A DNA stretch of 64,000 nucleotides from Eukaryota sp. TZLM1-RC (lineage: Eukaryota; Protista; Metamonada: BaSk clade): NCBI GenBank assembly GCA_040285825.1, contig JAUPSS010000008.1, positions 1,286,996 to 1,350,995 of the forward strand. The letters run 5' to 3'. Numbering within the stretch: the stretch's first letter is position 1; the number at the start of each line of letters is the position of its first letter. The position numbers and the translations under genes are program-made. The notes under the pieces are model-generated. The model did no database searches. It had not been told where the DNA came from and was given only the letters and a program-made list of their open reading frames with translations. Positions 1-64,000 of the stretch are shown here, piece by piece.

Positions 1-96
1 AATTTTGCTCTTTCAAAGTCAGAAAAATCAAACGTGCCAGAATGTCATCACTTTTATTAGAGAACTTATCTAATTTGAAGGTATGGTTAAAAAACG

Positions 97-1570
97 ACGT
101 AGCAACCTTTTTAAAATAAACAGGACATTTTGCTGAAGTGAAAGCCTCATTAATCATCAATACTTCAAATCCATTTTAGTTCAGAAATTGAATCCATCCA
201 ATTCCTCCAGTAGGTCTGTGATGTTTCAAATTCTTGGAACCTTTTTTTACCATAATCACCCATTAGAATGAAAGTGTCTTTGGGATTGCGAAACTGCTGA
301 ACAAGGCTTTTTAACAACCAACTTTCAATCTTTTGCTTGTGAATAAAAGCTTGCAATTTATGAATGCTCCACAAGTCAAGACTGTAAAAGTCAATTGTCA
401 AAAAGACTTGCCGAAGATTGGCAACCGCAAAGTTGGAAAAATCTATAAAAGATGCTGAATTGGATTCAGCAATTCAGCAAACGCGGACAATTCGATGTTT
501 GTATCTTCAATTGTCATTTCGTTAGACTCTATCATTTGGTTCCTGTCGTAATCTACCTCAGTGTACTTTGTAGCCCATCGTTTTGGTTTTCCATTCATCC
601 TACTTTTCAAAGACCAGGACATCTGAGTCATTCTCAACCATTTGAATTTCTTGTCTTGATTCATCACCCGACTATTTCTTTGCTGTTCAGTTTCATGTTC
701 AGGTACCATGGCTAATTCTTGATCCGTTTTTTTACCCCCAAAATACAATAAATCACGTTTTCCAGGATCACAAACAACAATTTGTTTGTCTTGAAAAGTA
801 TCAACATCAACATCATCAATATAAAAATCAGAAATACTAGCCTTGTTGTCTCGCTTACATTTCTGACCTTGTAAATCCCGACGAACAAATTCCACTGCAA
901 TATAAAATCCATCTGTGGATAATGTTGTTGAATTTATAAATCTTTTGGTTGAACATTGGTTGGTTTAAATCTAGAATATTAGGCCAAAAGTCAGATTGCT
1001 CAGGTGGTTTGAATTTCGTAATTTGGGCTAGTGTATTGAACATTTTCAGTGTCTGTGTAGATGATAAATCATCAATTAATGTTTGGTTAACAATTCTCCA
1101 TAATGTTCTTGTATCAATAGGAAAATATCCAGGGCCTACAGTGGTTGAAACAGAAAGAAATATGATAATGTTTTCTCTCTTTCTACTGGAGATTTATTGA
1201 GCAATTGTAATTGCTGGTTTTAAGAATACTTCATGATCTTTTTCAACAGCGTCTGCAAGAAACTCTATATCCACTGGAAACATGATGTAAACTAAATTCT
1301 CGCCAGTGACCAAACTCTCAATTTGACAAATAATTGGTTCAATAAGACCTTCAAATATGTATCTAAGTTCATTATTTGTTGTATCATATTGTTCACATAA
1401 ATCGAAAAATTCATCATTCAGAACGTCTGCAGTATTTTCAGGATGATGAAATAAAGAACTCAAGCAATCTCTATCATCTAAAAACAAGTTATTGAATTGA
1501 CGAAGCCTAAATCTATATAGTGAAATAATTGTAGATAATGGCGTTGAGTAGCCACAGAATACAAAAATAT
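97..1570 (-). pseudogene. Fanzor1 (TnpB-like RuvC nuclease) family F1, copy 1: central/C-terminal part, frameshifted, truncated after the RuvC-II motif
   Basis: Joined frames give GYFPIDTRTL, KFNNIIH(T)DG, IVVCDPGKRDLLY (RuvC-I D), ILMGDYG and LMINEAFTSAKCP (RuvC-II E plus Zn-finger start). Homologous to 44600-46845(+). Confidence 0.85.
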
Positions 1571-1571
1571 A

Positions 1572-4500
1572 ATGGCAAAACCTCGCACAGAACGTGACGA
1601 TTTTTTGGGGAATAACGCCACCCTCGATAACAAAGGATTCAGAATTCGGTGGTTAGAGGTAATGGAAGTTGGTACCGACTTCTCTGGGAAACTAGATAGT
1701 CCCGAGAACGTCCGCCTCCTACCTGACTGGTTCAGAGTTGGTATAGACAAAATTTACGAAGAGCTTAGCGCCCCCGGAGAGGACTATACGGTAGTTAGAG
1801 AGGTTCATGAATACTACCCAGTCTCACATAGACCAAATTACGTTGAAATGAGACCAGCCTCACAACCTTTCAGGCTCATATATGAAGAATTAGGGGTCAC
1901 TTATAGACGAGATGATATAAACATGACGACAGCAGTCATTTCCACATACAGGTCTCCTCCTAATAACAGGAACCTCCAAACAGGCGATTCATGGGTACAG
2001 AACAAGGTTTTCACCTTCACCCCCATCATTGGTTTAGAGAATACACCCTTCAAGAGCATCAGGCCTTTCCGGCCCTCAATTCAACTAAATTTCCAAGATG
2101 AATCGAAATCAGTTCAGGAGCTGCATGTAGACACCTTACCCCAACCAAACACAGGACCAATAGGGTTAGACGTCCTCACAATCCAACCTGGTGATTCATC
2201 ACAACCGATGGAAGGAGTTCCACAATCCTCGGTTGACACCACACACACAACGGGACAAGGTCTTAGTTTACAAGATCTACAGGCAACTGGATCTCAACAA
2301 CAACACAGTCAAAACCCACTCGATCCACGCCTCATATTAAATCAAAACTTACAGTCCCATGTTGGTTATCATTACAGAACTAAGGCCATAGAACATGCAA
2401 CCATACACGAGCCCCCTAGACTCGAATTCCCTGAAACTCAGATGAAAATAGTACATTTCCTCATGGAATTCGCCCTCTGGGACACAACTGGTAGAGACGG
2501 AGCTCAAAACGTCGATCAAATACAGATCCCACAATCCAGCACCCCTCAACAACAAGAACAAATAACGAAGATGATAACCAGTTTAGCTCAGTTGATCTCA
2601 GTACAGAGTGGAGACTCATCTCACATTCAGCAACAAATAGACGATTTACAGTCCAAATTGAATAATATGGAAACACCAAAATTATACAGAATAGATCAAA
2701 GCTTCATAAAAAAGATAGGGGTACCTGTTCACTCTTATGATCTTTTTAGATCAGTCTTATCAACAGTGAATCCCCAGGGAATCTCAGGTTGCATCCATGC
2801 CAGAATTATATCTTTCTGGAAACAACAACAACTCGTGAGCATGGAACCTACAGATGCCGAAATATTATTACTACTGTGTAGGAGAAGCCAGTTCACATCA
2901 TTACATGATGCAAAATTAGCTCTTTTTAAACCTAAATTCAACTGGCAAAAGGTAAGTACATCCGCCGACGCAGAAAGAGAATACGCGATTTATATGGAAA
3001 ATTTTGGAGACATCTTAAGGATGTGCACATACATATCCGACCCATCGGCCAGAATTGAAGAACTCGATTTTTCAAGAGGGGTATTTACACTGCCAATGTC
3101 GACCGTAGCTAACGACTTCTTAACAGGTCTGGACAACTTGGCATTAACGAGCAATTTATTCGAGATTTACGGTAAACAATCTTTTTGGAACGACAAACTA
3201 GTCTCGTTCAACGATTTAACCAAAGTGGCCAGAGAGAAACTTTTGTATTGGATGCAAGCCGCACCGAACAAGGAAACCATCCAACTACTGAGAAAAGAGG
3301 CGAACAAACCTAAATTAGAAACAGGAGAATTTCATTCGTCAGAAAGGAAAAGGAGAACCGACCCTGAAGACCAACAATTCCCTCAATTGAAAAAAGGTAA
3401 ACACACCAGAGGGGGACAGAAATTTTGTACCTTTTGTCAAATCCCAGGTCATATTATAACAGAATGTAGGGACCCAACCTGTAGTCGCTCATTGGTCCCT
3501 ATGAATCAAAGAAAAGGCGCCGGCTATGGTAGAGGCCGTGAAAACTTTAGTAGAGGCAGTAGAGGCAATTTTAGTGGCCGAAGTAGAGGCCGTGGTAATT
3601 TGTATAGAGGAACTAGGGGCCGACGTGGCCGTGGTAATAGAGGTAATACATATCGTGGATATAACGTCCTTAATAACAAGTTTAATAGCAAAAACAAATC
3701 ATCGCATGTTACAGCTCCCGAATTGAATCAGATTTGTTCTTCTACTCAATCGGACAATTCAGCTCAAACAGCCCTCTTAAATCCACTCTCTTTCTTGAAC
3801 AATGGAAATAGCAACATAAATAATCAGATTAATGTAATAAATAATACAGAAAGAGATTTATGCAACCGAACAGGTAACACTGCTCCTTGTATAAACCACA
3901 ACAGATCCCAGCAGCCTCAGTTTTTAGAACTTCAGGTAAGAATTAACAGTACAGTCATAAAAGGCATGATAGATACAGCTGCATATTGTTCTGTCATTTC
4001 CCTAGACCTAGCAAATCTGTGTTCAATGTCCATCAATGAAAACGACATCACACAATTCATCCCTGCTAGTAACGTATCGACCAATTCGCTTGGAAGTGCA
4101 CAAGGCATTCTGACGTTCAATGTTGGTAGCATCGCGAACCAAGTTTCAATAAATCATACTCTCCCCATAATCCCGGGTTCAAACAAATTTTTAATTGGGG
4201 TAGACATGTTACAACAACTTGGGTTATTGACATCTGACCGTTTAGTAATTGTACTAGACGAAGAGCGCCGCACTTTACTAAATGCTGAAACCGAATTTGA
4301 TAACAGAATTAAAACTCACCAAATCGGTCATGTAGAATCTATTCCCAGCAGTGAAGAAGATTTTACCCAGCAATTAGATAGATCTGGATGTGAGATTAAA
4401 TTAGATGATAGTGAGTATAATAAGAGTTTGTCTGATATATTAGCTCAATACAAGGACGTATTCAGCGAAACGCCCAATAAAGAAGGCATCGATTGTCCAC

Positions 4501-5672
4501 CCATGTCAATCCCCTTCTATAATCCTAACGCTATTGTACATAAACCAGCAAGGGGTCTCAACCCAAAGAAATTACAAATAGCTAACCAAATTTTTGACGA
4601 ATTAATCGAAATGGGCTATTCAATTGAATCGAACTATAAATTCAGTTCCCCTATTGTATTAGTAATATACCCTGATGATCGAAAACCGAGGTTGACAGGC
4701 GATTTCAGCGGTAAAGATGGTGTTAACGCTCTTACTATTCCAGTTGAGTCTAACTTACCATTAATTTCGGATGTTTTGGAATTTCTAAGTCAAGCCAACT
4801 ACATCGCCACTTTGGACCTTCCAAGAGCTTTTTGGCAGATGAAAGTCGCTGACGAGGATATTGAAAAGACATCCATCTCTATCTCTGGCAGATCCATTAT
4901 GTTTAAAAGGGCATGTTTCGGATTAAAGAATATCCCAGCAATTTTTCAAAATGTTATGATGGAAATTTTTCAGATAGACGGAGTGTTCATATATATTGAT
5001 GACATAATCACAATTGGGTCAACCCTTCAACAATTTTTAGAAAGAATTCAAAGGGTACTGCAATGCGCAAGGGATAGAAGAGTCAACATTGGATTAAAAA
5101 AATGTAAATTCGTTACTGACAAACAACCAATTGACATTTTAGGCAGCACTTTCCAATATAAACAACGTAAAATTAGTCAAAAACGAGTCGATGCTTTAAT
5201 TAACATCCCTGCTCCAAAAACAATAAAAGAAGTTCGGTCATTAGTCGGCTCAGTCAATTTCATCAGAGACTGGCTCCCAAACATTTCACAACTAATTGCA
5301 CCCATAAACGAATTAATCAAACACAAACAACGCCGTGTCAACTGGGAAACCAAACACGACCAACTATTAGAACAAATAAAAGAATTAATCATTAATCATA
5401 TGCCTCTGGAATTACCATCACCAGACAAACGCATTTTGATAAGCACCGATGCATCAGACATCGCAGTAGGAGGAGTTCTCTGGCAAGAGGTCGAACCATA
5501 TGCACCCATAGGAACTGCATTAAAAGATAGAAAAGTAAAACCAATCTCTTTTTACAGTAGAATATTAACTGATACTCAAAAACGTTGGTCAACATTACAA
5601 AAGGAACTATACGTAATATTATTAATACTAAGAGAAAGCCATTTAGAAAGCTTCATCATCACTCGACACTAA
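1572..5672 (+). CDS. Gypsy gag-pol polyprotein, part 1 (Gag, aspartic protease, RT, RNase H); ends at a premature TAA
   Basis: Zn knuckle CTFCQIPGHIITEC plus RGG tract; protease MIDTAA; RT LDLPRAFWQ, CFGLKN, YIDD; RNase H TDASDIAVGGVLWQ. The TAA and a 1-nt deletion interrupt the xTIFTDHRN motif. Confidence 0.9.
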   Translation: MAKPRTERDDFLGNNATLDNKGFRIRWLEVMEVGTDFSGKLDSPENVRLLPDWFRVGIDKIYEELSAPGEDYTVVREVHEYYPVSHRPNYVEMRPASQPFRLIYEELGVTYRRDDINMTTAVISTYRSPPNNRNLQTGDSWVQNKVFTFTPIIGLENTPFKSIRPFRPSIQLNFQDESKSVQELHVDTLPQPNTGPIGLDVLTIQPGDSSQPMEGVPQSSVDTTHTTGQGLSLQDLQATGSQQQHSQNPLDPRLILNQNLQSHVGYHYRTKAIEHATIHEPPRLEFPETQMKIVHFLMEFALWDTTGRDGAQNVDQIQIPQSSTPQQQEQITKMITSLAQLISVQSGDSSHIQQQIDDLQSKLNNMETPKLYRIDQSFIKKIGVPVHSYDLFRSVLSTVNPQGISGCIHARIISFWKQQQLVSMEPTDAEILLLLCRRSQFTSLHDAKLALFKPKFNWQKVSTSADAEREYAIYMENFGDILRMCTYISDPSARIEELDFSRGVFTLPMSTVANDFLTGLDNLALTSNLFEIYGKQSFWNDKLVSFNDLTKVAREKLLYWMQAAPNKETIQLLRKEANKPKLETGEFHSSERKRRTDPEDQQFPQLKKGKHTRGGQKFCTFCQIPGHIITECRDPTCSRSLVPMNQRKGAGYGRGRENFSRGSRGNFSGRSRGRGNLYRGTRGRRGRGNRGNTYRGYNVLNNKFNSKNKSSHVTAPELNQICSSTQSDNSAQTALLNPLSFLNNGNSNINNQINVINNTERDLCNRTGNTAPCINHNRSQQPQFLELQVRINSTVIKGMIDTAAYCSVISLDLANLCSMSINENDITQFIPASNVSTNSLGSAQGILTFNVGSIANQVSINHTLPIIPGSNKFLIGVDMLQQLGLLTSDRLVIVLDEERRTLLNAETEFDNRIKTHQIGHVESIPSSEEDFTQQLDRSGCEIKLDDSEYNKSLSDILAQYKDVFSETPNKEGIDCPPMSIPFYNPNAIVHKPARGLNPKKLQIANQIFDELIEMGYSIESNYKFSSPIVLVIYPDDRKPRLTGDFSGKDGVNALTIPVESNLPLISDVLEFLSQANYIATLDLPRAFWQMKVADEDIEKTSISISGRSIMFKRACFGLKNIPAIFQNVMMEIFQIDGVFIYIDDIITIGSTLQQFLERIQRVLQCARDRRVNIGLKKCKFVTDKQPIDILGSTFQYKQRKISQKRVDALINIPAPKTIKEVRSLVGSVNFIRDWLPNISQLIAPINELIKHKQRRVNWETKHDQLLEQIKELIINHMPLELPSPDKRILISTDASDIAVGGVLWQEVEPYAPIGTALKDRKVKPISFYSRILTDTQKRWSTLQKELYVILLILRESHLESFIITRH

Positions 5673-7492
5673 ACCATATTCACAGACCACGAAATATTGC
5701 GTTCCTCGCCACAGCTCCAGAAAAGAACAGAATAGTCAAAAGATGGTTACCTATTTTATCAGAATTTGTTTTTGATATAGTACATGAGAAAGGAGAAGAC
5801 AATCACTGGGCAGACATGATGTCACGAAACATTGATGACAATTCAGTAATACCAGAATTAAATCACATCAGTCACCCACACGATTCTTACTGGCACGGTG
5901 AAATTCCACCCCCAGATGACGATTCCGACTATGAAAGTCCAGAACCAATCCACATTCTCGAATTATCAAGACACCCAGATTTACCAATCTTTTCAAATTG
6001 GTTATCCAAAATAAGAGCAGAACAACAACTGGCCATTAGCAATCACGATCCATTATTCAAAAACGCCACACTCTGCAGAAACACTGAAATCTGGCTTAAT
6101 AATAATAATAAAATGATAATACCGACCAAACTAAGAAAAACAGCACTCAATCTAATACACGGATTAACACAATCAGGCCACCCAAGCAAAAACGAAAGTC
6201 TTCACAAGCTTTCCAAAAGTGATTTTTACTGGCCAAACATGAGAAAAGACCTCATCAAACACATCGAAAAATGTCCTACTTGTCAAAAAACAGCCCCCAT
6301 AAAACAATCAAAGACTCCCTCAACGGGCTCACTGTGGGCAAATCGTCCATTTGCTAAACTAAATGTAGACACAATTGGACCTCTGAATAAAAATAATAAT
6401 GATAATAAATACTTATTAGTTTTCGTCGACAGTTTCACTAGATATACAATACTAGTGCCACTGAAAGAACTCAATGCTTTAGAAGTGGCAGATGCATTAA
6501 TTTGGAATATCTGTGCAATATTCGGCATACCTATGGCTATACATAGTGATAATGGCCCAGAGTTCGCCAATGAAACATTCAAATTGCTATGCCAGAGAAT
6601 GTCAATTGAAGTCACAAATTCAATTCCATATCACTCTGAAAGTAATGGATTGGTAGAAAGGAAACATAGGGATGTAATTCAATGTATAAGAAGATTATTA
6701 ATAGATTACAACGACTATGACGCTTGGTCCACATATGTCCCAATTACACAGTTATTAATTAACTCAACCAAAAGCAGAATCACAAACCACACCCCCTATG
6801 AATTGATTTTCGGGTCATCTATCAGCCCTAGATCAGACCCTGCTAACATCCTTGGTGGCATATTCGATTTTGAATCCAATGTCCCACTTTTACAAGACCT
6901 CAAACTTAAAACTGATCGTCTCCAAAAGAAATGGGAGGAAGCAGAGAACCACCAATTATTAAACAAACCCAGTCAGAATAATATTAATAATAATACAGAA
7001 ACCACATTTAATATTGGTGACTATATTCTTCGAAAAGCTAAGCAAAACAGCAAATTGCATGGATCCTGGTTAGGCCCATTTTTAATTATAGAAAACCCAT
7101 CCAATTCCACATTGACAGTTAAGAACCTGACGACTGGTGATGAGACAAAGGTATCAAAGAGGGACTGCAAAATATACAACGCTGACGATCCTAACGATGT
7201 TGATTTACTCAGGGCAATCGCACTCACCGATTCAGGTAAACATGTCATCGAAAAAATCCTTGAGGCATATAAAACATCTCAGGGACCCTTCTGTACTGTG
7301 AAATGGTTTGGTGGAGAAACTACCGAGGAACCACTCCATTCGATCAGATATTCAGAAGCGTATAAGCGATTTATTAGTAAGCCAAATAAAAGAAAACGCA
7401 AAGCTAATATATCCAATAGCTCGTCTCAGGCTCTCCCCGTGCCTCGACAAAAGCGATATCCGCAAAGGAAGCGGAACAACAATAGTAAGTAA
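5585..7492 (+). CDS. Gypsy pol, part 2 (RNase H end, integrase, C-terminal chromodomain-like region); frameshifted continuation of part 1
   Basis: HHCC (H..SGH...CPTC); DDE core VDTIGP / SDNGPEF / GLVER; GPF motif; VIEKIL...TVKWFG...EEP chromo-like segment. Confidence 0.9.
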   Translation: MVNITKGTIRNIINTKRKPFRKLHHHSTLNHIHRPRNIAFLATAPEKNRIVKRWLPILSEFVFDIVHEKGEDNHWADMMSRNIDDNSVIPELNHISHPHDSYWHGEIPPPDDDSDYESPEPIHILELSRHPDLPIFSNWLSKIRAEQQLAISNHDPLFKNATLCRNTEIWLNNNNKMIIPTKLRKTALNLIHGLTQSGHPSKNESLHKLSKSDFYWPNMRKDLIKHIEKCPTCQKTAPIKQSKTPSTGSLWANRPFAKLNVDTIGPLNKNNNDNKYLLVFVDSFTRYTILVPLKELNALEVADALIWNICAIFGIPMAIHSDNGPEFANETFKLLCQRMSIEVTNSIPYHSESNGLVERKHRDVIQCIRRLLIDYNDYDAWSTYVPITQLLINSTKSRITNHTPYELIFGSSISPRSDPANILGGIFDFESNVPLLQDLKLKTDRLQKKWEEAENHQLLNKPSQNNINNNTETTFNIGDYILRKAKQNSKLHGSWLGPFLIIENPSNSTLTVKNLTTGDETKVSKRDCKIYNADDPNDVDLLRAIALTDSGKHVIEKILEAYKTSQGPFCTVKWFGGETTEEPLHSIRYSEAYKRFISKPNKRKRKANISNSSSQALPVPRQKRYPQRKRNNNSK

Positions 7493-7520
7493 TTTTAATT
7501 AACGAAACGGGAGAAGGTAG

Positions 7521-7626
7521 TGTAGGTATCTCACTAGTGAGTACCGTTATATAGAATGACATTTAATAAAATTAACTTTATCTTAACTCTCTTTACATCC
7601 AGCTAGCATAATGCCCAACGGCAACA
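7521..7626 (+). repeat. 3' LTR of Gypsy A (106 bp, TGT...ACA)
   Basis: Follows the purine tract GAAACGGGAGAAGGTAG; homologous in inverted orientation to 10539-10659. Confidence 0.9.
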
Positions 7627-10554
7627 GATGTTCATTTCCTCTCGTACCATGGCCACCTCGGCTCCTATATCTACCTGGGCCTCTACTATGGCCTCTATGA
7701 ATATTTTTGAAACTATCATAACTACCTCTGAATGGTCTACCTCGGCCTTTACTTCTGCCGGCGCTTCTTCGTTGATTTAATGGGACCAGAGATCTGGTGC
7801 ATCCGGGATCTTCACATTCTGCAATTACATGGCCTGGTTTCTGACAAAAAGTACAGAACTTTTGGCCTCCTCTGTAATGTTTTTCTTTTTTAAGGTTAGG
7901 GATGGATGAATCTGGTTGGCTTGTTCTCTTTTTTTCGGCTGAGGTGTGAAAATCACCTGTTTCTAATTTGGGTCTGGATGCAGCCTTCCTCAATAGCTAG
8001 ACCGTTTCCCTATTTTGCGCAACATTCATCCAAGATAATAAATCATTTCGCACCTTCCTTGTTAATTGGGGGAAGCTCACTAGCTTGTCCTTCCAATAGC
8101 TCTCTTTACAGAATTCTTCGAACAGGGGCTCAGTGAAAGTCAAGTTGTTGATGCCTGTTAAAAAGGCATGAGCCACTGTTGACATTGGAAGAGTGAATAC
8201 TCCACTCGAGTGATCCACATCTTCGATCCTAGCTGATACATCAGTGATGTATGTAGACATTCTCAGGATGTCTCCAAAATTTTCCATGTATATTGCAAAC
8301 TCCCTTTCTGCGTCTTCGATTGAATTGACCTTACGCCAATTGAAATGGGGTTTGTGTAGAGCTAATTTGGCGTCGTGGAGCGAGTTGAATTGGCTCCTCC
8401 TACAAAGAAGCAGTAAAATTTCTGCGTCTGTAGGTTCCATGCTAAGGATCTGTTGTTGTTTCCAGAAGGAAATGATTCTTGCACTGATGCAACCCGAAAT
8501 TCCCAGGTGGTTGGTCGTCGCCAAAATGGACCTAAAAAGGTCGTAAGCATGAATAGGTGGCCCAATTTTGTTAATGAAATTGGGGTCTATTCTGTAGATT
8601 TTGGGCGTCCGAAGTCAAGCTGAGACTTGAACGAATCTATTTGTTGTTGTATCTCAGTTGTAGCACCTCCTTGTATTGCTAGTAACTGAGATAGACTGTT
8701 GACCATGTCAGCAATTTGTTTCTGCTGCTGAGCTGAACTTGTTTGAGGCATTTCTATTTTCTCGACATTTGTCGTTCCTCCTCTGCCTGTACTGTCCCAG
8801 AGAGCGAATTCCAGTAGAAAGTGTACTATTTTCATTTGAGTTTCTGGAAACTCGAGTCTGGGGGGCTCATGAAGCGTATCGTGTTCTACAGCCTTTGTTT
8901 TATAGTGGTATCCAACGTGAGATTGTAGATTTAAGTCAAGAACTTGGCGTGGATCATGGATTCCGGCTAATGTTCCTGATCGAGATGAGGAGAGATCTTG
9001 TCTGCTCAATCCTGGACCTGTTTGATGTGAGGTCGATTCTTCCATTGGGACAGATGAGTCCGTTGGTTGGATGGTGAGGACGTCCATGGGAATGGCCTGA
9101 TTACCAGGCTGCAGTAGTTGGTCAATTTGTAGTTTTTGAAGAGGTTTCGGTTCCTCTTGAATGTTAAGCTGAATGGATGGCCTGAAAGGTCTAATGCTTT
9201 GAAAAGGCGTATCCTCTATACCTAATATTGGGGTGAAGGCGAAAGCCTTGTTATTAACCCAAGTGCCCCCAATTTGTACATTGTGGTGATTGGGGGGAGA
9301 CCTATAGGTGGAGATGACTGCCGTTTTCATGTTGGCATGATCTTGTTTGAAGGTGACTCCTTGTTCGACGAAAATTAGCCTGAACGGCTGAGATCCGGGT
9401 CTCATCTCAACGAGATCAGGGCTTGATGACGATGTTTAGTATTCGTAAACCTCTCTTACTACCGTATAATCCACTCCAAATATGCTGTTGACTTCATAAA
9501 TTTTGTCCAGACTTGGCCTAAACCAGTCTGGGAGGAGGTGTATGTTCTCAGGTCCATCCAAATTGTTAGAGAAGTCTCGACCATACTCCATGACCTCCAA
9601 CCACCGTATTCTAAAGTTATATATGTCGAGGGTGGCCTTTTTTCCGATAAAATCGAATCTGTCAGCACGAGGCTTGGACATGATGGATTTATAAGAGGAA
9701 TTTAGTGGGGATAGTCGTATTCTGCGTTCAGCAGGTCTACCCGTCAATTCCTTGCTCTCTTTGTCAAGAAGCTCTATAGTATTTTTAAGGACTTGTGAGG
9801 TGAGGGGAACTTCCCTGAATCCTTCTAAAGTCTCGTTTAAGGTTTGTACCGAAACACAGTTTTCTAAGTCTGGGTACAGGGACGTATCTGAAGGGAGAGA
9901 CTCCACAAAGTCTGTTGGCTCTTGTTTCTCACTTTCCTCTTTTGAGAAAGTGGCGAGAAGCGCCTCTAACTCTGGGCTAGTGGCAGGAGGTTTGTTCTGC
10001 GAGACTTTGGCCGTAGTCAAGGCTGTGGTAGCCGTTGAATGGGCGTTGTTGTTGGGAGGGATTACCTCCGGAAGAGTTAGGTTAGGAGTGGGGTTGTGAC
10101 CCGAACTCGGATTTGGAGGAAGGAGTCGAGGTTCTCCGCTCGTATGAATAATAGTGGGGTGTCGGCCCGAACTAAATAAATGTGGAGTGAGGTGGGTTGC
10201 ACCCGAACTCGTCGTTCCTTGAGTGGAGTGTGAAGTACTCGAACTCTCGTCTATGTTTGGACTGGGGTGGGTTGCACCCGAACTTGGTGTTCCATGAGTG
10301 GAGTGTGAAACACTCGAACTCGTTTGACCGGGAGTGGGATGGACTACATCCGAACTCGTTGAGGAAGGAGGGGTACTCGTTTCCTTTGTTGGAGCACTCA
10401 TAGTACTCGAAATTATGTGAAGAGGAGGGTTAGAAAGGTCTCCTCTGAAAGATGTCTGACATACCCCAGACATCTTTTTGTCGTTTACAGCGCTGTTGCT
10501 GTTTGCTGTGTGGTGTGCCTGTGACGCACAATAATTATTGTTGCCGTTAGGCAT
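7627..10554 (-). pseudogene. gag of Gypsy B (two nonsense codons, one frameshift), with a long S/T/P/H-rich N-terminus
   Basis: Collinear with gag A; TAA at 9436, frameshift near 8600, TAG at 7997 where A has Gln. Confidence 0.85.
10100..10410. repeat. Degenerate short repeats (CGAACTCG core) including a ~75-bp duplication in gag B
   Basis: GGGTTGCACCCGAACT..GTTCC.TGAGTGGAGTGTGAA..ACTCGAACTC occurs at about 10193 and 10268. Confidence 0.7.
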
Positions 10555-10659
10555 TATGCTAGCTGTGTATGTATGGGTTAGTTAAGGCGGGTTAAGATAT
10601 AGATAATTTTGTTTAATGTTATTCTATATACTTAGGTACTCACTAGTGAGATACCTACA
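10539..10659 (-). repeat. 5' LTR of Gypsy B (121 bp, TGT...ACA)
   Basis: TGTAGGTATCTCACTAGTGAGTACC...CAGCTAGCATAATGCCTAACGGCAACA, matching LTR A at both ends. Confidence 0.9.
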
Positions 10660-10660
10660 C

Positions 10661-12234
10661 AAAGGTAGTTCTTAAAGTATAAACTCCCTCACCATAAACA
10701 CAGTTTTCAAAATCCTCTGAAAATGCACTTCTTGGTTTTACCATTGTTTCCCCATCATACTCAGCTGAAATATAACGAATTTTGGCCATTAATGATTCAC
10801 ATAATTGGGCAGATATTCATGGTGGTATACAATTACGTTGAAAACGAGACTGTAAATACAGCTTTAAGCAACATGTAGTATGAATTCACAATTGTTGAAA
10901 TATTGAAGCAGTTTCTCTCAATTTGAGTATCACATCTGAGTGTTTAACCATTGAGTTGACGGTTGCTCGAATGGTTTTATAAGATGGTAAAATGAACTTA
11001 TCTTTTTGAAACACTACAAAAAGTTCGAGACATAATACACAAGCATGGAGCCCATATTGAATCAAATTTTGCCTCAGGGGAGAAGTAGCTCAACAATCAG
11101 TTGGTAAAATATGGGTAAATTCCTGGTGAAACTTCATTTTCTTTTCATTTATCATTTTATAAACCAGATTGCCTAAGCCATGTCGATAGGGGATTTTAAT
11201 TTATTTCTTGGCAAATACCAGAGTATCTAAAAGATAAAAGCCATTTTCCCTGATGACAACTTCTCTCCATCTTGGTGAAAGTTGATTGAGTTCATCCACC
11301 ATTGGATCACTTGAAACAGTAGAAAATGGTAAATTCAAATCATTGAATATATTTTTCAATATTTGTAAATCAAATTTGATTAAATTGTGATTCAATAAGC
11401 AATGAGTTTGATAATTGCCATTAATGTTTGAAAATCTACGAAGCAAAGTTTCCTCAATAGAAAATGATTCTGCATGAACATTAATATTAATTTTAGGTAA
11501 AGATCTAATCTGGGAACTCATCTTCAATAACAACGAATATTTGCTTTCGAAAAAGTAATTATGGCGGTCAAACCTACCAATAAAAATGGAAATTAAAAAC
11601 ACCTTTTGATTAAAAAAAACTTTTTGATCTGAAATCCACTAACCCATTTGCTCATCAATTTCTTTTCAAAAGATTTGCACTTATCTTGTCTCTTTCTGTT
11701 GATGATCTCGTCAGGAGGGAGAAATTAGCCATCATGATTTTGGTAAAGATGACCATCCTGATAGGTTTCAAAATCAAAGCACATAACAGTGAAAAGATTT
11801 TGATTTGGGGTCATTGATTTGAATTGAATCAAAGAATCAGGGTTGAAGCCACTAAGACTTGGCTCAATTTTTCTGACCATTCTCGGATTCAATGGTTTTT
11901 TTGTCAAAATCTTCCTGTTCTGAATATTCAACATTGTATTCTCAATACAAATTTCTTGGTTCAGTGCTTTTTGTTGTTTTTTTCGCTTACGCTTTGATGT
12001 TGGTTGGTCAAAAATCGCTTTTCTAAAAATTTTTGATGGAGGCGTTGATTTAAAATTCAATCTTCTCTTTTTGGGACCAGTATTTGTTTTAACATCTCCA
12101 TCCATTGTTAAATCAACAGTAAATGGTTTTGTTGGAAGAAGATGTTGGCAGCTACTGGAATGAAAAGATAAATTATAAACATAATCATCAAACTCAATAT
12201 TATCAAAATAACAATTCAAGACACAACATCCCAT
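10661..12234 (-). pseudogene. F1 element copy 1, 5' half: leader - 2A-like peptide - DEDDh exonuclease - Fanzor1 N-terminus
   Basis: DLTMDGDVKTNTGP (12073-12117); ExoI CFDFET, ExoII NHNLIKFDL, LLDTLVFAK, ExoIII HILPTD. The same frame continues into YKTIRATVNSM...HTTCCLKLYL, a Fanzor1 N-terminal pattern. Confidence 0.75.
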
Positions 12235-12413
12235 ATCTAAAGTGCAAGTACCTTAATCAAAAAAAAGCAACAAAATCAAAACCACCAAGATAACAATTCA
12301 AAACAAAACATAAACAAGAAAAACATCCCGTATCTAAGGTGATTAGCACAATGGCTGATTCAACAGCACCCATATCATGATTCACATTATGACTAAAAAA
12401 ATGCAATACTTTA

Positions 12414-12630
12414 CCCCCACGGAAGGATCAGAACGACGATTCCGATAGGAAATCGAGGCTCTGACCTTTCGTTTATTCCTGTAAAGCAGGATGACTGTTC
12501 CCAACTGAGGAGTTCGGGAGGAAGTACTCTGCTGCTCTGTGAAGAACAGGTTAAAGGAGGAGGTGGGAATCGGGTCCGTAACCTCGTCATCTTGTTTCTC
12601 GTTTCGCTGCAATGAATGGGAAGAGTCAAG
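12414..12630. ncRNA. Candidate structured RNA (unassigned)
   Basis: GC-richer island with nested stems GAAGG/CCTTT, TCAGA/TCTGA, CGATT/AATCG, TCCTG/CAGGA, TTCCCA/TGGGAA. Confidence 0.3.
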
Positions 12631-13779
12631 TTGATGTCGCTGTCTGACACGATGTCTGACATGCTGATTGCAATTGTAAATTGATTGCTGCTTTCGACCA
12701 TGGTATCAAATGCCTATCCAATGTATTTCTATTAATGGTCAGCAGCATCAGCTCGATTTACCTTTCAACTGTTACTGTTACCAAAGTCTCCCACTCTTCT
12801 TCTTTACTTGTTTCCATTTCTAAAAAATACCGCCAAATCACATCATCATACATCTCCAATCTGCAAAGTTCTGTCGACAAATTGATCATGCTTTAGAAGG
12901 TCAATGTTGACAATTTCAGTACACAATCATGATAGGACTGTTCTATGCTTCTATAATAAGTGTTTATGTGCTTCTAGTTCCATAGAAGTAGTGTTCACAT
13001 TTTCTGTATCAGTTAGTCCACTGTGGATCATTACTGGATGGAATATTGTTTGAAGGATGACGCTCAATAATCCTGGATCAGGATTCCTGACCATCGCCAC
13101 CAGACTATTAAACTTCAACAAATTTACAAAACACGAATAATCATATTCATTCGTCGTCGTCGGAAGTTTGGGGATATAATTGTTCTGATTCAGTCACGAA
13201 ATTGCGATGAGAAGTATAATCACATCCTATGGATGTTTGAGTAAATCTTTCACTTCAATATATCATGAATGATACAGGAATATAGTATGTTAAAATATTG
13301 CAAAATTATTGGGTTCAATTCTGTGTCCAACATGAAATGGACACAGAAATGTTCTGTTATGCACTGATTAATCAACTATTACTCAGGAGTAAAATCATTC
13401 AAACAATCCTAAGAATTACAATGAGGGAAATATTTTGATAATAAAGCCATTTTTCCTCATCGACTCGATATATTCATAATGTGTCAAGTACAATCATCAT
13501 TATTCAATTTTACATTGAACCCAAACAATATGAATGTTGATCATCGTTAAGTTTGATCTGTTTCCAAGACTCGTCACTTTTGCACTTAACTCTACATTGA
13601 CTGTGTTACTTAATGCAGCAATTTTGACTGAAGAAACAATTCTCTCACTTTTACTCTATTAAGTGATCAGACAAACATGTTTGCGTGCCAATACAGAATT
13701 TTCAATGTATGATGTTTCACACTTTCCAATTGCATTATTTTTACCATGACCAAAATGATGTTATTGATTCAATTTGGAT

Positions 13780-15541
13780 ATTTGTTTTGTTTGGCCATTC
13801 ATCCTATTTTATTGCAAATTCAAGAGATGTTTCCTTCGCAAAAAATGATTGCATATATAGATGATGTTGTTCTTATTGGTGATTTAAATATTGTGGAACA
13901 AGCAACTGTATGTTTTAAAGAATTATTTACCAAAATTGGTCTCCGACTTAAATGTGTTTTGTTATCGAATTCTCCAGTTTCCACAATAGTTGATGGTATT
14001 GAAATTCAAGCGAAATTATATTCAATTGATGCTACTCGTCATTTGGGTTCGTTTTTAGGAAATAATGATGAAATTACCAACAAATTGTTTGAAAAGTTGA
14101 ACTCAATTTCCGACAAAATTGACCGAATGATGAATTTAGATATACAAAAACACATCAAATTTACCATTATAAAACTGTGTTTTAGTTCCAATTTCAATCA
14201 TATATTTCGATCTACAAATCCTCTTGTCACTAGGCCTTTGTCTCAGAAGTTTAATGAGTTACGTGCAAAAGTTTTGTCACAATTAGTGGGATGTAAAATG
14301 TTCCAAAATCCAGATCATGCCTATCTTCGTCCACATTATGGCGGTTTAGGTTGGACGAAGGCTTCTATTCTTACCTCGTGTGCTTTTGTTGGTGGATGCA
14401 GAAATGCAATCTTTGAGTTTTCCGAAAGATGTGCAGAGTGGGAAGATTTATTGATGACAACGCAAAGTTCCACTGTTTTTGCATTAAATGAAGAAATTTC
14501 AAAAATTGATGCAGAAAAATGGGGTCGATGCTTTCCCCAATCATTCAATGGCAATATTCCAGAAAAGAATGTTTTGAATTTGAAGTACACTCTTCGAACA
14601 TTACAGAAACGATTGACTGGAATGTATGAAAATGATCTTTATAATAATATATGCAGCTCGGCTGTTTTAAATCAAGGTCTTCACTCATTGTTGTTGGAAA
14701 AGGGTGTTTGTGAAAACAAGTCATCAGATTCTTCACTTTTTGTAACCATTGTAGCACGAAGATTTGGATTGTGTGCCACTAATGAAGCATTTGTAACAAA
14801 AATGAGATTATATTTGAACATCCCCATTAATCAATTATTATCAAAAGAAAAATGTATTTGTTCGAATTCACCTCAACTCACTTTGCGCCATGCTCTGAAT
14901 TGCTCTAAATTGATAACTTATCGTTCTTCATTACATGATGCTGTTAGAAACACTGTTTTCAATATGGCACAAACTGCAAGAATTTCGTTATCAAAGAGCT
15001 CCTGCTGAAGGAAACACTTTCTCTGAATAATTTTGGTTCTGATGATAAAGGTGATGTATACTGTGATTGGATTGATAATTCTGAAGCTATTGTTGACTTT
15101 GTCTCATGTAATGTTGCAAATGATACTTTGGTTCACAGAAGAAAACTAAATCTTGTGAGTGCTCTTGATTTTAAAGCAAATGAAAAACATAGAAATTATG
15201 ATAAAGATATTGAAGAGGCTAATGCTGCTAGAAATACACAGCTGGTTTTTATTGCTTTCCCATTTTCGACAAATGGAAGATTATCAGATGAAGCAGAAAC
15301 TTTTTTGAATGACTTCCAAATAATGGTTCAAGAACAACAATGAAAAGATTTGATATTTTTTTATGGCGTTCACGGATTCAAGTTGCCATTATTAATAGAT
15401 TACTTCGGTTTTTCAATCGAATAAGAGAAGCTTTAGCTAGACAGCAAGCAGATCAAGATTTTGTAGAGAAAATCTTGGTTCAATGATAGTCGTCCCATTA
15501 GTTATGAGTTAATTTAATTAAGTGTGCAAATTCAATAAATA
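13780..15541 (+). mobile_element. 5'-truncated RLE-type (CRE/NeSL-like) non-LTR retrotransposon, family R2
   Basis: ORF 13746-15008 has FCLAIHP, AYIDD, GGLG, CICS...HALNC and HDAVR. A frameshifted RLE follows (KGD...VDF...ANEKHRNY). The 3' UTR ends AATAAATA and matches 45825-45963. Confidence 0.85.
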
Positions 15542-16303
15542 TTTAGAGATCTGGAAATATTGAATACAACCAACACCCCTGTTGTTGTGTGTACCTTACT
15601 AGTTTTCTGAAAACTGTTGGTGAAGTCAATGCGAGGTGTGTGTCAGGTTTGATTGAATTGGATAGAATTTCATTGTACAGTACTTGTAAAGTTCGTTAGA
15701 AAACTCAGTGAACCATATTTTAAAATTTTCATCACTTTAAAAGCAGAGTCATTTCTACAACTGTAAAGAACAACCTACATTGATACAAATTGAAATATTA
15801 GATTAATGTAAGTCTATTCAATGTTAAAACCATCAAATAGTTGATCTGGAACCACTCAGATATCGAAACTTCTTCTGCAGCCCTTGTTTATTCGTTGGAG
15901 ATTTCTGTCCAACAATGTTCTTTTTTTCTAACTGCTGTCATTTTCTTCTGTTGGTTCGCGCAGAGTTCTGAGGTAGCCTTCTTTAGAGATGCAGTTAGGC
16001 GAAGTCATGATTGAATCAAGAAGAACAAGGTTTTATGGAATAAGACAGTTCACACGATAGATCTTACAGCACCAAGGTGCGGGTGCGTTGTTTAAAGTGC
16101 ATGTAGAGCAAATATCAAAATCTGATGCACTGCTGAACACTAGTAAATTTTCTTTATTCATTGTAATTAACGGTAACCAAGTACCCAATATGAGATACAA
16201 AACATAAAATAAAAATAATGTATGTGAATAACAACAAAAGTAGTCACATAGTGATTTGCTAAAGGCCAAAAACGACCTAACTCGAAAAACAGTGAATACG
16301 AAC

Positions 16304-17542
16304 CTACAAAATAGCACCAAATAGAAAGACTAACAAAATACTGATAACTGTAGTAGAAAGAGAAGCTATGATTCCTATAATAAAAGGTTTGAGCCCGTGC
16401 TCTTTGAACACTTTTAAATTAGTAGAGAGACCAACACCAGCCATAGCAACTGCTAGTAAATACTGAGAAGTTACACTGAAATACCCTGTTAGGTCTTCCC
16501 AAACTCCACCAAACCATTTAAAATGAAGTACGATTGTGTTAATAGTTGCCGTAAGTAGAAAACCAAAGACAAAGAATGGAACTAATTGAAGGAATTGTTT
16601 CGATGAAGCAGAACTAGACACTTTACGATTATAATAGAAGGAAACAAGAGGAACCACCAGAATTAACATCAAATTTCTTGAAAGTTTTGTTATAGTTGCA
16701 ACGTCAACAACGTCAGTCGCATCAAAAACTTGATCATAAATCATGGAAGCTCCAGCTACTTGAGCTGTTTCGTGGATAGAAGTACCAAGAAAAAGACCAG
16801 TCATTAGAAAGTTTGTACCAAAGAGTAACCTCGAAAAGTAAGGGTACAAGAACATGGATACAGACCCAAAAATAGTAATGTTGCCGACCGCATAAGCAAC
16901 TTCGTCCTCACTGGCCGAGATCGAAGGTGCAGTGGAAACAATAGCAGTGGCACCACAGATGGCAGTACCAATAGCTGTTAATGTACCTAATCTATAAGAT
17001 TCTTTCAGCTTAAAAGTAACTAATAGTGTTGTGGAGAAAGCAAATACAATACACGATACAATAATTGGTAGAGACCAGGCACCGAGTCTTAAAACATTCA
17101 ATAAATCTAATCTGAAACCCATTAAAATAATACCCAATTTTAAAAGGATCTTAATGCTGAATTTGACACCTTTTGTGAAAGATTTATGTAAACCAAAAAG
17201 ATTACGTATGACAATTCCGAAAAGAATGGCAAAGAAAATAGGAGAGGCCGGACTTTCAAAACTTGAAGGTAATTTGAAGATAAAATTGACAAGAAGTCCA
17301 AAGAGAAAACTGCAGAACAGAGAAATAACCATAATAATTGTACATAAGAGAACACCCAAGAAATGGACAATAGAACTGTTAAAGAACGACGTTTCAGGTA
17401 ACTTGGAATAGATTGTATCGAGAAAAGAAGGTGGTGTCACCTCGGTCTGGTTTTCAACATCCTTGGTCAGTACAGAGTGAGCAGTACTGTCAGGAACATC
17501 AACATCACTATGTGAAGATTCCATTATCTCTGTAGTTTTCAT
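16304..17542 (-). CDS. YeiH/UPF0324 family (putative sulfate exporter) membrane protein
   Basis: LKLGIILMGFRL, GTAICGATAI, GTSIHETAQVAGA, TKLSRN and MAGVGL motifs; about 10 TM segments; intronless. Confidence 0.88.
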   Translation of the reverse strand: MKTTEIMESSHSDVDVPDSTAHSVLTKDVENQTEVTPPSFLDTIYSKLPETSFFNSSIVHFLGVLLCTIIMVISLFCSFLFGLLVNFIFKLPSSFESPASPIFFAILFGIVIRNLFGLHKSFTKGVKFSIKILLKLGIILMGFRLDLLNVLRLGAWSLPIIVSCIVFAFSTTLLVTFKLKESYRLGTLTAIGTAICGATAIVSTAPSISASEDEVAYAVGNITIFGSVSMFLYPYFSRLLFGTNFLMTGLFLGTSIHETAQVAGASMIYDQVFDATDVVDVATITKLSRNLMLILVVPLVSFYYNRKVSSSASSKQFLQLVPFFVFGFLLTATINTIVLHFKWFGGVWEDLTGYFSVTSQYLLAVAMAGVGLSTNLKVFKEHGLKPFIIGIIASLSTTVISILLVFLFGAIL

Positions 17543-17574
17543 TTGAAATGCATACTTTCTTCAAACATCATTCA

Positions 17575-17696
17575 AACTTAATCCAAGAACTTACATTCTT
17601 GGTGAGATCGTCGACAGACGTTCTAGATTCCTCGAATAATTGGCCCCTAATCTCAGTGAGCCCATTTCTCCTCTAAAACAATACGTAGCTTTGATG
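17575..17696 (-). ncRNA. Candidate omegaRNA / right end of Fanzor family F2
   Basis: Immediately 3' of the Fanzor stop; perfect hairpin CCAAGAA-tgtaag-TTCTTGG (17583-17602) and further possible stems. Confidence 0.4.
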
Positions 17697-19093
17697 CTAG
17701 TTTCTTTGTGGACTCTGGAACGCTTCTGGTCTTGTTCCATATTAGTGCTCACTAATTGCAATTTCTAGCTGATTTAGTGATGCAGAAATGTCTCTACACC
17801 ATACTTGATTACATTCCGGACCACTGAAATAGGCGTTGTGAACTTTAACTTCACCATCTACTTCTCTATAGATCTTTTGGTGTAGCATCTTGCAGCAGTT
17901 CACCTTTGCAGATGTCATATATTCATCTCCGATCTTCACATTAGCAAATGAACATTGTATCAACTTGAGAAACGTACCACCACCTCCATTGCCAAACCAC
18001 ACCTTTACTTCTCAACCGTTTGCAATTTTTTTCACTTTGTTGATAATTGAGCTGAATCTTTTCTATTTTGTTATAAAGAAGTCAAATGTGTTTCTCCTCA
18101 ATGCTTTTCCAGCACTCAGATATAATTGCTGTTTTAGCAATGATCGTCTTACGTTATTACCTTCATAGTCCTAATAGTCACCGATAGTTGATATTTCAAG
18201 CAGATAATGGTTCAATTTCTGCACGTCATAAACATCTATTGATGAGTGGGTCTAGTGAAGCGGAGTGATTGATCTTTCGTTGCTTTGGTGCCAAGAAGAT
18301 ATTGGATACGGTCGGCCCTGAACGTTTTCCAATGCTGGAACCACATAGATTTGAGTGGTTGATGGCCCAGAACACCATTTCCATTTCGTCATCAGGTACC
18401 TGCCACTCAGTAGCTTTTGGTTTCTGGCGAGGTCTTGACCGTTCAACCTTGGCTTGCAAGGTATGTTTTCTATTCCGAGTGGTTTCGTAGTAGTCAAGTT
18501 CCCCTCTGGATCTCTTATCAGTCAAGGCTTCTCCGGACAATCTCACTCGTGTTGCTTTGGGGTGCGGTTTGAAAGTTATACGGACACTATCACCATTAGA
18601 AGACATGGTGTAGTCATTAGCATTTGTTTTAAACAATAAATAAGGGTTTTCCAAAATTGTTTGTGATGTGTTTTTGGAGATAAAATGGTTGAGAACCCAT
18701 GTGGAAAAGAGGACAAAAGCAGGCTTCAAACTAGCGATGGGAGTGAGTCTATGTCGTCTTAAGGTATGTGGAAAGGCTTGCTCCAGGTGGTTTTGGATTG
18801 CCGAGCCGCAACGAAAGATGTAGGTACTGTTCTCTTGATTAAGAGTCACTCTTCGAGAAGAACGCAGAGTGTTGTACCTTTGAGGATCACCAACCAAGAA
18901 GTGAAACAGAGATCCAGAATTGATGCTGAGTCAGGAAATGACTGTCTTAAGGGAAGCACACAGCAAAAACTCTGGCTAGCAAACTGCCGAGGTGAGTCAT
19001 GGTGGTCACCTTGGTCAGCTGTCCATCAATGTAATCACACACTGGCCACTCAAAGAACTGATGAAGGGAGCAGGCACGTGTCCATGACTGCAT
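17697..19093 (-). pseudogene. Fanzor1 family F2, stand-alone, multiply disrupted
   Basis: N-terminal TRACSLHQF..KVTTMTHLGS; SSNGDSVRITF; RRNTFDFFITK*K; VWFGNG; GDEYMTSAKVNCC; ECNQVWCRDISASLN; *YGTRPEAF. RuvC-I is degraded (VFWAINH). Confidence 0.78.
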
Positions 19094-20914
19094 AGTCCTT
19101 ACTGAAAACGGAAGGTGCAGACAATCAAAAATGATTGATTTCTCAGTTTCAGTTACTTTTAAAATTTGGTTTATGTTCAACTCCTTACATCCACAAAACA
19201 ATGAAACATGCACAAACTGATAAATAGACACATTTATAATAGATACTGAACATGCTCTAAGCATTTTCTTTCCTAAAAATAGTAAACTGATGCGAAAATT
19301 GACGAAATTGTTGTTAGTCAAAGCAGTTGATCGTTTAATCAAGGGTGTTTGTAGATTTAATAAATTCGTAAAGTTTCACAATTGAATTCCCTTATTCAGT
19401 ACAAACACGTTACCAAGGGAAGTCACAACACCCGTTTCTTCCTTCCCATTTCTTTCACTCTTTGACGAAGAACCTTTCGCTCCTCGTTCAACTATATCTG
19501 AGTCCGCCATGGATCTTTGTAAACTGTTGGCTTTTCTATTATAGTGATTATAGGTTTCGTTCAGTGCGCTCACACATTGACTATAAAACATTAAATCCCA
19601 TAAAATAGACTAACAAAAGACAGTCTGTAGAGACACTATTGGCTATTCTTTCTATTCTATATTCTTGAGTCTAAACTCGAGCCTATTGCAGATCGTCCAT
19701 CCGAAGCTGTGCCAACAACTTCTGCTGTCTCACCCCTTTCAGCTGCACTTCTTGTCTTGAAACTAGACATCTGAATACTTATTATTACCTTGTCTCTCTA
19801 CTTCGCCCTCTTCACCCTCTTTCTACTCATCTTTCCTCCATAGAAGATGTTCCTCCTGTCTTCACTTGTATTACCATCAGTTATCAATATACACCCTTAC
19901 ACCTCTGGTATCGTTTGTTCACTCTCTACGAATCAACTCACTCCAATCTTAATCTACTCCAGTCTAACCTACTGCTGATATACATGAACTTCTAAAGTCT
20001 AATGAGCTGAAGATTTTTGAAACTGCATTGAAGACACTTGTAATGTTAGTCAATATGGCTTCCTTGCAGAGATTGATTTTGACTAATTTCATATTAATGT
20101 AGTGTGATACGATAATAAGTCTGAAGACGTCCACGCTGCTATGAGTGAAACCTATCCCCATGAATTCAGGTTCGGACTCTTGAGAAAGATGATTTTCTGG
20201 TTAATAACCTATTTCTGAACCTTCACTGTTTTGAATGTGCGTGGTTGATAATAATTTGTGTAAGTAGTAGTGAATAATATTTATATAATAATATATATAA
20301 TAATATATAATATTAGTGACGGTAGTATTATAGGTGATTTAAATTGTAACTAAAAGTGCTAATACTCACCACATAACTAATAGTTCCAAAATAAAATATT
20401 ATCGATTCATGTTTTATTATAGTGTTCGTTCAAGTGTTGGTAAAAAGAATAGTGTTGGTGAAAGAAGTGGTGTGGTGAAAGAGGATTTTATAATTATGAT
20501 ATAAAAGTAAGGTGAAGATTGAGGAAGATTTACCTGTTCAATGAATAGAATCTAATACTCCTCTTTTAAAATTAACACAGTAATGTTAATAATTCTAGAA
20601 TCTGACTGGAACATACCAGCTTCAAGCATCAGCTGCTTCGATACTTTCAAATTATTGTCTTGAATATAATTGCAAATATAGGGCAACTGACTCAACCACA
20701 ACTAAAAAATAGACTAAACGTATACATTGTCTACTTGAATTGTTTGTGGTCTGAAATTGAGTCCTGTCTACTCAAACATAATGCTGAAATTTGAAATGTA
20801 AGACCCATATAAGACAAAAGGTAGTTAATTGAGTTGGTGAAAGAAAAAATTTCACCAATATGTAACTAAAGTGAGAACCACATCTGAATTTCCCATAATT
20901 GTTTCTTCAAAAAC

Positions 20915-21956
20915 ATGTTTTCACGAGCTGGTCTTCGAGATGTATCTAACACTGCCAATGCCCTAGGGAGGCTTCGTTTAAAGGTTTGTTTCATGATTGC
21001 TTTAATTAAAGCCTAAACCCTTCACGGGAATTCCACTGGCCAATCATAAGGCACCGACGCATCAAACTCAGCAATTATACCAAAGTGTTCCTCAAAAACC
21101 TGCCACTACTGCTTCTCATACTTCAATGCGGTCTGAACGTTACGATGTCGATCTTCCAGCTACTGGCGATCCCCTCTCGATCTATGTTGATGATATCTAT
21201 GCATATCTTCGGGAATTTGAAGTTAGGACACATCCTCAAGCAGATTATCTGTCAAATCAAGCTGAACTCACCAACGATAACAGAACATCTGTTATCGATT
21301 GGATGGTTGATGTTCACGCTCGATTTAAGTCTGTTCCTGAGTCTCTCTTTACTGCTATCAATTACATGGACCGTTTTCTTTCTCAAAAAGCAGTTGTCCG
21401 ATCCAAATTACAACTCATTGCTTACACATCTCTTTTTCTGGCTTGCAAGTATGAAGATGTCTATACCCCACGCCTCAAGCATTGGGTCAAACTTGTTTAT
21501 CCTACCATCCAGCAACATGAGCTCATCAGAGCCGAAAGATTATTGTGTGCAACTCTCAACTATGATCTTGCTGTTCCTTCTGCTTTTACTTTTTTACGTA
21601 GATTTACCAAGGTTGGTGGAGCTGACAGCATCATCAAGTATTCTGCTCATTTTTTATGTGAATTTGCACTTATGGACGTAGAAGTTCTTCAATTCTATCC
21701 CTCATTACAAGCAGCTTCTGCTCTTGCTGCAGTTAATGAATTGTATGGTCGTCCGTTATGGAATGCAGCCCTGGAAGATTATAGCAAGTATACTGCTGAC
21801 GATTTGAAAGACGGTGTTGTTTTTATGAAGAAGGTAATGCAACAGATTCTTCGCATACCTCAGAGCTCTCGTCCAAAGAAAGCGATTTTTGATAAGTATG
21901 CTACAGCTGCTTACAATTGTATATCTACAAAGCTTTTGGAGAAAATCAGAAATTAA
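20915..21956 (+). CDS. Mitotic (A/B-type, probably B) cyclin; exons 20915-20983 and 21012-21956
   Basis: D-box RAGLRDVSN in exon 1; the 28-nt GT-AG intron restores the frame; cyclin box NRTSVIDWMVDVH...YMDRFL...KLQL...ACKYED. Confidence 0.92.
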
Positions 21957-22050
21957 TTGTGTATTTTATTTATATTATATTGTGTTTTATCTTTATGGTG
22001 TGGAACCTGGAGGATATTGAATTTCATTAAATGATATAAAGTTATTTAAT

Positions 22051-22686
22051 TTAATCATTGTTTGACAACATCAAGGACATTGTTATGTCATCTTTTAGAG
22101 CAGTAGATAGAGGGGAAGCAATTGACTCCAACTCTGACAATGTAGTACATATTGAAGCTACTGTATTGGACAAGGAAGACATAGCGTTTTGGTGATCTTT
22201 CATTGATGGTAAGCTTGAGCGCAAAGAGGTCTGTAAAGTATTTACTGTCTTTTTGGCCTCCCGCAAGGCAGGAACAAAACCAGAAATGTCTATATCTGAA
22301 GCAAACAACAAGTCTGCTGAATCGTCAATAGCAGCTTGCAGTTGTGACATCATCGTAATAGACGAATGACATATCGATGAAAGTTCAGTAAACAGTGTAT
22401 CTGGAAGAGGAATGGAAGATTTACATGACTCAATAACAGAATCAACACTTGAACGAATTGCTCTACGTTCTAAGTCGAGTAAAGTGGATAGCTTAGAATG
22501 TATGGCCTCCCTGAATACACACAATTGATGAAATACATTGTCAAGAAAGTGCTTGCTGGAAGAGGAGAGCTTCATGTCGGCATAAGCACTAAAGACTGCA
22601 TCGGTCCAATTCTGAGTGTAATTGTCCATTCTTACAGAATTGGAACTAGTGTCCTTAGTGTAACCAGTGTCAGAACTGGATCTCAA
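22051..22686 (-). CDS. Hypothetical helical/coiled-coil protein; true start uncertain
   Basis: 211-codon open frame, host-like composition, convergent with the cyclin gene; preceded by a TTTTTTCCAG acceptor-like sequence. Confidence 0.55.
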   Translation of the reverse strand: MRSSSDTGYTKDTSSNSVRMDNYTQNWTDAVFSAYADMKLSSSSKHFLDNVFHQLCVFREAIHSKLSTLLDLERRAIRSSVDSVIESCKSSIPLPDTLFTELSSICHSSITMMSQLQAAIDDSADLLFASDIDISGFVPALREAKKTVNTLQTSLRSSLPSMKDHQNAMSSLSNTVASICTTLSELESIASPLSTALKDDITMSLMLSNND

Positions 22687-22737
22687 CTGGAAAAAAACTC
22701 AAATTTTATTGTTCTTATAGCTCATCAAAAATATAAG

Positions 22738-22990
22738 CTTTTTTATCAAATAGCGAATAAAAATCATGAAATACACAACTAAAGCTCCACATCCTCAAAA
22801 CCTGCCTCTCATACACCAAAACAGTTAATTACTAAAAATTCAGAAAACTTACCAAAAGAAGAAAATTAATCAGAAATTAATTTCACCAGTCCTTTATAAG
22901 TAGAAACAACAATCCTGTTTTGTCAGTAATTATGATTGAAAATTCTTCCAGTCCTTTCTTTTACAACTACATTGAATTCCTCAAGGAAAG
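22738..22990 (+). repeat. Left arm of a ~190-250 bp inverted repeat
   Basis: AAAGCTCCACATCCTCAAAACCTGC...AACAGTTAATTACTAAAAATTC...TCTTCCAGTCCTTTC...TCAAGGAAAG is the reverse complement of 28206-28391, with a ~75-bp indel. Confidence 0.8.
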
Positions 22991-23549
22991 GCAAAGCAGC
23001 CTTACCAAAAATAGGTGCAAGGAAAAAACAAAGGAATATAAATTATATTGGGTATGAGAATTTTCATTGACAGAAGAAATAGGTTTCGCGTTTTTTAGCA
23101 ATTTTGTATTTTTCCCCAGCAACCAGAGGATTATTGACATTAGAATTAATGAAATGTTCGTAACAAGAGTTGTTTTTCCCTTGTAGTAATATAGGAATTC
23201 TTCATGAACTAGAGTTTTTTTGGAAAATTGTTTTATTTCTTCTTCCCATTCCTTTACAGTTTCGTCTTGATAAATCCATGATTGTTTAGCATCCTTATAG
23301 AATTTTTGGTGCTCCTGTTCAGAGCTTCATTTCTTCTTTGAGGAGCAGTGAGCCTTTTGAAAGTATATTCCTTTTATTTTGTTTTCTTGTATTCATTTGG
23401 AGGAAAAGAAGTTTGCTTTGGCAAAAAAAGACCTGAAGCATAGAATCTTATGTTGTTTTTTTTGTTTTCTTTTTCATCCTGTTAATAAAACCTCTATTTC
23501 TTCCTTTGTTATTTGCGTGGAGCCGTTCGTCCCATTTTAATCTTGAATC

Positions 23550-23677
23550 TGTTGGGGTTGAGTGTGGTTCAGTCTAGTATAGACTTCACTAGTGATGGCC
23601 TTTATAAAGGCCAGTGAATTTTAATAAAGATTCTTATCTCTATTCTGTTACTGTATATGTCTAATCTTTCAGCATCA
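23550..23677 (+). repeat. 5' LTR of Gypsy C
   Basis: TGTTG...CAGCATCA, direct repeat of 27296-27416. Confidence 0.85.
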
Positions 23678-26119
23678 TTAATTAATGGCTCAGTCGGCCA
23701 GGACATTAACAGCAATCCTCCTGAAAGGCAGAATATTCCTCCTACACAGAAGAGTAATTTTTCCCTCGGGAAAAGTAGTTCTTCCTTCGAGAAGAGTAAT
23801 CCTCTTACAAGGAGAATTCTTCTTTTGAAAAGAGTAATCCTCCTCAGGAGAGTAAATTTTTCGCAGAGAAGAGTCTTGCCTTTCAGAAAAAAAGTCACCT
23901 CCCCAATAAGGAGAGTGGTAAAAACAATGATGATGTTACAGAGCTCTACACTTATTCGAACAACTACTTTGAGCCCCTTCCTTGTAGGAAAAGTTTTTTC
24001 ACTCTAAGCGAGCAACGGAAATACAAAACGTTAGCAAACACGAACAATTCTAACGTTTGTACAGAAGGTGAAAAAGGTGAAGGCGAGCAACAGTCCAAGA
24101 CTAGTCCTTTACATAAAACTCCATCCTCGCCCCCTTCTGATACCATCTCAAGTGAGGTACCTCAAAATGAATCCAAAGGAACCGAAAAGTTGGACAACAG
24201 CAGGAAAGGGGACGAGAATGATGATGAACCTCCTCATACACCAAACCCTTACAACCCAACTCCAAGTTTTTCTCCTACGGAAAGGACCTCTCAAAGGTTT
24301 TATTGTAGGGAACTGGCAATGGCAGTTGAGGCTGTAACTAGGGATATCCAATTAAACCTCATCGCCAATCCTTCCGATGATGTAATGGATTGGAGTGACG
24401 ATAAGTTACTACAAATGGCTGAGAATGAGGCAAAACGTTTTTCGGGAGACGTGGATCCAGCCGAAAGTTAGAAGGCCCCTTGTTTTGTCTTTTACGAAAG
24501 TTACAATCAAAGTCCTAATTTTTTAAAGAAATTGGATGATCTAACTGATTCAGCAAACTCGTGTATGATGAATGCAGTTGCGGATTACTATTTCAGCGCT
24601 CCTCGTTCAAAGTATCAAACTGCTACTCCCAGGCATGCCAAATGGCATAGGGATGCGATTGATGACCACAAAATATATTTCAGTGGAAATCAAGAAGCTT
24701 ACGACAGACTATTTTGGATAGCTAAGATGTACCCTCATAATCAACAAGGTAGAAACCTTAGAGGCGTCGTAAGGCATTTCCTAGTGGAGAATGTACACCC
24801 AAAAGATTCCATTGCGGACATTTTTTATTATGCTTGGGGGCAGATTCGATGAATCTCGAGGTGACACCCTTCAATTTCATACCAAAGAGTCCTATATTAG
24901 AGAAATAGGCACAAGGGTAATTGAATTGAAAGAGCAACGTGTTGGCCCCAACAAGTTAAAACTAGTATACCCTGATGCATGGATGGCTAAACTTAAGGCA
25001 TGGGTTGATAGCTGGCCCGACCAAAATGTTTTTGAGAATGTCTTAATAAAGAGCAGTTGCCTTCCATATGGACGTAAACTAGCAGGGGTCCCTAGCGGAT
25101 CTAAAGATGCACCAGATTGGGTGGATTTAAGGCCACCAGCCCAGACCGTACCTGTGCAGGAAGAACCTCCTAAGACAAGATTTATCATTAAGTTGGGCGA
25201 AACATTGCCTTCAGAAGAGAGGAATATGAACCTATTTAGTACACCTTCTGTAGGGCCTCTGGCATCTAGGAGAGCTTCTTGTGAAGCAACTCCTACACAA
25301 GCATCTGTTATAAAATCATCTATACCCACGCAACCCCTAGGAACGAATGCTCCTAGAGATTCTCTCGTCGACACCCTCGGTCTTTATAGAACTCCTGTAA
25401 CAGACGAGGAGAAATTGAGGAAAAGAATAGACGACAAACTGAGATGCCTAGTTAAGTTAAATGAAGCGTTTGACACAAAGAAGATTTTCGACTTCGTACT
25501 TAACTTTGGCAATTGGGCAAAAACGGTTAGGGATCGCGATGGACCCACCAGAGCATTGACAACGATCACCTAATATGGTCAATCTGTTCATCAGTACCAC
25601 TTCGTCAGATCAATGTTTTTTGAAGTGTACCCCTCATTTTTGAGATTTATGATCGAGGGTAAAGTTATCGCAGAATGGCAGAGTTGTTATGGAGGCCGAA
25701 CAAATGTGTTAGTCAACAACCCATCTGATGCTGATATCTGGGAATATTTGCTTATTAGCACCCAGTACAAATACCCAACCGATGTTGAAAAAGCCTTGAG
25801 GTCTGTAAGACCACCCGAAATCAGTCGTAGAATAAACGCTGAATCTTCGTGGACGGTTTTCATAGAGCAAATTATCTATATAATGAGACGCTCTACAATT
25901 ATGCCCGGAACGGATGGTAATCCGTCAGCTGTTTACCCAGCCAAGAGATTTCTCGAGACCATTAACGATAAAACGAACAACCAATTGATGGATACATATT
26001 TCATTTGAATTGACACGTTTAATTCTAGTAATGAGAAACATGGTGATGCGATTTACGATTTAGGTAACGCATTTGTAAATAAGGTTAATTGCCTAAAATC
26101 CTCAATCAAAGACATTAAA

Positions 26120-26998
26120 TTGATTAGAACAACTTTCGGGATCCAAGCTCCTGCGAAAAAGGAACGAAGCCAGTTGAAAGGTTCTTTTAAGAACCCTAGA
26201 GTGAGTAGTCGACCCAACCCTTCAGAGAAATGGTATAGCTTATGCAAAACCAATAAACACCCTGAAGAGAAATGTTTTAAAATAGTGGGCAGACCGGGTT
26301 CTAAAAAGCGTCAGGGAGGCGAGAAACGTGATAGTAAACGTAGTGGTAGCAATAAATCAGATGAATATTCATCTTCAAATCTTACACATAATTCGACCAA
26401 TACCATTTACAAAATGAGCAAAATTGATTCGAATTATAAACACCTAAACCCATTAAAGAGATTTAGAGAGTCATCCAATTCTGTGGGTTCTATCCACAGT
26501 GTTAGACTGTCCAGGGTAGCATTTAACGGGGAACTCTGGTTATCTTGCACTATAAATAACGTGGAAGTACAGGGTGAAATTGATAAAGGAGCTGCATTTT
26601 CAGCATTATCAATAAACTTAGCCTCTAAATTAAATGTGACGGTTAATGACAATAAAACCGTCGAATACCTATCGGCAAAAGGTTTTCGCTCCACAACCCT
26701 GGGATGTGCAAGTGGTGTTCTTGCTCTCAATGTGAGTAGCTTGGCCATTCAAGTGTTTTTAAGGATCGAATTCCAGATCATTCCTGGTACCAATAATTTG
26801 TTGATCGGAAGAGACTTATTACAAATCTTGGGGCTACGCACGGAGTACGGTTTCATTATTAATTTGGATCGCGATCATCGCACCATTTTAAATGCTGAAT
26901 ATGAGTTTGATAATAGAATTTGTCAACCAATTAGATTCATAGAACAATTGAGTAATAGATCAAACTTAGGTATTGATTTTGAAGCACTCCACATTTAG
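26120..26998 (+). pseudogene. Gag C-terminus and aspartic protease of Gypsy C
   Basis: Degenerate Zn knuckle (YSLCKTNKHPEEKC), EIDKGAAFS, LLIGRDLL. Confidence 0.75.
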
Positions 26999-27295
26999 AT
27001 ATGATTTAGATGAGTTGGGCTGTAGAATATGCCTGGATGACATTAGGGATGAGGAACGCCTAGTCGTGCTACTCGAAAAACACAGAAATGTATTTAGTGG
27101 GTTATCTCACCCGAAAGGAATTGATTGTCAGCCGATGACCATTCCATTTTATGACGAAAGTAAGGTCGTCAAAAGGAAACTTCGAAGATTAAACCCAGAA
27201 AAGCAACGGGTAGCCGAGGAAATTTTTAACGAATTGATCCTTAATGGATTTGATGTGCCTGCAAAACTTCATGATCTAAAAGAGGTAAAAGGTAG

Positions 27296-27416
27296 TGTTG
27301 TACTGTGGACAATTAGTATATACTTCGCTAGTGATGGCCTTTATAAGAACCAGTGAATTTTAATGAAGATTCTTATCTCTATTCTGTTACTGTATAAGTC
27401 TAACCTTACAGCATCA
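27296..27416 (+). repeat. 3' LTR of Gypsy C
   Basis: Follows the PPT; TGTTG...CAGCATCA. Confidence 0.85.
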
Positions 27417-28205
27417 TATGGCAGAAACAAAAGTATTCAATAATACATTGTATAATTTTTACTGATAATGTAAATGAATCTAAATAATCTGACACACTTT
27501 AACTTGTGACCCATAGATTCAAGATATCAATAAGAAACCCCCATGTATTATGTGAAATTGAGAGTATGGAAATGATCCTTAGCTTTGTCCTTTGAAAAAA
27601 TTTCAATATTGGGAATGTTCCGGAGTGTTGATGAAACAAGTTGATGAATTGTTGAGAAACCTACCTGGGCAAGTCAAGCAGTATTTTTGTCATGGTGCCA
27701 CGACTATTTACAGTTTGTGTGTCTGAAATCCTGGGATCCCTATAATAAACTCAATGAAGAATTTGTTGTTTGCACTAGGTGTGTTAAGTATGTTGGAGGA
27801 CACTGTTGGGTTCGCATGCATTATAATCCTTGTATAAACGGAAAACTAGGTAACAGGGTGTTTATTACAAGGAGGGAGAACAAAAAAACAAAAAAAGCAA
27901 AGAGAAACCATGAAACTAGAATCTATTTAAATCACTGATGACGTGGCATCACGTGATAATTACAAAAATAACTAAATATTGCTCTGAGCCGAACAACACG
28001 ATGGAAAATAAAACTAATTATTTACTAAGGTGTTAAAGATGTAATTAGTGTGAACACTAAACGCAGAAAAACCTGAAAAGACAGCTGTGGGGGTTGACGA
28101 AGTGGAGATGAAAAAAGTCGGCAGACATCTTATTTTTTAAGAGGATACCAGTGGATTAGATACTACTTAACTGGTACAAACTAGAAGAAGATTTGACTCT
28201 TTCGG

Positions 28206-28391
28206 CTTTCCTTGAGAATTTCAATGTAGCTGTGAAGGAAAGGACTGGAAGATTTACATTCATTTTCTTCTTTTGGTCGTTTTTCAGAATTTTTAGTAAT
28301 TAACTGTTTTTGATGTAGGAGATGCAGGTTTTGAGGATGTGGAGCTTTTGATGTACATTTGATGATTTATTTACGTTATTTGATAAATAAG
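28206..28391 (-). repeat. Right arm of the inverted repeat (partner 22738-22990)
   Basis: Direct alignment by eye. Confidence 0.8.
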
Positions 28392-28482
28392 TATAAGATT
28401 TCATTGTTTGAAATACATATGTTCAACTAGAATGTCCCGGAAAATATCATTTGATCAATTAAGAATGTTTTGAATAAAGACC

Positions 28483-28780
28483 ATGTTTAAAAACGTAACT
28501 TCCGTCTAGTGCTGCTGGATGACTATAGAACAAGTTGTCGATGTCATGCATGTGTACTCGAGGGAAAAGCAGGTGAAAATGTAAAGAAGCATCGAGTACC
28601 TAACTAAAGACCTTACAGGAGAGCAAAGACTCCAGCGGTCCTTAGACATGGATTAATCATTTGCAAGAAGTGTGGATGTCTATAGAATCGTAATGTCAAT
28701 GATGTTCTTAATATAATTCATGTTGTGGATCAGTAGTTTAAAGGAAATGAAAGGCCTCAAGTTTTGATAAGATCTACATT
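28483..28780 (+). pseudogene. Fanzor1 family F3, C-terminal remnant (not in the ORF track)
   Basis: One frame reads LVLLDDYRTSCRCHAC...PN*RPYR...RHGLIICKKCGCL*NRNVNDVLNI...GNERPQVL, matching Fanzor1 DE-RTS-CxxC...HGLLxC..C..WNRD..N..ERP. Confidence 0.85.
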
Positions 28781-28877
28781 TATTAAATATTATATATTTA
28801 TTAAATGATTCTTTTCATTTTCATAATCTTGTAATCTCAACGGTTACTACTATTTGACATTTGTGTGCTGCTAGCCT

Positions 28878-29843
28878 ATGTCTAATCAACCCCTTGTCAA
28901 CATCGACTCCTCACCTAATACCAATGATGACCTAGAGGTCATGGAAGCTCCATCTATCGGCTCGTATATCATCATGTACTTCTTTTCTATTCTTCTTTTC
29001 CCCCTGACTCTACTTGGTAGTTGGCTTGTAGTAGAACCAAATGAAGAGCGTGTCATTCTTCTTTTCGGCAAGTACAGAACAACTATCGGTCCTGGTGTTC
29101 ATTTCATCAGCATGTTTGGACGTTCTGCAATCCCTGTTTCAAAGAGAATATATTCCATTCGGCACCATCATGTCAACGTTGCGGTATGTACGTCAACATA
29201 TCACTAACCCCAGGACGTAACTGGATCCATGCTTGAGGTTAGCGCCGTCCTCACTTACCAAATCAAGGACACTGTCACTGCCCTCTTGAAGATTGATGAT
29301 GTTCATACATATATTAGCAACACGAGTCTTGGACGGTTGAAGTCGGTCATTTCGAGGTATCCGTACGAGTCTTCGAACCCAGACGACCCCAGCCTTCGTG
29401 ATGATTGCTCTCGCATTTCTGATGAAATGAGACACAAACTCAAAGAACGAGCTTCTCTTGCAGGGGTTCGAGTATTAAGCTTTGAACTAGTTGATCTTCA
29501 ATATGATGCTTCAATTGCAAAATCAATGCTTGTTAAGCAAACTTCTGGAGCTTTACTGGGAGCTAGATCTCTAATTGTTCATGGTGCTTGTTCAATTGTT
29601 TCAAATACTGTTGCTGCCCTCAAAGCTAATGGTATTAACCTCAACGACAAAGAGCGCTCGAAGGTTGTATCTAATCTTTTATCTGTAATCTGTTCTGATT
29701 CCCAAGGCCAAGGTCAATCTGAAGGTCAACGTCAAGAGCGCCCTGATTACTCTGAAATTCTGTTCAAGATTGATGAAGCAACTCAGGTTTTAAGTAAGCT
29801 TCCACAGTCTATTGTAGCTGCACAGCGTGGTGCACGCTATTAG
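28878..29843 (+). CDS. SPFH/band-7 domain membrane protein; exons 28878-29183 and 29214-29843
   Basis: TM helix, VVEPNEERVILLFGKY...GPG, LQYDASIAKSML, MVSNL-like VVSNLLSVIC; the 30-nt intron GTATGT...ACTAACCCCAG joins the two ORFs in frame. Confidence 0.88.
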
Positions 29844-30307
29844 GTTAATCAGGATTGGTTGTACTTGACTTTAAATAAATGCTTTGTAAATCTTTTATTC
29901 TTTCTGGATTTTGATTTTCAGTACTTTTCATGAAGCAATTGAGCTTGAAAAATACAAAATCAGGAGTCATTCTTAACGGAAATAGAAAAACTGATTTTGA
30001 TATGGCTGTCGTTGCGTGTTTTTGTGATCAAAATACTTTGTGGTGCTCTCAAATTCAATTTGTTATCATCACTATATCACCACCATTCTGTAATCAAGCC
30101 AAAGTACCCATTGCCAGAAAAAGTAGATTCGAATTACGCAGATGGCAATGATTAAACGAACTTTAATGTGATTTCACTGTTTTAAGTGTTTAAGTTGAGT
30201 TAAATTAAAACAAACAACATTCTTCACAGTAAACTACTGCCAAACATCAAAAACGCTGACTTATTTACATTAAAATTTTATTAAATAAAAGTAAAACTGT
30301 TTAAAAC

Positions 30308-33300
30308 TCAAACATTATTCAACATGTGAAGCTTGTTCGGCATCATTTCAATGGCAGAAACTTCTTTGCGTACAGGAGGTCTAACTTGTAGTACAAACAA
30401 CGACACTGGAATAGAAAAGAATAGAATGAAATAAAAGAACAGTGGAATTACTGTTGTGTGAGCAAAGATTATTACACTGACAATGATCATTAATGTAGAT
30501 AATCTAAAAGCAAAATCATTGAATTGATCAACAAGATAGGGCCTGATGATCATACACAGGAAACAAAGAAAAGAGAGATACAGCACAATCATGAGGAATG
30601 CAGACTCTGCAAACGTTGAAAGAGCAACATTCAAAACTGTACGAGAAAGAGTGACTAGAATTTCAAAAACACCTGCCTCATCATGAACTCCATTTTGCTT
30701 CAATTTTTCGTGTTTTGCAGCTACTTTGCAGTAAAAGACTGATACCGTTACACCAATTAGTGACATGTAGATCGAATAAGACAATGTATGGGGAGGAAGA
30801 GTCTCCCTTGGATCGAGATAGTGACGATTGTCCACTACGAGGAAACTAACAATGGAAGATCCCAATAGTGTGGGTAAGAATAAAACAAGCAATAAATCAA
30901 ACAAATTGGTCATTTTTTTAGCAAACTGTCTTTTCTTTTCTGCGGGCTTACATGTTAAGGAGTGAATTATAAGTAGAAAAACAGGAAGTAACATGGTTGC
31001 TACACCCAGCAATTGTCTGTAAAACAAAACGTCTACAATGTGAAAATCATTGATGTTCAAAATTTGGAAATGGCGAAGGTAACAAAACAGAATTAATCTG
31101 GGGATCAGTAAATACACAGGTTCTTGTTTTTGGTTATCAGCCGATGCTGTCCCAGTGAATAGAATGGCCTGCCATGCGCCAAAAATGGGCAATAGAAAGA
31201 GGAAAAAGCGCAAAATAAAGCTATAATTTGCATCATCCTTGTCCAAAAAAGTTGAATTTTTAAGAGAGAACATATTTTTCAACTTCTGATGAGGCTTGGA
31301 TATAATCACCACTAGACCCAAGGGAACTGAAAAAAGCACAGTAAACAACATCACTCTATTGAGGTTGGACAAGGAAGAACAAACAAGACACTGGCTGGAA
31401 ACATAATCTCGTATTACTGGCAATCTTAACCATTCAGAAATGTGAGGCGTCGATTCTCTATGCAAATCACCAATAAAATAGTGATCAGCAATCCAGTGTT
31501 CCTCACATGACGAACACATGAAACCTGAATGAAGAGGTAAACATCCTGTAGACAACGTTGAAGAGGAATTAAATACACTGCCCTTCAACATTGATGGATG
31601 AAATTCAGACAAGGAAACAGCACTGTAACCTGATGGTACAAGACCACCTATACACGGTGTCGAAACATGACATTTCAGTAATTTTGTTCTGTCTGACTCC
31701 TCAAAAACAAAATGGTGGATGGGAACATTGTAGATCGAGCCAGTATGTGTGAAATCTTGAAGTGTTCCTACCTGTGCACATTGATTGGTCGAAGTCTTGC
31801 CCAACTGTAGCTCTCCATAATTACAAGGAGAGCAGCTATTTAGACCAAAGTGATAACCAAATCCGGAATCACAAAAAGGCATTCTATAAGTCAATGCGAA
31901 ATGCTTTCCGATAGAATAAAAGACAAACTCAAATAATGAACCAAACTCAAAGGAAATATCACGTAATTCAATGTTCAAGGGTGTCATAAACAATTGATTT
32001 TCTTCAGTTTTGTAATCGCTATCTTCCAAGTGCCCTATGATCAAAAAATCGCCCGACTTTACAAAGAATGGCACGTTTGAGTGGTCACCAATTCCAGGAT
32101 CATCAGAGACTACATGACAAAAAAGGGAAGGTTTAGTTGAAGCTCTATAAAGGTGCCATGAATCACATTGTACAGAAGGATTGTTGAGTGGTATGAAATT
32201 ATTTAAAACATTGATTGTCGATATTTTAGAGATAGTGTCTTCAATCAATAAGATATCGAATGCTGAAAATACTGACGACAAAAATTCCTGAGTACTGGAA
32301 ATAGCTCCTGTGGAATTGACATCTGTCACCATGAGAGAATTCAAACTGCATATCAGAGAAGCACTATTCATTAGAACGTTGAAATTTGTATCAATAAAGA
32401 AAATTTCACTGTCAAATGCTGTCAGCAATGACCCAAATTGAGAAATCGAATTCAAAACCAAATTATCAGAAACAACCAAAGAAATGTAAAGAGATGATAG
32501 TAACCCTAGGTAATTCGAACTACTATCTACAAACAGGTTGGATGCATCCATAGAAATCGAATGATGGGCAAAAGCAAGACCAGAAAGTGAGCATGTTGAG
32601 TTGATGATGTCGACTAAATCAAGTGTGAAATGAATAATGGATTGTGCTTCAACAAGAGCAGTGTTGGAACGAATATTATCGAACTTGCCTTTGCTTAAAT
32701 TGATAGAGGTATTGCTGAGAGGGAAATCAAACAATGTAGAATATGATGAATCAGAAACACACAAATCAGAAACATCCAAATCAATGGTAGAATGAGGAGA
32801 ATGGATTGAAATAAAAGATTCAAACCAAGAATCTTCAATAATGAGATGATTGGAAGTTAATTCAACATGTCCATTATCAATTTTGAAAAATTTACCAAAG
32901 CTGCAATTAAAAAGTAATAAATTATCTACAACAAGATTAGCACCCCAAGTCAAAGTCACCGCAGAATTACCCACAAGGTTTGAGATTATTGAATCAGAAA
33001 TTCCAAACCTAAAAATATTGGTAGCAATCTGGTTTACATTTTCAAAAGTACAATTAGAAATTACCAATCCATGATTACTAACGACAGCTTCCAAGAATTT
33101 CACAGATTCAAAAACAACTGATGAAGATATATTAACAAAATGGGAGTCTTCAACATAGATTAAAGCAGGGGCCCCAAAGCGAACAAGAGGGAAAACCACT
33201 GAATTGGCTAATTTGATGTTCAAAAATTTAATATAGAAGCTAGGATGATCAGGAATTGCAGGCCTTAATACAAACAGAGGAAAAACTCCCGATTCAATAT

Positions 33301-34510
33301 CAAAATCAGCAATAATACCTGAAAGTGTTGACAGTGAGATTTCACCCATAACACCAACATTTCGATAAGACCATCCCACTAAGTCAGCAGTGTCAGATTC
33401 AATCACTACTTCAATAGATGACGGTGAATCCAATGTGTAGAGACGGAGACGATGTCCACTGAAAATGACCTTTGCAGTATCGGGTGTCACAATTGAATCT
33501 CTCAAGAAAACATCAGCGCCTCTCAAAAGGGTTGAAGTTCCCAAATGACAATCGAATAATCTGATGGAGTGAAAATCTGTCAGAGAGAGAACTTGGAAGT
33601 CAGTAAAAAGGAAATACCCATCACAAAACCCACGCCTAGAAAATAGTTCATTGACCGTGGAGTACAAAAGTGATAGATGAAACGGGGCTAGGACTGATAA
33701 ATGATGGACATGGCAGTTGATCAAATTCAAACTGAATTGAGTTGTTGTTGAGACTTCTGATTCTTGATACAGAGAGAGTGATTCAGTAATTCTAACATTG
33801 GTTAGTGTAAAAACTTTAGAATTAGGTTCAATAGGAGGCAGTAAAGGAGAACAAACCGCATTTTCCCACTGCCCAGGAGTCCTTTGGACATATACTCTAT
33901 TGATTGTTCCCTGAAGTTGCATTCTAAAGTCTGGTTGAGCAATACTGACACGATTGGCATTGATGGCAATTAAATGATATGTACGAGCAAAATGAACCGT
34001 GCTGTCGGCAATTGCTTCCAATACACATGTCCCGGAAACCGCACCAGGGAAGGCGACTGACCAAAGTTCAGAATTAATCAATCCAATGTAGTTGTTGTTA
34101 TCAGAAAAGGAGATGAAGGAGTCTAGACCAATAATTGCTGCAGAATTGATGTGAGCGACTCGCATGTTATTGAATTCGGTAAAAAGTAATTGCTTATTGC
34201 ATGTCTGTTCCAAAGGCAGGAATGTTAAATTGGTTGGAACGTTGTCAAGGAATCCTACAAAAAAGAGTCTGTAACTATGAAAATCGATGTCACACTCCAT
34301 TTCGAAAGGTCCTTCTGATAGAAAGACGAAAAAGATGTCATGATGAAGGGGAGGTCGGGTAAGATCATAAACATCGGAGGTACGCTTGTAAGGATTGTTG
34401 AAAGAGCCATCGCTGTCACCCACGTAAAACTGATCGAAGAAGTATACAGTATTAGCAAAGCATACTGTGAATAATAATAGTGCCACCACTAAATATAAGT
34501 GGTCTCGCAT
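30308..34510 (-). CDS. Large surface membrane protein (signal peptide, beta-helix-like ectodomain, Cys-rich stalk, ~7 C-terminal TM helices)
   Basis: 1400-aa ORF; hydrophobic N-terminus; CDSGFG...CSPC and CLPLHSGFMCSSC; multiple TM segments. Confidence 0.8.
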   Translation of the reverse strand: MRDHLYLVVALLLFTVCFANTVYFFDQFYVGDSDGSFNNPYKRTSDVYDLTRPPLHHDIFFVFLSEGPFEMECDIDFHSYRLFFVGFLDNVPTNLTFLPLEQTCNKQLLFTEFNNMRVAHINSAAIIGLDSFISFSDNNNYIGLINSELWSVAFPGAVSGTCVLEAIADSTVHFARTYHLIAINANRVSIAQPDFRMQLQGTINRVYVQRTPGQWENAVCSPLLPPIEPNSKVFTLTNVRITESLSLYQESEVSTTTQFSLNLINCHVHHLSVLAPFHLSLLYSTVNELFSRRGFCDGYFLFTDFQVLSLTDFHSIRLFDCHLGTSTLLRGADVFLRDSIVTPDTAKVIFSGHRLRLYTLDSPSSIEVVIESDTADLVGWSYRNVGVMGEISLSTLSGIIADFDIESGVFPLFVLRPAIPDHPSFYIKFLNIKLANSVVFPLVRFGAPALIYVEDSHFVNISSSVVFESVKFLEAVVSNHGLVISNCTFENVNQIATNIFRFGISDSIISNLVGNSAVTLTWGANLVVDNLLLFNCSFGKFFKIDNGHVELTSNHLIIEDSWFESFISIHSPHSTIDLDVSDLCVSDSSYSTLFDFPLSNTSINLSKGKFDNIRSNTALVEAQSIIHFTLDLVDIINSTCSLSGLAFAHHSISMDASNLFVDSSSNYLGLLSSLYISLVVSDNLVLNSISQFGSLLTAFDSEIFFIDTNFNVLMNSASLICSLNSLMVTDVNSTGAISSTQEFLSSVFSAFDILLIEDTISKISTINVLNNFIPLNNPSVQCDSWHLYRASTKPSLFCHVVSDDPGIGDHSNVPFFVKSGDFLIIGHLEDSDYKTEENQLFMTPLNIELRDISFEFGSLFEFVFYSIGKHFALTYRMPFCDSGFGYHFGLNSCSPCNYGELQLGKTSTNQCAQVGTLQDFTHTGSIYNVPIHHFVFEESDRTKLLKCHVSTPCIGGLVPSGYSAVSLSEFHPSMLKGSVFNSSSTLSTGCLPLHSGFMCSSCEEHWIADHYFIGDLHRESTPHISEWLRLPVIRDYVSSQCLVCSSLSNLNRVMLFTVLFSVPLGLVVIISKPHQKLKNMFSLKNSTFLDKDDANYSFILRFFLFLLPIFGAWQAILFTGTASADNQKQEPVYLLIPRLILFCYLRHFQILNINDFHIVDVLFYRQLLGVATMLLPVFLLIIHSLTCKPAEKKRQFAKKMTNLFDLLLVLFLPTLLGSSIVSFLVVDNRHYLDPRETLPPHTLSYSIYMSLIGVTVSVFYCKVAAKHEKLKQNGVHDEAGVFEILVTLSRTVLNVALSTFAESAFLMIVLYLSFLCFLCMIIRPYLVDQFNDFAFRLSTLMIIVSVIIFAHTTVIPLFFYFILFFSIPVSLFVLQVRPPVRKEVSAIEMMPNKLHMLNNV

Positions 34511-35344
34511 GTTCGGACAACGTCGAGATATGATTACTTGATATCAAATCTACCATTTATTTTTTTTTGGAATCAATCAATTGTGATTACTAGGAATCAA
34601 ATCTAATAATCCTTTCCTTTAGTTAAAACAAAAACACTGGATAGACATTCTTCTCAAACAACGGTGGGACTCGGATATGGAGTCCTTGTGATGAATATGG
34701 TATTTTCCAGGTATTAATGATAATTATGCTGCACTTTGTTGTACCTTCTCGATCAGCTACAAAAGCTTCCGGAAACATACTGTTGTCTTTAAATATGTAT
34801 TGGATTGTTTGATTTTAATTTTTGTTATTTTTAAGTTTATAAAAACTAAAAAAAGAAAACGCAATTACTTGACAAATTATCAGTGATAAAGTGAAAACTG
34901 ATAATAAGAAACAAGCAACAATACGCCCAATATAAAGACTCTGAAATTTTGGTAGAAACACATCTTCATAATGTCCAAGTTATAATAACCTAGCAAATGT
35001 ATTTCCTGATGTTGAGAATCCTAGAGAATGGATGAGAGAAAAGTATCCTACTGTGAAATACTATACTTTGATAAGATGTAGATCTGATGTTTGTAGAGAA
35101 GGGTGTGATGGAAAGGACAGCATGTGCATACAACGTAGGGTGTATCAACTTCATGACGATGGTGATAGTCATCCTTATTTCTCTTAATTATAGACTTTTA
35201 CTACAGTGAATCTGTGACGTTTTTGAAATTTTTCCATACCAATGAGCGCAGAATAACAATTTCCTAACTGAAAACTAAGGATTATGAAAAATCATTTATA
35301 AAATTAACCTAAAAAATGACGTGTCCCTCAGTGAGCACAACACA

Positions 35345-35690
35345 ACTGGTATCAAAGCGACAACGAAGAAATAACAAAAAGTTGCCAAATATACAAAAAT
35401 TGAAGAGTGGATTATGGACAACAAGATTTTGACAAACTAGCAATTAGAAATGCACATGGTCAAAGAAGTTAAGCCATGTCTCATTAGTTTTTAGAATAAT
35501 TCAAGTCAAATAGAAGAACACTCATCAATATCATCCTATTGTCACGTGCTTTGACTTTGAAACACTTCAACATGATCATTTTCAAAGAAATTGTGAAAAA
35601 CCAATTCCCAGACCTGACCAAGGTTATTGATTAAATAAAAAATAACGGTGAAAATGATTTGGCATGAAGAACCGTTGAACAGCTGTACTT
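35345..35690 (+). pseudogene. F1 element copy 4: diverged fragment (basic linker plus exonuclease ExoI)
   Basis: KILTN*QLEMHMVKEVKP resembles KILTKKPLNPRMVRKIEP; CFDFET at 35547-35564. Confidence 0.6.
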
Positions 35691-35699
35691 TCGAGCAAG

Positions 35700-37222
35700 T
35701 CAGTCAACAGGCAAAACATCAGTAAATTGGCCATAAAGGTTAATTTTCTTCTCAATTATCATCTTATAAGCTAGATTGTTCAAACTATATCCATATTGAA
35801 TTTTAATGAAAGTTTTGGCAAAACAAAAGTATCCAACATATAAAATCCATTTTCTTTAACGACAACATCTTTCCATCTAGGTGAAAGCTAATAAAGTACA
35901 TTCATCGTTGGATCAACTGTAACTGTTGGAAATTGTACATTAACATAATTGGATCTATTTTTTCAAGAAACCTGTAAATCTAACTGGATTAACTTGTTAT
36001 TGAGAAAACAATGTGGATCATAATTACCAATAAGTTCAGAAAATCTATGAAAATAGGTCTTTTTGTGAATGGACATTTCTGTATGGATATCGAAATCAAT
36101 GTTAGATAATCTGCTAATTTGAAGACTCATTCTCAACATAAATAAATATTTACTTTCCAAGAAAATTAGGATAATGAAACCTTCCAACAACATCTTGTAT
36201 TGAAAGCAATTTTGAATTGAAATCCATTCATCCATTTCTTCATCAGCGTTTTTGAAAAGAATTGCACCTTCTTTCCTGACGTTATCAATAGTCTTATCAG
36301 GTTTGACAAAATGGTTCTCATTTTTTTGTAAAGTTGACCAAGTTGATTTGTTTCAAGATCAAAGCACATCACAACAAGGAGCCTTTTGATTGGCAGTCTT
36401 TAATTTGAACTGGACTAAAGGCTCAGGCTTGGAACCACTATGACTTGGCCCATTCTTTTTTACCATACTTGGTTTCAACTGTTTCTTTATCAAAATTTTC
36501 CTGCTGTCCTCATTCAACAATGTATTTTTAAAACAAATTTTGCAGTTTAGTGCTTTTTGATGATTTTTCCGCTGTTGCTTTGGTAACTGTTGGTCGGAAG
36601 TCTCTTATCTAAACATTTCTGATGGATGACTTGCTTAACTGTCAGATTTTCTCTGGTTGGGACTACAAGATACACTTTGAAAATCATGATTCCTTATTGT
36701 TTCACTAAACTCATTGGGGCGTATTGTAATAATTGCTTCATAGATTTGTTTTTTCAATTCTGTAGTATTTAGCCCAACAGTGATTTCGGGTCCTGACATT
36801 ATCAGAGACAAATATGCCTACATTTGAATTGATTAACGAAAATTCTGAAAATAGTGCAGAACATATAATCCTTAGTCGTGAGCAGTTTGTCGGTCTCCTA
36901 CCCCGATTGCAACGGTTCCAATATCATGCACTATCAAAATACTGTCCAAATTTTGAAAAATTTTAGACAAAAGAGACTCTGTGATGATTTCGTCAGAAGA
37001 TAACGAGTAATCCAATTGAGGGTTTAAATATATACATTCTTTGTTCACAACATCAATAATTGCTAAGGCTCCATGTCATCCATTCTTGTATTGTTGACCT
37101 AGGGCATCATTCAAAGGTTTGATGATAAATCCATTCTCTGAAATTTTTTCAATCAAATGCTCATAAGAGTTGAAGATGATCATTGATTCCGTAGCTTCAA
37201 AGCTAATGTAAATGATATTCAA
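35700..37222 (-). pseudogene. F1 element copy 2: Ulp1-like protease plus DEDD exonuclease part, truncated on both sides
   Basis: Near-identical reverse complement of 42842-44360. Confidence 0.8.
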
Positions 37223-37443
37223 CAAAACGCCTCCCATTAATGTATTAAATCAATCTCAACACTTCCTGGGCTGATACTTTGCGGTGTGTTCCACAATGAT
37301 AATTTTCCATTTGAACATCATTTATGCGGAGTAGATATCTATGAAAATAATTTGAATTGATGATTTTTGTTGACACTGTTTATTGACACTGTTTCCTATT
37401 CTCTACAATCTTTACAGTTACTAAACTGTTACATGACGTATTC

Positions 37444-40400
37444 ATGAACGTTGCTCCTACAGAGCTTCCTTTTGACATCTCTGGTCCCTACATTCACTCA
37501 AGTAAGTCTCGTCATCACTGGTTTTCGTCTTCTTCAACCCTTATCTACTATAACGAATGTCATTCCACCTTATTATCCATCCCTATCAAGGGCCTTCCTA
37601 CCCAACTCTCCATTAATCCTTTTCATGAAACGCCCACTGTTGCCGCTCTCATAGACCAACATCTCTACATCTTCACCACTCTTCACCACTTTCAAGGTAT
37701 CTCAAGTGTTCTCATTCATTATTCTGAACCGATAATTCACTTTCACTGGGTCTCAAATGGAATAGTTTTGTTTACTAATAGAGCTGTTTCCTTTTGGCAA
37801 TTTTGTGTCAGTAGTTGGACTATGGTTGACAGTCTCCTTCTGACTGCTCCCGACGTTCTTGGGGGTATTTGCTTTGATTTTATTGTTGTTCCTGAATGGC
37901 AGACGAGACCTGGACAGTGTGCTGGATTTATTATGTTTTTCGGGGTAACCTCGAGTGAAGTGACTGATCAGGAAGTGAATAATTGTACAAAATTGGCATT
38001 ATTCTTTTTGTCTTTGAATAATTTGTCTCTCAAGTTCATTTCTTTTTTAGAACTATTTAACTTTGTTGATTTCAATTCCGATTACTCCAATATCGTCAAG
38101 ATTTGTAAGCCTGTTGTGAGTAACAGTGAGGTTTACTTAATCAAAGATCCAGACTCTCAATCAAATTTGATTGTTCTTGATTACTGTTTAGATTACAGTT
38201 TCGCCAGTTTAAAATGTAGCTGTCTTTTAAATTCCAATCAAAAATCAGATTTAAGTGTATTACTTTTCAACAGTTTTGATGCATCAAATGTTTTATTTTC
38301 TAATGTTGTTTTTGATTTTGAATTTAATTTTCTCTGTAGCATTGTTAGGCTTGATGAAAGTATTTCTGCATTAGTTATTGATACTTTTCTGTATCATTTT
38401 GATCATAATTCTTTGCTATTTGCTAGGTTTGGTTTCTCTGATGGTTTATTTATAGTTTTATTAGGTTTTAATTGGGGTTTTGTCAGATTTTTAATTAATA
38501 ATCATGCAGAAATTCAAGAAATTTCTTCTATCAAATGTACTGTCCTTGACGTAAGTTTGAGCTCTATTCTTGTGAAAATGGGATCGTGTCTCGAAATTTT
38601 GGATATTTTTGATTTGTCTTCGCTTAACTCAATGCATCCTTGTTGCCTAAATTCTCAAGATGTTTTGTTTTCGAAATCATTATCTGGCTTTTTGAAACTC
38701 AAAAATGTTGTTCATTTTGCGTTTAGTTGTCAGCATTTCTTTAATATTGTAGTTAATAATTCTTTATCGAAGATTCACTCAAATTTGATTGATGAACCAC
38801 CACCAAACAACACTAATTTTAGTTTAGTACCTTTGATAGATTCAAGTAAACTTGAATTGAAGGAATTTTCCTTGAATGAGGATTGTAACTTTGTTTTAGA
38901 TTTAAATGTCTTCAGCTTTCTTTTCACCAACGCTTTGTTTCATTATGAGGGAAAAGAACTTTCTCATTATAGACTCTTAGATTACGAAACATCAATCAAT
39001 CAATTAATCCAATCAATTTTTGATTGGCCACGTTCGTTTACTTCATCAAAAAGATTTCCTAGCATTGATTCCATTTTTCCTTCTTTAGATTTACACGGAA
39101 AGGTTTTTTATTTCCTTTGTTTGGTTCCAGAATTGAAAAATTCTTTTGTGTATTTTGCAATGGCCTCAGACTCCAATCTTACTCACTTCATTGATGTTCT
39201 ATCAGCTCAACGTCAAAGGTCAACAAAGGTCAACCAAAGCCAACAATCATATCACGTTGACTTACAGGTATTTATTGATTTGAAGTGCTATTTTTGGACG
39301 GATTTCGATTATTTGTCCACATTTTTTCTGCAATTGTTTCGAAAACACTTTCAAAATAATTCTGATATATCCGATATTTCGCTATTTCTACTTCTGTCAA
39401 ATGGTTCTATTAGTCAGACATGTCAAATTTTATCTGGACTGTGTCAGCAAAAAGGTGATTTCAAAAGAAAACAATTCTTTAGTCTTGATTTTTCTTCAGA
39501 AAAGGGTCAAAAATCAGCCATTATGAGCGCGTATAATGCTGTAGCACGGCACCATTATGAATTTGGAACTTTTTTGTTCATCTTGGGAGGCCAAATAGAC
39601 CAAGGAATCAGTGTTATGTTGGGTAAGGCCAATAACATTGCGCTTGCCGTTAGTTGTGCGAGAGTTTTTGACCGCCTTGATCTAGTTTCCTCTATTTTTG
39701 ATCCTATAATGATGTCATTGATCCAATCAGATCACGTTGCAGCATTCACAACAGCGCTTTCTCTCATAAACGAACCCCTCTCTCCCAATACTTTAGATAC
39801 ATCAGATAAGTTACTTCTTTGTTCATTTATTGCAATGTATTTCTTTAACAGGACTTTTGGTGCAAGATTAAAAGAATCAATGTGGAATGTTTTGTGTAAT
39901 TTGGTTCATTTTTCCAGTGAATTGTCTAATGATATGTCAGTGTTTTTCAAATTTTTAATGTTTTACTTGGATCCTGTTTTGTTTCAGTCTTCTGGCAATG
40001 ATGTTAACAAATTTTCTCAGTTTAATTCTGTAGTAGACTTTAGTTCAGATATCTTTTCCTGTTTTGTCCCTCCAGAACCTAGGGAAGAAGTTTCAGATAA
40101 TCAACAATCAAATCATTCATTAAAGGTTGATGTAATTGGGTTAGTTTTGGTTCATAACGCTGGAATTCTCATTAATTCTGGCTCTGTTTTTGATCTTTTA
40201 TCTACACAGTATTGGCCAAAAAGACTACTGTCCTTGGTTGATCTAGAATTTAAAAATACTACGGTAGTTCAAGAAACAGAATCTGTATCAAACTCTATTT
40301 TTGATTTAGTTTCTCTTTTTAAACAGTTTGACTTGAGTATTGTTGACAATGCCCAAAATTTGCTTGAAAACTGTAATTTGAAAGAAATGGATTTTCCCTA

Positions 40401-41397
40401 TTCGATTATTTTAACAACAATCAAGAACAGAATTTTCCTTTATAATGCACTACTTTCTGACCAATTTCCTTTCACCCCCGCCTTCGTCATTGAGGATTGT
40501 CCTTTGCTGTTTGGACAAGTGGGATCTATCTTTGGATCACCTTTTTTAATTGATTTGGTTGGTGGATGTTTTTCAATTTTTCAGTGTTTATTCTTAGTTA
40601 ATGATACTGGAATTACGGATTTATTAGATCAAAAACTTTCAACTGAAGGCTTTATTATCAATTTGTTTTTCCACCCATCAGCTCCCATTTTATTAGTATT
40701 TTATTTAGAAAAGGTTGAATTATATGCACTAAAAGTTGTCGATTTCGTTGTTAATTTAACAAAGATGGATCAAGCTAATTTTCATTCTAATTTATTAACA
40801 TTTAGCCTTTCTCCCTCTGGAAATTGTTTTTCATTATTTTTAAAAAATTCTCTTTTAGTTGTTTACTTTAGTTTGGATCTTAAAGGGAACATTATAGGTT
40901 TTTCCCACAACCTTGAATTGGACCATCAGTCAAGAATGATTGATTGTTGTTTTAATTCAGAAACTGTAATTGTTGCAATGTCTGATCAAAAAGTTGTTAC
41001 ATTTCAAATTCAATTTTGTTCCATTGTTTTAGTAAACTCTGTCTCTATCTCCTTCACCCTCAACCCACTTGAAGCCAGATCATTTCGTTATCTAGATGCA
41101 GAAAACATTATATTTTCTTCAGAATCTTCTTTGTCCAGCTTTTCCTGTATTAATAATGCCATCATTGGAGAGATGATGTTTGAAACACCCCCCTTATCAA
41201 TTTTTACTTTTGGTGTGTATCTTCTTGTTTGTTATCCAAATCACATGCAAATAATACAGTTGCCGTCACTTAAACTACTTTCTAAATATTCTTTCAGTTA
41301 TTCTATTGTTTCGTATCATCTGTTTGGCAAGTTTTTGGCTATCTTCACCAATGAACAAGGTTATCTATTTGACATTTCATTTCTTTTTTCGGTTTAG
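37444..41397 (+). CDS. Rav1/DMXL (RAVE complex, V-ATPase regulator)-like WD40 protein
   Basis: KQFFSLDFSSEKGQKSAIMSAYNAVARHHYEFGTFLFILGG...IALAVSCAR resembles the Rav1p_C core; beta-rich N- and C-terminal regions. Confidence 0.7.
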   Translation: MNVAPTELPFDISGPYIHSSKSRHHWFSSSSTLIYYNECHSTLLSIPIKGLPTQLSINPFHETPTVAALIDQHLYIFTTLHHFQGISSVLIHYSEPIIHFHWVSNGIVLFTNRAVSFWQFCVSSWTMVDSLLLTAPDVLGGICFDFIVVPEWQTRPGQCAGFIMFFGVTSSEVTDQEVNNCTKLALFFLSLNNLSLKFISFLELFNFVDFNSDYSNIVKICKPVVSNSEVYLIKDPDSQSNLIVLDYCLDYSFASLKCSCLLNSNQKSDLSVLLFNSFDASNVLFSNVVFDFEFNFLCSIVRLDESISALVIDTFLYHFDHNSLLFARFGFSDGLFIVLLGFNWGFVRFLINNHAEIQEISSIKCTVLDVSLSSILVKMGSCLEILDIFDLSSLNSMHPCCLNSQDVLFSKSLSGFLKLKNVVHFAFSCQHFFNIVVNNSLSKIHSNLIDEPPPNNTNFSLVPLIDSSKLELKEFSLNEDCNFVLDLNVFSFLFTNALFHYEGKELSHYRLLDYETSINQLIQSIFDWPRSFTSSKRFPSIDSIFPSLDLHGKVFYFLCLVPELKNSFVYFAMASDSNLTHFIDVLSAQRQRSTKVNQSQQSYHVDLQVFIDLKCYFWTDFDYLSTFFLQLFRKHFQNNSDISDISLFLLLSNGSISQTCQILSGLCQQKGDFKRKQFFSLDFSSEKGQKSAIMSAYNAVARHHYEFGTFLFILGGQIDQGISVMLGKANNIALAVSCARVFDRLDLVSSIFDPIMMSLIQSDHVAAFTTALSLINEPLSPNTLDTSDKLLLCSFIAMYFFNRTFGARLKESMWNVLCNLVHFSSELSNDMSVFFKFLMFYLDPVLFQSSGNDVNKFSQFNSVVDFSSDIFSCFVPPEPREEVSDNQQSNHSLKVDVIGLVLVHNAGILINSGSVFDLLSTQYWPKRLLSLVDLEFKNTTVVQETESVSNSIFDLVSLFKQFDLSIVDNAQNLLENCNLKEMDFPYSIILTTIKNRIFLYNALLSDQFPFTPAFVIEDCPLLFGQVGSIFGSPFLIDLVGGCFSIFQCLFLVNDTGITDLLDQKLSTEGFIINLFFHPSAPILLVFYLEKVELYALKVVDFVVNLTKMDQANFHSNLLTFSLSPSGNCFSLFLKNSLLVVYFSLDLKGNIIGFSHNLELDHQSRMIDCCFNSETVIVAMSDQKVVTFQIQFCSIVLVNSVSISFTLNPLEARSFRYLDAENIIFSSESSLSSFSCINNAIIGEMMFETPPLSIFTFGVYLLVCYPNHMQIIQLPSLKLLSKYSFSYSIVSYHLFGKFLAIFTNEQGYLFDISFLFSV

Positions 41398-42082
41398 GTT
41401 TTAAGTTTTTATTTTCCACAACTGTACAGACACTTTTGTCTCGAAGAAAATAGCCACCATGACATCAATTTTGGTTCTAATGTTAAATACAATGTCATTA
41501 ATATAAAGATCATCAAAACCATTTTGGTACCATTAAAGGTCTAGCAAATTTCTCAACAATATCGTGATTAATTTTCAACTTCATTGTTTAAATTGCTTTG
41601 GCAGAGAACAACCAATCTGGTGTTGAAACTATCATCAGCATCAGTTTTTGGGATCAAATGGGTAAGATCTCTACATAGTGAAGCATAAAAACTCCTAAAC
41701 TTGGGCTCCACAAAGCAGTTGCATAATCATCCAAAAATGTTGAGAATTGCTGCTGATTGAAAGACTTTGTGTTTTTCAACTGTTTACTAAAAATCTGCCT
41801 AAATTCAGCACTTATTTTGTTCTGATTCAAATAAGAAACCTTGTTTAAGAGACCCTGTAATATTTAGTGACTTTTAATAATAAATCTTTTTCTCACTCGC
41901 TTTTCTGCTCATTGATATTATAACGATATAGTATTAGCGTTAAGGTAACATCACTTCAGACATGGGTTGTGTCTATTGTTTTCATTGTATTGATATGGGT
42001 TCTTAGATATGTACACTGTTTATAAGTTCTCATTGGAATCTAGTAGCTTCAAAAATCTCCTATCAACAAACCAATTTTCTGT

Positions 42083-42680
42083 GAGAAACCAATTATATGC
42101 CATGTGCAAAAGTTTCAATATAGAGGCATTTATTGAGCCACTAGTACGTAAGCTGTCTTCAGATCAAACTGATGATTCCTTTGGTAAAAGAAGGGCAGAT
42201 TTAGTAGCTCCAGGGATCGATGGTGTTCTCAATGTTGTAGATGTTGTCTCAGTTGATGTTTGCAAAAATTCTGCTGCTCGTTTAGTGTATTCCGCTGATT
42301 CGCCGTTATCTAACGCCGAAAAAAAGAAGATAAATAAATATGAAGAACCTTTGGCACAGTTAGGTAGAGTGGAACATGTGAAATATCAGTTTGTGCCGTT
42401 TGCAATTTCTCTTTTTGGCAATATTGGACCTTCAGGGTTGCACTTTTTTGAAATTTTAAAAAAAGTGATTCTGGTAAAACAATGAACTCCACTTTCTGGT
42501 AAACAGAATTGTTTTTTGCATTTTCAAGTCTATTCCAACAATGATTTCAAAGGCACTTTTAGCTATTGGTGTAGAATATGAACGTAATGCTGTGAGTAGG
42601 TTCAGTAATAGTGACGCTTGTTTGGAGGATATTGAATTCTAGATGGGTTTTTTATCTCAATAAATATTCCAGTTAAAAAA
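42083..42680 (+). mobile_element. 5'-truncated RLE non-LTR insertion, family R1, with 10-bp TSD AATTTTCTGT
   Basis: RLE motif RRAD...VVDV...AEKKKINKY; AATAAA plus A-tail; TSD at 42073-42082 and 42681-42690. Confidence 0.9.
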
Positions 42681-44978
42681 AATTTTCTGTTGATTTAACA
42701 ATGGATGGAGACGTTGAGTCTAACCCTGTTCATGTCGATATCTATTCTGCTTATTTAGACAGTCTAAAACCAGGAATACGGATTACTGATGCTATGATGT
42801 ATTTCTGGGCTGAATGACATGCTTATAATAACTTGGATACCAATATCATTTACATTAGCTTTGCAGGTACGGAATCAATGATCATCTTCAACTTTTATGA
42901 GCATTTGATTGAAAAAATTTCAGAGAATGGATTTATCATCAAACCTTTGAATGATGCCCTAAGTCAACAATACGGGAATGGATCACATGGAGCTTTAGCC
43001 ATTATTGATGTTGTGAACAAAGAATGTATATATTTAAACCCTCAATTGGGTTACTCGTTATCTTCTGACGAAATCATCACAGAGTCTCTTTTGTCTAAAA
43101 TTTTTCAAAATTTGGACAGTATTTTGATAGTGCATGATATTGGAACCGTTGCAATCGGGGTAGGAGACCGACAAACTCCTCACGACTAAGGATTATATGT
43201 TCTGCACTATTTTCAGAATTTTCATTTATCAATTCAAATGAAGGCATATTAGTCTCTTAATGTCAGGATTCAAAATCACTGTTGGGATAAATAATACAGA
43301 ATTGAAAAAACAAATCTATGAAGCAATTATTACAATACGCCCCAATGAGTTTAGTGAAACAATAAGGAATCATGGTTTTCAAAGTGTATCTTGTAGTCCC
43401 AACCAGAGAAAATCTCATAGTTAAGCAACTCATCCATCAGCAGTGTTTAGATAAGAGACTTCCGACCAACAGTTACCAAAGCAACAGCGGAAAAATCATC
43501 AAAAAGCACTAAACTGCAAAATTTGTTTTAAAAATATAATGTTGAATGATGACAGCAGGAAAATTTTGATAAAGAAACAGTTGAAACCAAGTATGGTAAA
43601 AAAATGGGCCAAGTCATAGTGGTTCCAAGCCTGAGTCTTTAGTCCAGTTCAAATTAAAGACTGCCAATCACAAAGCTCCTTGTTGTGATGTGCTTTGATG
43701 TTGAAACAAATCAACTTGGTCAACTTTACAAAAATATTGAGAACCATTTTGTCAAACCTGATAAGACTATTGATAACGTCAGAAAAGAAGGTGCAATTCT
43801 TTTCAAAAAAACGCTGATGAAGAAATGGATGAATGGATTTCAGTTCAAAATTGCTTTTAATACCAGGTGTTGTTGGAAGGTTTGACTGTCCTAATTTTCT
43901 CGGAAAGTAAATATTCATTTATGTTGAGAATGAGTCTTCAAATTAGCAGATTATCTAACATTGATTTTGATATCCATACAGAAATGTCCATTCACGAAAA
44001 GACCTATTTTCATAGATTTTCTAAACTTATTGGTAATTATGATCCACATTGTTTTCTCAATAACAATTTAATCCAGTTTGATTTACAGGTTTCTTGAAAA
44101 AATAGATCCAATTATGTTAATGTACAATTTCCAACAGTTACAGTTGATCCAACGATGAATGTACTTTATCAGCTTTCACCTAGATGGAAGGATGTTGTCG
44201 TTAAAGAAAATGGATTTAATCTGTTAGATACTTTTGTTTTGCCAAAAGTTTCATTAAAATTCAATATGTGTATGGTTTGAACAATCTTGCTTATAAGACG
44301 ATAAATGAGAAGAAAATTAACCTTCATGGCCAATTTACTGATGTTTTGCCTGTGGACTGTCTGGTCACTGCTTCACTTCGACAAAATTTAATTCAATTAA
44401 GGCTTCATGACTGAATCATTTCAAACTTTTTCTTTTAATTCAAAAAGCTAAGATTATTTTGCCATCTAATTCAAACTATTCGTGCAACTGTAAACTCAAT
44501 GATGAAGCATTTCAATGTTGTATTGAAACTGAAAAAAACGGCTTTGAAGTCCCAACAATTACAAATACACACTACCCGTTGCTTAAAACTAAAATCTCCT
44601 ATAGTCTTTTAACACCATTTACTTGTCAAATTGAGAATTTAGTCACGACTGAAAATCTGCTTGATGATAAATTTTCAATGTATGTACACTTTCTTGCATA
44701 TGCAGCTGAAAGGATCCTCAGATATTCATAAAACAAACAATTACGATTGCGCATTATGTTGCCAGTAGAGAGAGGAAACCTTATCACGTTACCCTTGTAT
44801 CAACCAATGTAGGCCCATAATATGACCAATTGACACAACAACAATGTGGAAAATTATTAAACGAACAATGATGGACGATCTGTTGCCTAAACAGAGTTTA
44901 AAAATGGTTATTACACAAGATCAAGTTTATAGATTCAAACCACGTGCACAACTGGACTTTTGGTCCAATATTATCGAT

Positions 44979-45810
44979 CTTGAAGACAGTTGCTCAAGTT
45001 GCCTAATCTCCGAAATTCCCAACATTTATGGCCTTCTACTGAATGATCACCAATGAACCACTGCAATGAGAATGAGATGTTTTCTATGGCCTTGTTTTTT
45101 ACCAAATGATTTAATTTGTCGCTGCAAGAGTGTTGTTGGGCTTTCCCATATTTTAAACTGTAAGTATTTTATAACTTATCGCTCAATTGTTCATGACTCA
45201 GTTCGTGATCAATTATATGCCATGTGCAAAAGTTTCAATATAGAGGCATTTATTGAGCCATTAGTACGTAAGCTGTCTTCAGATTAAACTGATGATTCCT
45301 TTGGTGAAAAAAGGGCAGATTTATTAGCTCCAAGGATCGATGGTGTTCTCAATGTTGTAGATGTTGTCTCAGTTGATGTTTGCAAAAATTCTGCTGCTCG
45401 TTTAGTGTATTCCGCTAATTCGCCGTTAGCTAACGCCGAAAAAAAGAAGATAAAAAAATATGAAGAACCTTTGGCACAGTTAGGTAGAATGGAAGATGTG
45501 AAATATCAGTTTGTGCCTTTTGCAATTTCTCTTCTTGGCAATATTGGACCTTCAGGGTTGCACTTTTTTGAAAAGTTCAAAAAAGTGTTACTGAATAGGT
45601 CTGGTAAAATAATGAATTCCACTTTCTGGTTAAATAGAATTGTTTTTTGCATTTTCAAGTCTATTCCAACAATGATTTCAAAGGCACTTTTAGCAATTGG
45701 TGTAGAATATGAACGTAATGCTGTGAGTAGGTTTAGTAATAGTGACGCTTGTTTGGAGGATATTGAATTCTAGATGGGTTTTTTATCTCAATAAATATTC
45801 CAGTTAAAAA
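44979..45810 (+). mobile_element. 5'-truncated RLE non-LTR insertion, family R1, with 12-bp TSD AATATTATCGAT
   Basis: CRC...HILNC, HDSVRD, RAD...AEKKK; TSD at 44967-44978 and 45811-45822. Confidence 0.9.
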
Positions 45811-45824
45811 AATATTATCGATTT

Positions 45825-45963
45825 TATTTATTGAATTTGCACACTTAATTAAATTAACTCATAACTAATGGGACGACTATCGTTGAACCAAGATTTCCTC
45901 TACAAAATCTTGATCTGCTTGCTGTCTAGCTAAAGCTTCTCTTATTCGATTGAAAAATCGAGG
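45825..45963 (-). mobile_element. 139-bp 3'-end insertion of non-LTR family R2, with 12-bp TSD TATTATCGATTT
   Basis: Reverse complement of 15403-15541; TSD at 45813-45824 and 45964-45975. Confidence 0.88.
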
Positions 45964-47068
45964 TATTATCGATTTAAACCAAATCAAATCAATTTGTTCA
46001 AACAACAGATTTATAAATTCAACAACATTATGCATACAGAAGGATTTAATATTACAGTGGAATTTGTTTATCGGATTTTGGAAGGTCCGAATTGTAAGCC
46101 AGACAACAAGGCTAGTATTTGTGATTAATATATTGATGATGATGATGTTGATACTTTTCAAGACAAACGAATTGTTGTTTGTGATCCTGGAAAACTTGAC
46201 TTATTGTATTTTGGCAGTAAAAAACCGATCAAGAACTAGCCTGGTTCTTGAACATGAAACTGAACAGTAAAGAAGTAGTCAGGTGGTGAATCAAGACAAG
46301 AAATTCAAATGGTTGAGAATGACTCAGATGTCCTGGTCTTTGAAAAGTAGGATAAATGAAAAACAAAAACGATGGGCGACAAAGTATAGTGAGGTAGATT
46401 ACGACGGGAACCAAATGATGGAGTCTCACGAAATGACAATCGGAAATGAAAACACCGGATTATCCACGTTTACTGCCAATTCAGCAACTTTTATAGATTT
46501 TTCCAACTTTGTGGTTGCCAAACTTCGGCAAGTTTTATTTTGACATTTTACTTTTACAGTCTTGACATGTGGAGCAATCATAAAATGCAAGTTTTTATTC
46601 ACAAACAAAACACTGAAAGTTGGTTGTTAAAAAGCCTTGTTCAGCAGTTTGGCAACACAAAAGACACTTTAATACTAATGGGTGATTATGGTAAAGAAGG
46701 TTCCAGGAAATTGAAACATCAGAAACCTACTCGTGGCATTGGATGGATTCAATTTCTGAAAAGAAATGGATTTGAAGTATTGATGATTAATGAGGCTTTC
46801 ACTGCAACAAAATGTCCTGTTTGTTTTGAAAAAATTGCTGCGTTTTTAAGTGTATCCAATACCAGATTCTATAAGGGAGAGAATTTCCAATTACTACTTG
46901 TCACGTTTTATTAGCTTGTAATAGTGAGAGTTGCAAACTCAGTAACAAAGTTTCAACAAAGTCTTTCATTACAAATAAGGTGGCTTGTCTGGCTTGTTGA
47001 ATATGTTTGCATTTGCTGAAACAAGAATAATTGGTAAAGAAAGGCCTAATTATTTGAGCATTAGATAG

Positions 47069-47181
47069 TTTTTGTAATACCTACACACGAAAATTGATCT
47101 TGTACTTATGGGGATTTTTTCCACAACAGTTATAACCCAGTAAATGTATTTCATAAAATACTAAAAGGGACCTTTTTTAAA
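47069..47181 (+). ncRNA. Candidate omegaRNA of the F1 Fanzor element
   Basis: Directly after the Fanzor stop; short hairpins GTATTT-cata-AAATAC and AAAAG-ggac-CTTTT. Confidence 0.4.
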
Positions 47182-47188
47182 TAATATT

Positions 47189-48159
47189 TATTTATTAATA
47201 AACATATAAATCAACATTTAAGTAATCCATCTCTCGCGAAACAAAACAACTAGATGCAACTCTCTCATAGTAATATCCAAGAGAAAGCAAAGCATCAGAA
47301 ACCATCTTCGACGTCCCCTTAAAAATAGAAAACACAATTGTATTTTGCCAAAACAATTTATTGAAATTTCTGTTAGTTCTTCTCTTTACAATCATTTTAA
47401 AATCTGCCAAAAAACGTATAGTTGGTGGAGCAAGTGAACCAAGAAAGGACAATACAAATGGATACAAATTGTATTTTGCATGGTGTTGGCTGGACAAATT
47501 GGATAAAGTTTCATTGTATTTTTTGATTTTGAAATTTTCAGCATTTGAAAGCGGATAATGAATTTCAGAATTAGCAAGGCTTTCATTTGAGGCATTACAA
47601 GGATCAACAGACATTACAACCAATAAAATGAAGGTTCCATCCAATCCAGGTAATATGACATCACCTCTATTATTCTTATGAAAATCATCTTCAGTATCAA
47701 ACGTATTTGACCACAGAGGTTCCAAAAAGGATTCAATTCTATGAGACTTACACATATAATTGGTCTCTTACAGCATCATGAACCTTGCTTCTAAAAGTAA
47801 TAAAATGTTTACAATTTAACAAATGAGTAATTGTAATTTTTCGAGAACATTTACAAATTAAATTATGAGGTAAATTATCAGGCATAGGATAGAGGAACAA
47901 AATCTCATATTCAAAGTCCAAGCAGAATCAGTTAAGAGAGTGCCATATACTTGAGGAGTTGTTGTTACTAAGGCAGAAGATGTACTATCACACATATCTT
48001 GTAAAACATTTGCAAAAGCAGGGTTCTTTTTCTTGGCCAAATGGGACTCCATCCCAATTTACATATATGATCGTGTTTAACGAATGCTCAAGACTTTTCC
48101 TAATTAATGAATATTTAGGAATCTTTTTTTCTTGTGTGTACATTGTAATGGTTAAGAGC
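47189..48159 (-). mobile_element. 5'-truncated RLE non-LTR insertion, family R3
   Basis: HLLNCKHF, VHDAVR, MCKSHRIESFLEP, NRGD...AENFKIKKY; AATAAATAAA tail; possible 7-bp TSD TAATATT. Confidence 0.85.
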
Positions 48160-48941
48160 TAATATTGTTTTAATTCTTGAAAATTGTCATTTATTTGTTT
48201 TTTTAAAAATGTCTCTTCTACTTTTTATCACTCATGTTCAATATCACTAAATTGGTCTGCACAATTCAATCACGTGACTTCCTGGTGATGCTGAAATGAA
48301 TAAAAGACAGAGTTGGAAAGGATAAATACACCTATACGTTATATGTTATTGAGAAGAATTGCTAAGGAATATCTCTTGACCCTGGTAAAACAAAATTTTG
48401 CCAATGTAGGGCAATATCGTTGATATTGAGCTGGTACGATGAGCGCCATTGCTAAACTGATGGTATCTCCTCTTAATATAGAGTAATTTCCACGCTATAT
48501 CTTTCATTTATGAGTCAATTTGGAGTTATTTCTAATTTTGTTCATAAATATCATTTCGTTCTGATTGTTATTCTTTCTTGAAGTGCGTGTTCAGCTGTGA
48601 ATAATAAAGAGATTGATAAGGAGATCAATTTCAGACAAAATGAAGGCTACATCACCACAGAAAAAAACCATGTGACGCATTGGAAGGAGATATGAACATA
48701 GTATAGTTACATGAACAATATAGTCAGCTACTGGATGATAGTACAATTTTGCTTTTGCAATTTCCTAGTTTGTGTAGGCTTACTAACAACAAAACAAAGA
48801 TAACAGAAAAAAACAGCATACACGCACCTACTGGATAACTTTGATACCATCAAATACTGAACAAAATTTTTATTAAGTGTGTAAAACACAATAAATATAC
48901 CATTATGTACAAAAATTGCAAAATACTATACAACACAAAAC

Positions 48942-51900
48942 TTACACAGTAAAAGACAATGTGACAGCTATTGCGGCAAATAGACAGAGATAACGGTCAA
49001 TTTTCTTCAAAAACAAACCCATTACTAAAAATGAAATGACCTTTAATTTCACAAAATAGAAATAAGGAATTAAAATGTCAGTAAGATATATAGAGACAAT
49101 AAAAATAACTCCAACGAAATGAGTGGATTTAAAGCATAATAGCGAAATAAACAAAATGATAGCAATGGATAGACCTAAATAAACGAAAAAACTTAGATCA
49201 AACTGAGGCAAAAGAGAGAAAAAACTTAAGAAATAAAGCATAAAAGAGTACTCAGCAATTTCAAAACGACAAAGCTTGAGTTTTTTCCCATATAATATAA
49301 ACAAAACAACGTAAAATATTAAGTAAGTTAGCAAGAAAATAATCAAAATACTTGTTTGACATGAAAAACGTGGGAAAATTAAACAACAACGGGAAACAAT
49401 AATAGAAAGTAATCCAGTAAGACCATAATAAGACAGCTCAGCAACCACAAGGAAGACAACAAAAATAGAAAATAATGGTTTTTTGAGAAATTTATTCAAA
49501 ACCTTTTGTGGAACATTCCTTTTAAATAGAGGAGCAGTTCCTATCATGTCAATATTAAATTTTTTAATCCCCCTATAATAAAACTCGGCAAAAATAAAAA
49601 CAACTGTCAAACTCAAAACAGTTGTAATAGCGATTAAATAATTGGTTGTTGATCGTTCAATACATTCAGTTCCAAAAGCATCAAATCCTTCCTCACAATC
49701 TAAACAATGCTCCCCTTTATGACCTTGAATACAAGTATTATTTCTGCATAAATGGCGGAGAACACATTCAAAGGGTAGAAACTGACTTGAAAAAAGAAAA
49801 CCATCTTGGAAAGAATTGATGTGACCGTATTCGCAAGTAGTTTTGTCAGGACATCTGACACATTCTCCATCAATTTCCACAAAATTCCGTTGACAAACAC
49901 AATCATCAAGACTAGAAGACCCTTCATTAAAAGTGATTCTTCCCAGTGGACATTGCTGGCACTGTTGCTCAGTTCTGGGGTCTGAAAAAGTGTTTCGTGG
50001 ACATTTATCACATGATTGAGCGGAATTGAGTGCATACCCAGGAGCACATATACAATCTCCATTATTAAAAACCATTGGAAAAACACAGTCAACAGAAGTC
50101 AGCTGAATGGAATAACTGAGATCATCTAAAGAGAAAATCAAATCAAAATCAATTAACGGGGGAGTAACAACTTCTAACCCCGACTGTGTTTTGAATATTT
50201 GGAATTCCTCAAAATTATGACTAGAAGAGCTCACTGACACATCATCCACCATAAATGTGTAGGTATAAAAAGACAAGGACTTGTACAAAAACATTGTAAA
50301 TTCCAAGTAAAACTCAGTACATGTGAAAGTACCAAAATGAGCATTATGACAAGGCGAAATTTTCAGCAAATCTACAGTAAAAAATGTACGAACCTGCTGG
50401 TGTAGCTCAAAAAGCCACGAACCAACCTGAGTTGATCCAGAAACAGCATAGTAAACGTCCTGAATTCCCAAAGATTGAAATGACTTGATGAAAATTAAAC
50501 ACTGAATAGCTGTACAGTTTTCTACATCAATATCGAGTGAAGAGTGTACGATGGACACGTCAATTCCTTTGCAGGAAGTTACAAAACCAAAACATCTTTA
50601 CATTCAACATCAACGGTAATGGATTCATTGGTAAATGTTATTTCAAAGGTGAAGAAATCCAATGTTACAGGAGCTTGGACATCGTAATTTAAGGTAAGAG
50701 ATTGTTCAGGAAAGTAACAATCTTCAGCAAACACAAGCGTTTCAAAAGAAACATTACTAATTTCTTCTGATATTCCCAATGAAACATTTGATAAAAATGA
50801 AGAGTAATCTGAGAAGAAGTAGTTATTGTAAACAATAACAGAATTAATATCAACATGATTACCAGTTGAAGTAACACCTAATTCTGCATTGTGAGGAACA
50901 AGACAAACGTAAGGGTTAAACCCATTCACTTCAATTTCTAATAGGTAGACATCTTGAGCAGCTAACAATTCCAATGATTCCACTACTACCAACTCTGAAA
51001 ACAAAGTAATACACTGTGAAGCAAACCCAAATCCATTTGGGATCGAATGACAAGACCAATCTGAATATAAATGTAAAATTTCAAGTGGGGAAGTTGTTCT
51101 ACTAGCTGAGGTACAGTCAGAATCAACAGTGATTGTAATATATCTAACGTCGAATTCACCATCAAAATTGATTGATAATGTAGAATTTGATGGGAAATAG
51201 ATCGAACAATCATTAAGAGGTCCAGAACAACAGCGAACACCATCAACTATTGCCTTTCCATCACCGTAATAGTGAGAAAAACCTAAATTTGAAGGTCCAA
51301 GCTTAACCAAGGATGGATCATTAGAAACATAACAATCATCACTGAAAACAGGTTCCACATCAACTATTATGGAATCCAAAACATTTGAAGAAGAGTCAAC
51401 GATAGCAAGGTTTGTGGTTGGTTGAATTCTGACAGTTTGAGCATCCTTGCAACAAATTTTGTCATTGTCTACAAACGTCAAGAAATAAACATCATCAATA
51501 ATGCACCTTAACCCAAAACCAGAAACATAATAGTCAACATACATGCAAAAATCCACTGAAGAAATAGGCGACAGGGATTCACCCATAGATTCTAGTGATA
51601 AACGATGTACAGTAAAATTAGACACTTTGACTTCATAGTCTACAAATAAAGGGGAATTCCAATAAAGTTCAAAAAGAAAACTTCCTGAACTATTTACCCG
51701 AGGAAGCTCCAACGAAACAACTGTTGATGAATCTTGATAAGAGATACTGTGAATAGTGGCAGGGAGGTTTAAACCAATAAACCATTGAAAACTACCTTGA
51801 GATACGAAATTTTCAACAGAAACATCAACAGTAACATTTTCATAGTAGAAGAGCTCAAGAGGACTAATGACCTGAAATATTGACTCAGGCAAAACGTAGA

Positions 51901-54900
51901 CCTGAAAATCTTTGGTCATGGTATTATCTCCTTCACTTACACTTAAGCTTAGCTCAAAGTTCCCAGTAGCAGAAAACTCAACCAAAACACTCAATTCAGA
52001 GTTTATAATTGAAGTATCTCCCACAATACACAATGGGGAATGGCAATCTAAGTTAAAAACACCACTCAAACCATCAGGAACTGGAATAGAGACTATTGAT
52101 CTCACATTTACAAAGAATAGAGTAGGTTGTATCTCAAAAGAGTCAATGCAATCTACCAAAACAAGACGGGAATTAGAACCATCTCCTACTTGAATAGTGA
52201 CTGGGCATTCATTAAGTGTTTCAAGGTTGAGAAAGTTGAAGCCAGGGTTAATTAGAAAATTCAATGTAGAAATTTCTATTTGAACACTTGATGGAGAGTC
52301 AAAGAAAATATGAGCTCTACTATTGGTGAAGAGAGTGGGCAAATCAAGCGGATCCAAAATTTCAATAGTGATATCTGTTTCAGAACTACTTAGGATACTA
52401 CGAGTTGATAGTTGATATGAACCAATCAAAAGCTCTGTTACACAAGCAGATACAGTAATTGCATCAACTTTACTAGTTGTAATAGAAAAATCTGAAATGG
52501 CAAAAGAGTTGTCGAAATTGAGATAATTATTGAAATTAGTTCCAGTAATTTCAACACAGGTTGTTGTGGTAGGGCCAAAATACATTACCCTAGAAGGTGA
52601 GATGGAGATAACTTCTGCAATATCAGGAAAGTTTGAAATAGAAAAACAAGAAATAGATACATTTGAACACAATTCCAGATCAGCTTTTGTGGTAAAAGGA
52701 AGAAATGTTACTTCAGAATAGTTTGAATGTCCAATATAACTAACAATTCGCATTGAGGAATCTTCCTTAACCTGGGGATAGAGAGTCGTAAAGTCTAGTT
52801 CCCCTTCAACAGTAGCGAGTAAAACATTGCATTCGGTATCTACAAAGCAAACTCCTTCAATGGGAAAAGCTTCAATATTGGCGATTCTAATGGAAAAAGA
52901 CTCATTAATAGTTGGAATAAAAGAAACTGTACAATCAACAATTTCAGTTAATTCATCCAATTGATAGATACCAATAGAAATACGGTCAAAATGATTACGA
53001 CTAGGTTCAAAATACACCAAACCATCACTACAAATGACGTCAGCATGTTGTAAGCACCCACTTTCAAATAATTTACTAAAAGAATTTCCTTCTATGGTGA
53101 TCATACCACCAGAATTTGGCAAGATACTAGGAAACACCTTAAACGAAGGAGCAATCAATTCTACTTCAACAAAGTTACTAAATTGGTTTCCAATAACTAC
53201 TGCGACGTTTAACTTTGGGCTAGATGTACAAACAAATATTAACCGTAAAATTGCGTAACTAAAAGAAACAGTGAAAGGTTCAAAGTCAAATGAAGTATTC
53301 GATATATACAAATCAAAATGGAGTAAATCACCCAAATTAAACCCAGAAACCACAATATCAGATGAAAAGGGAACCAATGGTGGGGATAGTGAACTAATGA
53401 CTGGAATTTGATAACAAAACTCAAACTCGGTATTAGGTCTACTGGTAGGATAAAAAGTCACGTTATGACATCCAGAAAACAAAGGTACATCGAAAGTAAT
53501 AGAATAATGGTCAAAATCAACAGAATTCAAAGTAATGTTGAGCAAATCAACAGTAACGTAAATAGGGTGAAGAGAAGAACCAAAATTAACACCTGAAAAA
53601 ATAACAGGACCACCAATTGTTGGCGGTTTAGAGGATTCCATAATGGTAAAAGGACAAAGACTAAATTGAAACGAAGTCAATACAAATTGATTGTTAACAG
53701 TAAAATTGAACAAAATTGAGTTAAATTGTTCGTCAACACCCCAAATATTTGAGAGTAAGAGATCAAATTTTTGACCGTCTTTATAGAGATCAAAATGTTG
53801 AGTGCCAATCACTTCCACATCCAAGTAATCATTAACAGACCAAGCATAATCAAAAGGGATAATTATTCGACAATTCTCAGTTGGACAGCAGGAACTACCA
53901 TAGTTAATATCAACATCAAACACCTGCTCATCTTGAAATATATAAGGATCAGCTCCAGTAAACAAAGAATTTGACTCTGAAACATTGGAAATGACACACA
54001 ATTGACCAGTGTTAAAGTTAAAAGTACTTCCATCTGAAACTAATTCATCAATTAAGAGAAAGGGTTCAAGGTTACGAAAGCTAAATTCAGAGTTCAAAGC
54101 ATGCACCTGAACCATCGATACAATAGCAGGAACATCAGAAACAGTAAACTTTGAATTCTCACAATAGATGTTGTGAATGGAAAATAAGGAAGATTTAATT
54201 TCAATTAGTAGTGTAGAATTGTACAAATCAACAATTACAAGCTCAGTAATGGCAGAGAAAATATGTACAATGGAGGTGAAAACATTGATTGAATCAAAAG
54301 TAAATGTTGAAAAAGAGTCGAAAACTAACAAACCATTGTCAAGTGACAACATATTCAAAGGACTTGTCCAAAATCCACTAACGTAAACCTCTGCGTTTTC
54401 CATTAAAATCAATCCCAAATCGGAAGTGAGGTTTGAATTATGAAGAAAATAGGCAATTGAATTGATGAACATGAGGGCATCAGCTTCGAAAAACACAAAT
54501 GAATAAATAGTGAGTTCATTGGAAAATAGATTTGAGGAACCCTTGTTCAATGTGAGATCACCTTGCACATCCACAGTCCATTCAAAAACAGAATTATTAC
54601 ATGAAATAGAATTACGAAATAACAAACTATTGTCAAAGGAACCACTACTGAGAAAAGAAGCATTATTTAAATAACATGGCCCAAAAACTTCAACTGTTGA
54701 GTCAAAAGAACCAGAAACTTCAATTTCCATAAAACTGGCATTGTTGTTGAATTCAATTGAGGAAGAATCTAAATAAAAAGAACTCTGGGAAAAAATGACA
54801 TCTGGTTTGATTAAAAGTTTGTGTTGATCTCTAATTTGATTGATATAGTTAGTTTCACCATTAATCACATGACAGCTTTCAGTACATTTAGTTTGGGAAT

Positions 54901-57900
54901 TACCAGTAAAAGTTGTACCTGAAAAACTCAACTCTCCGACTATTAAAATTCCATTACCTTTTCGAGTTGATGAGAGGAGATAAACATCACTAAAAGTATA
55001 AATAGTATCTGAGTTTGTTAAATCCAAGTCTGAACTATCAAGAACAAAATCTGCAGAAATGATGAGATCATCCTCATAATTGAATTCAATATTACCATTA
55101 TTTGAACTGAAACCACTTAAAGAATCTAGCTTTGTATTGAAAAATGAAGCACTAGCTGTAGATTCAGAGTTAATAGTAAAACTACTTGCCTTTAAATCAC
55201 CATTATTAAAGGTAACAGATCCTTCTTGGAGTTCAATTGAGTCAATGTCAATACTTTCAAAAGTGTCATCATAGTCAAAAGTAACGTGACCAGTTTCTAT
55301 TTCTAGCGAGTCTAATGATTTAAATTCAGCACCATTAAAAGTTAATTCATTGTCAGTTTTAACAATAAAATCATCAGTATCCACCTTTGAACCAGAAGTA
55401 AACGTCAACTTTCCATGTGAGTGAGTGATGGAACCAATTCCTGTATAAGTACCTTCAATTGATAATTCAATAGGTTCCTGTAAAGTTAGCGTATTTGGAT
55501 GAACTTCAAGCTTGGAATTTTCGTTAAATGTATAAGAATCTCCTTTGAAAATAGCTTCACCACCATCTAAAACCTTTAAAGTTCCACCAATGGTATTATC
55601 TACATCTAATTCTAATTTACCATTTACATTAATAGTGCCTTGTAAATCAAATAAATCCTCAATTACCAAAATACCTTCTTCCTCTATATTAAGTGTACCC
55701 AATATTTGGAAATCTGTTTTGGATGAGGTTGAAACAATAAGTGTAGAATCGAGTTGGAAAACCAAATCTAACGGTAAAATAAATTGTCCATCTAATATTT
55801 CCAACCTAGCATTTCCAGAATTAATTTGACCTCCACTATTAAATGTAAACTTATGAAGGTCACTTATTTTGTTATTATTAAGGGAATGATCTAAAATTTG
55901 ACAATTTTCATTACAAATTGTTTCACCACTTTCAGCAAATTCACTATTGGCAATTGACAAACTCTTAGCTACCAAATTACCAGCACCATTTCTAGTAGAA
56001 TCTATTAATTTTACATCATCAAAGTTATAATTAACAGAATTTTTCAAAGTTAGCTCGGAATTTTCCAAGTCAACATCAAAAGCTATGTCAAAATCATCAT
56101 CATATTCCAAAGTTAAATGACCCTTTATGGACGTGAAACCACTTAAAGAATCTAGCTTTGTATTAAAAAATGAAGCACTAGCTGTAGATTCAGAGTTAAT
56201 AGTAAAACTACTTGCCTTTAAATCACCATTATTAAAGGTAACAGATCCTTCTTGGAGTTCAATTGAGTCAATGTCAATACTTTCAAAAGTGTCATCGTAA
56301 TCAAAAGTAACGTGACCAGTTTCTATTTCTAGCGAGTGTAATGATTTAAATTCAGCACCATCAAAAGTTAATTCATTGTCAGTTTTAACAATAAAATCAT
56401 CAGTATCCACCTTTGAACCAGATGTAAACGTCAACTTTCCATGTGAGTGAGTGATGGAACCAATTCCTGTATAAGTACCTTTAATTGTTAATTCAATAGG
56501 TTCCTGTAAAGATAGCGTATTTGGATGAACTTCAAGCTTGGAATTTTCGTTAAATGTATAAGAATCTCCTTTCAAAACAGCTTCACCACCATCTAAAACC
56601 TTTAAAGTTCCACCAATGGTATTATCTACATCTAATTCTAATTTACCATTTACATTGATAGTGCCTTGTAAATCAAATAAATTCTCAATTACCAAAATAC
56701 CTTCTTCCTCTATATTAAGTGTACCCAATATTTGGAAATCTGTTTTGGATGAGGTTGAAACAATAAGTGTAGAATCGAGTTGGAAAACCAAATCTAATGG
56801 TAAAATAAATTGTCCATCTAATATTTCCAACTTGGCATTTCCAGAACTAATTTGACCTCCACTATTAAATGTAAGCTTATGAGGTTCAGTTAATTTGTTA
56901 TTATTAGGGGAATGATCTAAAATTTGACAATTTTCATTACAAATTGTTTCACCACTTTCAGCAAATTCACTATTGGCAAATGACAAACTCTTAGCTACCA
57001 GTTTACCAGCACCATTTCTAGTAGAATCTACTAATTTTACATCATCAAAGTTATAATTAACAGAATTTTTCAAAGTTAGTTCGGAATTTTCCAAGTCAAC
57101 ATCAAAAGTTATGTCAAAATCATCATCATATTCCAAAGTTAAATGACCCTTTATGGACGTGAAGCCACTTAAACAATCTAGCTTTGTATTGAAAAATGAA
57201 GCACTAGCTGTAGATTCAGAGTTAATAGTAAAACTACTTGCCTTTAAATCACCATTATTAAAGGTAACAGATCCTTCTTGGAGTTCAATTGAGTCAATGT
57301 CAATACTTTTAAAAGTGTCATCATAGTCAAAAGTAACGTGACCAGTTTCTATTTCTAGCGAGTCTAATGATTTAAATTCAGCACCACTAAAAGTTAATTC
57401 ATTGTCAGTTTTAACAATAAAATCATCAGTATCCACCTTTGAACCAGAAGTAAACGTCAACTTTCCATGTGAGTGAGTGATGGAACCAATTCCTGTATAA
57501 GTACCTTCAATTGATAATTCAATAGGTTCCTGTAAAGTTAGCGTATTTGGATGAACTTCAAGCTTGGAATTTTCGTTAAATGTATAAGAATCTCCTTTGA
57601 AAATAGCTCCACCACCATCTGAAACCTTTAAAGTTCCACCAATGGTATTATCTACATCTAATTCTAATTTACCATTTACATTAATAGTGCCTTGTAAATC
57701 AAATAAATCCTCAATTACCAAAATACCTGCTTCCTCTATATTAAGTGTACCCAATATTTGGAAATCTGTTTTGGATGAGGTTGAAACAATGACTTTAGGG
57801 TTTGCAGAAATCAAACTCCCTTCCTTTAAAATAAAAGTAGCTGAATTAATTTGGAAGTAGAGAGGAGATTCAGAATCCATATTACCATTACCATCAAAAA

Positions 57901-60900
57901 TTAATTCGTGGGAATCTTTTACATTTATAATGTTAGTTTCACCATTGATCACATCGCAGCTTTCAGTACATTTAGTTTGGGAATTGCCAGTAAAAGTGGT
58001 ACCTGAAAAACTCAACTTTTCGACTATTAGCATTCCATTACCTTTTCGAGTTGATGAGAGAAGATAAACATCACTAAAAGTATAAATAGTATCTGAGTTT
58101 GTTAAATCCAAGTCTGAACTATCAAGAACAAAAGCTGCAGAAATGATGAGATCATCCTCATAATTAAATTCAATATTACCATTATTTGAACTGAAACCAG
58201 TTAAAGAATCTAGCTTTGTATTAAAAAATGAAGCACTAGCTGTAGATTCAGAGTTAATAGTAAAACTACTTGCCTTTAAATCACCATTATTAAAGGTAAC
58301 AGACCCTTCTTGGAGTTCAATTGAGTCAATGTCAATACTTTTAAAAGTGTCATCATAACCAAAAAGTAACGTGACCAGTTTCTATTTCTAGTGAGTCTAA
58401 TGATTTAAATTCAGCACCATTAAAAGTTAATTCATTGTCAGTTCTGACAATAAAATCTCCGGTATCAACCTTTGAACCAGAAGTAAACGTCAACTTTCCA
58501 TGTGAGTGAGTGATGGAACCAATTCCTGTATAAGTACCTTTAATTGTTAATTCAATAGGTTCCTGTAAAATTAGCGTATTTGGATGAACTTCAAGCTTGG
58601 AATTTTCGTTAAATGTATAGGAATCTCCTTTGAAATTAGCTTCACCACCATCTAAAACCTTTAAAGTTCCATCAATGGTATTATCTACATCTAATTCTAA
58701 TTTACCATTGACATTAATAGTGCCTTGTAAATCAAATAAATTCTCAATTACCAAAATACCTTCTTCCTCTATATTAAGTGTACCCAATATTTGGAAATCT
58801 GTTTTGGATGAGGTTGAAACAATGACTTTAGAGTCTGTAGAAATCAAACTCCCTTCCTTTAAAATAAAAGTAGCTGAATTAATTTGGAAGTAGAGAGGAG
58901 ATTCAGAATCCATATTACCATTACCATCAAAAATTAATTCGTGGGAATCTTTTACATTTATAATGTTAGTTTCACCATTGATCACATCGCAGTTTTCAGT
59001 ACATTTAGTTTGGGAATTACCAGTAAAAGTGGTACCTGAGAAACTCAACTTTTCGACTATTAGCATTCCATTACCTTTTCGAGTTGATGAGAGAAGATAA
59101 ACATCACTAAAAGTATAAATAGTATCTGAGTTTGTTAAATCCAAGTCTGAACTATCAAGAACAAAAGCTGCAGAAATGATGAGATCATCCTCATAATTAA
59201 ATTCAATATTACCATTATTTGAACTGAAACCAGTTAAAGAATCTAGCTTTGTATTAAAAAATGAAGCACTAGCTGTAGATTCAGAGTTAATAGTAAAACT
59301 ACTTGCCTTTAAATCACCATTATTAAAGGTAACAGATCCTTCTTGGAGTTCAATTGAGTCAATGTCAATACTTTCAAAAGTGTCATCGTAATCAAAAGTA
59401 ACGTGACCAGTTTCTATTTCTAGCGAGTGTAATGATTTAAATTCAGCACCATTAAAAGTTAATTCATTGTCAGTTCTGACAATAAAATCTCCGGTATCAA
59501 CCTTTGAACCAGAAGTAAACGTCAACTTTCCATGTGAGTGAGTGATGGAACCAATTCCTGTATAAGTACCTTTAATTGTTAATTCAATAGGTTCCTGTAA
59601 AATTAGCGTATTTGGATGAACTTCAAGCTTGGAATTTTCGTTAAATGTATAGGAATCTCCTTTGAAATTAGCTTCACCACCATCTAAAACCTTTAAAGTT
59701 CCATCAATGGTATTATCTACATCTAATTCTAATTTACCATTGACATTAATAGTGCCTTGTAAATCAAATAAATTCTCAATTACCAAAATACCTTCTTCCT
59801 CTATATTAAGTGTACCCAATATTTGGAAATCTGTTTTGGATGAGGTTGAAACAATGACTTTAGAGTCTGTAGAAATCAAACTCCCTTCCTTTTAAAAATA
59901 AAAAGTAGCTGAATTAATTTGGAAGTAGAGAGGAGATTCAGAATCCATATTACCATTACCATCAAAAATTAATTCGTGGGAATCTTTTTACATTTATAAT
60001 GTTAGTTTCACCATTGATCACATCGCAGTTTTCAGTACATTTAGTTTGGGAATTACCAGTAAAAAGTGGTACCTGAGAAACTCAACTTTTCGACTATTAG
60101 CATTCCATTACCTTTTCGAGTTGATGAGAGAAGATAAACATCACTAAAAGTATAAATAGTATCTGAGTTTGTTAAATCCAAGTCTGAACTATCAAGAACA
60201 AAAGCTGCAGAAATGATGAGATCATCCTCATAATTAAATTCAATATTACCATTATTTGAACTGAAACCAGTTAAAGAATCTAGCTTTGTATTAAAAATGA
60301 AGCACTAGCTGTAGATTCAGAGTTAATAGTAAAACTACTTGCCTTTTAAATCACCATTATTAAAGGTAACAGATCCTTCTTGGAGTTCAATTGAGTCAAT
60401 GTCAATACTTTCAAAAGTGTCATCGTAATCAAAAGTAACGTGACCAGTTTCTATTTCTAGCGAGTGTAATGATTTAAATTCAGCACCATTAAAAGTTAAT
60501 TCATTGTCAGTTCTGACAATAAAATCTCCGGTATCAACCTTTGAACCAGAAGTAAACGTCAACTTTCCATGTGAGTGAGTGATGGAACCAATTCCTGTAT
60601 AAGTACCTTTAATTGTTAATTCAATAGGTTCCTGTAAAATTAGCGTATTTGGATGAACTTCAAGCTTGGAATTTTCATTAAATGTATAGGAATCTCCTTT
60701 GAAATTAGCTTCACCACCATCTAAAACCTTTAAAGTTCCATCAATGGTATTATCTACATCTAATTCTAATTTACCATTGACATTAATAGTGCCTTGTAAA
60801 TCAAATAAATTCTCAATTACCAAAATACCTTCTTCCTCTATATTAAGTGTACCCAATATTTGGAAATCTGTTTTGGATGAGGTTGAAACAATGACTTTAG

Positions 60901-63900
60901 AGTCTGTAGAAATCAAACTCCCTTCCTTTAAAATAAAAGTAGCTGAATTAATTTGGAAGTAGAGAGGAGATTCAGAATCCATATTACCATTACCATCAAA
61001 AAAATTAATTCGTGGGAATCTTTTACATTTATAATGTTAGTTTCACCATTGATCACATCGCAGTTTTCAGTACATTTAGTTTGGGAATTACCAGTAAAAG
61101 TGGTACCTGAGAAACTCAACTTTTCGACTATTAGCATTCCATTACCTTTTCGAGTTGATGAGAGAAGATAAACATCACTAAAAAGTATAAATAGTATCTG
61201 AGTTTGTTAAATCCAAGTCTGAACTATCAAGAACAAAAGCTGCAGAAATGATGAGATCATCCTCATAATTAAATTCAATATTACCATTATTTGAACTGAA
61301 ACCAGTTAAAGAATCTAGCTTTGTATTAAAAAATGAAGCACTAGCTGTAGATTCAGAGTTAATAGTAAAACTACTTGCCTTTTAAATCACCATTATTAAA
61401 GGTAACAGATCCTTCTTGGAGTTCAATTGAGTCAATGTCAATACTTTCAAAAGTGTCATCGTAATCAAAAGTAACGTCACCAGTTTCTATTTCTAGCGAG
61501 TCTAATGGATTTAAATTCAGCACCATTAAAAGTTAATTCATTGTCAGTTCTGACAATAAAATCTCCGGTATCAACCTTTTGAACCAGAAGTAAACGTCAA
61601 CTTTCCATGTGAGTGAGTGATGGAACCAATTCCTGTATAAGTACCTTTAATTGTTAATTCAATAGGTTCCTGTAAAATTAGCGTATTTGGATGAACTTCA
61701 AGCTTGGAATTTTCGTTAAATGTATAGGAATCTCCTTTGAAATTAGCTTCACCACCATCTAAAAACCTTTAAAGTTCCATCAATGGTATTATCTACATCT
61801 AATTCTAATTTACCATTGACATTAATAGTGCCTTGTAAATCAAATAAATTCTCAATTACCAAAAATACCTTCTTCCTCTATATTAAGTGTACCCAATATT
61901 TGGAAATCTGTTTTTGGATGAGGTTGAAACAATGACTTTAGAGTCTGTAGAAATCAAACTCCCTTCCTTTAAAATAAAAAGTAGCTGAATTAATTTGGAA
62001 GTAGAGAGGAGATTCAGAATCCATATTACCATTACCATCAAAAATTAATTCGTGGGAATCTTTTACATTTATAATGTTAGTTTCACCATTGATCACATCG
62101 CAGTTTTCAGTACATTTAGTTTGGGAATTACCAGTAAAAAGTGGTACCTGAGAAACTCAACTTTTTCGACTATTAGCATTCCATTACCTTTTCGAGTTGA
62201 TGAGAGAAGATAAACATCACTAAAAAGTATAAATAGTATCTGAGTTTGTTAAATCCAAGTCTGAACTATCAAGAACAAAAAGCTGCAGAAATGATGAGAT
62301 CATCCTCATAATTAAATTCAATATTACCATTATTTGAACTGAAACCAGTTAAAGAATCTAGCTTTGTATTAAAAAAATGAAGCACTAGCTGTAGATTCAG
62401 AGTTAATAGTAAAACTACTTGCCTTTTAAATCACCATTATTAAAGGTAACAGATCCTTCTTGGAGTTCAATTGAGTCAATGTCAATACTTTCAAAAGTGT
62501 CATCGTAATCAAAAAGTAACGTCACCAGTTTCTATTTCTAGCGAGTCTAATGATTTAAATTCAGCACCATTAAAAGTTAATTCATTGTCAGTTCTGACAA
62601 TAAAATCTCCGGTATCAACCTTTGAACCAGAAGTAAACGTCAACTTTCCATGTGAGTGAGTGATGGAACCAATTCCTGTATAAGTACCTTTAATTGTTAA
62701 TTCAATAGGTTCCTGTAAAAATTAGCGTATTTGGATGAACTTCAAGCTTGGAATTTTCGTTAAATGTATAGGAATCTCCTTTGAAATTAGCTTCACCACC
62801 ATCTAAAACCTTTTAAAAGTTCCATCAATGGTATTATCTACATCTAATTCTAATTTACCATTGACATTAATAGTGCCTTGTAAATCAAATAAATTCTCAA
62901 TTACCAAAAATACCTTCTTCCCTCTATATTAAGTGTACCCAATATTTGGAAATCTGTTTTGGATGAGGTTGAAACAATGACTTTAGAGTCTGTAGAAATC
63001 AAACTCCCTTCCTTTAAAATAAAAGTAGCTGAATTAATTTGGAAGTAGAGAGGAGATTCAGAATCCATATTACCATTACCATCAAAAATTAATTCGTGGG
63101 AATCTTTTACATTTATAATGTTAGTTTCACCATTGATCACATCGCAGTTTTCAGTACATTTGGTTTGGGAATTACCAGTAAAAGTGGTACCTGAGAAACT
63201 CAACTTTTCGACTATTAGCATTCCATTACCTTTTCGAGTTGATGAGAGAAGATAAACATCACTAAAAGTATAAATAGTATCTGAGTTTGTTAAATCCAAG
63301 TCTGAACTATCAAGAACAAAAGCTGCAGAAATGATGAGATCATCCTCATAATTAAATTCAATATTACCATTATTTGAACTGAAACCAGTTAAAGAATCTA
63401 GCTTTGTATTGAAAAATGAAGCACTAGCTGTAGATTCAGAGTTAATGGTAAAACTACTTGCCTTTAAATCACCATTATTAAAGGTAACAGATCCTTCTTG
63501 GAGTTCAATTGAGTCAATGTCAATACTTTCAAAAGTGTCATCGTAATCAAAAGTAACGTGACCAGTTTCTATTTCTAGCGAGTCTAATGATTTAAATTCA
63601 GCACCACTAAAAGTTAATTCATTGTCAGTTTTAACAATAAAATCATCAGTATCCACCTTTGAACCAGAAGTAAACGTCAACTTTCCATGTGAGTGAGTGA
63701 TGGAACCAATTCCTGTATAAGTACCTTCAATTGATAATTCAATAGGTTCCTGTAAAGTTAGCGTATTTGGATGAACTTCAAGCTTGGAATTTTCGTTAAA
63801 TGTATAAGAATCTCCTTGAAAATAGCTCCACCACCATCTAAAAACCTTTTAGAAGTTCCACCAATGGTATTATCTACATCTAATTCTAATTTACCATTTA

Positions 63901-64000
63901 CATTAATAGTGCCTTGTAAATCAAATAAATCCTCAATTACCAAAATACCTGCTTCCTCTATATTAAGTGCCCAATGTTGGAAATCTGTTTTTGGATGAGG
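48942..64000 (-). CDS. Giant repetitive surface protein (>5000 aa, N-terminus beyond the window): beta-helix-like tandem repeats, IPT/TIG-like domains, Cys-rich GCC/ephrin-receptor-like repeats, C-terminal multipass TM region; apparent frameshifts
   Basis: ORFs 48942-50558, 50579-58111, 58353-59879, 60335-60982 and 62901-63680 are collinear; nearly all breaks are 1-nt indels in homopolymer runs. PTIGGPVIFSGVNFG and PVISSLSP are TIG-like; CDKCPRNTFS...CQQCPLGRIT is GCC-like. Confidence 0.8.
54840..64000 (-). repeat. Coding tandem array of about 9 units of 1026-1032 bp (342/344 aa)
   Basis: Anchor TTGGATGAGG recurs at about 55719, 56746, 57771, 58804, 59836, 60874, 61914, 62959 and 63991. Confidence 0.95.

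Follow-up and report, generated by a model that had tools for sequence, protein, structure and literature searches.

Sequence analysis supports the existence in Skoliomonas of a natural fusion of a proofreading-type exonuclease to the RNA-guided nuclease Fanzor1, encoded behind a 2A-like peptide in a multi-copy mobile element. The modules of the element are arranged in the order leader, 2A-like peptide, optional Ulp1 protease, basic linker, exonuclease and Fanzor1. Three broken copies lie in a 64-kb window (the whole stretch of DNA analyzed here) of the soda-lake protist Skoliomonas litria. These copies are dead, whereas intact copies elsewhere are under purifying selection.

Two species have unbroken fusion ORFs: S. 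litria (P0060, 1195 aa, with ExoI absent) and Skoliomonas sp. RCL, in which they measure 940-1571 aa; P0048 (1571 aa) and P0035 and P0051 (940 aa) are each a single unbroken ORF. The initial annotation had predicted a protein of about 1100-1300 aa. The 1195-aa ORF falls within that span, but the actual range is wider, extending to the 1571-aa ORF and to a spliced gene model of 1846 aa. A partial fusion gene model is present in a third species, and intact natural fusion genes are on record (e.g., KAL0213088.1 and KAL0227444.1). The NCBI models P0093 and P0094 each contain a single short predicted intron; their exons were not joined for analysis, and the DNA reads through their final 960 codons without a break. 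Broken reading frames were translated with X, and L024, a human gut metagenome contig, was excluded from every comparison. Because the fusion ORFs are unbroken in two species, an assembly artefact or a chance adjacency of exonuclease and Fanzor is ruled out.

The element copies in the window

The modules of the three copies are collected in Table 1. Copies 1 and 3, initially described as collinear, are indeed so, as is the partial copy 2. Copies 1 and 3 are, however, different variants, since an additional Ulp1-like module and a REC deletion set copy 3 apart. The exonuclease frame continues without a shift into the first element of Fanzor, and the two stops found in copy 1 between ExoII and this element are sense codons in L003/P0016, in which ExoI to the Fanzor N-terminus form one stop-free ORF of 312 aa. 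The single frame claimed for copy 1 holds from ExoII on, but not upstream of it, where ExoI is followed by a stop at 11725-11727 and by a frameshift near 11658. Likewise, the LINE insertions in copy 3 are bounded by 10-12 bp duplications as described, but copy 1 carries a Gypsy block that is no clean insertion of this kind: about 240 bp are missing, and the Fanzor sequence resumes at about 1554 instead of 1570. An ORF at 13746-15008, considered as a partner transposase, turned out to be a non-LTR reverse-transcriptase remnant.

Table 1. Positions of element modules and nested insertions in the window
Feature	Position	Strand	Remarks
Copy 3 leader, short, Cys/Phe-rich	41962..42082	+	76-82% over 66 bp to leaders of copy 1, L004, L005, L006, L010
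Nested 5'-truncated non-LTR retrotransposon fragment	42083..42690	+	10-bp target duplication; foreign to element
Copy 3 2A-like motif	42692..42733	+	Last two residues degenerate
Copy 3 decayed Ulp1/C48-like protease module	42818..43220	+	His retained; Cys position is a stop (43187-43189)
Copy 3 PolB-type DEDDy exonuclease, frameshifted	43688..44420	+	ExoI Asp 43697, Glu 43703; ExoII Asn 44065, Asp 44080; ExoIII Asp 44409, Tyr lost (position 44397)
Copy 3 Fanzor1 WED/REC part	44440..44978	+	~665 bp deleted near 44587-44615
Two nested non-LTR fragments, different families, same site	44981..45975	+	12-bp duplication x3; foreign to element
Copy 3 Fanzor1 RuvC/TNB part, frameshifted, with zinc finger	45995..47068	+	RuvC-I Asp 46183, RuvC-II Glu 46792, RuvC-III Asn 46974; stop 47066-47068
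Copy 3 right end with candidate omegaRNA scaffold, decayed	47061..47123	+	
Copy 1, 5' part: leader repeats to Fanzor N-terminus	10660..12782	-	ATG 12234; degenerate 2A 12075-12114; basic NLS-like stretch; ExoI 11775/11769; ExoII 11386/11371; ExoIII Tyr 11056, Asp lost at 11044; Fanzor N-terminus begins about 10985
Copy 1, 3' part: Fanzor REC, RuvC-I (769), RuvC-II (148)	97..1554	-	90% to L003 11347-12794; ends ahead of RuvC-III; without omegaRNA
Copy 2 fragment: protease-like module and exonuclease	35701..37219	-	95% identity to copy 3; ends shortly before ExoIII

The 2A motif, GD(V/I)ExNPGP, is canonical in P0060, P0055, P0092 and P0094 and degenerate in copies 1 and 3. This motif (as defined in PMC3708506) is by itself insufficient for ribosome skipping. 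The Ulp1 domains of RCL match PF02902 with E-values down to 5.7e-21 and have the Ulp1/C48 order His...Gln-x4/5-Asp-Cys-Gly. The match of the copy 3 protease module is weak: an HMM built from four RCL domains scores it at 12.1 bits, compared with 10.1 for the best of 300 shuffles.

The exonuclease and Fanzor1 domains

Its motifs and profile matches identify the exonuclease as a DEDDy proofreading domain of the family-B polymerase type, with that of Pol delta the closest. P0035 matches PF03104 (E 1.3e-15, 57.9 bits; curated cut-off 23), the alignment to the best PDB match, yeast Pol delta (E 3.4e-6), keeps ExoII and ExoIII in register, and the PolB-type call in the Atlas is 0.94. The PolB-type motif set is present: ExoI (D-x-E), ExoII (N-x3-F-D) and ExoIII (Y-x3-D). 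The ExoII and ExoIII residues are invariant across all aligned rows covering them, and the four acidic residues are kept across subfamilies of just 31-53% identity. ExoI is found in litria, RCL-A and RCL-B; it is missing from P0060 despite an open frame, and the RCL-C gene models begin after it. The domain had initially been assigned to the DEDDh class (DnaQ/TREX/RNase T) on the basis of a His-x4-Asp reading of ExoIII. That assignment is excluded: the His lacks conservation, invariance is seen instead in the Tyr-x3-Asp located about 15 residues downstream, and profile searches gave no match of the exonuclease to a DEDDh family.

The alignment to SpuFz1 begins at residue 239, directly after the last residue of the exonuclease (238). 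In the structure model, residues 1-246 (the exonuclease region) mostly have pLDDT values <50. The Fanzor part was identified correctly at the outset: Foldseek recovers the Fanzor1 fold with E 8.6e-25 to SpuFz1, and matches to Fz1 structures (~1e-24) contrast with those to Cas12/TnpB (2e-5 or weaker); the phmmer match to Fanzor1 is 5e-24. The RuvC-I DPG motif is present, with Leu for Pro in one likely decaying copy, and the RuvC-II Glu sits six residues ahead of the zinc finger, as in Fanzor1. The RuvC triad of the fused subfamilies is D-E-N, its Asn aligning with D606 of SpuFz1. As the sister family F3 has the RuvC-III Asn too, this substitution predates the fusion.

Both domains show evidence of constraint. 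The dN/dS of the exonuclease is 0.08-0.17 in RCL-A, 0.35 in litria and 0.25 between RCL-A and RCL-B (in RCL-B it is 0.46, which is not significant), and that of the Fanzor part is 0.08-0.27. The internal controls gave 0.71 (leader) and 0.86 (linker).

Element ends and a proposed mechanism

Conservation drops abruptly at the right end of the element in seven litria copies. A three-hairpin omegaRNA candidate has a sharp end 52-59 nt past the stop codon, and the predicted guide is the ~15-20 nt of flank directly after it. The folding z of the candidate is -0.65 to -2.96, its covariation is modest among the related sequences compared, and an Rfam search gave no match. The 3' ends of the element are fixed and the 5' ends variable; in three subfamilies, each represented by two copies, the common 5' limit bears hairpins, and insertion is often shortly upstream of a host start codon. 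The initial impression that no transposase accompanies the element was borne out in the 12 element loci, where none was found, RepHel included. No terminal inverted repeat (TIR) and no long or fixed-length target duplication (TSD), as in DDE-type transposons (Mariner, hAT, MuDR), was found; L007 and L027 may have a duplication of 2 bp. Searches for TSDs, TIRs and vacant sites gave no result above chance, with no TAM reconstructed, and no convincing 8-15 bp asymmetric terminal repeat of the Helitron2 type was found.

We propose that this selfish, transposase-free element is expressed as one polyprotein, from which ribosome skipping at the 2A-like motif probably frees a nuclear protein comprising the optional Ulp1 module, basic linker, exonuclease and Fanzor1. 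The omegaRNA would be made from the 3' end of the element and run into the flank, so that its guide would match the vacant insertion site. Fanzor would then cut about 14-21 nt past the insertion point; the non-target strand would be left with a short single-stranded 3' tail on the TAM side, to be taken off by the tethered exonuclease. Single-stranded DNA 3' ends are the preferred substrate of PolB exonucleases, and short non-homologous 3' tails are removed by yeast Pol delta proofreading during break repair. Removal of the tail would block clean religation. With the non-homologous 3' bases gone, which would otherwise halt a polymerase, the freed primer could serve to copy the element in with the sister or the homologue as template, as in restorative homing (model in PMC13565253). 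Cut positions have been determined for SpuFz1 and GtFz1 (PMC10432273). With modest confidence, we lean toward this role for the exonuclease, namely trimming the 3' tail left by Fanzor, stopping religation and freeing a copy-back primer. Its 3'-5' polarity makes the 5' resection required for recombination impossible for this enzyme. Several observations count against the proposal: homing has been demonstrated for TnpB but not for Fanzor, other Fanzors persist without an exonuclease, P0060 stays open without ExoI, the RCL-C models begin after that motif, the exonuclease was modeled poorly, and neither a TAM nor a vacant site was reconstructed. As for new sites, our best guess, a tentative one, is that an HUH-type transposase acting in trans could spread the element.

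The exonuclease might instead set the length of the guide by trimming the 3' end of a read-through omegaRNA, given that the guide would derive from unbounded flank transcription; DEDDy RNases such as RNase D and Rrp6 are known. We consider this improbable, because all matches to the exonuclease are DNA-polymerase domains, and this PolB type favors DNA 3'-end trimming over omegaRNA maturation; further, unfused Fanzors in yeast already carry guides of 11-21 nt. Similarly low is the probability we give to an exonuclease that, in the manner of engineered TREX2 fusions, enlarges breaks to deletions and destroys its target, be it a rival element, a virus or a vacant allele, with no aid to homing. 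The chemistry would be identical to that of tail trimming before copy-back, engineered exonuclease fusions shift repair toward deletions, and the genome consists of 55% repeats, with several Fanzor families. The guide, however, would match the element's own flank, often just 5' of a host start codon; scars there would therefore hurt the host and not copy the element.

Somewhat more doubtful still is a role in mobilization, in which the exonuclease would act on single-stranded intermediates with a trans-acting HUH or other transposase and Fanzor would be a mere tether. DEDD accessory nucleases do occur in other transposons, and the fixed 3' ends, variable 5' ends, end hairpins and lack of a TIR resemble those of Helitron2-type Fanzor elements (PMC3627910), but the 12 loci yielded neither a transposase nor the asymmetric repeats and variable duplications of Helitron2. 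Finally, a nuclease-dead Fanzor or an inert passenger exonuclease is highly improbable: the RuvC-III Asp is missing from every fused copy, but GtFz1 is active with the same D-E-N triad and SpuFz1 D606N is more active than its parent (PMC11423790), RuvC-I and RuvC-II are retained, and both domains combine purifying selection with invariant catalytic residues.

Related systems and implications

With Fanzor1 proteins (SpuFz1, PpFz1, GtFz1), the fusion shares the whole WED-REC-RuvC-TNB chain, the DPG motif, the shifted RuvC-II Glu, the RuvC-III Asn of GtFz1 and, as a candidate, the structured 3' end with a variable guide; it differs in its N-terminal PolB exonuclease, optional Ulp1 protease(s) and 2A-like head and, from Spu-1, in having no TIR. 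The three Exo motifs have the order and spacing of the family-B polymerase proofreading domain (yeast Pol delta, PDB 3IAY), but Fanzor follows directly in place of a polymerase domain. The non-autonomous Helitron2-type Fanzor1 elements CRe-1/2/3 likewise have intact 3' ends, frequent 5' variation, end hairpins and a pyrimidine following the 3' end, whereas their asymmetric repeats, 7-19 bp duplications and Helitron partner were not found for the Skoliomonas element; no fusion is reported for the CRe Fanzors (PMC3627910). The APE-type non-LTR retrotransposons L1Tc and ingi also carry a 2A-like motif near the ORF N-terminus (PMC3708506), but the Skoliomonas element carries an RNA-guided nuclease as payload and no reverse transcriptase. 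An exonuclease is similarly tethered to an RNA-guided nuclease in the engineered Cas9-TREX2 and T5exo-Cas12f; the Skoliomonas fusion is natural, PolB-type, 3'-5' and under long-term selection.

Outside Skoliomonas, no fusion was found among 50% representatives (with a short, divergent query), in word-based searches, in viral and metagenome contigs or in the Atlas. This absence is weak evidence, as the same searches missed even ordinary PolB proteins. We found no published description of a natural Fanzor-PolB exonuclease fusion.

The element offers a natural parallel to the exonuclease fusions built by genome engineers. Its intact genes, with short, defined omegaRNA candidates, are material for expression, and the fusion makes the homing model testable by one mutation in the exonuclease. 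It is conceivable, if unlikely, that the element is a self-sufficient cut-trim-copy device in which Fanzor opens the target, the exonuclease readies the 3' primer, the SUMO protease clears silencing or repair marks and host recombination spreads the element without a transposase. If so, eukaryotes would have a new mode of RNA-guided mobility, and the element would amount to a ready-made editor that favors templated repair. That a lineage has retained a catalytically complete proofreading exonuclease on its Fanzor through such deep divergence suggests end processing as the limiting step.

A Fanzor1-exonuclease fusion in Skoliomonas

The proteins of the window were assigned to assembly GCA_040285825.1 (Eukaryota sp. 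TZLM1-RC); the organism, Skoliomonas litria, is a free-living metamonad whose genome is 55% repetitive (PMC11316075). Self-comparison revealed one element present three times in the window, each copy disrupted by stops and frameshifts. Nested Gypsy elements interrupt copy 1, which has lost ~240 bp at that point and is truncated ahead of RuvC-III; copy 3 contains non-LTR fragments with 10-12 bp duplications and lacks ~665 bp of REC.

The fusion of Fanzor to an exonuclease, proposed in the initial annotation, is real. Four S. litria proteins matched the exonuclease piece of copy 1 used as a search query. One of them, P0016, is a 312-aa ORF without stops that spans ExoI to ExoIII and continues into the N-terminus of Fanzor; at its locus (L003), the frame carries on to the Fanzor end with 2 stops in 1003 codons. 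The Fanzor part matched PpFz1, SpuFz1 and GtFz1 and, as a query, retrieved fusions in Skoliomonas sp. RCL and further ones in S. litria. These include unbroken single ORFs in both organisms (P0048 of sp. RCL, 1571 aa; P0060 of S. litria, 1195 aa, with ExoI deleted), as well as P0035 and P0051 (940 aa), P0078, P0093 and P0094. Further, ExoII lies upstream of Fanzor in P0082, a partial model from Skoliomonas sp. GEMRC. The fused subfamilies are 31-53% identical to one another and form one Skoliomonas clade in a tree (support 96/95), which also takes in three fragments without N-terminal sequence. Searches of limited sensitivity found no fusions outside Skoliomonas.

The front modules are interchangeable. 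The polyprotein had been described as 2A-headed, and a canonical 2A-like motif indeed stands at the head of P0055, P0060, P0092 and P0094, but the motif alone is no proof of skipping. What follows it varies: no protease in the copy 1 type, a single decayed Ulp1-like domain in copies 2 and 3, one Ulp1-like domain, in two unrelated versions, in RCL-A (a subfamily of sp. RCL), and two in P0094. RCL-A copies with 97% identity downstream are wholly different upstream.

Two other Fanzor families, both decayed, lie in the window. At locus L010, the right end of the second family, F2, directly adjoins the region around the left end of the exonuclease element; at L003, it is found 230 nt upstream of the element.

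Features of the window and of other compared loci (L numbers)
Feature	Position	Strand	Remarks
Copy 1	12782-10660 plus 1554-97	minus	self-comparison
Copy 2	37219-35701	minus	self-comparison
Copy 3	41962-47123	plus	self-comparison
Two non-LTR families	44969-45975		inside copy 3; different families sharing one 12-bp insertion site
Nested Gypsy block	1555-10659		gag-pol and gag-like element
gag-pol	1572-7492		joined by an NCBI model of 1964 aa
gag-like element	7520-10660		opposite to gag-pol; short terminal repeats
Fused-clade fragment	34954-35115	plus	adjoins copy 2; another subfamily (like P0083, P0085)
F2, second Fanzor family	17531-19300	minus	RuvC-III Asp
F3, third family (Fanzor1)	27900-28780	plus	RuvC-III Asn; sister to fused clade
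Non-LTR remnant	13746-15542		multi-copy retrotransposon family
Tandem array	54839-64000		units ~1035 bp, 95-98% identical; extends into the large ORF
Large ORF	50579-58111	minus	
Start codon past right end	L027 12875-12880		
Start codon past right end	L010 9641-9668		
Start codon past right end	L004 14777-14819		
Start codon past right end	L007 12875-12917		
Start codon past right end	L003 13065-13129		
Right-end flank and its repeat	L011 10652-10701 and 10802-10851		exact 50 bp, 150 nt downstream

Exonuclease family, Fanzor residues and selection

The initial annotation placed the exonuclease in the DEDDh family, with a catalytic His in ExoIII; that His varies freely. P0035 matches PF03104 (57.9 bits), and the closest solved structure is yeast Pol delta, to which ExoII is nearly identical and ExoIII aligns in register as Tyr-x3-Asp. 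The domain is a PolB-type DEDDy exonuclease. Its ExoII and ExoIII residues show no variation, and three subfamilies retain an intact ExoI. Because the alignment to SpuFz1 begins at residue 239, one past the end of the domain at 238, the exonuclease sits directly on a full-length Fanzor1. An alignment-based structure model gave a confident Fanzor1 fold (Foldseek 8.6e-25) and a poorly modelled exonuclease.

The fused Fanzor retains the RuvC-I Asp and RuvC-II Glu and has Asn at the third position, as does F3; its closest unfused relatives outside Skoliomonas have Asp there. GtFz1, which cleaves DNA, likewise carries Asn, and the D606N variant of SpuFz1 surpasses the wild type in activity (PMC11423790). 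Given the retained RuvC-I and RuvC-II residues and an Asn like that of active GtFz1, the fused nuclease is probably active.

Substitution patterns among recent copies indicate purifying selection on both enzymes. The exonuclease dN/dS is 0.08-0.17 in RCL-A (Fisher p from 8.5e-4 to 1.6e-7, for three mutually non-independent pairs), 0.35 in the litria subfamily (p 0.012) and 0.46 in RCL-B, also of sp. RCL (p 0.11); that of Fanzor is 0.08-0.27. Ulp1 is intermediate (0.34), and the leader (0.71) and linker (0.86) appear near neutral. That the nuclease is dead, or the exonuclease a mere passenger, seems to us very improbable.

Ends of the element

Identity between copies ceases 52-59 nt past the stop codon at all 12 right ends examined. 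Litria and RCL-A right ends each fold into three hairpins that differ in sequence and show modest covariation. This sharp limit, together with the three-hairpin folds, is consistent with a candidate omegaRNA scaffold followed by a flank-derived guide. That the exonuclease trims such an omegaRNA is unlikely.

In 10 of 10 litria and RCL-A copies, the terminal CCA is followed by C or T. At five of 12 loci, a same-strand gene has its annotated start codon 5-64 nt beyond the right end, so that a guide would match the 5' region of the gene; in so compact a genome, this arrangement may be due to chance. The repeated flank at L011 includes the element's last 4 bases and is possibly a clue to the target site. 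At L006, a truncated copy of the multi-copy non-LTR family lies 21 nt beyond the right end.

Pairs of copies share 5' limits, with hairpins there, and the left ends are uncertain. Neither TIRs nor target duplications above chance were found at the ends of the compared copies. The initial annotation saw no transposase, and none was found in the compared loci either.

A possible role for the exonuclease

Fanzor1 cleavage falls 14-17 nt from the TAM on the non-target strand and 14-21 nt from it on the target strand (PMC10432273). Given these positions, cleavage of a vacant site would leave the TAM-side end with a short 3' tail derived from the downstream flank and mismatched to the donor, in which the element follows the TAM. 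This tail would have to be removed before synthesis could copy the element, and a nuclease-tethered proofreading domain would be the enzyme suited to the task. The substrate preference of such domains fits removal of a 3' tail, for which Pol delta offers a precedent. We lean, by a little, toward the view that the fused exonuclease trims Fanzor's 3' tail so that the element can be copied. Deletion scarring by the exonuclease is as unlikely as omegaRNA trimming, and action in an unseen transposition step is somewhat less likely still.

The literature covered, which is incomplete and includes the main Fanzor papers, contains no natural Fanzor-exonuclease, Fanzor-Ulp1 or 2A-Fanzor fusion. All of the element's parts are known domains.
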